From Girardia tigrina (lineage: Eukaryota), in NCBI GenBank assembly GCA_001938485.1, contig MQRK01241356.1:43554-107553 (forward strand): DNA of 64,000 nucleotides, given 5' to 3'. The notes beneath the pieces were generated by a model. It did no database searches and was not told the DNA's origin. It saw only the letters and a list, made by a program, of their open reading frames with translations. Numbering within the stretch: position 1 is the first letter of the stretch; the number at the start of each line of letters is the position of its first letter. This document shows, in pieces, positions 1 through 64,000 of the stretch. Made by a program: the position numbers and the translations under genes.

Positions 1-32
<32 letters not shown>
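1..32. repeat. (AT)n microsatellite
   Basis: Direct reading. Confidence 0.95.
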
Positions 33-39
<7 letters not shown>

Positions 40-494
40 GGAAATATTTATTGAGCTCTTATACATATTATAAAAAAGCAACTTTGAGGAACAAAAATTA
101 ATTTTTATAGCTATATGATAGGTAGATTTAATTAAGAGTTGCTGAATTGACTGTTGAGCATTGTTTGCATCTAGTATATAAATTGACTCTTGATTGTAGG
201 GGAAATACATGATGATGTTAGTTTATGCTATGAACTTCGACACACTAATTACATATTCGAATGATGTATTACTTGAATAATTACTTGAATTTTACCACAG
301 GTGATGCAATCTATTTTTAATTTGATCGTTGTTTTTTCTGTTTTTCGAAAGTACACTTCTGTTATCTCTAACTCTTCGAATACTTTGACACAATCTCTAA
401 TTAACCATTTTAATTCTTCTCTTCGATTATCGATTTCTTTTTCAAACTTCTCATTTTCTGAATTAATTTCTGACATGAGTTCATCGCAGACATG

Positions 495-905
495 TGGGAT
501 ATCGGATGTACCCATCTGGTAAAGCATAAAATACAGACAAAGGAGACCCAATTAATGTAAAGCTGTGCAGGCCGCCGATGTCTCGAAGAACAAATTAATG
601 AAGCGGTTCGCAACTTGTTCGAAAAAAATAAACAAAAAGTGTAATTCACTGTGAAGTGCACCTCTATTGTGCATGTAACAAATGAGAAGAACATTTAAAT
701 CTGTTTGGATTTTGTCAGTTCAATGTGGTTGCTGATAGACAAGCATTCCCAATGCTAAGCATTGATGAAATACTGGATTAATTATGTGGAGCAAAATATT
801 TCAGTTCTATCCGGTCTCAGAAACGCATCCTACCAAGTTAAGTTAGATGAGACTTTACAAGAAAAGACTTTCTTCAATCAAAGAAGAAGAATATTGTTTT
901 ACAAG
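495..905 (+). mobile_element. Decayed Ty3/Gypsy pol (RT N-terminus) fragment
   Basis: Frameshifted IGCTHLVKHKIQT, ICLDF, DRQAFPMLSIDEILD*LCGAKYFSSI, YQVKLDE...EKT. Confidence 0.7.
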
Positions 906-2033
906 GGTCTAACTTAGTGTAGCTGTATAATAAATATTGCTCTTGAATATATTATTTATTTTAAAATTTTATTTACTTTCTTATTCAATTTTGATTTCTA
1001 TCTTCATTAAAATAATAAATATTAAAGTTTGTTGTTTATATTTGAACGCTGCAAAAGTGCAAAAAGCACGAGGTCTTGTACACCAGTTGCAAAATCGTTT
1101 TAATGAGTCATTGATTCAAACAAACTAAAGGAATAATAAAAGCAATTTGGATTTTTGATTACTTATATTTATGTTTAAAAATAAAATAATTCTCTTTGAT
1201 GTCCTTTATTATTTTATTTTCTTACCTTTTTTGAAAACGATTTTCTTTTATCACAATATTTATTATTTATTTTTTCTCTTGACCTAACAACTCTAAAGTT
1301 TTAAATTTATTATCAAAATAAACTTTTGTCTCGTTTTTTTTGTTTTCAAAAGCATTCCTAAATATATTGAGTATTCAGGTTTTTGAAATTTGTAAAAACT
1401 TTTGATTCTAGGAAATTTATGGTATAAATTTCTTGGACTTATACATACTTGAGAAAAAATTTGGACTAAAGGCTTATTCAAGGTATGATTCAATCGAACG
1501 GAAACATTAATCGTACTAACAATTTGTCTGGTTACGCCATTCCGTATTGAAACATTGGCTATAAAGCATCATAAATTTTCCACCATAATAGTTCAGTCTG
1601 AGTACTCAAAAATTGTGACTCTTTAGAACTAAATTACAGAGTTTAATGAGAGTGGTCATTCGCTATGGAGCAAAAAACCGCAAACTCAAGTTTCCGTATC
1701 TTCATTTTCTTCACCAAAGTCAGCAAAGAGATTCAGTGCCTCCATCAAACAAGCAAAACATTATAAGTCCTACTATCTGCCGTTTGCTAGTGTCAATACA
1801 AGCGTCCTCAATAATCTCTGAAACCTAAACGTCTTCAAAATGACACGTAAATTACATTCAGCTAAGAGTATCCAATACCGATTCACTTTTCAACAGAATA
1901 CAAAAAAAACTCATGTTTTTTTAAGTGTCAATCATTTAACTTTATAATTATTTTAACACCTTCAATATGCATATTAATGTAAAACATAATGATTGTGTAA
2001 TCCATAGCTTGAAATCATGTAAATATAAAATTC

Positions 2034-2315
2034 TCAATAAGCTGGTTGAGACTGCCGATTGAACATTGATTTTAGGCAACGCGACGTAATTATCAATGCT
2101 TCACATGACACTCTCTCCCAATAACTATCAAAATGCCTACATAGAATTTTGAAATTATCAATATTAGCATCATATTTACATTTTTTTCTTATATTCTGAA
2201 ATATTATTCTTATTCTCTTTTCAACCATGTTCTTGAATTCGTTTACAAAAATGACAGACAGTCTCTCCATTGTATGTGGCATCGCACCCATTACATTTAT
2301 ATTTATAAACAATAT
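2034..2315 (-). mobile_element. Penelope-like element GIY-YIG endonuclease fragment
   Basis: Reverse strand reads IVYKYKCNGCDATYNGETVCHFCKRIQEH and NFKILCRHFDSYWERVSCEALII. Confidence 0.7.
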
Positions 2316-2947
2316 CAGAACAAAATGTTAAAGGTGTAATACATTTATTACTGAAAACATTTTAAATTTTAAGAGATCGTGATATAATATTTAAATTAAA
2401 TTCATTGTTAGTTGCTTTTAATAATGTAATTTTAAAGTTTTCAAATCCTTCAGAAAAAGGTACAATTAAGCGATAATTGATGCTTGTTCGGGATTCGAAC
2501 ATTTGAATTATTATTTTATAAATTAAATTATTATCATTATTTATATTATCAAAAGAAAATCAAATCAAATTGAAAAAAAGTTGAGCCTTTGACATTTTCT
2601 TGAAAAAACACTTTTTTGTTTATTTTTTGTAAAAATTTTGGTGTTTGAACAATGATTCGATTAAAAAATAAAATTTTTTTGATAAATGAATGAAATGAAA
2701 ATTACCTTGGTGTTGTTTAACTGAATTGTTAAAAATTAACTTGTAAAAACGATTGTTTGATTAATGACGAAAATAAATATAGTTACTTGACTTTCTGTAG
2801 ATAATTGTTCGAGAAAATAAATTTGCTTTGATCGATCGATTTTATTAAATTTAATTTTAAATCGTAACTCAATTTGAATAATTAATTCTAATCGTTTCTA
2901 TGGATTCTGATTTTCGCTTGACGACAAATTATTCGAAATCAAATTAA

Positions 2948-3242
2948 ATGGCGATAAACAATCGAAATATTAATAGTGAAATATGTTCAATGAGAATTAA
3001 TAATCAAATAAACGGTACAGTGTTTCTGTGTGATCAGCGAACGTCGGCGTTGGATGAAACTTACATTGATTTAAATAGAAAGCAAAATGCTTTTAGAGAA
3101 AATTATTCCAATAAGATTATTTTTTACAAAGCGAAATGTGAATTAATCAATTCAAAAATCGATACTGCAAAGGTTCAAATATTCTTTGAAAGATTCGAAA
3201 GATTTAACGACAAATCGAATTCGAAAAACGAAAACAGGATCG
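2948..3242 (+). CDS. Possible alternative first exon of the VKR gene
   Basis: ATG ORF in AT-rich DNA. The phase-1 donor G|GTATTA at 3242 can splice in frame to the AG at 3346. No signal peptide or recognisable domain. Confidence 0.3.
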
Positions 3243-3360
3243 GTATTATTTTTCATTCATTTCTCAATAAATGGGCCCAGCAATTCATCCACAGAATTTC
3301 CCTGCGCAACCCTTCTATCTCCGTCCGATTCTCGGGGCGACTTAAGGATCGGGCAGAACA

Positions 3361-3418
3361 ATGCATATTAAGCAAGATATTTTACATATTTTCGGGCTGT
3401 TGTTGATTGATTCAATAG
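3361..3418 (+). CDS. vkr: VKR exon: MHIKQDILHIFGLLLIDSI (VFT beta-1 strand or signal peptide)
   Basis: ATG with A at -3; strong donor ATAG|GTAAAA; phase 1 matches the next exon. Confidence 0.55.
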
Positions 3419-6400
3419 GTAAAAATTATTTATGAGATAAAAAGAACCCTGCGTATTTAAATACTTACTTTAAATTATCTTTGATTTAAATTTGTCGTGA
3501 TGTTAATGAACTTTTATGAAATTAAATTTTTTAAGGTTATCAGATTTTCATCTTCTTTGACAATTATAAAACCATAATTTTATAGATTTTATAAGTTATA
3601 TCCAGGTTATGTACCTGTGCTTATAAATAGCTATTCATTTACGTTGACGCATGAATTATAATCATTAAAATATTATGATCTAAATATTAAATCCGGATGT
3701 TGATTGCAAACTCCGTGTTTAGTCGTTCGATTGATGCGTTTCTTAATAAATCTACTTCTAATTATTTGTTAATGTTACCATTCGTCTTAACATGTTTCAT
3801 TCAACTTAATATAGAAAACTCTAAAACAATGAAGTTTATTATTATTTTTTAAAACACTTAATGGTATTATTTTTTAAGTCAGTCTCAATCGTGTTAGTGA
3901 CCTGAACAAGCGGTACTTTGAAAATTCGTGTTACGAGCTGGTTCTCGATATAAGAAATTTGTCATGCGTGGAAGACCTAGTGTTGAAGGAGTACCTACAA
4001 TATTCTTCAAGTAGTAATAGCTCAGCGATTGTTGTTGCTTATTTAGGTAGAACCTTTAAAAAAATGATCAATTGTGTATATAATTGTAGTATCATATTTC
4101 ATTAAAATGAACTTTAGTTTAAATGTTAACAAATTTTACTTTTATTTTTAAAAAATTATGAATTTATCTATTTATTTTTATTATTTAACTATTCGACCTT
4201 GTTTGTTTTGTAGAGTAACTTATAGATAATGTGTATATGCTCTAATGTCTGCTATATTGACATAACAATCTAGAGGATTCACGAGCAAATACCTTAAATA
4301 TATCCCGGAGTCAATAATATAATCTCCACAAGGTGTACTGAAACAATTTAGAATTTGAATTCTTGCGTTAAACTTATATCAGTTTATCAATTTACTCTTC
4401 TTTAAAATGTATTAAAATAAAGTTAATTATTATACTGTTTATCAATATCGAAGGAGACTAAAGAATAACTGATAAGTGTAACGGTACTAATCACTAGTCA
4501 CTTAAAACTCGATCCATAAATCGAAGAATCTGAGAATCAAAATTTTTAATGCTAAAATTTCTTAGTTGCTATTTAGTTAACTGAAATTCAAAATATTGCC
4601 AAAATCTGCTCTTTCAAAATTTGCTATTTCGGCGAGAATTTTTTATTTAGCAAGCTAGAGGAAGCGCACATTTCACAAGGGAAAAAAAGCACCTTGGTCG
4701 TTTTTGAAATTGTTTTATCACTCTACTGATAAGCAAATTATTATTTTTATGACAAAACTTAAAACTTTTTTTCATTTTATTAGAGAAACTAGTAAATCAA
4801 AAATTTTTTATAACCATTCTTTATGCTGACAGAACTCTACTTGACCAAGAGAATTTTTTGTTATCTTTTGTCGAAGAGAAAATTACTATTACATTTACTT
4901 TTTTGCGTAATATAAACTACTCATAATTTATAAGCAGATCTTTTTATATTAATATTGTCAAGGAACTCCGATTATGCCCTTTTGTCCCATTCTGGGACCT
5001 TAGAAAGTTTTTTTTATCAAAATTTCATATTAATTTCATTATTACCGATCCGATTTAACCGAGTTCGACTGTATTATTTATTGTCATCGAAAATGAGTAA
5101 GTAAAATTTGCAGAAAATTGATTCAGTAAAAAGCTTGAATCGATCAAGCAATTGAGGAGAAAATATCATGTAAAAAGTTTGTGAAGAAAAAGAAAAGGGA
5201 AACCATTATTGATATGTCTTGGGTATATGTTATTCTTCCAATTTTAAATTCGATGCTAAAATTCGATAACGCCCTAAATAGAAACTCTCAAATTGGACGA
5301 CAAATCCGAATACTTCTAAGTTTTCTCCTCCAAATGGAAACTAGGTCTTTACAGAAAAGCGAAGGTATCATTTACCAAAAGTTTCATGGCAGTGATTTGA
5401 AATGTTTTTAATAATCCATTTCGGAGGTGGTAGTGATGACATGGAACACAGGTCATCATAAGGGGGTTGTTGTTTTAATACATTTCGATACATCGTGTAA
5501 ACACGTGTCTTATACAAAAACCGAACTTTCTGAAAAAGCAGCAAAGACGATTGCTTGTGAGTTAGCACATTCTGATGATATAAATTGTTGTTTAACGACA
5601 ATAATGTACAAGAGTCTCGAGGAAATTGATGGATTTGTTAGTAGTCCAGGTTGAAAAAAAATAATCAATAGGAAAAATTAAACAATAAATCGATAATTCT
5701 CAAATAAAATATCAATATTTATAAGTGGGTACCAATAAATATCGATGACCAAACTGTACCAGGGTCTCGAGTGGATGATAAGTCGAATTAAGAAATCCTG
5801 AGAACGTTTTGCATTTTTTTTGAAAATATTGGTTTTTGTCATTCCATTAATTAATTGTGTCTTTCCAGCCAAGCTCTTAATATTATACGTATATGTGATT
5901 TGTGCATGAAGTCATGGATTAATTATTACACATAAGTTATTAACGAGGCTCAATTTTTATTGTTTCTTAATTCGTTTACAAATGAAACTGATTAATGTCA
6001 TTTTAATTGTAAATAGTGATTGTATTAGGTTGTTGCAAAAGCAATGCAGGTTTTCGAACCTAAACTTTAAACAAATGTAGCTAAGCACAGAATAAACTTT
6101 ATTATTCGAAATAAAAACCATCAGAATCAATACATTTTTACCAACTAGAAACAAGTTTATTGATGCACCTAGTGTAGAACTCCTGAGTGCTGGATGCAAC
6201 GAAAGCATTAAAATGCATCTTTGGCGTTGTCTTGGTTTTTGAAGCATTTTGCGATGTGTGGCCAGGTGTTGTCCTTGGAGGAGAATGGGCCCCTTCATAT
6301 TAACCAATCTCGGGCACATACGTCAGAGCTCGTGATGCATTTTGTCAATTTGTTGGCAGTACTTCTTTGCAGTGATCGTTTCACCCATATTCATAAGCTG

Positions 6401-9400
6401 TGATGGATGAGACGGCTGCAGATCACCAAATAGTTACCATAACCTTCTTTTGGTGGAGTTTCGGTTTCAGAATATAATGAGGAGCCTCATCGCTGTCCCA
6501 CCGTTACGCAAACGTTGCCGATTGTCTTAGTGAATCCACTTCTCATCACACGTCACAATCAGATCGAGAAACGGGTCGTTCTTGTTGCACAGAAGAAGCG
6601 CGGAAGACACTTCAAAACGACTATTTTTTTGACTTTCGTTCAATTCGTGAGGTACCCATTTATCGAGCTTTTTCGACTTTCCAATTTGCTTAAAGTGTCG
6701 AGCGACGTTTGAGGTATTAACGTTAAGCTCTTCTGTAAGAGCTCGAACAGTTGTGCGTGGATCAGCTTTCACCAGCTTCTTCAATTCGTCGTTGCCAATC
6801 GTCGATGGGCGGCTGCCATGAGGCTCATCTTCCAGGCTGGTATTGCTAGAGCGAAATTTTTGATACCAGCACTGCTCCGTGCATTCATTGACACTTCCCG
6901 CCCCCAAAACTTCGTTGGGGTTTAAAGCGGTTTGACATACATTACGTCCTAGTTTGAACTCGTAGAAGTAAATGTTGCAAAAATCACGTTTGACATCTGC
7001 AATTAAAATCTAAATTATTAAAAAAAGAAAAATTATAATAAGTTTTAAACAGATATATCTAAAAGAGTATAAATTAAGCTTTTAAATGACTCATAACATC
7101 ATACATTACATAATATCATACATGCTTTAGTCGTATAATATTACGGTAAATACAAAAAAATCAAAAACGTGCATTCCTTTTGCAACAACATAATAAACAA
7201 ATTATGAAAAAAGTTAATTCTAAATTCACTCTGACTAACTTGTTCTGATTGGTTACTCAATCAGAGCGAGTTAACTAACATTTGTCTAGATTTGAATTAA
7301 AAATCAATGCTCAATATATAATTTAAATTATTTTTTTTAATTTCTTTAATTTGATTTATTATTTTTTGGCGTTTCATATGTAACTAGGTGACTATTTAAT
7401 ATTCATTACTTTTAGCTGCTGTTTGCTCGGACTCTTTGGAATCTACATTAAAAGTCTCAACATTTCAAAAGCGTATCGTAGTTACATCTACAGCTGATTC
7501 TCCAAATTTTGGAAATGTCACTCAGTATAAATATTTTTTTCGCACAATTCCATCTATGCATCTGCAAAAGTAAATTTTGGTATTTTGAAGCTCACATTTT
7601 AAAATTATACTACAGAACATTGTTGTTAAGCACCTTTAGAGAATGGAACTGGAAGCAAATCGCTATTCTACGGAAAGATTCAATGTTTTTCGATGCAGAA
7701 TTTTTCGAAAAAAACGGTATAAAAGTCTTGGAAGATCTTAAACTTGATGAAAGTGTTTTAACATTTGCTACAGCATTTCAAGTATTGCATTTAAAATTTA
7801 TATGTTAATAATATTATTATTTGACAATTATTTGAACGGAAATATTATTCAATTGCTTTTTATAATTTTTGTTAGGGATCAATCGAATTTTAATACATTA
7901 AGTACCACATTTTTTTCTTAAAATTTTGCATAAAATTTACTTATTATGATGAATTTTTATCAAATAGTACCTCCAAATATGTTTTTAAAAACCAGTTCCT
8001 CAAATATTTTGTTTTTTAAATAAAGTCCCATTTGGGGATTATGGTACTGCGGAGTTGAACCAACAAATGAAACCAATCATTTTTTATTTTGAATAATAAT
8101 CATAATTACAAGTATTTGAAAAGGATTTAGTATTTATAATGTAAAAATTAATGCAAGTAATGATGCTAATAGAATGCATACAGTAATGATTCTAATAGAA
8201 TAATAATACTAGTAGATAACTTCCTGTAAACTCATGCAACATCAGAAAAAGTAATAAAAATTGACTGATCCCCATTTGGGCCTAGGTTACTTAATGTGTT
8301 AAAAAATAAATTACATGTTTCAATTTAATTTTTACTTCAAGTAAGTGTTCTTTTGTAGATTCGCTGCAGCAAATATTTCGCTCTATTCTGATCATTACTA
8401 GCAATAAGGGCGGTCATTGCTTCTGTTGATACATATATTTTATGTTTTTTTTATGTTTTACATAAATTTTATGTCATCAAGTTTCTGAAAAAGTTTGTGA
8501 ATTGTATTTAGAAACAGATTTTTCTACAAATTATCTATCACCCTCAAGGTAATGAAAGAATCTTGCATTAAACCCCTTCATATTTATTGTTTAATCGTTA
8601 TTATTAAAAAAATATTATTTGCATGGGCGTATTTTTTATGTAAATATGTGAAATTATTCAAAATGTCATCTCGTCAAATAATGTATTTAGAAAATTCAAA
8701 TTTAATTTTATAATTTCTAAAATTAAAAAACAAGCTACATTCAAAATCATAAAATCTAATATTAAATGTATAAGAAAAAGGTAATTTAAAATTACAGAAA
8801 ACAAAACATTTTTTCCGATTTTTTTGATTCCATTAATTAATTGTGTCTTTCCAGTCCAGCTCTTAATATTATACGTATATGTGTTTTGTACATGCAATCA
8901 TGGGTTAATTATAACACATGAGTTATTAACGAGGCTCAATTTTTATTGTTCGTTTACAAATGAAACTGATTAATGTCATTTTAATTGTAAATAGTGATGT
9001 ATTAGGTTGTTGCAAAAGCAATGCAGGTTTTCGAACCAAAACTTTAAACAAATGTAGCTCAGCACAGAATAAACTTCATTAATCGAAATAAAAACCATCA
9101 GCATCAATACATTTTTACCAACTAGAAACAAGTTTATTTATGCATCTAGTGTAGAACTCCTGAGTTCTGGATGCAATGAAAGCATTAAATGCATTTTTGG
9201 TGTCATCTGGGTTTTTGAAGCATTTTTCCTGGAGTAAGTTGTCCAGATGCTTGAAAAATGTCTAAAAATTCAAAAGAATAATTTTAAAATCACACACTAA
9301 ACACTAACATATATTCCATTAATATTGTCGGTTCCAAAACACCAACAACACCGATTCATGCTTCAGAGACGTTCAACATTTGATTTGGCGATGTGCAAAT

Positions 9401-12400
9401 TCATGAAGAAGTCATCATTTAGTAAATTCTCTCTAAATCATCTGTGATGTATTTCAAACATTTCGATACAAACAGTTGTAATATGATATTGCAACAGCTA
9501 AAAAGATGGTCATTCATTTCACCATGCGGAAATTCGAGATCAAATCTTGAACAAACTTTGTGCGTTCTACAATCTTTAAGTATTGTCTCAGTCACAAAAT
9601 ATAGAAATATGTTGAATAACACAAAAATTGAATTCGGATATATTTCTTTCTCTGTATGGTATTGTTTTTTTTCTGGAAACGGAAATCTAGATATTTTGAT
9701 GAACATATGAATGAAACCCGTAAAATTTTATTTTAAACAATTATTTAAAAAAATCCGATGAATTTTGTACATAATTTGAGGTAATTTTAAGATTCAAATA
9801 TTCATAACAATCTACTGATCAACTTACTTCATAGTTTGTTTTTTATTACAATTTTCAGACGTCCTTGATGACTTAGTTTGGTTATTCAGTCCTTTATTTA
9901 AACATTTAAGTAAATTGTCACATTATATTCCGTTTCCCCCATGTTTATAATTTCTGTCAAAAGAAAAAAGATTAAAATGTTATTCTATTCTGTAGGCTCT
10001 AAAAAGAATTCGTGATCAAAAGAATGGTCGAATCTTTATTGTAGAATATTTTGAAGAAGCCACGAGACTGATAATGTGCGCTGCTTATAAGTTACAAATG
10101 ACACTTGAAAATGGATTCGTTTGGCTTTTGAATCCATGGATGAGTATTAATTGGAATCAACACCGAACAGATAATTGTACAAAAGAAGAAATTATAAATG
10201 TTACAAAATCTCATTTTATCCTGGCACATAGGGGTCTGATCACTTATGGGGATTATAGAATCTTAGATAACGAGTTTAGATTTTTTTGAGTGTCAAAAAA
10301 ATTTGAAAATAATTTCATTAAGGAACAGTCAAGATTTGGATAAACCAATTAATCAAAATCCATTTGCAGTATTTACTGTCGAAGCTATTGAAAAGATTGG
10401 AATTGCTATAGACAAATTATTGAAAGAAAATCCCAGTGCTCTTTCCGTTCTTCACACCAATGATGTAGCTCAGTAATCATTAGATTTGATTTTTTACTAT
10501 TTATATTTTGTGTTATATTATTTTACTTTATTTAGGATATTTTGAAAAGGAGACATTTCAAACTTTAATCTTTAAGTTTGAAGACTTCCAAACCTCTAGA
10601 TTTTCTTTTGAGTTCTAGAACCTATTTCTGAGGAATATTTTGAATGTTTGATGTTTTGTGTTTGAATGTTATATGTTGATTTATAATTGTGTCTCTCCTA
10701 CCCAGATGGATGATTAATATTTTAATTCGTATTATCTAAAAATATGTAATGTTTAAATTTTTTTCTAATTTAATATAATTGTAAAATTTTAAATAAGTTA
10801 ATTAATTTCATTTACAATTTTTAATAAATAAATCAAATGAATATTTTTTTAAATTAATCATTTTAATTTTTATCCAATAAGTTTTGAGTAAATATTTTAA
10901 CAAATTATTTACATCACCATTTGCTAAAAATAATAAGATTAAGTTCATTAATCAATTAGTTAGAATGCAATCATACGAAAGCTTCGACAAAGATTGTCTT
11001 AACTTGTTATGTTAATAAAAATATGAAAAGTCAAATTAGTGTTCTTAATACTATTCATTAATTTAATAAGTTTTTATTTGTAAACAAAATGTGAAAAGTT
11101 CGTCAGTAGAGCTAACAATTCAACGGAACTCAACGAAAAGATGATAAATAGAAAAATAGATGATTTAAATTTACTCTGAAAAAGCAAAAAAATATAAATG
11201 CAAATCCCTTTATCTTATATGAAAATTTGAAAAAGTAGTAAATAATAGGAACTAGTTATTTATAAGTTAACTTCAATCTACTCAACCATATGAATGCGAT
11301 ACTTTTCATATGGAATAACCTTAGCTTTAATCTAGTGTTAAATCAGTAATATTTAAAATACCTAATTTTCCTACTTTGACTTTTTATAATATTTGGGATC
11401 CTTGGACTTCTTTGTCTCCTGCTCTCTTCCATACCATATCATGATGCAGGCGCTGAAGCGAGTGGAGAAATCCTGGTGATCCAAAATAGAAAAATAAATG
11501 AATAATAATTAGTTATTTGTAGTGATAGTTAAATAAAAAAGAGAAACTTTAAATTGATTATGAACCTTGATTCCGATAATTTGAATATTTTCATGTATTA
11601 ATTTGATCGGATGACCTGGTGTGCTCACGTGGGTTTGATCTGAATTTGGTAGTCTCCAGGTGGTTTCCATCTGATGACGATTGAATAGGTGTAGGATGGT
11701 TAAATGGTGTTCGTGAGAATTGTCCAGTTATTGGTTTGCGATTTTTTGTTACGAAAGAACAGTACAAATTCTTGTAAACTTGTGCACAATTTAATATTAT
11801 TTATTTTTATGGAATAAATTTTAATAAAGATCTACGATATGTTTGAAGGAAAAATGAGTTTAAACTCTTTGGTTTGAGTAAAATAATATTTTCAATTAAT
11901 TCAATAGAGCTTCTACTTCTGGTAAAATGGGACGATTTAAGAATTTCAAATTCTCCGAATTAACGTTAATGTTTTGAACTCAAGTTGGTTTAGTAACTGA
12001 TTATTGGAGCCTGAGACATCTTTTTTGGATATTTAGTAAATTATTGACACAAATATTAGTTATGCGGAAATATGATGCTAATTTTTCTGGAATGAAATTT
12101 GTGCTTCTTTTGAAATAGCTGGCCTTCGATTTGCCCCGTCCCTAAATTTGACAATGAATAAAAGTATATATACAATTTCCTTAAACTCATTATTTGATAT
12201 CATAATTGACAAAGGAAAATTATTAAAATTAAGGACTTATTTTAAAAAACTTTTGATATTAATTAACCTTCACTCTGTGCATTGAAAATTTTCCGGCGTC
12301 TGTGCATAGGGGTCAATCGTACCCCATATACATTTTGATATATTTTGTAAGGAAAACTAACAAAATTTTAGTTTTTATTAAAATTTTTATTAATTATAAT

Positions 12401-15400
12401 AACTTATTAATAACAAAAGATTTAAGTTGAAAGATATTAGTTGAGGCAATCCGAGTTGGCAGTTTAATTTACTTGGCTCAATTTTTTTTAAATCGCTTTT
12501 TAAATAGACTGGGGTCCATTTGACCCCAATGCACAGAGTGAAGGTTAAATGTAGAATAATAAAAATACTATTAAAATATATAAAGAATATGCATTTAAGT
12601 CGAAAATTTAATTGTCAATTCTATTTGTGTACATTGGGAATATGATTTCAAAGAAAATTTGACTATAACAAGTTTTTTTGTCAGTGAGCAAAAGTGCCCG
12701 GATGGTGCATGAATGCATTCGCACCATGTTTCGAGTCGAAGCCGTCCTCAACATGTGCCCTGGTTTTCACAGGGGTTCTTTACTTGCGGCATCCCTATGC
12801 ACCTTTCAATTGGGTGACCGTTTCCACCAAGTATGTCACTTTCACTCAAACCCTATCAATTCATCATCAGAGGGTAACTCTTCCTCGCATAATGGGTTTT
12901 TTTCACCCACCTCCTATATGGGAAAGAGACTTCTTCTTCGTCTTCGGATGATTCGTGGACATGGACTTCGTCCTCTTCACCCCCCCCCCTGTTGCATTAT
13001 AATCCTATAATGCACTCTAATCCTATAATCATATAAAGTTCTCAGTGACCTCAGGTTCCACATGTTCATATTCCATCTCCTCCATCATGAGCATGGGTTC
13101 CTGAGGCTCCTCTATTTCTTCGACTACAATTTTCTTATTCTTTTTGTGCCTTGAAGAATCACACCATCTCGGTGATACAACCATTGTGCTGCCGAGTATT
13201 TTACATTTAATACTGAGCAACCAATGGCAATTTTCCGTATCACCTTTGGTGGGATCTTTAAGTTTGTTAGTATATCGGTGATTCTCTTCGACCAGGTTTT
13301 TAGATCGCCCACCTGGAGAGTGTGCACCGATATTGTTGTCTCTGGCATAGCCCGACGGCACGTCACCGCCAAGTTCTCGTAGTGATCGAGATTCTTGACA
13401 TTGTTATTTTCTATATTCTTTTTTGTGTCATCAGGACACTTTATGTCTATTAAATACAAGTGCTTCGACCCTGGTACATACACTTGTAGATCAACTCGGT
13501 CTCTCGAAGGTGCATATTGACACTCAACATCGAATCATTTATATATCTAAAATTAGTCCAAAACATTTTGGGCCCTAAATTATACCCTTGTCATCAGTTA
13601 TCACCACAAGAAATGTTATTTTAAACCGTTCACTTTTAATTTTACTGATTTTCATTTATAAATATTGTAGATACAAATAAAATTAAGAACATTTTTTTTA
13701 AAAACCATTTCCATATGTTCTTAAGAAAATTAAAGGTTTGACTACGTATTCAAAATTTGAAATCGCTAGCATAATGGGATGTTTGTTAAAAATTGTCAAA
13801 GTTTTGTACCTCACAGAAAAACAATTAGAAAATACGTTGAAAGTTTTAGTTGCTTTGACCTTATTGAGTTTATGGCTGAGTGCAAACAAATAATAAACTA
13901 TGGTGTGGTAATAGGGGATCGTTCTTTTAACTTAGTTTAAAATTTTAAGTTCGAAAGAAAATCTCTATTACAGATCGTTGGACGTATCACACGTTATAAA
14001 TTGCAATGTTAATCTTTAACATTTTGTCAACGTATTTTAATTCTATAATATTGTACCTTGTTCTCTTACATTTTGATTATTTTTTTGATTAATTACATTT
14101 AATTCCTATGATTCGACTTTGATTTATTTCTAACTTAAATGTAGAAAATTCATTTCTTTCATATCGAATGTCGATCAACAAGGCAATAGAATATCTGAAA
14201 TGATTCAAGGATATTGGGTGTTGTTAGCAACTATAGGAGAGACCAGATTCCCCGTTCTTCAGTGGCGTATTGAACACTCTTCTTTTAGACAGAATTTAAG
14301 TGGATTGACTACGAAACCTGTAATTCAAATAATAGGACAAGAAATCAAAGGTATGTTAAATTTAGATGATTAAGTTGAAAAAAAAAATTTATTTAAACTT
14401 TGTTAATTTACTTCTCATTAGAAAAATTATGGGGTAAAAGTAATAACTACATGCCTCCATCAGATGGAAGCCAAAGGGATGATAGCGCCGAATGTATATT
14501 TGGATTAAAAAAATTTTTTGGACTATCGTGCTCATCGACTATTCTCATATTTAACGCTATTATATTAATACCAATATTGGGAATGATCATGTTCGGTTAT
14601 TGTTTCGCTCTTCGACAACTCCGTAAGAAACACGAGGAAGATGCAATTAAGAAATATTACGAATATCTTTGTGAAGAATTAGCTGATTTGGATGTAAGTC
14701 TTAATAAATTTTGAACTATTAACATTATTTTCGTTTGTCATAAAATGTAATCAAAATATTCCTAATAAAATCAAAAACTGCGTTTAAAGTTTTGTGTTAA
14801 AAACATATTTTGTTTCTTTAGTGACCACTTTTATCATTTATTATCAAAAGAACAATAAGCGATTAAATTAAATCAAAAACTTGATTTAATTTAATTAAAT
14901 AAAGAAAAAAAACATAATTAAAATTAATATTAGTAATTATAAATATCCACGTATACTTAAAATTACTATATTAATTATTTATAAAAAATCAGTTGTTTGA
15001 CTGACGATTTTTTTTCATCCTTTTAAAAATTGTAATTACTCAAGAAACTTTCAGGAAATAAATCATTAATTTTCAAAATTCTCATTTTTTTATTATTCAT
15101 CTAAGTATTAAAAAATGTCGGCCGCTGTCGGTCTTTATTTACGAACCACATTATTCTGTGTCGATTTTTCCCAACGTGGGGAAAGTTGAAATTATTGAAA
15201 ACGCTCGAAGAAGCCGAACCATTTCATCGCTTATCGCATTTGACGATCCTTCAGTCCAATCAGAAATGAAACACTTCATATAAAGGAGAAACCAGATCAT
15301 TCTCCCCAGAAGTAATAGCTTCAACAGTTTCGATAGCATCATCACTTCTGTTTCAGCAGAATTGTTTTCAAAATAATTATGTCATTTTTGACTTACATCA

Positions 15401-16928
15401 AAATACGTGACAGGACTTTTCCTCACAATGAAATTTTCTCACATGGACATTTGATCTCACGGACATTGAGTAAAAGAATTTTAATAATTAGAAAATTTTA
15501 CTGAGAAAACTTTTGTTATTATTAATTTTCGATAAAACATATTTTATTGCAAATTAATTAATGAAAAATCAATACGTTGAAAAAATTTCAGTGAAAAGAA
15601 TTTTGATAAATTTGGATTTCCGCTCACAAGTAAATTTTGTAAATTAAAAAATCTTTGTGAAGTCATTTTAATGTTTTTCTTTTATTTAAAACCGGATTGA
15701 TGAAAAGAAATTATATTGTATTAATTTCTATTAAGAGTTTTTAATTAGAAATTTGTATTGGAAAAACTTTTGTTATTAATAATAGCTTATTATTAATTTT
15801 CGATATAAAATATATATTACTGCAAATTAATTAATTTAAAATTAATACAGTAAAAAGAATTTTGATAAAAGTAATTTCCATGTGAGTAAATATCCATGTG
15901 GGAAAATGTCCGTGTGAGGAAATGTCCATGCGAGTAAATATCCGCGTGAGGAAATGTCATGTGAAGCAACGTCCGGGAACAATCAAAATACTGTATTATA
16001 ATTGTATGTTCAAACAAGTTTTTTGAACTTCATTAATCAATAATTTTCCTTTATCATCAATAATTATTCTTACAAATTGCAATTAAAGTGGATAATTATT
16101 TTATTACTGTCAACAAGCATAGTAATAAAAGAATGATTTGTCTCCACAATTAAACTATTTTTGTGTTGTGTTTAGGAATTACAGAATAAATAATTACAAA
16201 TTTTAAAAGTTATAAATAATATTACAATTGTAACACTTATCGGAATACGTTTTATTTAAACTTGCTAAAGGTACTTTGCTTCTTAGGACCTGAGAAGAAT
16301 ATTTGAGGTTGTTTGTTGATTTTGGATTGTCTCTAATACACAGATGTTTGATATTGAATTGAACATATTTTAAATCTAAATATTTATGTGAGGATTGGCG
16401 AATTTGAAAAATTTTTGAATATGTGAAAATTAAAAATATTTAAAATCAGAATTTTATAATTAAAAAAGCATTTTACAAATAATATAAAAATTGAAATTTT
16501 TAAGATTTTTAGTGAAAAGAATTTTATATTATAAAATATTTTCTAAGTAATTTTAAATTGAAATTTTTAAAATAAAAGTATAAAGATTTTTATTAACTAG
16601 TAAATCAAAAAATTAAAATTTTTATATAAATTCTTTATGCAGACAAAACTCTACTTTTTATAAGATTTTAAAAATTTTAAATTAAAAAAAACACATGAAA
16701 AATCATAAAAAAAACTAGTTATAATTTATAAATAGATATCTTGCAATTAATATTGTTCGGGAACTCCGCATTTTCCGTTTGTTTACCATTTTGGGATCTT
16801 AAAAAGTTTTTTTCGATCAAATTTTTACATAATCATTTTTTTCTCATCGAGAATGAGTAAGTGTGCAAAGTTTTAAGAAAATTGATTGTGTGAAGGCCTT
16901 CAAAAATATGTTTCTAAATTCCATGGAT

Positions 16929-16974
<46 letters not shown>

Positions 16975-19900
16975 AAAAGTCGCGAATTTAACAAGTTGAC
17001 TAATAACTAGCAAATTCGCAACTTTTAGCATAAAAAAATAATTAAACTGTGAACAATTAATAAAAAAATAAAAAAAAATTCTGTTTTTGAACAACACTTT
17101 AATAAAAATAAATCACATACATTTGTCGAAATCATAACCAGAAACATAAGCATTATATCGTTATGGTATTAAATTTAATATTGTATTTTATTATTGATTT
17201 TTTTTCCATAATAATTTTTGCCCATGTTCAATGATTTGAGAGAAGAGAAGAGTCTACTGTCACATGAACTCGTACTAATATATGAAAGCGTAGGACCCGA
17301 AGTGAAGAGATATGAAGCGCGTCTGTGACAAGCTTTTCAAATGAAAAGCACTTTAATGGAGGATTTGATAGAGCCTGTAAACTTCGAGAGATCTGGAGAA
17401 TCAGTGGAGGAATTCTTTGTTAAAGCAAAAGAGTTTGCTGCAAAATCGATGAAACATGAGTGCATAGAGACGGAGGTAGAGATTGCCTTCTGATACACGG
17501 GTCGAAAGACAATTATGTGAAAAAGGAGATCCAATTTAGAGAAGTGAAGGAAATAGAGAATGTGAATAGTATCATCAAAAAAGTAGACGAAATCCGGAGA
17601 ATAGAAAAACCAGTACACCTGTACGACCGATATACAGAGACGCGGCCAGGAATTGAGTGAATACGAGAAACATGGTGCGGACTGGTGATGCATTCGGAAG
17701 ACGACACCAGACGCAGAACAATATCACGTGCTGGAACTGTCGAGGAACGGGACATAAGAGTAACGAGTTCAAACAAAAAGGAAGATCACGTGATATACAT
17801 GTACAAAAGAAGGACATATCCTACGCCAGTGCCGAAATGTAAGGAGGGAACGATTTAGCGAGGTAGAACATAGAGCCAACAAATGTCACACAAATCTGAA
17901 CAACGGACACCAAGAAAGGACTAATTATCAAGACAGAACGCAAAGAGATAACCGACGATTCACAGATGGAGGAATTTGGAGATCGGAAGAATATCGAAGA
18001 TATATCGAAAGCGGTAGACAGATTGCAATGATGGCGAAAGAGGAGCAAGAGCCATTAGAAAAAAACGAATCTTACCAAAACGTCAAGGAACCGATTTTGA
18101 CACTGGAGTAAGTTTTCTTGAGTACGATTCAGACCATATAAATTATATATATAGAATAGTAATAATTTTGATAATGTAAATAAAATAGATAATCACATTG
18201 ATAGTAATAATACAGATAATATAGATAAAATATTTAATAACATTGATAATAATAATAATAACATAAATTGTAAAAGTATTGAAATTAAGTTAGAAAGTCA
18301 GAGGAACCCAACATTCTATCAAGAAAGAAGTCCGAAAGTTGTGAAATTTATGAAAAAGGAAATGTGTATTAATTTATTTAACATAAAAAATTACAATAAA
18401 AAAGTATTTAGAATGAAATCTAAAATAATAAACATAATTATTTGTATAAAAATTAGTCAAAGATTTTCGTGGTAGATAAAGTAAAAAAAGTTTAAAATAT
18501 TAAAATAAAGTTTTTCATTTAATAATTTTATTTTAAGGAAATATTTTGTAAATTAAAAAAATAATAAATAATAAGATAAAAATGATAATTTTTTCAATTA
18601 TTTCTACAAAAATATTAAAATTGATTAAATAATCTTAAAACAATTTTTTACTATTTTATAATTATTTTTAGTAGATATTTGAAAAAACAATCACAGGTAA
18701 AGAAAGTTATTTAGCATATAATCTGTAATAAATTTTAAAAAAATATATTAAAATGATTTTTTTATTATTTAATACGAATTCATATAAAATATTTTAGTTT
18801 ATTCTAATTTTTATAATGATTTTTGCAATTTTATTAAATACTTTCAAAAATATTCAAATAAATATAACATACATGTATAATATATATATTAAGAAAAATG
18901 TATGTTTCTCTGTTCACTATACGTTTGGAAATTGTACCACTTAATGCAACTAAGTTTTTCCTAAACCTTCATACCCAAGGCAAGGTTGATGTAACCTTTT
19001 TTGCTGAGAAAATATTATGCTTAACTTTTATACAGACAGTTTATATAACTGAGCAATAGGATTGCCGTAATTCAAAATATCAAAGTAAGTAGGTAGTGAA
19101 TAGAGTCAAAGAATGTCTGAGCTGAGATCTACTATCATTAGCACTTCTGATCTACTTAAAAAAATGTGCTCGGAGATAATTTGCTAAGGCTTTAAATACA
19201 TAATATTTGACTTTCAAAATGCCTATGTAGTGTAACTTCATAAGTTATCGAAATTTTACTTTAATAATTACTAAACTTCATTATAGATTGAAAAATATTA
19301 GATATAGGTAGTATAATACTAATTTTTTGAATATTTATTTATTTTATTTGGCTGAGAAATTATTATTTTTCCATTTTTTTATTATGTATGTTTCTCTGAA
19401 TATATATAATGGAATTTAGATACCGATTTTTGAAGGCTTTTTCCTCAATCAATTTTCTCCAATCTGTGCACACTTACTCATTCTCGATGACAATAAGAGA
19501 TAATGTGAAGATTTGATCAAACTAGTTAATCAAAAAAAATATATTTTGCAAAAAAGCGTTTTACGATTATCTACAAATGTTTAAACTATATCAAATATAA
19601 ATGTTTTGGTTTTTATTGACATTTCATTTTTTTGAGATGTCTTCCAAGTGTATTGGTTGTATATGACCACGTTTCAACACATTTTAATACGATTTTTATT
19701 TATCATTATTTTACCTTTTTTTGATTTTTCAGGTCATTAAATTCCGCGCCCTAGTTATTAGTAACTATTTAATTGTAAAATTGAGTTGTAAATGTTTTTT
19801 TGAAATTTTCCCTTTTACACATGATTTTATAACATTATAAATTGATTAAAAAATGTAATAGTAATTTTCTCTTCTATAAAAGATTACAAGAAAATTATGT

Positions 19901-22900
19901 TGGCCAAGAATAGTTCTATCTGCATTAAAAATGGATTAAATTTTTTTTTTGATTTACTAGTTAATTTGAAGTATAAGTTTTTAAATAATTAAAAGTTATT
20001 GAACTAATGCTAACTTATGTTAATATTGTATAATAGATCCCAGGTCATGACGTGGTCATCAATAGAACTGTTGGTAAAGGACACTTTGGTACTGTTTTTG
20101 GAGGTGAAGCTCGACAAGAAAACCAATGGGTTATGGTTGCCGTAAAAGCCATTAGCAAGAAATTAGACTATTATCGTAAATATGAATTTTTATCAGAAGC
20201 AAAATTAATGAGCACTTTAAATCATGAAAATATTGTTAAACTCGTTGGTGTATCTCTAAATACTAGCGTTGATATGATATTTTTAATCATGGAACACGTT
20301 TCGCTGGGAGATTTGAAAAACTTTCTTAATAAAAGACGAGTGAAATCACAAGCGTAAGTATTAGTTTGTTCAAATTTGTACAAATTTTCTTCCAGTAATG
20401 TGTATTTATAATTAAACTGAAGAAATTTTTTGAAGTCGTTCAGATTAATTTTTCTATTATATGGTGAAACACAATTTGACTTGTCTTTAGCTTCATTTCA
20501 ACTACTCTTGAACCTTTTCGTTAAAGAATTATTATTGACATGGTGACCAGACAATTGCGGAAAGACAATTGCGTACATTAACTAAAACATTTTTTAATAG
20601 TAAAATTGCGATTTAAAAATAACAGTTAATCATATTTTTAAAATAACAAGCTAAAAATCAAAAGAAATAAAAAAATCCATAAAACATTTATTGAAAATTA
20701 TTTATAAGCCTTATTACTGCAGGTTTGCCAATCTCCATTACATTGGCAAGTGTCAATCTGTGACAAATCATGTCTTTAGCCAAGCCATCTAACAAAAACC
20801 AAATATTAGGATGACTACAATTGAATATGGCATTGAGTGCATTGTGGAAACCTTCACTGCAGTTGGTTGTTTTAGTAGAACCTTTAGTAGCTCCATCATA
20901 ATGGTTCCAAAGACATATTGGAAACTGAAGATCCATACCAAGTGGACCTTCAATGTAGGTGGAAAAGAAGTAGGTCAACAAAGCATTATATGTATCTTGC
21001 AGATCGTCATCATCAGTGATGAACTCCTTCTAAATGATTTTGTAGACATTCTTTATTTCCTGAATTGGAACAAATATCAGAGCAGCCAGGGACTTAACCT
21101 GCAACTTGAACTCAGGATTGCAGTAATTATGTCTTATTATCCACCTATACAAAATTTGTTTTTGTATAGTTTTTGACACAACATTTAAGTGCATATTGTT
21201 TAGTGCAATCGATTTTGAGCGGGGGGTTGAAATAATCATGTACATTTGGCATTCATTAAAATTTTGAATTAAAGAAATCGAATCTGACTCACAACACATT
21301 TTATATCTTTGAAAGTTTGTTGCAACAATTATTTTATTAATATATTATAAATAATTCAAAATTTTAATGATATTCATAATGGTTTTTTAATTTTTTTACA
21401 ATAATTGTTTCATTTTATAATAACTATAAATTAAACATTTCTAGACGATGACCCATCTATGCCCGTGACAGGCTATTTTGGCACACCAAATTTGGCATAT
21501 TCTAATAGTTAGAATTTGAATAAATTGTAATAATATGAAAAATTAGATGATCACAAAGATTTGAATATCTCATTAATTTGAGCTTGATATAAATCAAGCT
21601 CAAATTTATGAGATATTCAAATCTTTGTGATCATCTAATTTTCCATATTATTGCAATTATAGTGCATCTTTAAATTATCTCTTTAATTATAGTGTACTAA
21701 GTTTTTTGTGTGACATGTTGTCTAATTTATAATAGTTTGCAAAGTTGTCTTATTTCAAATAATTTTCTCTTATTGTTTGCCAAGTTTAATTGTGCCAAGT
21801 TGTCTTTTTTAATAAAGTATACCAAAATTTGTGCCAATTTGTCTCTGTGACATTTATTCATGTGCCTATTACGCCTGTAATCATGTATGTCCCGTAGCAC
21901 TTATTCCTCAAGTTTGCATCGCAAATTGCTTTTGGAATAGAAATCAAAAATCTATCGCTTTACTCATCAGTGAAAACAATATGTATGGTCTAAATGTGAT
22001 TTTAAATTGTGCATAGACAATTGTTTTGAAGAATATTATTTAAAGCACTTTTAACATATGTTTTATTATAAACTTCGAATAAAACAATTCAATAAACCGG
22101 TCTCGTAAGGGTTCATTAACACTTAATGATCATCCTAGAGTTAACTCGAATTTATACTTTTGAATTACAAAAACAAACTGGGTTAAGGGGTTAATAAAAT
22201 CTTTAAAAAACTGTAATCATATAATACTTATTATTTTTGGTCAGTATTACTATTTTTAAAAATTCTTAATTCTATTATAACGAAATATATTTTTAGAGAT
22301 GCCAGTTCTGGCCTGATAAATAGTAGACTATTAACTACATTTGCTCGTGATATCGCAGCAGGATTAGATTACTTACACAAAAATCGGTATGTGCATCGGG
22401 ATGTGGCCCTTCGAAATTGTCTTTTGGGTATTGATTATAGAGTTAAAATGGGAGACTTTGGCTTAGCAAGAAGAATGGCCAGATCTGATGGTAGAGATAG
22501 TACTTGGTGTTACCAGTCCTCTGGATATGGTACAATTTAATTACTTCTTTTTAACATGTATACCTTTAATATTCACATAAAATATTTACTCTTAGTACTT
22601 ATTTATAACTTATAAAAATAATAGAAGACGAAAGAATTTTCGTTTTTGACGTTTGACCCTGTTTTATAATTAGAAGACATAAAATGAAAAACTTCAATTA
22701 AAGGTGATAATTTTATATTCCGTATATGTATTAAACAAAAATATTTTTTAAAAAAATATCAATTCAAATAATAAATTTCAGTTTAGATAATTATTTATGA
22801 CAGAACTGTAAAAACCTTTGTATTTTTGTAAATTGATTCAAAAGTTTCATATTATACACAGTTCGGCAATCAAATTATGGAACGTTAAGTGTAAAAATGA

Positions 22901-25900
22901 AGTGAATCAATTTTTCTGGTTCTCTGTTTTGTCAAATTATTTTCATGAGGATTTAGTTAAAATTTTCAATTCACCAAACAATTTATAGATTTTTTTTAAT
23001 TTAAAATTTTAACGAAAATTAAATAACTACGTAAAACATAAAAAAAATCATAAAGTGTATAAAACTTAATAAAATAGTTAAAAATGATATTTAAAAAAAC
23101 GAAAATTAAATAATTATGTAAAACTAAAATAGGTTTAAATTAAATAAAGTCAATATATTTTAATAGATAAATGATTAACTCTTTAACTCTTAACCGTTTC
23201 AGTCTTTTGGGTCATATAACATTTTGTCAAAATAAATTTGGCAACATAAACAAGAATATTTTATGGTTAAGTTTATTACCATTATTTTGTAACTGTAGTT
23301 ATGATTAGGGGTTCCAATCTCCGGATCCCGAATCTCGGAATCCCAGGATTCCGGCGATTTCGCGGGATTCAAATCCCGGGAAAATGAGATCGGGATCCTG
23401 GGATTCAAAATTTATAACTTTTTTTTCAAAAATTTAAATTAATGTATCAAAGTGAATTAAAATAAAATCAATAAGACAAAAATTTCAGAATTTTATTTTA
23501 TTAAAAATTGATTTTAGTTTATGAAAAAATTATTTTAATTAAAAAAAAAGATTCAATTTTTTACCACGTTTTTCTTAGCTTGGTTTCTTGTCTGTCTGTT
23601 TGTCTGTCTGGAACAAATCTTGCGATTTATTTTTCGACCACTTTCAGTCATTCAATTGAGCTGAATTTTTTTATACAGGCTTGCTTCCGATGACAATACA
23701 ATATTTTAAAACATTTACTTTACGGATGTACGGAAAAAAATAATGAATTGAACAAATATTGTGAAAATCAAGTGATAATTAAGTGTAGAAGTATTAAAAT
23801 TAGGTTTAAAAATTATTTTGAAATAAAACTTGCTTTTATTAAAATAAAACTTTGTTATTTTGGTNNNNNNNNNNNNNNNNNNNNNNNNNNNNNNNNNNNN
23901 NNNNNNNNNNNNNNNNNNNNNNNNNNNNNNNNNNNNNNNNNNNNNNNNNNNNNNNNNNNNNNNNNNNNNNNNNNNNNNNNNNNNNNNNNNNNNNNNNNNN
24001 NNNNNNNNNNNNNNNNNNNNNNNNNNNNNNNNNNNNNNNNNNNNNNNNNNNNNNNNNNNNNNNNNNNNNNNGTTAGGTATAAAATTTCTCACATATCTAG
24101 AAAAAAATTATTTTCCTCTTTTTAGTGCATTGGTAATGCTTGAAAAACGTGGTTGTTTTTATAAAAATTTTTTTTATTAATAATATTATTATTATTTAGT
24201 TTTGTTATTTATGAAAAGCACTGTATAATTTAATAAAATTATTTTTTTTCTATTAAGTTTATTTATTATTTGCAATTTTTGAAATCTTTGTTTTTAAATC
24301 AAAGTTTACGACAACAGAGAACTAGTTTTCGGTGAATATTTTTTTCTCAAAGAAAATGTAAGATGATCTAAATTTGTAACTGTCTGCTTATATGTGCTGT
24401 TTACATTTTTGACAGATGTCTAAAGCATGGGAATACTTTAAGAAGATACGAACAGATGGAAGGCCAAATGTTTAAAATGCTATAGAAAACATTTTAACAA
24501 AAGGTAGTTCGACCAAGGGCCTAATCACTCATTTGCTCTCTATTCATCAAATTGATCTCAATACTGCCTCTATATTTTCTTCCTTGAGTCATTCTGTGCT
24601 TTTTTCTAAGAAAAATGATCAATCATAACTTATGATAAAATCTGAATAGTAAAAAACACTAATAATTACTCATTGCAATATTTATTGTCAAAAAATACAA
24701 AAATGCATTATTAAATGAAATTTTTTATTAAAAAATATTATTAATATTTATAACTTAGTACTATTTTTATATTAAACATTGAAAATATGTTCAATTAGAA
24801 ATAAAAAAAATGATTTGAAAGCAAAATTAGAATTTTAAAATACACAATAAAAGATTTAAAATTTATAATATTTTTACGAAATAATTTTGAAACAAATTAA
24901 AGTTAAAATAAATATTCTACGATTTTTTTTAAATAAAAAGTTTATTAGAAATTAAATTTATTAATTTTATAACTTAGATAAAATAAATTTTACAATTTAT
25001 AAATTATTATTAAATTTATGAATTAAATGTAAACAAAATTTAATAAATGTATTTTGGCGAAATGATTTAATTAACGAGAAATTTGTTTAAATGTTTGTAT
25101 TACTTTCATTATTAAATTTTTGTGTTAAAGATGAATTCAGATTCTGAAATGTTAAATAACGACAATAGAATAAATGCTGCGAACAATTATCCTGCGGAAT
25201 TAAATTTCAACTTCAATTCATTTTTGCAGTATTTTCGCGAAGGTACACTTTTGCACTCTTTGTAGTCTAACATTTAGGCTCTAAATGTCATTAAAAATAC
25301 ATCTTTTCAACTTATTTTTCATTTCCCGGAACTATGAAAACTTACATAGTACTAAATTTTGGGGAATACGGTTAATGATTCAAAACTCAGATTGGATGTT
25401 GTGCCTTAATCTAAGGAATAATCAACAGTAATTATAGATTATTTTTAACAAAGATTAGTCGTTAGAATCGCAGTATTCTAATGTTATTCGATAATTTATT
25501 TCTATTCATTGTTGTAAAGCTGCCTAATGCCAAATAACAGTAAATATTTGACCTTTGCTATTGAAAAAAACAAGGAAACACTTTTCTTTTCTAATGGAAC
25601 TTATCTAAATTTTTTGGGCCTGAAGGGATTTCGACTTCCACTTGGCACTTTGATGCATTCTTTTGTAGTCATACTGACTACCCATGTCTTATTACCAGTG
25701 ATAATCGGTTTCCGAACGTTTGGGTTGTTATTTGCTGCTTGTATAATCACTCTAGAATGTTGCACTCATAAACTGTTTTGCTCTTCTTTTAGTGTGTGGA
25801 ACAAAATTACGCATACTTTTATTTTACCTAAATCGGTGTTGTCAAGTCTTTTAATGTTATAAACACCAATTCTCATAAACTTTTCCATCAGTCTATTCGC

Positions 25901-28900
25901 TTCTTTGACTACTTGAAATTTAAACCAACAAGTTGTTTTAGATTGTATTTCGACACGCAATGAATTGGACTTATCTCAAAAAAGGTTAGCTATCAACTTT
26001 CAAAAGATATTTCAAAATAATTTCAATAAATGTGGACAATACTTGCTGAGATAAGGCTTCAGTTCCGGAATTTGATTGCCGCACTGTATAAATACTAAAA
26101 TTTGAATCGAAATTATCTAGTCTCAATAATTAGGAAGTGTTTATTTCAAAGCGTTTACATTAAAAGTTCATAAAAAATTTTCTTATTTTTCCTACAAAAA
26201 TCTTGTTTTAAATTGTTGATGTTGAAAATAAAGATAACCTTTCTCAATAACCTTTCTCAAATTTGATTAGTTTTTCGAGCTATTTCATAATTTAATAATT
26301 TAATAATAATAATTTCAATTTAATAACAAATTTAAACACAAAATGTCTTATTCATAAAATAGAAATAAATACAAAAAACATTGTGTAACAAAGAAGTAAC
26401 TACAATTTTAAATTAATTTTTTTACATGTAAACATTTTACATATAAATAAACTTAATCGTATATTACTTGTCCCATCTCAGTTTTGAAGATATCCAAGCA
26501 TCTTTCGGTAGAATGCGTCGCAATTTTCGATTGATATATCATTGAACTTATCAACAATTAATCTTCGAAGTTCTGCTTCATTTCGAGCACAACCTCTAAT
26601 AATGTTATTCTTCCATACAGAAAATATGTTCTCAATAGAGTTAAGAAAGGAGGAATAAGGTGGCAAATACGTTAACGGCATTTGCCGAATTTCTTCATCA
26701 TCCATTAAGCCACAATAATGATGAATTCAAGCATTATCCATGATTAATATTGGATTTTCAGTACCATTGATAATGCAGCACTCTTAAATTTCTTTAAGGC
26801 ATTGTTTAAAGTTTTCGCCATTTACTGCTCCTTCAAATATGACATTATAAATCATGCCATATTTGTTCATTGTCGCGAGTACTGAAATATTATGACTTCT
26901 AGCCGCCGGAAGAGTCAAAAAGGCGGGTTCTCCTCATCTACTTCTATTACGATTTGGACGAGTAACAACAGCAAAGCCAACTTTGTCCAAAATATAAAGT
27001 TTTTATCATCATTAATAACTTCCAATGCTCGAATGTTTACAGCGTATACTGTTCTGAGACCAATTGTTTTAATGCAGTTTCTTCGCTGAGGTATCAACGT
27101 AACATTTTTTAGAGTGTAGTGAAACTCTCTTAAAGATTTATCTATTGTGCTTAGGTCGATTAAGTTTATTTTTATGTAAAATGTTTATTTGTAAAAAAAT
27201 AAAGTTAAAAGTATAGTTACTTCTTTTTTACAATGTTTTTTGTATTTATATATTTTATGAATAACCCATTTTGTGTTTAAATTTGTTATTAAATTGCTTG
27301 CAAAAATTATGAAAGTAGAGGAAAAATGTATGTTCTGCACCACCTTCCCTCCGGGGGAGTAACCCGTTGCCATGGAAACGGTTCCGATTACCATAGCAAT
27401 GGTCCCCGTTACAATGGCAACGGTTCCGCTTCACTTGGAAACGCTTCTGATTGGTTCCTGGGTCCCTGTCCTAGACAGCAACGGTCGCGAATACCCTAGC
27501 TACGGTTCCGATCATCCTAGTAGTGGTAACCAAGGTCTTAATTACCATGGCAATGGTAACCAAGGGACGTTTTTCATTAGCAAAGGATACAGTGATTCAA
27601 GGTGGTTGTAACCATGGTAACGGTTACTGTATCCATAGCAACCAAAGAAAAAACTGCTAATCGATCGCTGCACAGTGCACAAATGTGCTAATCGATAGTG
27701 CACATTGTGCCGCACATTTATAATGTGCTGCACAGTGCTTTTTAAGTTATACATGTACAAAAGTGCAAAAATCAAAACATAAAATTTTTTTAAAGTGCTA
27801 GTGTCAAAAATCGATTTCATATGTTTGGTGCATATTTTGATTTTCTATCTGAATGTGCAATTAAAATCTTCATATATTGATTACTTTTTCCTATAATTAG
27901 CATAATGTGCAAATTTACACAAAATGCACATCGATTTTAGAGACAGAACAAAGCAGAATATCAAAAAAGTGCTGATGCACTTGAAACCCTAGGGAGTAAC
28001 CCACATACGTACATTCAGATTCCACATCAACATTTTCGAAAAAGTGCTGATAAATCAATTTTTTCGAATATTTCTGAAATTCTCAAAAAAGTGCTCAAAA
28101 ATGGATTTTTTCGTATGTATATGAAACCTCTATGATGTATATGTGTTATTGACCATCAAATAATACCTCATGAATCTCTTAATGTACACCTATATGATAA
28201 TTTTAAATGGAAAATGTATTTTAAATTTGAAATGTTTTATTTTCTGTTTTTTTATAAATAGGTGGTAGGCCCTTTCGATGGCTTCCTCCTGAATCTTTGC
28301 AAGATGGAATATATACCGCGTTAACAGATATGTGGGCATTTGGTGTAACATTATTCGAAATTGTTACATTCGCCACTAGCCCTTATAATGAATATCGTAA
28401 TGATGAAGTTATCGAAAATGTTATTAACGGTTGTTTTACGGTCTACGATTTCTTATCAGAAGAATTTCGTAAAAATAAAATGTATGTTTTTTAAAGAATG
28501 TATTTTACATAAAATATTTTTTTAATAAATTATCAATAAAATCTAAAACAATTTATATTATAAATAAACATTATATGCACTGTGCAATCAAGATACTGCA
28601 TGATCTGCTCTCCTACACATTTGAGGACCGATTTGTGTCTATATTATCAGAATTCCTCACCAAACAGACACCCGGTCAATACGTGGGCAAGTGTTTCCTT
28701 ATCATTGGGACACCTACGACAGTGACCTTTGTTCCCTGTACTGCCGGGGCGGTAATTAACAGGGACTGTGCAAGTCATCGCCTTGTGGTAGAAATACCAC
28801 TCACCGTAATTCAACCCCCCATAAATAGCGCCATGGAAACTAATTGTGGAAATCAAACTTCTTGTAAATTGACCGAAACTGCTTTGTTTCGTCCATTTGT

Positions 28901-30855
28901 GTGTCCAGAATTTCTCCACCAGTCTTCTTAAAGTTCTGGACACACTGTCCTTTAGGATGGGGCGTGAGCAGTATGTTCTCGTCCGTTTCATCTCTTATAG
29001 TCTCCGTCTCCCCATTCGGAATTCTCCTCTCCCACACAAGGGATTGGTGGAGATGGAGACATATTCCTTCTTCATTCTGCACCAGATTCACATCAATTTG
29101 ATGAGTTTCTTAATCTTATGTATGACAAACTTGATCTTTGTCCACCAGTTCTTGATCTTCCCCGAAGTGGTTCATGCGTTAAGCCAGTCTAATGCTGCCT
29201 CAATCGACCATAAGTTCCTCTTTCGGGGACCGGTCGCACCTCTCTGGAGGGAGAAGACCGCTGAGTCCATAGTAAGCGTATCACTATATGTGATCATCTG
29301 AAAACTGTGAGCCAATGATTGAATCAAGTACTCATCTAATACTGATTTAATCCCCACCCCTCCATGTTCTCTCGGCGTATATAGATATGCATTAGATGCA
29401 TTTTTGGGCAATCCAAGCACTTTCTTTTGCAACAGTTTTATGATATTGTCCAGACTGTGACTCTTGTCATCCAGAGTCCCATAGGGAATGTAAAAGATTC
29501 TGAAGGCGAAAATTAGCTTGGAGTGCAAATAGGCCTGCAGTTTTTGCCATGGAAACAAGATAGATTCTGCAATTTCAATTAATTTTTTTTTAATTTTAGT
29601 TAATTTGAATATTACCTAAAGTATGTAAAAGTCATTTGATTATTTAATCAACTAACAAAATCACCTTTCTCTATCTCAGGTATAGTATTTTCATATATTT
29701 GAATCTTGCTGTTTTCTTTATATGGAATAGCAATTCGTGCACACTTTGATGAGTGGAATTTGATACCCAAGATGTCAGTATGCTCTACTGCTCTGCCCAC
29801 CATTGCCTACATTCTGTCCTGATTATGGGCTAACAGGACCAAGTCGTCTGCATATGCTAAACAACTAACACGGTGATTTGCTATAACAAGATCGCCACCA
29901 GATACCCTGTGTAAGTCCATTAGAACAGGGTTAATGGCGATGTTAAACAGCAGCATGGAGAGAGAACATCCCTGTCTCACCCCCACTAAGATTGGGATCT
30001 GTTTCGTTACCGTATTGTCGCAATTGTACGCAGACGAGAAGTTCTTGTACACCTTCCTAATCAGGTCGCAGGAATCCTCTCCTACACCAATCCTTCTCAA
30101 CAGTTTCAGGATAATCTCCACTAAGACTGAACCGAATGCATCAGCATTGTCCAGCATAGTGGCATTAAAATGCATCCCATGACGCCTCCCCTTCTTTTAT
30201 CTCATATATTGGATCATGAATTGAAGATGAATAAGAAAATTACATTAGAACAATTTCCCTGTCATTCTCAAGCCATTGAAAGAGCCATCAAAGATGTTTC
30301 TTCTGCCAGTTGCAAAGTGTTTGGTCACAAGTCCAGACATGGTATGGTATTACTGTGTAAAAAATCAAGGAAGGAATTGCCCAAGGTGCAAAGCAAAGCT
30401 GATTTCATGTGACTTCTTTTTATGCCCTCGCTAATACATTTTTAAACTTTTGGCTGGATGTTTTTAATAAAAAATAATTTCGAAAGTTGATTTTTGTCTT
30501 TGAAAAGGATAATTCAAATTGGCCCTTCCTAATCACTGACGTTGTCAGTATATATTTCAATGCGGGATGAGGACACAGAATATACTATCTCAGCCCAAGA
30601 GAGTAAATAATATATTTATAAGCTCTTAAGAAAGCTACATCTAAATATGGACAAAGGCGCAAAACACATTCCGACACTAGCCGAATTACATTGTTTTCAC
30701 ACTTATGTTGAACTGCATTTTCGGAGAAAAGTTGGGAGCAGTAAATGTCCATAAATCTAAGTAAAATGGTTTGATTCGATGTTTCTATACCAAAATACAA
30801 CTTTTTAACCATGTTTCCTTTCTTGAACTCAAAATTTATTAACATTCGACCCACC

Positions 30856-30907
<52 letters not shown>

Positions 30908-33900
30908 GAAAACAAAGGCCATTTTTGAATATTAAATTTATTCGCAATACATACGCGTTTCACCATTTCGGTATCTTCAGTGCAATAAAATAAAGTGATT
31001 AATTACTATTTATATAGTTGAAAAAACTATTACATCATACGTCTCAAAAACATGCTTTTTTTCTTTATGCATCTCAATCTCTTGAAAAACATTTGTTTTT
31101 CTTGTGCCAAAGATCTTGCTCAGATACAACGGTTTATAAAGATCTATGATAAATGACTTAATTTCTCATCAATTTGTTTAATTGTCACCCTCCAATCGCT
31201 CATCTTACCTTTGGACTTTGTTTACAATTTTTTTATGGATTTAGACTTAATAGTACATTTTATCACATGTTTATACTATTTTCCAGAACAGGAAATAAAA
31301 AAATACAAGAAAATTATACTGATTTTTATTTGCTATTTTTTTCTTATTGACACTTTGTCCTTAAACTGCTACATGCCTGGGGCGTTAATGCAATCCAAGC
31401 GCTAAATAATTTTTTAAATGATTTCGTTAAAAAAATCATAACTCAGAAATAAAAACGAAAAATATGTAAACAAGCTATTTTAGCAAATACTTGTTACTCG
31501 GATTAGGCGCTCTGATAAAAAGTACAGGGGACTGAATTGCTTTAATGGTTAAAAATTGCATGAATGAAAAAATACAATATAAAACAAAACTAAAAGAATA
31601 TTGTTTATTTAAGATCTGCCATTATCAAAAAGTGCTGCGCCTACCGTCCATCATTGAGGTACAAATCGATGAAGGAGTTAAAGGACATATTTGAAGAGGA
31701 TCCTGAATGTGTTGAGCCATCGTTGTCTGATAATCCTCAAAATTTTATGCACTCAAAATCGGTTTTTATTTACATTTATTAAATGATTTTATATGCATTA
31801 TTTCAATAGTCTTGTCATTCTAATATATTGATGTCTGAAACCAGTCAATCTAGTCATAAAAAGTTGACATTTAAATTATCAAAAGAACCGTCTTCATTTT
31901 CAACTTCATGTTTCAATATGGCAGACTCTAAAAGCCAGGATCTTTCTAAGACTTTTAATTCAAGTGATTTTTATAATGCCTTCGTTGGCTTGAATAACAA
32001 TGAGCCAGAATCTCCTACTCAGACAGTTGATCGGAACATTCCAATGAAGTAAGTACTTAATATAAGAAATTTATAAGTTTTTTCTTATTTTTAACCTCTT
32101 GTGGTATAAAGGGTTCAGAGTTAGATAGTACAAATCTGCTTAACACGTTGTTTTCCCCAAATTATTTTAATGTTACCTTTACATAATCAGTTTTATATTA
32201 AAGAATCTTTTTTATAAAGCTGAAAGCTTGAGTTCATTTAAAAGGATATTTAAATTATATAAGCACGATACAAATTGACTTTGATAATCAGGAATTAGCA
32301 TTTCTCTTAGAAAAGAACAATCTAAAACTTGTATTTTTTGAAGACATTAATCTGTTATGATTTGTATTTAATTAAACATATATACGGTTAAAAGAAAGAA
32401 ACATGGGTTGAAAAACGTGGTTGTTTAAAAAACTATTATATATAAAGCCCAACCTTTCATCTGCGTAACTCTCATATTATTCCCTTACAATTGTAAGTAG
32501 ATAATTAAATGAATTTAAATTTTTTGTGACAAAAATTGTTTTAGGGGTTATGGTTATGGTTAGGTTAGGGTTTAAGTTAATGATTAGGGTTAGTGTTAGG
32601 TTTAGGGTTATGGTTAGGCTTGATGTTAGATTTAGGGTTAGGGTGAAGGTTATGGTTTGGGTTTTGGTTAGGGTTAGGGTTATGGTTTTGGTTAGGGTTA
32701 GGGCTTGTAAAGAAAATAAAAAAAATTAATTTTAAAAATTTAAAAATTAAACACTTAATTCGAAATAATAAATTATAACTACGACTTTTTATTAAAACAG
32801 AAATTTTCAAAGACGACATTTAACTCCCCCGTCATACATGACGGGTCTTTTTCTAGTATCAAAATAAAGAATTATGTAATGCATTGAAATATTTTAAGAC
32901 AATGTTTTGGTATTCAATTGTTACCCTTTCACAACCTACATTGGTTAAGTATACACTCAAACCTGTTTTTAGGCGGTCCTTTTTTATGCGATTTTTTTGT
33001 GCAATCTCATATCATTAATTAAATTATAAGATCGCACAAATAAAAAGTCGCATAAAAACATGATTGAGTGGAAACCAAAATATTTACAAACAGCTCATAC
33101 TCAGATATCAATTGAGGACTACAAATTATAAAGGAATTTATCACAGTAGAAGTCTGATCGATAAGCAATGAAGACTATCACTTTTAACGCAAAATGTCTT
33201 GGCCATAATATCACGGATCTTTAATTTTGTCATGAAACATTCATACGCGGTCAGCAAAAGCAAAGAACGTTGTCAGCTAAACTTTTGAAAAACATTTTTC
33301 CGTTGATGTTTTATTAGTGGTAGATTATGATGCAAAGTTACTGAGTGTCTGGACTAGTAATGATTATTTTTACCGTCTACCAACCATCGGTACTGGCGAA
33401 AATATTTTTTGTCTGCTTACTCTTGCTTAACTACATCGCGGAATGGGACTGTTACAAGCCAAAGCTGTCTGTAAAGCAGTAGTCGACTGGAGTTTTGGTT
33501 AAAATCGTCATTGGATCAAATTTAGACCATTTAACATTTAGATCAAATTTAAGGAAGAATAAATTTGGATGGAATACGTATTCAGGTAATATTAAACTGG
33601 CTTTTAATGCCTTTTTTTAAGTGCTTTGGAATATCTAACCGATCTGACACATGCATCCTCATAGGCTTTTAGAATTGGGGATAATAATATTATCAATATT
33701 ATCAGGATTATCTTTTCGATTCACGTACTACAGAATAACTCTTAACCAGAATAAATGCTTAGGGAAGTTCATCACATTTATATACAAACAATTGTCAATG
33801 CAACAACCAAAATAAAGGTATCATGACATGCTGGTGGTTATCTAAATTGGTGGTAAATATCAGTGTGGTTTATGTTTTTTCCTAAGAGTTAAACCCCTCA

Positions 33901-36900
33901 TGTATTCTCAATTGAAAAATTTATTTGCGAATTATAAATCTTGGTTTTTCGTTTTGATTTCAATCCTACTTCCAAAGAGAAGCTTGGCCTACTGCACTTT
34001 TGCATCTTTATAGTTAGTATTTATCTTTAAGCATGGTTTATGATACTATTCGTAGCTTCTGTCCCTTTTCATGATTAGCAATTCAGGAAAATGTCATTCC
34101 CTATGACACCTTGCACCTAGAAATCTGCAAAGTAGCTGCAAATAAATGTACCTTGCATCTTTAATATACATCTGAGTACTTGATCTGTCTTTGGATATTT
34201 GATGATACGGTAGGGGTCAATAAATAATCTAATGCTTTTAAGTTTTGTGTTACGAGGTTTTTATTAAAATGGTGTTTAAATTAAACGGTTGTATTTTTCT
34301 TCTTGTTTAGTTACTTAACTAATCTCTTGAAAAGTATGACGTGTAATTTTTATACATCAAGATTGCAAATTGCTCAAGATTGAAGTCATTAAACAACCTT
34401 TAGAACTAAATACATTTCGCCTAAATTAACACATTTATGTTTCATAGAAAAGCTTACAATTTCAAGGGATTAGACAAACAAAAAAACAATATCCGAAGAT
34501 AATTAAAAATTATTAAAAATTATTAATTAAAAATATTAAATATATCATGTGCATCAAGTTCCATAGCTAAACTTTTGACCCCGGGGCATGACCTTTGATA
34601 ACACTATGCATAACAGCCATGTTGCAGTCATCTTGATGTCCTTAATGATTGTTTAGGCGTGAACTTAAACCATGACGATTGCATAAATTGAAAATCCATT
34701 TATCTGATAAAGGAAAGGTTCTTTCGTCGATTTCTAGTCCCCTTACTATTTCCTTTGCCTGTTCTCGAATGTGCTTATAAGTTTTATAGTTTTATATTTC
34801 CTCTTTTAACCAAATAAAAATAAATCTCTTTTAGCTTTGAAAATGCTGCTGGACAATTTCCTCCAACATGGCGTTTTTTTTTGTTTGTCACTTCTGTTTA
34901 TGAATTGATTTTTTCCTCTCGCCATTCTCGGATCTGTTTATAATCTATCGCTGTGGCCCCGGCTGCACTACTGCTAAAATCAATAAATTCTTCTTCAAAT
35001 CAATTTTGAGCACATTTGTTCGATCTCGTGAGCATAGCGAAGAAACTTTTTATAAAATCTTCTCACGAACGGATAAACTTTTAGCACGTGTTTTTCAGAT
35101 CATGCTGGAAGAACGATTTCTAGGACTTCTCAGCGCTCCTTGAATGAACTTTACTTTCTACGGTGTAAGATTTTCTTTTGAAATTCATCGTCAATGCAAA
35201 TATATATTTTTTGGAATATTTATTCAGATCTGGATTATTTAAATTAATTTTTTTTTAATTATAATTAATTTTTGTGTTAAAACAAATCTGATTGTAAAAT
35301 AAAATTCAAATTTAATAAGAATTTAAAAACCTTCCTCGTTGCTCTATTTAATTATTAGACGAGGAAATCTAATTGCTATGTCAAAGATTTTCAAACAATC
35401 TAATGTGTATAATTACAGAACATAGTAATGATTGATTAATTCTTGAAGTTTTACATATTTTCATTTTTTATAATAATTTGTATTAATTCCTTTAGCCAAT
35501 TCTCGATAATATCAATAAAAAGCTTTATGAAAAATTTTAAATGTTTAGAGAATTATAAAAATAGACAACATCATTCTTACAAATGTTATTTTCAATTCGG
35601 CGATGCTAATTAGAAATAAAAATATTAATGCAAATAATATAAATAAAAATAATATAATTTGAAATTAGAAAACATCATTTATTTAAAAAATTAATAAATA
35701 CTTGATTTATTTTTTTGAAAAAATTATATTTAACTTTTTTTATTTATTTAGATTTAACTTTTAAATAATATTGAAACTATTTTACACCAAAATATATTAG
35801 ACAAAATACCAAAAATAACAAATTCTGCTAAAATATTCAAACTTATTTAACAAACACAGTAATATGAAATTAACATTATCGAATATACGTGTCCCAAAAG
35901 TTTGCGTGACTGTAACACGCGGGGTGTGTACGATGACATGAGGTGGAACCAACCAATCGTAATTGAGGTGAACTCTCATTGGCTGCCCGTCGGCATGTGT
36001 GTGACATACGAATGTATTAATTTGTCATTTATTTCTCTTGTAGTTAGTTTGGAAGAGGCAGTGAAATCTCAACGAGCAATCATCTATTTCCTCTGGAAGG
36101 AAGACACCCACACTGCAGATATTGTGCACCGTTTACACCGCGTCTTTGGTGATGCCGTTATGAGAATAACGGCTGTCTTTAAGTGGGTGCAATGATTCCA
36201 GGCAGGGCTTCAATCATTGGAGGATGATTAACGCATTGGGCGACCAACAACGTCCGGATGTCAAGAAAATGTGAAAGTTATGGAGGAAGTCATTCTTGGT
36301 GACAAATGTCTCACTATCCGTGAGATCTCAGCTATTACAGTCGTTTCTAAAAGTCAGGTGCACCGCATCATGTCAGAGGAGCTGCATATAAGGAAACTGA
36401 CTGCCAGGTGGGTGCCGCGCCTCTTCAATAACAACCAGAAGGCTAATCGAAAGTCTGCTTGTCAAGAACTGCTGCAACTGGTTCATGATCTCGGTGAGGC
36501 GTTCTGGTCACGGATTGTGACAGTGGACGAAGCGTGGCTCCCGTTTTATCTTCCTGAAACCAAGGAGCAGTCCCGTCAATGGTTCCGTACAGGTGACGAC
36601 CCCCTTTAAAGGCGAAGACCGTTCATTCAGCCGGGAAGGCAATGGTTACAGTCTTTTGGGAGTGTGATGGGATAATTCACATTGATTACCTGCCAAAGGG
36701 GGTCACCATCAACAGCGCATACTACACAAACCTGCTCGACAAAGATCTGCGCAAAGCTCTCAAGAACAAACGGCGGGGAAAGTTGTCATCCATCCCATTA
36801 TTGCAAAAGGACAGCGCACGTCCCCATACAGCGAAGTTGACTGTCAGTACCGTGCAACGATTGGGCTGGACACTTTTGCCTCACCCTCCATATTCACCGA

Positions 36901-37823
36901 ACCTTGCGCTGGGTGATTATCACCTTTTCTCAGCATCGAAGAAACCCCTTCGAGGACATCATTTCGCGAATTTGGATGAAATGAAAACAGCAGTCAGTGC
37001 GTGGATTGCAGAGACACTGCGTATTTTCTTCGATAATGGTATTAGGAAGTTGACACAGAGATGGGAAAAGTGTGTGAAACTGAATGGTGATTATATTGAA
37101 AAGTTCGATAGCGATTCTGATGAGATTGATCAATTTTGTTAACTGGAATAAACTTTTTGAATTTGTTGTTACTTATATCAGTCCGCGAACTTTTGGGACA
37201 CCCCTCGTAATAAATACATAAAAAAACAGTTTTCACTCTCCTATCGGATAGGAGAGTAATCACTGTATATATATTACAATTTTTTTGCTAATATAAGAAA
37301 TAAAAATAAATTCAAACGTGATTAATATATCACTTGATAAATTAGTATCTTTAGCATTTGAATTTTTTTATCAACTAAAAATCACTTAAAATTCAGATCT
37401 CAGTCCGTAGAATTCATCCATTTGGCCAATTCAAATGGTGATTGTCAGTTCTCAAGCAACGCAAACAACGGAGATCAAGAGTCTGATCTCGGCTATGTTA
37501 CATACAAAACCAACGAGAACCATTGTGTTAATCAGGAAACAAATACATCATCGTCCGACCGACCAACAAATCTCCCTTTAAAACTACCTTCAAATTATCT
37601 TACCTCGACGACTGACAAAACCGATCAGTTCGACAACACTAATAATCCAGTGATCGTTTTGAGCGACATGATAACAAAACCTGTCACAAATCACAGCTGC
37701 TCTCTTGACCTGAGCACTGATACTGGAGTTTCTGAGATCGAATGTATGATGGATAGACAGTCCCAGACGCCCTTGAGCAGTGACATCCCCCTCAGTGATC
37801 AGTGTATTCAAACCAGCGTTTGA
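3361..37823 (+). CDS. vkr: Venus kinase receptor (VFT + TM + tyrosine kinase), spliced gene; join(3361-3418,3879-4046,7416-7569,7616-7781,9996-10273,10323-10472,14145-14350,14422-14693,20037-20353,22297-22529,28262-28481,31614-31761,31810-32048,37397-37823), ~1011 aa
   Basis: All exons are bounded by AG/GT and join in frame with no stops. VFT motifs: VCS, YFFRTIPS, WNWKQIAIL, RIFIVEYFEEATRLIMCAAYKLQMTLENGFVWLLNPW, NCTKEEI. Juxtamembrane W..PSDG..C..G.C then a TM helix. VKR-type kinase start IPGHDVVINRTVGKGHFGTVFGGEA..WVMVAVK, then HRD..RN, DFG, RWLPPES. The 5' start is uncertain. Confidence 0.9.
3879..4046 (+). CDS. vkr: VKR exon, VFT lobe I (SLNRVSDLNKRYFENSCYELVLDIRNLSCVEDLVLKEYLQY...IVVAYL)
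   Basis: Open frame absent from the ORF track; Y-x-L-x-L...C pattern of the ANF/GABA-B VFT; AG/GT boundaries; phase 1 to the 7416 exon. Confidence 0.8.
4787..5135 (+). repeat. Dispersed non-autonomous repeat (other copies ~16595-16900 + and ~19430-19520 -)
   Basis: Shared blocks ACTAGTAAATCAA, TTCTTTATGC.GACA.AACTCTACT, GGAACTCCG, TCATCGA.AATGAGTAAGT. Confidence 0.65.
6025..7193 (-). mobile_element. Mariner (Hsmar1/cecropia-like), internally deleted
   Basis: TIRs TTAGGTTGTTGCAAAAGCAATGC / GCATTCCTTTTGCAACAACATAA with TA flanks; WVPHEL, TCDEKW. Confidence 0.9.
7416..7569 (+). CDS. vkr: VKR exon, VFT (AVCSDSLE...TSTADSPNFGNVTQYKYFFRTIPS)
   Basis: Classic VFT 'SP......YFFRT.PS' motif; tttag/gtaaat boundaries. 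Confidence 0.9.
7616..7781 (+). CDS. vkr: VKR exon, VFT (FREWNWKQIAIL)
   Basis: Follows a 46-nt intron; W.W..IA motif. Confidence 0.9.
8827..9260 (+). repeat. Duplicate of 5841-6250 (flank plus mariner end)
   Basis: ~400 nt of high identity including the mariner TIR and TA junction. Confidence 0.85.
9996..10273 (+). CDS. vkr: VKR exon, VFT lobe II (ALKRIRDQKNGRIFIVEY...GFVWLLNPW...NCTKEEI)
   Basis: GABA-B/VKR-like motifs; phase 0 acceptor tgtag. The donor GTTTAG is weak but in phase. Confidence 0.9.
10323..10472 (+). CDS. vkr: VKR exon, VFT (FAVFTVEAIEKIGIAIDKLLKENPSALSVLHT)
   Basis: YDA-equivalent helix; 49-nt preceding intron; phase 2. Confidence 0.85.
10625..11030 (+). repeat. Dispersed repeat; second copy ~63510-63960
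   Basis: Shared GAGGAATATTT.GAATGTT, GTCTCTCCTACCCAGA, GATTAATATTTTAATTC. Confidence 0.65.
12267..12544. mobile_element. piggyBac-type MITE
   Basis: TTAA-CCTTCACTCTGTGCAT ... ATGCACAGAGTGAAGG-TTAA. Confidence 0.85.
12673..13533 (-). mobile_element. 3' part of an R2/NeSL-group non-LTR retrotransposon (RLE domain, 3' UTR, short A tail)
   Basis: RDRVDLQV...LYLIDIKCP...K..HYENLA...VGDLKTW restriction-like endonuclease motif. Confidence 0.75.
14145..14350 (+). CDS. vkr: VKR exon, end of VFT (KFISFISNVDQQGNRISE...)
   Basis: Open frame; phases match both neighbours; donor G|GTATGT. Confidence 0.8.
14422..14693 (+). CDS. vkr: VKR exon, juxtamembrane + transmembrane helix
   Basis: LWG...PPSDG...C...GLSC, then ILIFNAIILIPILGMIMFGYCFAL and the basic stop-transfer RQLRKK; donor GTAAGT. 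Confidence 0.9.
15410..15980. mobile_element. MULE-like foldback MITE with 16-bp subterminal repeats
   Basis: Inverted repeats of GGACATTT.CTCAC / GTGAGGAAATGTCC; tandem units at 15879-15960. Confidence 0.6.
17340..17840 (+). mobile_element. Decayed LTR-retrotransposon gag-like fragment
   Basis: Purine-rich ORF pieces ending in a degenerate zinc knuckle ITCWNCRGTGHKS. Confidence 0.45.
20037..20353 (+). CDS. vkr: VKR exon, kinase subdomains I-V
   Basis: GKGHFG, VAVK, FLSEA, HENIVKLVGV, LIME...GDL. Confidence 0.95.
20542..21180 (-). mobile_element. MULE transposase C-terminal fragment
   Basis: LAALIFVP, YFFSTYI, WNHY...KTTNCSEGFHNAL...SHPNIW. Confidence 0.75.
21523..21658. repeat. Near-perfect 136-nt inverted repeat (hairpin)
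   Basis: 66-nt arms, 3 mismatches, 4-nt loop ATAA. Confidence 0.9.
22297..22529 (+). CDS. vkr: VKR exon, kinase subdomains VI-VII
   Basis: DIAAGLDYLHKNRYVHRDVALRNCLL...VKMGDFGLAR. Confidence 0.95.
23307..24560 (+). mobile_element. hAT element 5' remnant with BED zinc finger (spans the N-gap 23865-24071)
   Basis: TAGGGGTTCCAATC terminus with ATCCCG subrepeats; SKAWEYFKK...AKCLKC...KGSSTKGLITHLLSIH at 24416-24555. Confidence 0.55.
26450..27160 (-). mobile_element. Tc1/IS630-like DDE transposase, decayed
   Basis: FIF.DEVGF, NISVLATMNKYGMI, ILIMDNA, YLPPYSSFLNSIENIFSVWK. Confidence 0.8.
27366..27642. repeat. 21-bp periodic minisatellite of GTTRCCATRGCAAC-like palindromes
   Basis: Units start at 27366, 27387, 27408, 27429 and again at 27608, 27629. 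Confidence 0.75.
28262..28481 (+). CDS. vkr: VKR exon, kinase subdomains VIII-X
   Basis: [40 protein letters not shown]. Confidence 0.95.
28575..30172 (-). mobile_element. R2/NeSL-group non-LTR retrotransposon RT + CCHC region, decayed
   Basis: DAFGSV, GVRQGCSLSMLLFN, LAYADDLVL, PWQKL, YLYTPREHGGVG, CRRCPNDKETLAHVLTGC, RH. Confidence 0.85.
30173..30858 (+). mobile_element. hAT-superfamily (hATm-like) 3' fragment
   Basis: FPCHSQAIERAIKDVSSAS C-terminus; terminal ...TTCGACCCACCCTA followed by (AT)n. Confidence 0.55.
30859..30906. repeat. (AT)n microsatellite
   Basis: Direct reading. Confidence 0.9.
31614..31761 (+). CDS. vkr: VKR exon, kinase subdomain XI
   Basis: IIKKCCAYRPSLR...PECVEPSLSD; phase 2/0 consistent. 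Confidence 0.85.
31810..32048 (+). CDS. vkr: VKR exon, Ser-rich cytoplasmic tail
   Basis: 48-nt intron before; open frame; GTAAGT donor. Confidence 0.8.
32433..32856 (+). mobile_element. Non-autonomous Helitron carrying a degenerate (TTAGGG)n tract
   Basis: 3' hairpin CCCGTCAT-AC-ATGACGGG (32828-32845) followed by CTAG|T; 5' CTATTATATATAAAG. Confidence 0.6.
32541..32703 (+). repeat. Interstitial degenerate telomeric (TTAGGG)n, ~27 units
   Basis: Direct reading. Confidence 0.9.
33140..34500 (+). mobile_element. Highly decayed hATm-like transposase
   Basis: Remnants resembling V.WDGKLL, RLP, QAKAV...DW, HARWLSK across frameshifts. Confidence 0.45.
35888..37207 (+). mobile_element. Mariner (irritans/Hsmar2-like), full length with stops and a frameshift
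   Basis: Right TIR ...CTTTTGGGACACCCCTCG-TA; WVPRL, TVDEAW, DSARPH, HPPYSPNLA..DYHLF. Confidence 0.9.
37397..37823 (+). CDS. vkr: VKR terminal exon (...DQCIQTSV*)
   Basis: attcag acceptor in phase 2; 427 nt to the stop; independently conserved in the inverted copy at 61754-62180. Confidence 0.85.
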
Positions 37824-38542
37824 GTTCTCTTTTTTCTAAATGTATTTCTCAATATTTTAAGTCACTGTCCCGTATATTTATTATTATTAAGTTTATTTAA
37901 TAATTATTATAGTTATTTATATATATATATAATTATGAATGTATTTATGTTTTGTGAACTTCATTTTTGTAGCCGATTTTTATGTGCATCAGATTTACTA
38001 TTTTTTTAATTAACATTTATTAATGTAAGTAATTCTTTGTATTGTATTTTGGAGTCTAGGAAAGGTGCTCGGTTCGAACGATGTTTCCTCTTGTAAATAC
38101 AGTTTTAATCGCGAGTGTACTTTCATAATTGTCGATTTGTGATGTGATGGATTCGATTTTGCTGTTCATTGATTGTAAATAAATGTTTTAAAATATTTTT
38201 AATTCGGATTATGTTGTATTATCCATTTAGATATATCGTATATTAGATTGTGTTGATTATACTTTTGATTGGTTGTCTTGGTTTTGAAATTCGAATTTTT
38301 CGCTTGTGTGGCGGCGCATTGTCCGTGAAATTTGAATGCCGATTTGTGTTGCGAAAATATTGCAATAAAAAGTTTGTGTGCGTATTTCATATTTGTTTAA
38401 CAAAGTCGACAAAGAAACAAAAATGAAAAAGTTTTATAAGTAATAAATGCGCCACAAATTAGTAATATTCAGTTCAAGAGTATCTTAATTTTAAGATTTC
38501 AATCTAAACTTTTATCGTGTAGGTAAATAAATTATTCAAATA

Positions 38543-39597
38543 TTAGGTTGTTTAAAAATAATTTCGTTTTGTAACCTTAATCTTTAAAGACAAATATCTC
38601 AGCGTAGAATCAACGTTATTAATCGAAATAAAACCCTTAGCATCAATACACTTTTGCCAACGTTGCACAAGTTTATTTATTCCGATTGCATAAAATTCTG
38701 GCTTCTGGAGGCGATGAAATCGTTGAAGGCAGTTTTAGCATTCCCTTGATTTTTGAAGTACTTCTCCTGGAGGAAAATGTGAAGATGTTTGAAAAAGTGA
38801 TAATCAGTAGGTGAGTGTGGTGGATGACTCAAAGTTTCGTAGCCAAGTTCGTTCAACAGTTGCATTGTCAGACGTGCGATGTGTGGTCAAGTTGTGTCGT
38901 GGAGAAAAATAGGCCGCTTTCTATTGACTAATGATGGTTGTTGTTGTAGTTTCTGGTTCATTTTGACAATTTCCTGACAGTATCTCTCTGTCGTAATTGT
39001 TTCTCCTGGATTTAGGAAGCTGTGATGAATAACACCGAATGCAGACTACCAAACAGTACCATCATCTTTTTTGGTACAATTTCGTCTTCGGAAAGAGTTG
39101 CGGAGCTTGATTATGGTTCCACCATTGAGAAGAACGTCTCCGACTGTCGTAGAGAATCCATTTTTCATCACACGTTACAATTCGGTCCAGAAACGGATCA
39201 TTCTTGTTCAGCAGAAGAAGTGAAGACGATGCCTCAAAACGACGCATTTTTTGATTGTCATTTAATTTGTATGGAATCCATTTATCCAGTTTTTTCGACT
39301 TCCTAATGTCACGCAGATGGTTTGAAATTGTTCCTATCGTGACAACTAGTTCTTTCGCAATGTCTCGACTTGTTGTGCATGGATTCGCTTCTACTAGAGC
39401 CTTCAAATTTTCATTTTCAATAGCAGTTTCCGTCCACGACCATCATAATTTTTGAGGGTCTCATCTCCTTCTTGAAATTTTTTGAACTAACGTTGCAACA
39501 TACATTCGATTGTGGTTCCCTCGCCCAATGCACCATTGATATTACGGGCGGCCACCGATGCTTTGTGGCCAAGTTTAAATTCATATAAAAAATTTCC
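38543..39597 (-). mobile_element. Mariner (cecropia-like), 5'-truncated
   Basis: TA-TTAGGTTG terminus; KKLDKWIP, TCDEKW, HPPHSPTDYHFF. Confidence 0.85.
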
Positions 39598-39642
39598 TGA
39601 CCTGACCTGTTTTATACGAATTGCCTGACCCTAACCCTAACC

Positions 39643-39746
39643 CCGCGATTTCCCTATCAGTCACCGAAATAAGTACTAACGCGGCCGTTGGTTGCTTGAC
39701 TTCGGAGATCGGACGATATCCGACGTACCCAACTGCGGCCATTGAC
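39643..39746 (-). ncRNA. 5S rRNA-derived sequence (SINE3-like head or 5S pseudogene)
   Basis: Reverse strand reads GTCAATGGCC...CGTCCGATCTCCGAAGTCAAGC...GTTAGTACTT...GGTGAC...GGGAA; the 3' end runs into TTAGGG repeats. Confidence 0.75.
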
Positions 39747-40840
39747 TAAAAATTTTACCTAAGTATTAATTTAATTTTAGAAATGATTTTATTTAAAGAA
39801 AGACATTTATTTAATCAATTTAAAAATTAGTTAAAAGTTATTTACTTTATTAAAATTTTTGATATTAAAATTTTAAACGATTTGATATTCTAAAAATTTT
39901 TTAATATCTTATGATGTAATTTAAAATTCATCAATTGTAATTTAAAATGCAAACTATGCTTGAACAACTATTCATCGCGAACATCCAAAATATCAATTTT
40001 CCATCTGGGTGGGAGAAACACATTTCTAAATACTAAATTCAACATACAAAATTCAGCATACCAATTTTAAAATACCAAATTTAAAATATTCCTCACATCC
40101 CCCTTTATTTAAATGGCCTTTGCCATTCCACATTCCTAATAAAAATTCTACCATTATCTAATTGTATTTCGTAATTTCTTTCATGTCGTCGGTCCTTTAT
40201 TGATACTTCAAGCTATAACTAAATGTAAGATTGATTTAAAATATTTTTTGTATGATGCCTTATTAAGACATCTTATAAGACAGTCTTATTAATACATTGT
40301 GGTAATTGATTGCAATAACTACTTTTATGATTGCAACATCAACATAAAAGATCGAGAAACACTTTACGTTTCAGAGTAAAGCTGACACTGAAAGGAAATC
40401 GTTGAGGATTCCCTAGCTACGTGCCTGAATGTTAGTGATTCTAATAATCAAAATAATTCTGAAAAACTAGTAAATTTAAATGAAGCAGAAATGCCCTCCA
40501 ACATAATTGATGTTTTTCATGTTCAAAAGAACATCCATGACTAAACCCCCATAATAATAAAGAGTTACTCGATTTACTACCTCAGTTCTGCTAAGTTTTT
40601 GTGACCACTGTCATCATCCAGTCGGAGCCAACAAGAGTTATCAATAATCGCATTTCCAATTTAGAAGAACACGTCAGTTTCGATCCAGCTTGTATTGTAC
40701 TATATTAGTTCCCTTTTAGTTTGCTAAACTTCTTAGGGTCATTTTCCATCTTTATTCGTTCTGGTAATTGTTTCGTCATTGCAGCCACATGCGGTTCAAT
40801 CTCGGAATCCAAATTTCTAGCATTGACCAGACACGTTAAA

Positions 40841-43800
40841 GCGCTTGTAATTCAAAATGTCCAAATTCAAAATGTCCAATGTCAAAATGTTCGAATTCAA
40901 AATGTCCAAATTTTAAATTTAAATGAAAAATGTAAATTTAAAATATTTAAAATGGTTCATTCAATTTATTAAGTACTAAAGTAATAAAATAAATAAAATA
41001 TTACAATAAATAAAAACCTAAAATACTAAAATAAATAAAATGCTACAATACTTAAAATGCTACAATAAGTAAAATAATAAAATAAATTAAATACTAAAAT
41101 TAAAAATACTAAAATAAATAAAATACTAACATACTAAAACACTAAAGTATAAAAAATTAAAATGAAAAGAATAAAATTTTAATAATATATTCTTTCAACT
41201 AAATCCCAAAAATAGTCCTCAAGTCACATCCTATTTATTTCTTTTCAATAATAAATTCCTTTTATCTATCACTAATTACAACGTATTTGCGCTCTCTACG
41301 TAATTTTCCACCTGCCTCAATTCTTAGAAACTTTTGAAGAATAGCTTCTTCTTCGTCGACTAACTTTTTAACAAAGTTTCTTGGTGTTTTATTAAGAGCT
41401 CCAAATGTTGCTCTAAAAATATTATGCCATCCTTCAATGGCGTTGTTTGTGCGTGGTGTATTTTCTATAATACTAGATCTATTATTCCATGGAGTAATCT
41501 CAAAGCGTGATGGTTGATCATTAGAGCCGATGTATGTTACAAAAAAATAGTCATACAAAGAATTAAGACAAATAGGAAAATCAATTAATGTTATGAAAAT
41601 TCTTGAAACTTGATTTAGTGGAATAAATGCTAGGGCCTTTAAAGCTTTAACAAATCTTCTTAAAGTTTCATTTGTGGGATCTTCGATTCCCAAAGAGTTT
41701 TGATCAATTTTTCTGTTAATATTCTTTGCCAAATGAAAATGGCATGCAGTAAAACGAAACACAGGAAATATTAGGGTGAACCAAAAGTCTCTTCGTATTT
41801 TTTATCAAAAAATTAAACATAATTTTACAACAAATAAAAAACATTTAAGGTTCAAAGTAAAGGTCATTTGAATCTATAGCTAGAACTCATCTATTGGCAA
41901 GTTGTGCGATCCCGCTGCGATACCAATCCTTGTTCTTAGAAGCGAAGAACTGGTAACACCCGTTTTCGACCTGGGTCAGATTATTAAAGCTGCAACCACA
42001 AAGAAAGTGTGCCATAGAGCGGAAAAGGTGATAGTCGGATGGCGCAAGATCCGGACTATACACTGGGTGTGAAAGAAGTTCAAAGGCGTCGAGAGTTTTG
42101 ATTTTTTCCTTTGTTTGTTTGGGGGTGTGCGGTTTTGCATTGTCCTGTTGTAGAAGAACTCGCTTTCAATTGATCAAAGCGGGGTATTTCTCGCCAAGTG
42201 CCGCATACATTCGATCAAGTTGGGCGCAGTAAATGGTCAGCGTCAATGGTACGACCATTTTGAACTAGCTCGAAGTGAATCACGCCTTCGAAATTCCACC
42301 AAACACACAAAAGTGCCTTCCTTGAGAAACGATCTCGTTTCGCTACCGGCTCGCCATTTGTCCGGGGTCTAACCATTGATTTTGTTGGTCTGGATCTTTT
42401 CATCGCAAATTACAATGCGACGGATGAAATGGTCATCGCACGGATTTTCTAGCAATTTTTGACAAGTTTCGAAACGCTTTTCGACTTGAATTTGTGTCAA
42501 TTCATGAGGCAATTCTCGACATCGTCTATTGACCTTGCCAAGAGCGTGAAGGTGTCGTACAATAGATATTTGAGGAATATCGAGTTCGGCCGACAATCTG
42601 CGAGTACTTATTGACGGATTTGTCTCGACGGCTTCACGAATTGCTCCGGAATCTACGGTGATAGGTCGGTCTGAACGTGCATTGTCTCAGAGGTCAATGT
42701 CGCCTTCGTTGAACCTTTTGAACCAATTTTGTGCAGTACGATTTGAGACCACATTATCACCTCAACTTCGCATATCTTCTCTGTTGCTGCAGTTGCGGTT
42801 AAGCCATGTTTCCAGTAATGGCATAAAAGAACACGAATTTCAAAATATTCCGTGATTTTTCTAAAAGACCATAAAAATTATATTAACGACTAATTAGAAG
42901 TGTTAACATATATTGTGATAGAGTAGTTTAAGAGCTTTAAAAACATATAGCACATGTATATAAAATATCTTTATTTGGTAATGAGAAACAATTGAACAAA
43001 AAGACGTAGAAAATACGAAAAGACTTTTGGTTCACCTTAATACATTCTTAAAAGCATTTATAGCAGCAAGCTCAAAATCTGTTATAATAATATCTGGGTC
43101 AAGATCAATTACCAGAGATTTTAATATATTGAGAAACTCAAAATAAATTTTATACGATTTTGACGGCAATTATGCAAAAACTATTGGAATTACATGATAG
43201 TCAACAATGATTGATATGGTATACTTCTGTTTCCATCCCTCAGGACAAGTATCAAACGTACCATCGATGCACCACAATCTATAAACCTGTAAATTATGAA
43301 TCATTGTATCTGAATAAAAAATACATATACAACTATTATATTCTAATTCACGTCGTCTATTAGGACTGTATTGATTAAAATTTGCATCTCGACGAGTAAA
43401 CATTAATTCTTCCTCGATGTTCAATACAGGTTAATATATAAGATCTGGGTCGATGATGTTCCGTCTTTTCCTATTTATTAGCTGAACTAATGAGGCCTGT
43501 GTGCCCGTTGCGGCAATATTACAGATACTTTCATTTTCTAAGGCATCATTAATAATCTCTCTGGGCGAATTGTCCGTATTTATGGCAGATAATATAATTT
43601 GGGCTCTTATTAGTCTACGCTTAACCATATCAGCTCTTGGAGCATGATTATGTTCTTTTGATATTTGAACATCATGTTGTTCTAAGCACCGTCCTTTTTT
43701 ATCAACTGTGTTTTTACTGATCCTCCACAGCTTCTAAACGTGCACCTCCATGTTATCAATGACTTCCCGATATGCTTTATAGTGTATTCATATCCAACAT

Positions 43801-44193
43801 ATTGTAGAGTTTTTCCACCTTTTTGGTTCTCAGAAATTTCAACAAGCATGGGGCTAAAATAAAAAAAATTAAATTTAAAATTTATCATTTTAACATACTT
43901 TTATTTGAAAATATCTTAATTTAAATTTATAATTAAAAATTTAAAGAAACAATTTAAGCAAAAATTTTAAACATTTTGAATTCACATTTTGAATTTAAAT
44001 TTTAAATTTTATTTACATTTTGAATTTAAATTTTTAATATTATTTACATTTTGAATTTTTGAATTTAGTCATTTTGATTTTGGACATTTTGAGTTTGTAT
44101 ATTTTAAATTTGGACATTTTGAAATTTGTCCATTTTGAATTTGGACACTTTGAATTCAAAAAATTTGATTTTGGACATTTTGAAACAACACGC
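40841..44193 (-). mobile_element. MULE (FLYWCH + MULE transposase) interrupted by a mariner
   Basis: Inverted 15-bp TTCAAAATGTCCAAA arrays at both ends; ITWRCT, WCIDGTF, DFE, CHFHL, RTNNAIEGWH. Confidence 0.85.
41771..43040 (-). mobile_element. Mariner nested in the MULE
   Basis: TIRs TTAGGGTGAACCAAAAGTCT / AGACTTTTGGTTCACCTTAA; TA TSD; PHELT, CDEK, QDNAKPH, YSPDLAPSDYHLF. Confidence 0.9.
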
Positions 44194-44363
44194 TTTAAAT
44201 CACCACATACATATCATAATTGTTCCCAACACCAAATTGTAACCCACTAGTTCGCCGGTCCATGCAAAGAGACTTGATTCTTATAAATAAAAATTTTATA
44301 AATTAAAATCGCTATAAATAAATTTTTAAAAATTTAAAATAATTTAAAAATAATTTTAAATAC

Positions 44364-45138
44364 GGGTACGGGACATTTTGACGCCAGAAATTATTTTTTT
44401 TGTTAAATTTTTAAAAATTTTTATAAATTAGTATTATTAGAAATAATTTATTATAAATTAAGATTTTAAGGAATTAAGTGAAATAAATTTTTATAAATTA
44501 GGATTTTTGGGAAATAAACTAAATAATTTGTCATGAATTAGGATTTTTTGGGAATAAAATGAAATAAATTTTAGTAAATTAGGATTAATAGACATAAAAT
44601 GAAATAAATTTTTTATATTTGAATGATGACAACTTTTCAACTTTCTTCTTGAGTACCAAATATTTTACTTTCAAAATTCTGTTCTAGAACATATGGTTTT
44701 AGAAATTTTTATTTTCGAAATTTTAGATTAGAAATTCTTGTTTTAGAAAATTTGATTTTAGAAGTGCTTCTTGATCAACAATAAATTAATTTCTTTTCAC
44801 TTTCGCAAAATTTCACGCGGTTGTCTGTTTTCAATTACTGTCAAACACAAATTAAAAGACCCAACTTGCTAAAAATAGAAAAATTGTCTATTGATAGAAG
44901 GTAGATGATGTGACCAGTAATTTCATTTTAGTTACAACGTAGAAATTATTGACCCCCTCGTATAAATAAAAATTCTGAATAAAAATATTATTGGTTTATT
45001 TTAATAAATAATAAAAATTCAATTCATTTTATTCCAAAAAATCATAATTTGTGAAAAATTATTGCATTTTGAGTCTAATAATACTAGTTTATAAAAATTT
45101 TATAAAAAATAATTTCTGGTGTCGAAGTGTCCGTATCC
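44364..45138. mobile_element. MITE (MULE-like TIRs)
   Basis: GGGTACGGGACATTTTGACGCCAGAAATTATTTTT vs AAAAATAATTTCTGGTGTCGAAGTGTCCGTATCC. Confidence 0.7.
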
Positions 45139-45149
45139 ATATTTGAAGT

Positions 45150-46140
45150 TTTTTAATAATAATCTCGGTCAGTGACGACTTTTATTAAAAGAAGGTCTTC
45201 CAACATAACTATCTTCAAAATAATACAACAATCTATTGAACTATTTCCATCTCTTGTACAAAAAAATCATTTTGAGTTAATGTTTCAAATGCATGTATCA
45301 AATCATTTACAGCAACCAATGATAATGTAGGTATTTGATGGATATTTAGAGCATAATCGGAATTTGACTTGTATTTTTCCATTAATTCAGGTATTTTTTG
45401 AAAATTTGTCAAATACATTGAGTTTAGTGTATAAACACCACTATGTTGCGATGGATTAGGAAATTTTTTATTAAATGCAATAATTGCTGCTTTTTCAAAA
45501 TCAGTAAGTATTGTGATTGGGACTCAATTTCTCTGAAGATTAGTTCAAATAATCTTTCATAAGCCATTTCCTTTCGATTGAGCATTAAAACAGACACTAA
45601 AGGAATTACATTGATGTATTTTAATCTGTGAATCGTATACAGCTGTAAGAATAATGACGAAACAATTATAAAAGTTCCATCACAATACCAGTGATCACTC
45701 TGTGCCAAAAGAAGAAGATTATTTTGAGTCGATAATATCAATAATCTATCATCTTATGCACCACTATTAAATAATTAAAATTCTTCATTTCTATTTGTGA
45801 GAAAATATTCATCCGAAATTATCAATTCACTAAAATTTACAGGTGAAAATAGTGCATGATTAAGGTGATTGCTTTGTCTTTGTACAGTTTTCTTTAAGCA
45901 TATAGGGGCGGGATCTTTGCAGATGCTGATTACCTAACACTGACGATTGAATCTGCAATAATTTGTGATGTTGCATTTTGAGTTGTCGCTGCTTTTTCCT
46001 TAATATAAGCAACAACATTTTTTGGTTTCAACTAAATCAGAATTAGGCATATGACTATGATTATCGAACCATTTCATAACCTCAATTCAATTGTAATTCA
46101 TCGTTCAATGCATTTCGATTTGTAATATTGTTGAGTGTTT
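45150..46140 (-). mobile_element. Decayed MULE transposase
   Basis: DHWYCDGTF, LFLQLYTIH, IPLV...YERLF. Confidence 0.75.
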
Positions 46141-48080
46141 GTTGCGTTTTTATTTAAAAATAAAAGAACTTTTATGTTATAAAAATATATTTATATATCT
46201 ACAATTAATTACAAACTCAAATGAAAGAATAGTGTTTTACTTGGCCCATGCCGATTTTATATTAAACCCCGAGACCCTTAGAGACAATTCGGGTTGATTA
46301 AAGTTTTTGTAAGTTTTTCTGTCACACTTTACAGCATGTTTCTTTTTTTATATAAGGATATGATAATTTTAAATAATTACACTTTATATACTAATTATTC
46401 TTATGATTACTTTTGTTGCCTTTTCTCTTTTGAACACTATTTCAGTGTGATTGCTTGCAATTATACACTATTTCAGTGTGATTTAACAACTGATTATTCT
46501 CGATTTTGGCTTGTTTAAATACTATTGAAGAATAAACAGTTTATTCAAAGTCTCGACTTCCGTCATTCAAAACAAATAAACAATTATTACAAAGTCTCGA
46601 CTTCCGTCTTTCTAACCTCAAAAATAAACTCTCTCTAACTTTTAAACTTTAAAACTTAAATAACTTATCTTGACTTGTACTTGTTAATTAATAATGAATT
46701 TTATACTAGGTCTTTTATTAATTAATTAATTTTATTTTTTAATTTTAATTTATTATTTATCCTTTTCTTATAATTATTTATCTTTCTTTTCTCCTTCTAT
46801 TTATTCAAATTCTCTTAAATATTTTATTTATTTATATAAAAAATATAATTTTATATTTATTATCATAAATATTTCATCTATGAGAATATAATTTGTTTAA
46901 TAATATTTATTGATTTAAAACAAATACATATAAATTTTACGATAATACCTCAACAATATTCTATACATTTCCAACACGTAGTAAGACCTACGACTTTATC
47001 CAATCTATATACACATCCATTATATGTGAGTAGCTTTCTACTCCTTTGACCTTTAATGAATTGAATTGGCATTTCAAAAAATGTATATTTTTACATAAAG
47101 TAACATAATTATCATTTAATATATCTCAAAATAGTGATTCCTAGAAGAGCATTTTTATTTTACATATGTAAAATAAAATTTTTCATTTTTACTTCAATAA
47201 TTAGTTTTAAAAAATAACTTTTAGCAATATATTATCAATATTTTTATATATTTAAAAAATAATTGTTCCGAGTTTTTTGACAAAAAATGATACTATCAGA
47301 GAAATTACTGGTATGTCCAAGTTCCTAGATACTTAATATCATTTTTTTAAAATAATTATTTTTTACTATGACTTTCATCTTTTTTGGATTTTTAACATTG
47401 ACAAAGTTTCCTTTAAAATAACTAATTTTTATATAAATTTTAGAGTTTAGAATTCTTTTAAATAAAATAATATGAAGTGCCACAGTTAAAGCGAAATACC
47501 AATTTTTTTCTTCTTTTCAATTGAGTAAAGTATTTATTTGCTATTTCTATAATATCTTTTCGGCGAAATTTCTTTCAGCAAATTGGGGTGATATGGTAAA
47601 TTATGTACCTAACTCTTCTTCTCCCGCAAATACTTTAAATCCTATTGTGTTTAACCATTGTCGTCCATATTCATTATAATCATATTTCAGTATTTAAGAC
47701 ATTGGTTAGTATGTTCAACAAAAGGACCGAATATTCAGCCATTGTGAGAAAAAAAACGTTACTATTGTCACCGTGGGCTCCTGATTCCTGCTACATTTTC
47801 CCTAACGGTAAAATAAATTTATTTTTTCTAGCAAAATATTTTGAAAAATACAAAATTAAATATTTAAAAAATAATAAAATTTACATTTATTTAAACTACA
47901 AATTTATATTTACAATATATTTTCATATTATTGGTTTGAGCAAAAAATGAAAAAGTGTTCCTCATTAATTTATTTACACAAAACTTGTTTAAATATTTAG
48001 TTATATTGTTGATAGTAAATAAAAGTTTCAAAAATGTCTTAATCTGAGTTTTCAGCAGAATACAATCATGAATCCAACAA

Positions 48081-49766
48081 TATAACGGATAACATGAAAT
48101 AGTAGGTGGACATGAAATAGTAGGTGTAATGAAGTTTTCAAAAAATTTTCCACCTACTATTAAAATAGTAGGTGGAATCAAATAGTAGGTGTATCGTTTT
48201 TAAAGCAATTTATAAAAAAAATATTTTTAAAAATGAAAAAAGAACTTTATAAAAATTAAAAAATGTGTCATATAAATTTTAATTTGTTTTATTAATTGAA
48301 ATTACTAATTTCTATTTACATTTATACAAAGTAATTTTTAATATTTTTACATTTTTTAAATAATAGCCCAACGATGACAAAAAGAATGTTCAGTATAGCT
48401 TTCAAAAATGAAGTGGTAGCATTTATGGAAACTGGCAAAACGGCTTATGCTGCAGCGAAATACTTCTCCATGCGAGATAAAACGGAATATTCGAATACAG
48501 TATTTCAACAATGGTTTAAAAAAAAGGAAAGGATTAAGCAACAGCAACCGCATATGAAAAGAGTATCGGGTGCAGGTAGGAAAACATCTTTAGGTGTGCT
48601 TGAAGAAATTATTGCTGATGAAGTAATCGAACTTAGAATTATGAAAATTAAAGTAACAAGAACATTCATATCGGAAAGAGCTNNNNNNNNNNNNNNNNNN
48701 NNNNNNNNNNNNNNNNNNNNNNNNNNNNNNNNNNNNNNNNNNNNNNNNNNNNNNNNNNNNNNNNNNNNNNNNNNNNNNNNNNNNNNNNNNNNNNNNNNNN
48801 NNNNNNNNNNNNNNNNNNNNNNNNNNNNNNNNNNNNNNNNNNNNNNNNNNNNNNNNNNNNNNNNNNNNNNNNNNNNNNNNNNNNNNNNNNNNNNNNNNNN
48901 NNNNNNNNNNNNNNNNNNNNNNNNNNNNNNNNNNNNNNNNNNNNNNNNNNNNNNNNNNNNNNNNNNNNNNNNNNNNNNNNNNNNNNNNNNNNNNNNNNNN
49001 NNNNNNNNNNNNNNNNNNNNNNNNNNNNNNNNNNNNNNNNNNNNNNNNNNNNNNNNNNNNNNNNNNNNNNNNNNNNNNNNNNNNNNNNNNNNNNNNNNNN
49101 NNNNNNNNNNNNNNNNNNNNNNNNNNNNNNNNNNNNNNNNNNNNNNNNNNNNNNNNNNNNNNNNNNNNNNNNNNNNNNNNNNNNNNNNNNNNNNNNNNNN
49201 NNNNNNNNNNNNNNNNNNNNNNNNNNNNNNNNNNNNNNNNNNNNNNNNNNNNNNNNNNNNNNNNNNNNNNNNNNNNNNNNNNNNNNNNNNNNNNNNNNNN
49301 NNNNNNNNNNNNNNNNNNNNNNNNNNNNNNNNNNNNNNNNNNNNNNNNNNNNNNNNNNNNNNNNNNNNNNNNNNNNNNNNNNNNNNNNNNNNNNNNNNNN
49401 NNNNNNNNNNNNNNNNNNNNNNNNNNNNNNNNNNNNNNNNNNNNNNNNNNNNNNNNNNNNNNNNNNNNNNNNNNNNNNNNNNNNNNNNNNNNNNNNNNNN
49501 NNNNNNNNNNNNNNNNNNNNNNNNNNNNNNNNNNNNNNNNNNNNNNNNNNNNNNNNNNNNNNNNNNNNNNNNNNNNNNNNNNNNNNNNNNNNNNNNNNNN
49601 NNNNNNNNNNNNNNNNNNNNNNNNNNNNNNNNNNNNNNNNNNNNNNNNNNNNNTCAAAACAAAAGCACCAAATAGTAGGTGTAAACCAATATTGGGCGCC
49701 TTTTCAATTTTTTTCCACCTACTATTAAAATAGTAGGTGTCCTACTATTTCATGTTATCCGTTATA
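48081..49766 (+). mobile_element. pogo-family transposon (Brinker-like DBD + CENP-B HTH); centre lies in the N-gap 48683-49653
   Basis: TIRs TATAACGGATAACATGAAATAGTAGG / CCTACTATTTCATGTTATCCGTTATA; ORF at 48374 KRMFSIAFKNEVV...AAAKYF...GAGRK. Confidence 0.75.
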
Positions 49767-50556
49767 TTAATATAGTCACCGATGCAATCAGCGCTATGAT
49801 TCTCAGCACCAATAATTCTCATTTTTCAAAATCAAAAGTTCTTTAATTTTTAAAAGACGATGCACGTTCAAGTTTGATTCGACATGTAGCACTTTTAGTA
49901 AATATTTATCAAAGCTCACTCAATCAATTCAGACAACGATTAACACACGAAAATGCAGTATTTTATTTGATTACAAGATCATCAATTGTCTAAATCCGAT
50001 GCTTATAATTGATTCTGGTTGTCGTAGGTTTCGCTCATTATGATTTATTCTTCTTCGGTTAAGAAATAATAAAAGACACTTAATGCTCTAATAATACATC
50101 GACAATTGAATATTAATCAAAGTCATAGAGTTCTTCATCACTGAATTAACTAATTAAAAATTATTATAATATAGTATTATCACCTGAAAACAATTCTTCA
50201 TCAATATAACTATCGATAGTCCTGTTTCCTGAATTACATAATTCTTTATACAAACTCTCCAGTCGAGAACTGATCGCTCTTAAACTCCCATTCGTTATTT
50301 TAGCATATCTCTCACTAGTCCACTCATGAATCAAATTCCTAAAGTAATAATTTCTAATAGATGCTGCAGACATCAGTGACAGAAAAGCCAACTCAAATTA
50401 GTTAATAAAACTAAATAATTAATAAATTAAGTGAATTTAAAAAATCAGTATTTTGAAAACGATTTGAATTGAAGCAGACAATTTCAATAAAAGAATGATT
50501 AGATTTTTATTTAAATTACCATTAATAAAGTATAAAAATAACTTAATTATTATTAA

Positions 50557-50778
50557 CCCATTAATGCCGAGAATTATGTAAGAAGAATTATCTTGGTCAA
50601 GGTCAGCCGGCTACTGCGCATGCATGCCTGGTGACAGAGAAACAAAACATGTTCCGTATGTGTTCTGAACCTTCAGAGTACACACCTTATCAACGAAACA
50701 TAGCTAAATGCAATGTCTTTACTTTTACAGCCATTTTTTATTAGCTGGGCACGGATGTTCCCGTTCGGCGTTAATGGG
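50557..50778. mobile_element. piggyBac-type MITE
   Basis: TTAA-CCCATTAATGCCGA ... TCGGCGTTAATGGG-TTAA. Confidence 0.8.
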
Positions 50779-52575
50779 TTAAACATTAAAATATTCAAAA
50801 TTAAAGATTTTTACTTTCAAATATATTGTTTTGTTACAATTTATTTTGACGTATCAACCGCCATCGTCAGATCACAAATTTTGGTAGAAGTTGTTGAAAC
50901 TTTGTGATTAACTGAAAGTAAGTGTATAAAGTTATAACTAAATCAGAAAACATTCACTATTCAGATATTGAAAGAAAGATTGTTTCAATATTTAAAATCT
51001 CATTTAGGTAATTTTTCTTCGATTTAATTATTAACCGAGATATACTTTATGAATGATAAGACCGAATGCAAAAACGTAACAAGCAAATTAAAACAGTCGT
51101 AGCAAATATTTCAATAAGAGGACTCACAAACTCGCTAAGGCTGCAACATCTCTCTCAAACCCGCGCTTCCTGTTCATTAAACTTATTAGTATTTTATAAA
51201 CTTCCGATTGAACCGTCATTTCAGAGCAAGAATGTTTACACGGAAGAAAGAACGAGAATATTTTAATAATATGAGTGCTGATGACATAAAATTATTTCTA
51301 TAACTAAATATTATTGTATGTTTAATTAAAAAATATTATAAGCTATGTTTAATCAAAGCACTCTCCAACTCGCACAAAGTTCTCTCTCGAGCCCGTGCCT
51401 CATACACTCTACAAGCAGCGCCACCGCTTCCAAAGTATGCGACCTGAGGCGCCGTTCGACCAGCAAAGACTCCATCACCCATATCAATCTTCACACTGTT
51501 TCCTCTATGGCTTATTTTAGCTCACCTAGTTTGAGTTTCACCGCGTATTCCCGCAAGAACGTGAATCGATCGGCGAAAGAGACCTCAGGAAAAACGAGCC
51601 AGCTTAACTTATTGTAGAGGCGAAAGATACTGAAGTTATTGATTTTTTTTAATTATGGCTTCGTCGGCTACGTCTTCTGGTATGTCCATGATTCGAGCGG
51701 CCATGTACACGCTGACGCGGATTGCGTCTCATGAGTCTCAGACTTGGTGCATCCGTGTCGAGACAGAGTCATGTAGGTTTTGATAACCGCGTCGGCCACA
51801 TTGTTCCCGAACGACAGTTTTCCACATAAATAAACTCCTCGTACCTCGTGAAGTATTTCGCACACAAAAAAAACATTAATTCCACTTCGTATTTTTAGAG
51901 TAAAATCGATCAAAATATCGTAATAAAATCGTCGGTATTATCAAACTAAGTAAGTAAAATTATCGTCTAGTCTAATAAAATTGTCCATCTTATCAAAACT
52001 AAGTAAATAAAGTTGTTAACTAATTCGAATCAGTAAATTATTAAAACATCTATAGAATCATTTATTTCTAAAACCGTTAAAGAATTAAATAGGTCTAACT
52101 CGTACTATAGAAATAAAATGTATTTGTTTTATTATAACAATGGCATCTCGAGGTCGTGTTACGAATTCGAAGGTGTAATCGTTAATTTTTTGTAGGTCGA
52201 GATTCCCTTGACCTATCGTCAGATCGTTCGGCCAATACGGACTGGGGTTCCCATTTGATCGAGGATCATCCTAATGCGATCGACTCGGGCGAACGCCTCG
52301 AGGGAGATCGACATTACGTCGATGATCATCGGGACTATGTGGCCCCATTCTCCCTCCAACAGCTCTGGTGTTTGGGAATCCGGTTGGGACATTGCGGCAA
52401 AGGCTGACGACGGCGATGACGGGGCTAATTACTCTCTAATACTGAAAAGGTAATCTATTCTTATAATTGGTCAACTAGCGGTAAAAGTGATTAAATTTGT
52501 TAATAAAAATCATAAATAAAAATTCGTATTATAATTAAAAATATATATGCAAATCCAAATTTACATTTATAAAAG

Positions 52576-53602
52576 GATTTTTCGTGCAATATCAGTTCGG
52601 GTTCGGAGGAATGTTCGTCGGTGTCTTCCGGTTATTACAGAAATGGCTCTCCTATCGCTCGATCGCGTCGGTATCGGGTGATTGTCCTGGCGTCGAATGT
52701 TATTTTCGAAACAAGTCCTCGGCTCCTTGTTGCGGATGGTTCGTTCGTCGGTTCAAGCGCCTGTCGATCACTCTAATCTCGATTGATTTCCTCTGTGCTT
52801 TAAGTGCGTAAGAGCGTTAAAATTGTTGTCTTTAAAATTAATTTTGTTGTTGCTTGGCTGTAAATTTATTAGTGTCAATGTTCTGAAAATGGTTGTCACA
52901 TTTATAGGGCTGGAGAGACACCCCGTTATTCTTCATGGGCCAATCGACTTATGCCAGGTAAGTGTCTGGAGTTTTCTCATGAGTGGATTGGTCGATTCGG
53001 GTAAGTGTGTATAGATAAAAATTTTTAAAATTTGAAATTTTTTGTTTTATTATAGGAATCGGTGCTGGTGTGTTGTTGCATGCTCCAAAATTCTTGCAGT
53101 TTGTGTGCGGCCGCGTCACCAATGACTCAGGTGCCATTGTAAGCTGGTTGCTATTCTTGGAATTGCGGCTGACTCAGGGTAAGTTTTTTAATTGGGCTTT
53201 GTTCGCTTTAATTAATTTTCGTATTTTCACAGGATTATATCTCTTCAGAGGAGTGCATCCGGATCTCGTGGATTTGCTTCAAGGACTGCCCTCACAAGGA
53301 TCTATGCGGGGAGGGTCGGATGACATTCTAACTACAACGGGTCGTCTTGGAGGTAACTTTATCCATTTTAGGTTCACCTTTAATTAATTATTTCTCTTTC
53401 AGGGTTCCTAATGCTTCTCATGGATTTTCGAACGACATCGGCCACCTTCGGAACTACTTCTGGTCTCAATGTGATTTTGATTTTGAACTTAAATAAATGT
53501 ATTATGTTAGACTGGTGTTTCTTTTTTCTTTCTGGGTTAATATTTCTAGTAATAAATTTGCTAAAATTTTTATCTAACGGATTCGGGACCGCAACATTAT
53601 AG
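52576..53602 (+). CDS. Unknown compact spliced ORF; exons 52576-52803, 52908-53000, 53056-53178, 53233-53352, 53403-53602
   Basis: GC-rich blocks separated by 50-104 nt AT-rich GT-AG introns; exon lengths 228/93/123/120 are all multiples of 3 and open in phase 1; no recognised family. Confidence 0.4.
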
Positions 53603-53659
53603 TATATTTTCTCTGTTGGTGATTAATAAGGGTTGATACTTTTCGGACCGTAACACATT

Positions 53660-54817
53660 CTTTTGATAGTGCTCCGTTCTACAATTCCGTTTCCGCTCAG
53701 TCGGTTCACGCATCTGAATTTTGCCTGCACTCCCCATCAATCAAATAATTATTTGACCCCGCTTCCTCAGAAAGTACTAAAATTATCCAGTAATACCTCT
53801 TCTGTAGGTCCAAATTCGAATATATTACCAGATAATGCTTTACAAACCTCTCCCTCGTTTTCGGACTTAATTTCACGCCATATAATAAATTGCCCTGGGC
53901 CACAGTCTACTACCGTTAGGAATTTTTTTCCATTCATATGTGTGACATCTACTGCCAACCATTGCCACGTCTTCTTGGTGCCGGTTTTTCCTTTCTCCCA
54001 ACGAACAGGTGCTGGATCGATTGACGCGCACTGGTCGCATCCTTTCACAATTTATTTTACTTGTTCCTCTGATACTTTATTCGCCTACCACACTTTCCTT
54101 GCTAATAACATAGTGCGTTTTGTCCCAAGATGGTGGATTTCGTGCAACTTCTTTAAGCCATCATCGTTCTCTTGTTGCTCTCCTGATTCGATTACCGATG
54201 CTGCGATTGATTACCTTTTTACTGCTAACCAATTACTTGGTACACGAGTCAAAACGTCCGCCTTATTTTCTTCTGATCGAATGAGTCTAATTGATACTGT
54301 GATGCCCTCTTCCTGGACTACCAGCTTGAAAAGATTAATTCTACGCTTGATTAATAACTCACTGAGGGCCTGAGATTGAACTGGTTCTTCTCCGGACAAA
54401 GTTGCAGTGAGCCACTTGTATACTGTTGCTGAATTCGTAATTAAGCAGCTCTTGGGTCCGGCCGGAATGCAACTGATAATGCCACCTTGATTGCATCGTA
54501 GTTTTCTTGTTCTTGTAATGACAACCCTGCATATAGCTGGAACGCGCGGCCCTTCAAAAGAAGCGAGATCGCTCCTAATTTGTCGACTCCACAGATTGAG
54601 GCTGATGCTTCAAATTTCCGACACCACGTGCCGAAATTTCCATTTGAATCAAATGTGCGTACTGCGTTTGTAAATTTGATACTGCACATGCCGAGAGAGC
54701 TTGTTGTCTAAATCAGAAAAATAAATATGCGTCAAAAGTATTTATTTAAATCCAAACTCTCCATCGACAAACAATCGATCAAAACAAATGAATTAATAAT
54801 TAATTACAATTAATAAC
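53660..54817 (-). mobile_element. Internally deleted Ty3/Gypsy element (LTR remnant, gag, RNase H end, integrase)
   Basis: gag FDSNGNFGTWCRKFE...LLLKGRAFQLY; RSEENKADVLTRVP; HHLG...CDQCASIDPAP; WLAVDVTH...LTVVDCGP; LTR ends ...ACAACA at 54702. Confidence 0.8.
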
Positions 54818-55043
54818 GGTCTTTTGACACTTAACTGCATGACATTTAACCGCATCACACTTAGCCAGATCACATTTAGCCGCATCACACTTAATATAAT
54901 AAAATTTCAACAAAATTAAAAAATTAAAAAAAAATAAATAATCGAGAAAAACCGGTAAATTTTATTTATGTAAACATTTTAATATGTAAAAAATTAAAAA
55001 AATCATGTATTTGTTAATAAATGGTAATATTTTTGTTTAATTA

Positions 55044-56324
55044 TTAGGTCTATAACTTAGTTTTTTGAATTTTTTTTGCAGAACAGTCAAGTTTATTTAT
55101 ATGACATAATAAGTTTTATTCTAATCAAAATATTTTCCATCGTTAATTATGACTTTCGACCATCTTTCAGGCAAATTATGAATTCCATCGAAAAAAAGTT
55201 TTGGTCTTTTGATGCGATCCATTGTTCCAGCCATTTTTTTATATGTTCCTGGTTTCTGAAGTGCTCGTCCCGAAGAGCGCTTTGCATTGATCGGAACAGA
55301 TGATAATCTGATGGGGTACAATCTGGTGAATAGGCAACATGCGGTAGAATTTCCCAATTAAGTACTTCCAACGTGTTTTTTACTTGTTTTGCGACATGTT
55401 GCCGAGCATTGTCATGGACCAAAATCACTGTGCGCTGTTTGTTGGCTGGAATAGGACGTTTTTCTTTCAATGCATCGTTCAATTTCATTAACTGTTGTTG
55501 GTAACGTTCTACATTAACAGTTTCATTCGAATTCATCAGCTCATAGTATAGTATACCTTTCTGATCCCACCAAATGCACAACATAACCTTGCTTCCATGA
55601 ATGTTTCTTTTTGCTGTTGACGTGGACGGTTCGCCGGGATGAACCCACGATTTCTTGCGTTTAAAGTTAACATAATAAATCCATTTTTCATTTCCAGTCA
55701 CAATATTATGCAAAAACGACTATCTTCGTTGTCTTGTAAGCAATGAATTGAATATCAGTAATCGACTTTCAATGTTGGCTTGATTCAATTCATGTGGTAT
55801 CCATTTTCCTTATTTTTGAATCATTTTCATAGCATGTAGACGTTTACTTATGGTTGCTTGAGTAACTTTTAACTGTTTTGCAAGCTCTTTCTCTGTTTGA
55901 GTAGAATCTTCCTTCAGTAATGATTCCAAATCTTCATCTTCGAATCCTTTTGGTTGACCGGAACGCTCTTTGTCACTTACGTCGAANNNNNNNNNNNNNN
56001 NNNNNNNNNNNNNNNNNNNNNNNNNNNNNNNNNNNNNNNNACCATAAGTTTCTTCAAGAAGCCGAAAACTGTCTGCAGCTTTTTTCTTTTGATTAAAGCA
56101 AAACAGTAGTGCTTCCCGCAAATGCTGTTTTGTTGATATGAAAGTTGTCATGCTAAAACAAGATTAAAAATATGTTTATGACGCATTTAAGGTCAATGAC
56201 CAAATTAATTTTAATGCCTCGATTTCAGCACTTTAAAAATCTGTACGTACGACTGTAAAATAATGCTTATTACAAAGGTTACACCATCTCTTAGAAAATC
56301 CAAAAAACTAAGTTATACACCTAA
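55044..56324 (-). mobile_element. Mariner (Mos1/mauritiana-like) nested in the MULE
   Basis: TIRs TTAGGTCTATAACTTAGTTTTTTG / CAAAAAACTAAGTTATACACCTAA; WIPHEL, HDNARQH, YSPDCTPSDYHLF. Confidence 0.9.
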
Positions 56325-57015
56325 TAATACAATTATCCCACGTTTTTCAAGTATTTTTATTTTTTTTTACTTTACAAAAAGACAACAAAGTATGATTATA
56401 GATGTACAAGGATATAGGATCATTTATAATTTTTCTTATTATTTTTATCTTATGAATTTAATTATTGTAGATCCATTATATTTCTATGAACTTTACATTT
56501 GGAATAAGCACCAAAGGAAAGCAAACTCTAATATATCGAAATTTTGAATATAATAAAGAATGCGAAAACCAACATGGAACTATATCTTGGCGATGTAGGT
56601 ATTATTAATCTTTCCGATGTAAGGCACGTTTAACAATAGTCCGAGAAAATGAAGAAAATCATACACATTCTGGAAGTGGTGAAAGATACCTTTGTTCGTC
56701 GTGCAGTTCGTGAAATGAAACTTCTGATGAATAACACTTTAATGACTACCACGACAGCCATGACAAATGTTATTAGCAATTTGGAGGATAATGTATTGAT
56801 TGGATTGCCTAATCGGAGAGCTTTATCCCGAACTCTTTTGCGAAAAAAGCGCCGCTTATATAATTCAAATGACATCGTTCAAACACAAGCAATACCTTCA
56901 AATCGTGATTTTCTTATTCCTCAACAATTTAGCGAAATAATTCTTTATGATTCTGGACACGGCGAGGATAGAATCATTATCATTGTTTGTAAGATTCTTC
57001 TCGATGGACTTGTTG

Positions 57016-57262
57016 TGTAAACGAATGATTCTCTGACGTTTCCATCGATTTTGTTACAACAGAAGATCATTCCTTGAAACCTTTGAACAACAAACACAAA
57101 TCGAAATCGAGATTTATCTGTGCCGTTCTCTCTCTCGTATGTGATTTTTTGTTATATATGTTTATTTATATTCTGTACAAATAGAAATTTTATACATATT
57201 TATCTTTATTTTTTTACGTTAAAGGAGTTCATTGAAACACGTTTTCAGTTAGGTCTTTTACA
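57016..57262. mobile_element. Possible solo LTR inside the MULE
   Basis: TGTAAA...TTTACA termini interrupting the transposase; no TSD seen. Confidence 0.35.
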
Positions 57263-58458
57263 CTTACGTTCGATTGTTGCATGCAATTATTGAATTGATT
57301 CCATTGGCTTCTCAAAACATTTTAGTTGATTTTGAACAAGCAGCAATTAATACATTTAGCAATTCATTTCCAAATTCTTCGGTAACGGGTTGTTATTTTC
57401 ACTTATGTCAAAGTGTCTTAAGAAAAGTTAACGAACTGGGGTTAAAAGTTTTATATGAAACTAAGGATAATGAGAATATGCTAGATGTCTTCCAGCTCTT
57501 GTTTTTGTTCCATTAAATGATGTTGAAGAATCATTTGATATTCTAGCTGAATTTCAGCCACCAGGAATCGAAAATTTAGATGAATTAACAACATTTTTCA
57601 AGCATACATATATTCGTGGCAGAAGAAATCGAATGAATGGTGTATATTTTACACATCCGCATTTTAATAAAGAGGAATGGAATCAAAATTTAGCTGGAAT
57701 TTCTGGAATTGCTAGAACAACAAATTCTGTCGAAGGCTGCCACTATGCGCTGCAATCGTTATTTTCTTGTCATCAACCAACATTATGTAAATTTTTAGAA
57801 GGAATAAGTAAAGACATGCAAAAATAAAAAAACATGTTTTTTACAAGATGCCACAGGAGTAATTCAAATTTCGACCAAAAATATCGAGTATTAAATGATA
57901 GAGTTTCAAGAGTAGTGTCAAATTATGGACGAACAAGCGTACTGATTTATCTTAGATCAATTGCATATCTGTCTTACTCTTAAATAAAATTTACCTTATT
58001 TCTGATGTTTTGTATTAATGTGATATTATATTTGTTATACAAAATTTAGCTGATTTTGAACAAGCAGCAATTAATACATTTAGCAATTCATTTCCAAATT
58101 CTTCGGTAACGGGTTGTTATTTTCACTTATGTCAAAGTGTCTTAAGAAAAGTTAACGAACTGGGGTTAAAAGTTTTATATTTGTATTAATGTGATATTAT
58201 ATTTGTTATACAAAATTTGTATAAAATTTGTATGTAAATATGATGCAGTTAAGTGTGACCTGGTTAAGTGTGATGCGGTTAAATGTGATGCGGTTAAGTG
58301 TGATGTGGTTAAGTGTATACACACCTTAATAACATAAAGAAATATGATAAATGCATTATTTAAACAAAATAGTGATTGTAGTGACTGTAGTCATTGTTTT
58401 TTTCGAAATTCTTTGTTTTTATTTTATTTTCCGTTTTCATTAAGTTATAAACAAATAA

Positions 58459-58675
58459 CCGGAGTTTTCCGTATTAAAGTCACCATAACTATTTATAAAT
58501 ATTATTATTATTTGTGACAAAAATCAAGAGACTTCATAAAAATTGATGACAACGTTGGGGTTTATGATGAACTCGTTGCGACTTGATCTTTTTGAATGAA
58601 CCAGAGTTTGTCATATGAAAGCCGCCAATTTATCAAATATATTTTGTGGGGAGAATTTTATACGGAAAATTCCGG
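58459..58675. mobile_element. MITE
   Basis: CCGGAGTTTTCCGTAT ... ATACGGAAAATTCCGG inverted termini. Confidence 0.6.
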
Positions 58676-61600
58676 TAATTAATTGATGACTTTTTAAATG
58701 ATTAATGCTTTTAGATGAGTTTATTATTATTATTTTTACTTTGATAAGTATTTTTTTTATTTATGATATTTTTAAAATAGTACAAGAGTAATATCTGTTG
58801 AAGTAAACATTATTTTTTTAATTTATGTATACTAAAAACAACAGAATATGTCTTTTATACGGTGACTTGATAGTTCATTATCAAGAAAAATTATACGAGT
58901 ATCTGTGTTCTATTATAGTGATATTTAGGATACTCTGATTTTTTTCAGTATGAGTGTTTTTGACTGTTGACATCGATTGATTTCACATGAATCCCTAACA
59001 CTAACCCTAACACTTGTGATATTTATTTTACCTTACATCTATAATTTAAGGTTATATCTATTTGGAAAATTATAACTAAATGAAAAAGCAATTACTATCA
59101 CGATATGGAGAGAAGGCTTTCTTGTAAATTTAAAATCTCTTTGAATTAACGTTTCTTCTATTAAATTATAAAATAAATTTTCCATAAATGACTTATATAT
59201 TACAGAGTTTTCCATTCAGTTGTGTCAATTTTGCATACAGTTTTGACAATGTTTCAAATGATTTTGACATCTTTTCAAAGGATTTTGAATTTGACAGATA
59301 GATCTACCTAAACTCTACATCAAGATGTCAGTGATTTGTTTTTAGAATGAGCTGTTGCGATTCGGGGAATCCCCTTGTACATGATACTTACCAACGATAA
59401 GTCGCTAATGCATAATTCTGAGTTACGCATTGAAAGGCATAAACTGTATTGTTTTGAAATTAAATTTTATTTTAACGGTGTTTTGTTCATTTTTATGATA
59501 AGTAGTGAGTTTAAATTTTGATGATATCAAATTGCAGTAATAATCAGCACATTTTGATTTCTGGATTGAAACGTTTAAAGTGAGTGTCGTCAAGTTTCAC
59601 TTTTCGTTATAAATCATCTGTTTGATGAATATTTGTGATCCACTCTTGGGGCGAAATATGAAATGGGAACTGTGTCATCCGATGACTTCTAATCGGATAC
59701 TCAAACTTCCCTGGATGCAAAGATCGAGGACACAAAGAATATCGGTGTGTAAATCAAAATGTTGAGAGAGTCTTTCACTATCGTAATCATGTGTTTAAAT
59801 TTGGACGAAAAACTTGGCAAAAATATAGAGATTACGTAAAAACAGACTCGTTTGACTGTTCATGAAAATAAAGTTGATTATATTACTTCACTTATTCAAA
59901 TACAAACAAAAAACTTCCAGATTTAAAGTATACAGATTTACTGAAGCAGAAAAGAAATCTTTATCTTATGAACAAAATTCTCAAGGCAATTGTATGCAAA
60001 CAAATCGGACTATGTATCGTCAAGCATTAAACTGGCTGGACCTTTTGTGACTATGATAAAAACATAACATAAAAGTTTAATGATGATAAAGTGCAATAAA
60101 AATAAAATGATAAGGTGGTATATTAAAAGGCTATGTGCGAAATAAAAAAAGACCGTGTTGCGAAATAAAACGATAAAATATAACTGTTTGGCAAAAATAA
60201 CAAAAAATGAGATCAAAAGAATAGAAGGGAAATTTCAGCGAAGTAAAATGATAAAATTATAACGGTATTGTTGGGGTTACTTTTGGTGAACTTTAAATTT
60301 TTGATATTTTTAAAAGATCATATTTATATTTTAGATAAAGTAAAAATAATGTCGATTAATTAAAATGAAATAATTCTTTAAAATAAAGATTTAAGTTATA
60401 GATAATATATTTACTAATTAAAATAAATAAGATTTTTTAAAAAATATATTTTGTAGTAACATTTCTACTAATTAAATCGAAAAAATTTTTGTAAAAATTA
60501 TAGTTCACAGATAGTATATTACTAATTAAAATGAAATAAGTTTTTAATAAATTTTAGAGTAATAATAATATTTTAATTAAATTGGGACAAATTTCTATAA
60601 AAATGAAGTTTTAAAAAATTCACAATTAAATATCATCTTCGAAGTTAAAGAATATTGTAAAGAAGATTTTGATATATTTTGTAACACTATTTAAAATAAA
60701 ATCATAATACTTTTTAATGTATAAAATCAATATGAAGTAAAATAAATTTTAAAAAGAATGCAATTTTATTAAAATCAAATAAAAGATTTTTATTAAAAAA
60801 TAATTTATCATCGAATGATTAAAAATCATAAAAAACATTTAAGAATTGAATTTTTTAAAAATATTTTTAAAAATCTAAATTTATATTTCAATTAATGAAC
60901 ATTGTAAAAAATTAATAAAACAAAGAACAACATATGATTTATACAAAATTGAATAAAATAACATATTTATATATTTATCGATATTATTATTTATATTTAG
61001 AATTTTGAGATCTGTATTATGTAATTAAAATTTTGTTCCTCATAAATTTGTTTCAATAATGAAATATAGAAATAAAGTTAACAAAATTATGACTTCCAAT
61101 TTTAATCACGAACCTAATAGTATGTTCAAAAATAAAAATAAGCAGTCATAATCAAACATTTTTATGCAATGAAATGATTCAAAAGGAAAGAGAACACATA
61201 CCACATGAACTGATTGAAACGAACATTGGAAATCGTTTATTGGTTGATAATTCTTTGCTTAAAATGCTCCGAAGATGCCAAATTTGCATCGAATTGTGAC
61301 TGGCGAGGACAAAGGAGGGTAAAAAACAACAAATAATATATTTATGTACAATCAAAGCTTTACAAACTGCATATATTAACGAAAACCGATAGACATTCAG
61401 TTGCATCTGCGCTTCACACACCACGGAACTCAACCAAAGCAACATGCAAACAACTTTATTTAGAAGAAAAAAATATTCGAAACAACAAATTAGTATAATA
61501 AGCAATAATAAAAAAACAATAAAGAATCTATTGTACATATTAAAAGAAGCTACAAAAATTAAGTGCAAAAAAATCATGCTTAAATAAATTATAAGTATAA

Positions 61601-61753
61601 CTTTTGAATAATAATAATAATAATAGTAATAATAGTTATAATATTAGTAAAAATAATAATAGTCGTAATATTATTAATAATATTAAAAATAATAATAAAA
61701 AACAAACACTGGTTATTACAAATCACTAAAAAAGAATTGAGAAATAATCAAAC

Positions 61754-62180
61754 TCAAACGCTGGTTTGAATACACTGATCACTGAGGGGGATGTCACTGC
61801 TCAAGGGCGTCTGGGACTGTCTATCCATCATACATTCGATCTCAGAAACTCCAGTATCAGTGCTCAGGTCAAGAGAGCAGCTGTGATTTGTGACCGGTTT
61901 CGTTCTCACATCGCTCGAAAGAGTCACTGGATTATTAGTGTTGTCGAACTGATCGGTTTTGTCAGTTGTCGCTGTTAGATAATTTGAAGGTAGTTTTAAA
62001 GGGAGATTAGTTGGTCGGTCGGACGATGATGTACTTGTTCCTTGATTTACGCTTTGGCTCTCATTGGTTTTGTATGTAACATAGCCGAGATCAGACTCTT
62101 GATCTCCGTTGTTTGCGTTGCTTGAGAACTGATAATCACCATTTGAATTGGCCAAATGAATGTATTCTATGGACTGAGAT
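61754..62180 (-). CDS. vkr: Terminal exon of a second, convergent VKR paralog (upstream exons presumably beyond the window end)
   Basis: 427 nt with the same acceptor (aattcag), phase and stop as 37397-37823; ~27 nt and 14 aa differences; no indels. Confidence 0.85.
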
Positions 62181-64000
62181 CTGAATTGGAGAGATTGAAG
62201 TAACAATTAACGGTGAATATAAATTGTACAAAAATATTTTTTAATTGTTTGGAAAGCGAATGATTTGTCAGAGATTTATCTGATTAAACTCAATCTTTAG
62301 ACTTTGTTTTTAAATCATTACAGCTAACTTTCTTCGTTATACTCAAGCGATAAACGTAGGTAAAATGATAATTTATATTTGTTAGAATTTTACAACCGTT
62401 TCGCATAATGTAATTGATAGTTCAATATGTGTGTCTTCAATAAGCCTTCAAGAATGCGCGAACAATTTTCAGTTTTTCAAATATCTTATGAAAAAATGCT
62501 CTTATTATTAAGAACGCTAATGTGATTTCCAATACTTTAATTATCATCTCAACTCGAATTGCCTCCAGGACAATTCAACACCAAACTTTCGTAGTTAAAG
62601 TCGTTCTCGAATGATAAATTTTAATTCTTTTTCTAAATCTCAAATTATTCGAACAAATTTAAATTACAATGTCTTACTAAAATATTTCAAAATTATTTTC
62701 AAAAATATTTAAATTCATTTTAAATATATTATTTATGATTAATGTTTGATTCGCATTGGGGGTGGGTGATAAAGCCGATCTCGCCATTGCAAACCGGGCA
62801 TGTGTGGAGCGCATCAAAAATATTGAAAATGTCAAGATTATTCACGGTATGTTCAAGGATTCCGGCGAAGACGATGCAGAAGAATACAATGGTCATCAGA
62901 AAGTTGAATGTAGCAATAAAGCAACAAGCAACTGATCCGAATGTTTCAAATGAATCATTTGCAATAGCAGTAATATTACAAGATCGAATCTATCAACACC
63001 TTTGAGTCAATCAACTCCGGAATGTCTAAATAGTCAATCTCAATCCTTGGCAAACTTTGCGGGTGAAACTTTTTGGCGGGCGAAACACAATCCTAAAAAC
63101 AACATTCCACGCTTTTTAAACGCAGTATAATTAAATCCAATTAAGTCTTGTTTCATTTTTTCGGTAGATGAAATTTTGACAAAATCAAATAAATGGAAAC
63201 GCGCCGCACACTTGGCTTTCATTTATTCAGTATTGAAAGATTTTATTTTAAAATTATTTTCTCTGTACTATTGATATACTAAGAAAGATATATTAAGAAA
63301 GACTTTCCCGAATAACGGTGAAAAAATAATGCGAACGTTGCTGGACAATGTAGTTTCATTGCTTATACTGTATGTTTGAACTAAGTACCGAATTAGAGAA
63401 CGAGATTTGAATGTAAAGATTATAAAGTTAGTTTATATATTGTCTCATATTTTGAGATATATATCATATAAAATGAAACATTAAATATAATAAACTAAAG
63501 TTTCCAATTTGTGAGGAATATTTGGAATGTTGATGTTTTGTGTGTTGTTTGAATGTTTTATGTTGATTTGTTATTGCGTCTCTCCTACCCAGAATGCAGA
63601 TTAATATTTTAATTCTTATCTGAAACTAATTTATTCAAATTTAGATTTAATATTAAAAATTTTATTTTATTATTATTGTAAATTTGTAAATAATTAAATC
63701 AAATTAATATTTTTAAATGTTTCGTATTCATTTTATTTTAACCAATAACATTTTTAGTAAATATTTTAAATAAAATATATATTTCCAAGTTAGTTCAGAT
63801 TTTGGAATGAGAAGTGTAATGGAAAATGAGAGCGAGTGGATCTCTATTTTCCATTAACTAAATAAAATAATAAACACAAAAATAATCTGGAAAATTTATT
63901 GTTTAGAATGATCAACATACGGTTGCTTCAGGATTGTTGGTATTAGTGTTATGAAATAAATAGATTGTTTTCTGGAGTCCCAAATCAGTATTAAGTATAT

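Follow-up and report, generated by a model that had tools for sequence, protein, structure and literature searches.

The closest described systems, cited here from the available parts of each source, are neighbouring paralogues in which one region is kept alike by gene conversion. In Capitella teleta, Dlxa and Dlxb lie tail-to-tail, ~18 kb apart, and share a 100% identical stretch ascribed to proximity-based mosaic conversion; engrailed/invected and several Drosophila inverted pairs are cited as comparable cases (PMC3199776). In mammalian TLR1 and TLR6, conversion keeps the C-terminal signalling region homogeneous, in contrast to the diverging N-terminal parts (PMC2077338). Two genes for Venus kinase receptors (VKRs) are known from trematodes and from Lepidoptera, where they lie in tandem, and the only planarian candidate in the available text of that survey is truncated (PMC3703292); planarians have VKR genes according to PMC4026697. 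The literature searched, accessible in part, contained no case of conversion between VKR genes, and none was found there of conversion in the cytoplasmic tails of inverted paralogous receptors or of interlocus conversion of a last exon.

Here we describe two gene copies, A and B, in a 64,000-nt stretch of Girardia tigrina DNA, referred to below as the window. As in the published account of Capitella Dlxa/Dlxb, the copies are arranged tail-to-tail, are divergent overall and share an identical stretch that includes silent sites. Unlike the Dlx pair, where that stretch is the homeobox, the most conserved region, the part shared here is a tail of low complexity for which no homologue was detected in other taxa. 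A and B also resemble TLR1/TLR6 in being neighbouring receptor paralogues homogenised on the C-terminal side, but the TLR case, as far as its source is available, involves a folded TIR of ~300 residues, nine species and known partners, whereas A and B share 141 likely disordered residues in one genome. As described for VKR1 and VKR2 of Schistosoma mansoni and of Lepidoptera, two VKRs appear to be present in one genome; the trematode copies are reported on different chromosomes, unlike A and B. We think it probable that the last exons of A and B are kept alike by repeated DNA-to-DNA interlocus gene conversion between neighbours. Most likely, this exon-limited conversion between inverted neighbours is an ordinary known process operating on a gene pair not previously described for it; what is unusual is that the homogenisation affects the least conserved part of the protein.

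Gene A and its surroundings

Thirteen exons with GT-AG junctions were recovered for gene A on the plus strand, from 3879 to 37823, giving a 991-codon open frame; no convincing first exon was found in 1-3880. The gene model is composed of the following elements.

3879-4046, 7416-7569, 7616-7781, 9996-10273 and 10323-10472 (+): five Venus-flytrap (VFT) ectodomain exons (GT-AG model, Pfam, tblastn)
14145-14350 (+): linker exon (tblastn)
14422-14693 (+): transmembrane/juxtamembrane exon (hydropathy peak, tblastn)
20037-20353, 22297-22529, 28262-28481 and 31614-31761 (+): tyrosine-kinase exons (Pfam, PDB match)
31810-32048 (+): penultimate exon, where the tail begins, with a phase-2 donor (exon model)
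37397-37823 (+): terminal exon, 141 codons, stop TGA (inverted pairing, exon model)
37824-38270 (+): 3' UTR, homologous to that of B, with the first AATAAA at 38178 (UTR alignment)

By its predicted architecture and by similarity, gene A is a putative VKR. The model matches a Paragonimus VFT-plus-kinase protein over residues 5-762 (BLASTP E 4e-145). Pfam ANF_receptor (PF01094) was recognised on two of the five ectodomain exons, both times below the curated cut-off (E 7e-4 and 1.6e-4), and tblastn with VFT-plus-kinase proteins supports the ectodomain as well as the linker and transmembrane exons. A single hydropathy peak, with a mean of 2.5 over 19 residues, lies near model residue 414, between the VFT and the kinase. 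Pfam PK_Tyr_Ser-Thr (PF07714) matches the first three kinase exons at E 2e-21, 1e-17 and 1e-15. For the first of these, the best PDB match is S. mansoni VKR2 (7ZVS; E 3e-30, the next being 2e-13) and the best match among longer proteins is to Paragonimus VFT-plus-kinase proteins (53%); for a second kinase exon, SmVKR2 and the insulin receptor score equally, behind one EGFR entry. A search of a kinase exon against proteins of near length returned no candidate, and the protein searches with the tail or a kinase exon of A did not find a close VKR of the same group. Similarity ranks of the kinase favour VKR, and a kinase tree of 18 rows without an outgroup, in which A sits on a long branch, is uninformative on its placement.

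All four kinase motifs taken from the available text of PMC3703292, GxGxxGxV, VAxK(16x)E, HRD(L/V/I)xxRNxL and DFG, are present in the model. The activation loop has a single tyrosine (WCYQ) rather than a twin YY, and LPPE in place of M(A/S)PE. According to the same partially available source, the twin YY is typical of VKRs but absent in lepidopteran VKR1, and so not strictly defining (PMC3703292); the single tyrosine of A is shared with this lepidopteran receptor. The activation loop is also lengthened, at 22490-22529 and 28262-28295 (+). In the juxtamembrane region, at 14660-14693 (+), A has YEYL where the Paragonimus protein has FEEL. A pYExL site is reported to bind Shb in SmVKR1 and not in SmVKR2, which has FEEL (PMC5026347, available in part); the YEYL of A would fit a site of the SmVKR1 type. 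An ORF at 5415-5651 was considered as a further VKR exon and rejected, as it has no Pfam match and the model does not require it.

Between A and B, no host gene is indicated by the Pfam matches of the other long ORFs. Only seven of these 62 ORFs had matches at E up to 0.001, six to transposases or reverse transcriptases and one, weakly, to an HTH. Three N gaps are present in the window, and the tail-to-tail linkage and orientation of A and B rest on scaffolding across two of them.

35863-37139 (+), 55124-56163 (-), 6530-7009 (-) and 39065-39442 (-): mariner-type transposase remnants (Pfam Transposase_1, HTH_48)
29810-30196 (-), 57253-57824 (+) and 41890-42165 (-): remnants of reverse transcriptase and of MULE and DDE transposases, located in the spacer and in introns
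48683-49653 (971 N) and 55987-56040 (54 N), no strand: scaffold gaps between A and B, in the transposon-rich spacer

One mariner-type remnant ends ~250 nt ahead of the last exon of A, and a degenerate (GGGTTA)n-like array occupies 32545-32712 in the last intron. Two inverted arrays of 15-nt units (40847-40944 and 44030-44206, ~3.1 kb apart) flank transposase-like ORFs and are possibly the ends of one element. Another intron of A contains a near-perfect hairpin at 21523-21658, with 66-nt arms, 95% complementary, and a 4-nt loop. Direct repeats of 132 and 192 nt (92-95%) lie ~3 kb apart in two A introns (5833-6212 and 8819-9189), with a third, older partial copy at 38554-38680.

The inverted last-exon pair

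The longest inverted repeat of the 64-kb window has 452-nt arms, 37390-37841 and 61736-62187, which are 23,894 nt apart and contain the last exons of A and B. The two exons pair without gaps, paired positions x and y satisfying x+y = 99577; each is open for 141 codons and ends with TGA, and they are identical at 400 of 427 nt (94%). All 27 mismatches, 13 synonymous and 14 non-synonymous, fall between 37407 and 37682 (B 62170-61895), that is, in the first 286 nt of the exon. No mismatch is found over the next 144 nt, which comprise the 141 nt to the stop and 3 nt after it, and at the other edge the identity reaches 7 nt into the last intron.

37683-37826 (+): 144-nt tract identical to B 61894-61751 (ungapped pairing; no other letter in sequencing runs X1 and X4)
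61751-61894 (-): B arm of the identical tract (ungapped pairing)
37445-37513 (+): second identical block, 69 nt (B 62132-62064; pairing, and a separate shared 69-nt contig in X1)

The differences are concentrated in dense patches, with 9 in 29 nt and 10 in 55 nt, which the 144-nt tract adjoins, so that identical blocks of 144, 69 and 43 nt form a mosaic. At synonymous sites, there are no differences at the 28 sites of the tract versus 13 at 62.5 sites, P being ~0.008 if differences were uniform. When 27 mismatches were placed uniformly 200,000 times, an identical run of at least 144 nt arose in 0.039% of placements; with clustered mismatches merged to 18 events this rises to 1.2% (P 0.012), both tests being post hoc.

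Outside the exon, the last introns of A and B do not align (local score 33, shuffles reaching 40). Their 3' UTRs are homologous, with a local score of 73 versus a maximum of 52 in 50 shuffles, and the two tiles containing the UTR of B rank at the top of 398 tile scores (73 and 71, the next being 54). This UTR alignment has 275 of 376 columns identical and many gaps. An earlier note, made from the letters of this DNA, had described a last exon repeated in inverted orientation 24 kb away, with 27 patchy substitutions in ~286 nt followed by 141 identical nt, silent sites included, and the pairing confirms this description. The note had also called both flanks unalignable, which holds for the introns and proved wrong for the UTRs.

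Gene B as a second, spliced copy

The window contains only the 3' part of gene B.

61754-62180 (-): terminal exon, 141 codons, AG acceptor at 62181-62182 (pairing; contigs of runs X4, X9 and X10)
61300-61753 (-): 3' UTR with an approximate left end and with AATAAA at both 61460 and 61241 (aligns to the UTR of A)
62181-64000 (-): last intron, running off the window (intron-bearing contigs in X1 and X10)

No other exon of B was found within the window, where its upstream exon end has no match and tblastn gave no second copy of the other A exons. Public contigs were compared over window positions 61700-62230 in four of 23 listed runs (X1, X4, X9 and X10). None of the 23 is on record as RNA, X4 and X10 being guessed to be RNA and X9 unlabelled, and we rely solely on the spliced junction. 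In all three transcript-like runs (X4, X9 and X10), the exon of B is joined exactly at 62180, its AG acceptor, to an upstream exon outside the window, whose end keeps the frame and has the phase of the penultimate exon of A. Because the contigs make this join, B is a spliced gene and not an orphan fragment. In the 30 nt of this upstream sequence that are visible, B reads VYVDHHIPK where A has QTVDRNIPM; 15 of these 30 nt are identical, a far lower share than the 400 of 427 matching positions of the last exon (Fisher P 1e-9).

Beyond the junction, a B-type contig of X4 (2463 nt, no differences over 62064-62180) extends 2346 nt upstream, a distance that would reach the flytrap exons if measured in A. 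The B-type contigs of X10 and X9 extend 387 and 417 nt (387+30). The value of 387 equals the summed lengths of exons 11 and 12 of A (148+239), which suggests an exon boundary common to A and B, and the loose-end consensus of X9 and X10 fits mixed A-type and B-type ends (agreement 0.97 and 0.75). On the 3' side, a 477-nt X4 contig has 61700-61780 unchanged and continues past the compared stretch.

Furthermore, A and B are not haplotigs or alleles, since both types occur together in one DNA run: X1 yields contigs of the A type and of the B type, each continuing into the intron of the respective gene. Both types are also present in X4, at 61979-62093, and X10 contains a piece of the intron of B with 4 differences in 57 nt, which places the B locus in a relative as well. 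Alleles and an orphan exon were among the possibilities that the earlier note had named against itself; neither stood up to the spliced junction and to the distinct introns, UTRs and upstream exons of A and B seen in separate runs and in the relative.

Over the identical tract, X1 and X4 show no other letter, though such contigs collapse small bubbles, and one or two differences could be hidden there in this way. Indeed, the 9-site and 4-site patches were collapsed to one version, A-type in X1 and mixed in X4. Depth, a weak measure, is 1071 over the common X4 contig versus 1040 expected if the tract is common to A and B; in X1 it is ambiguous, depth in the tract being 207, below the 243-254 expected from neighbouring exon contigs, with the intron contigs predicting 185-204. 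In X9 and X10, a single 402-nt contig represents both genes; with bubbles collapsed, one of its patches is A-type and another B-type, a pattern possible without concerted evolution because bubble collapse can produce it. By contig branch points, again with small bubbles collapsed, the genes of X9/X10 agree at 62133 and 62163. We set aside as too weak the proposal that the tails of the relative are more alike than those of the window (0.92 and 1.11 of summed depth versus 0.72 expected), as contig depth is no copy number. Nor do we claim a lineage-specific conversion of the 62009-62063 patch in X9/X10, since this patch is short enough to have been collapsed once four recent-looking B sites are left out. 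A minor X9 contig (record 22, depth 48, 62140-62180) apparently pairs the A-type upstream exon with a B-type letter at 62159; it may be a converted allele that is segregating, a chimera from the library or the result of recurrent mutation.

Probable gene conversion and its alternatives

The last exon appears younger than the duplication, because it is 94% identical next to an exon end that is 50% identical and to introns that cannot be aligned. In the small sample of B available, everything beyond the exon is diverged, the upstream exon end at 15/30, the intron unalignable and the UTR gappy. Synonymous third positions have a GC fraction (GC3) of 0.45 across the last exon and of 0.52 within the tract, compared with 0.257 upstream (P 9e-6 and 3e-4), the difference being borderline at four-fold sites alone (P 0.04-0.07). 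GC-biased conversion raises GC at silent sites, a supportive rather than defining sign. Two other exons of A, 3879-4046 and 31614-31761 (+), have silent-site GC of 0.42 and 0.44 versus 0.21-0.26 in ten exons, and these may also have been exchanged with B. Collectively, these data bear out the old duplication with a spliced second gene that the earlier note had proposed (unalignable introns, 15/30 upstream exon end, spliced junction), and they support its view that the last exon was homogenised by conversion (identical tract with silent sites, diverged remainder, GC3).

Deep constraint does not explain the identity of the tails. The tail of A, ~220 residues in all, is rich in S/T/N/Q/D in its terminal-exon part (52%). 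At 37700-37740 (+), and likewise in the B arm, the identical tract encodes DTGVSE, presumably similar to a beta-TrCP phosphodegron. A search of 1.84 billion representatives with the tail gave no true homologue, its two matches both being low-complexity and rejected; none of 915 candidates among longer proteins matched it, nor did any of the VKRs fetched. Within the tract, the contig of the relative (X9/X10) carries the changes M>I and R>K. Constraint alone is thus unlikely, because the tail has no true homologue and the relative changes amino acids in the tract.

We propose that an old inverted duplication, suggested by the introns, the gappy UTRs and the 50% upstream exon end, would have produced A and B. 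Both copies would then have been kept as genes, to judge by the intact frame of A and the last junction of B, whose other exons are presumed. The introns would have diverged and filled with transposons, leaving the last exon as a substrate for ectopic recombination; this exon, the longest of A (427 nt, the next being 317) and the nearest to the partner copy, would for these reasons be long and similar enough to pair. Patches copied at different times would leave the observed mosaic of identical blocks and older divergent patches. Finally, mild selection on the protein would keep the exon free of indels, so that the tracts would stop at its edges. Between A and B, dN/dS is 0.27 in the first 95 codons, and therefore selection does act on the tail. 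The identical tails themselves are likely a by-product and not a selected function.

Alternatively, selection could favour the conversion: two receptors with different ligand domains, for instance heterodimer partners, might both need an identical C-terminal docking end. Identity is greatest at the very C-terminus, where both proteins end with QTSV, which we take to resemble a class I PDZ ligand. The dN/dS of 0.27 in the diverged part fits a need for a common docking end, and so do two precedents from partially available sources: schistosome VKR1 and VKR2 answer different ligands and heterodimerise (PMC4026697, PMC5026347), and TLR1/TLR6 have an alike TIR region (PMC2077338). On the other hand, the 46 codons of the identical tract contain no tyrosine, a motif like QTSV is absent from 12 of 12 other VKR C-termini inspected, and the one VKR docking site mapped in the available text of PMC5026347 is juxtamembrane and not in the tail. 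Moreover, the private changes are all non-synonymous, both in the X9/X10 contig (5 of 5, two of them in the tract) and in X4 (1 of 1). Selection for a docking end is hence, in our judgement, unlikely. The idea of the earlier note that the point of the identity is a shared signalling output is not supported either, given the tract without tyrosine, the two tyrosines in the last exon of B that have no counterpart in A (codons 6 and 16, upstream of the tract) and the two tract changes of the relative; as a functional reading of the tail it is weak. A stronger form, in which the fast-evolving and likely disordered tails are kept in lockstep within each lineage separately for a common docking end, with flytrap domains tuned to different ligands, patches sweeping in directions that differ between sister species and the template perhaps even being reverse-transcribed mRNA, seems to us quite unlikely.

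Besides the DNA-to-DNA exchange that we favour, the template could have been cDNA, conversion via reverse-transcribed mRNA being expected to show a 3' coding bias and to be confined to exons. Here, identity indeed peaks at the 3' end without leaving the exon to any extent beyond its edges, and the window holds reverse-transcriptase remnants. In addition, the DNA run X1 (record 5) contains an intron-less copy of the last exon of B joined to a B-type upstream exon end. Over the 190 nt in which it matches 61991-62180, it differs at 24 positions and has gained a 1-nt insertion (~10% decay), and it is likely a retrocopy fragment located elsewhere in the genome. Its junction with the upstream exon of B would mean that B mRNA was once reverse-transcribed in the germ line. 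However, the A/B identity extends 7 nt into the intron, versus a maximum of 6 in 78 pairs of A acceptors, although descent may also explain this; both genes have kept the last intron, their upstream exon ends still differ by 50%, and no homogenisation is seen in the 3' UTR, the region from which a cDNA would start. The literature searched, available in part, describes cDNA-mediated conversion in plant mitochondria only. We consider a cDNA template improbable here.

The retrocopy also bears on a third possibility, namely that one last exon was replaced once by the other and that the later patchiness reflects chance and purifying selection. The 94% identity of the exon beside far more diverged flanks would be expected from a single replacement, and the long identical run reaches only P 0.012 once clustered mismatches are merged. 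Patches of 9 differences in 29 nt and 10 in 55 nt beside 144 identical nt are difficult to reconcile with it. At one 10-site patch, furthermore, the retrocopy has six B-type and four A-type letters, and therefore those six differences would predate its ~10% decay, the tract being identical still. We regard a single replacement as distinctly improbable, and one replacement would already be one conversion event.

An artefact (collapsed bubbles, mis-scaffolding, A and B as alleles, or B as an orphan exon) has in its favour the N gaps of the window, two of the three separating A from B, and the collapse of two real difference patches in public contigs. It is very improbable given that the window retains 27 differences, isolated ones included, that neither X1 nor X4 has a variant letter over the tract (with the weak depth measure of X4 agreeing), and that A and B have distinct introns, UTRs and upstream exons in separate runs, and in the relative too, ruling out alleles and an orphan.

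Repeated conversion between the neighbouring exons thus remains the reading that we prefer, and it has practical consequences: RNAi or probes directed at the last exon would strike both genes, and assemblies merge A and B there. The locus would be of greater interest if the common tail proved to be selected; were the lockstep reading true, it would represent concerted evolution of a region that is not deeply conserved, the reverse of what the homeobox and TIR examples show. For the family, which has been proposed as a drug target in schistosomes and is little studied in free-living worms, the window documents a putative two-gene VKR locus in a flatworm genome.
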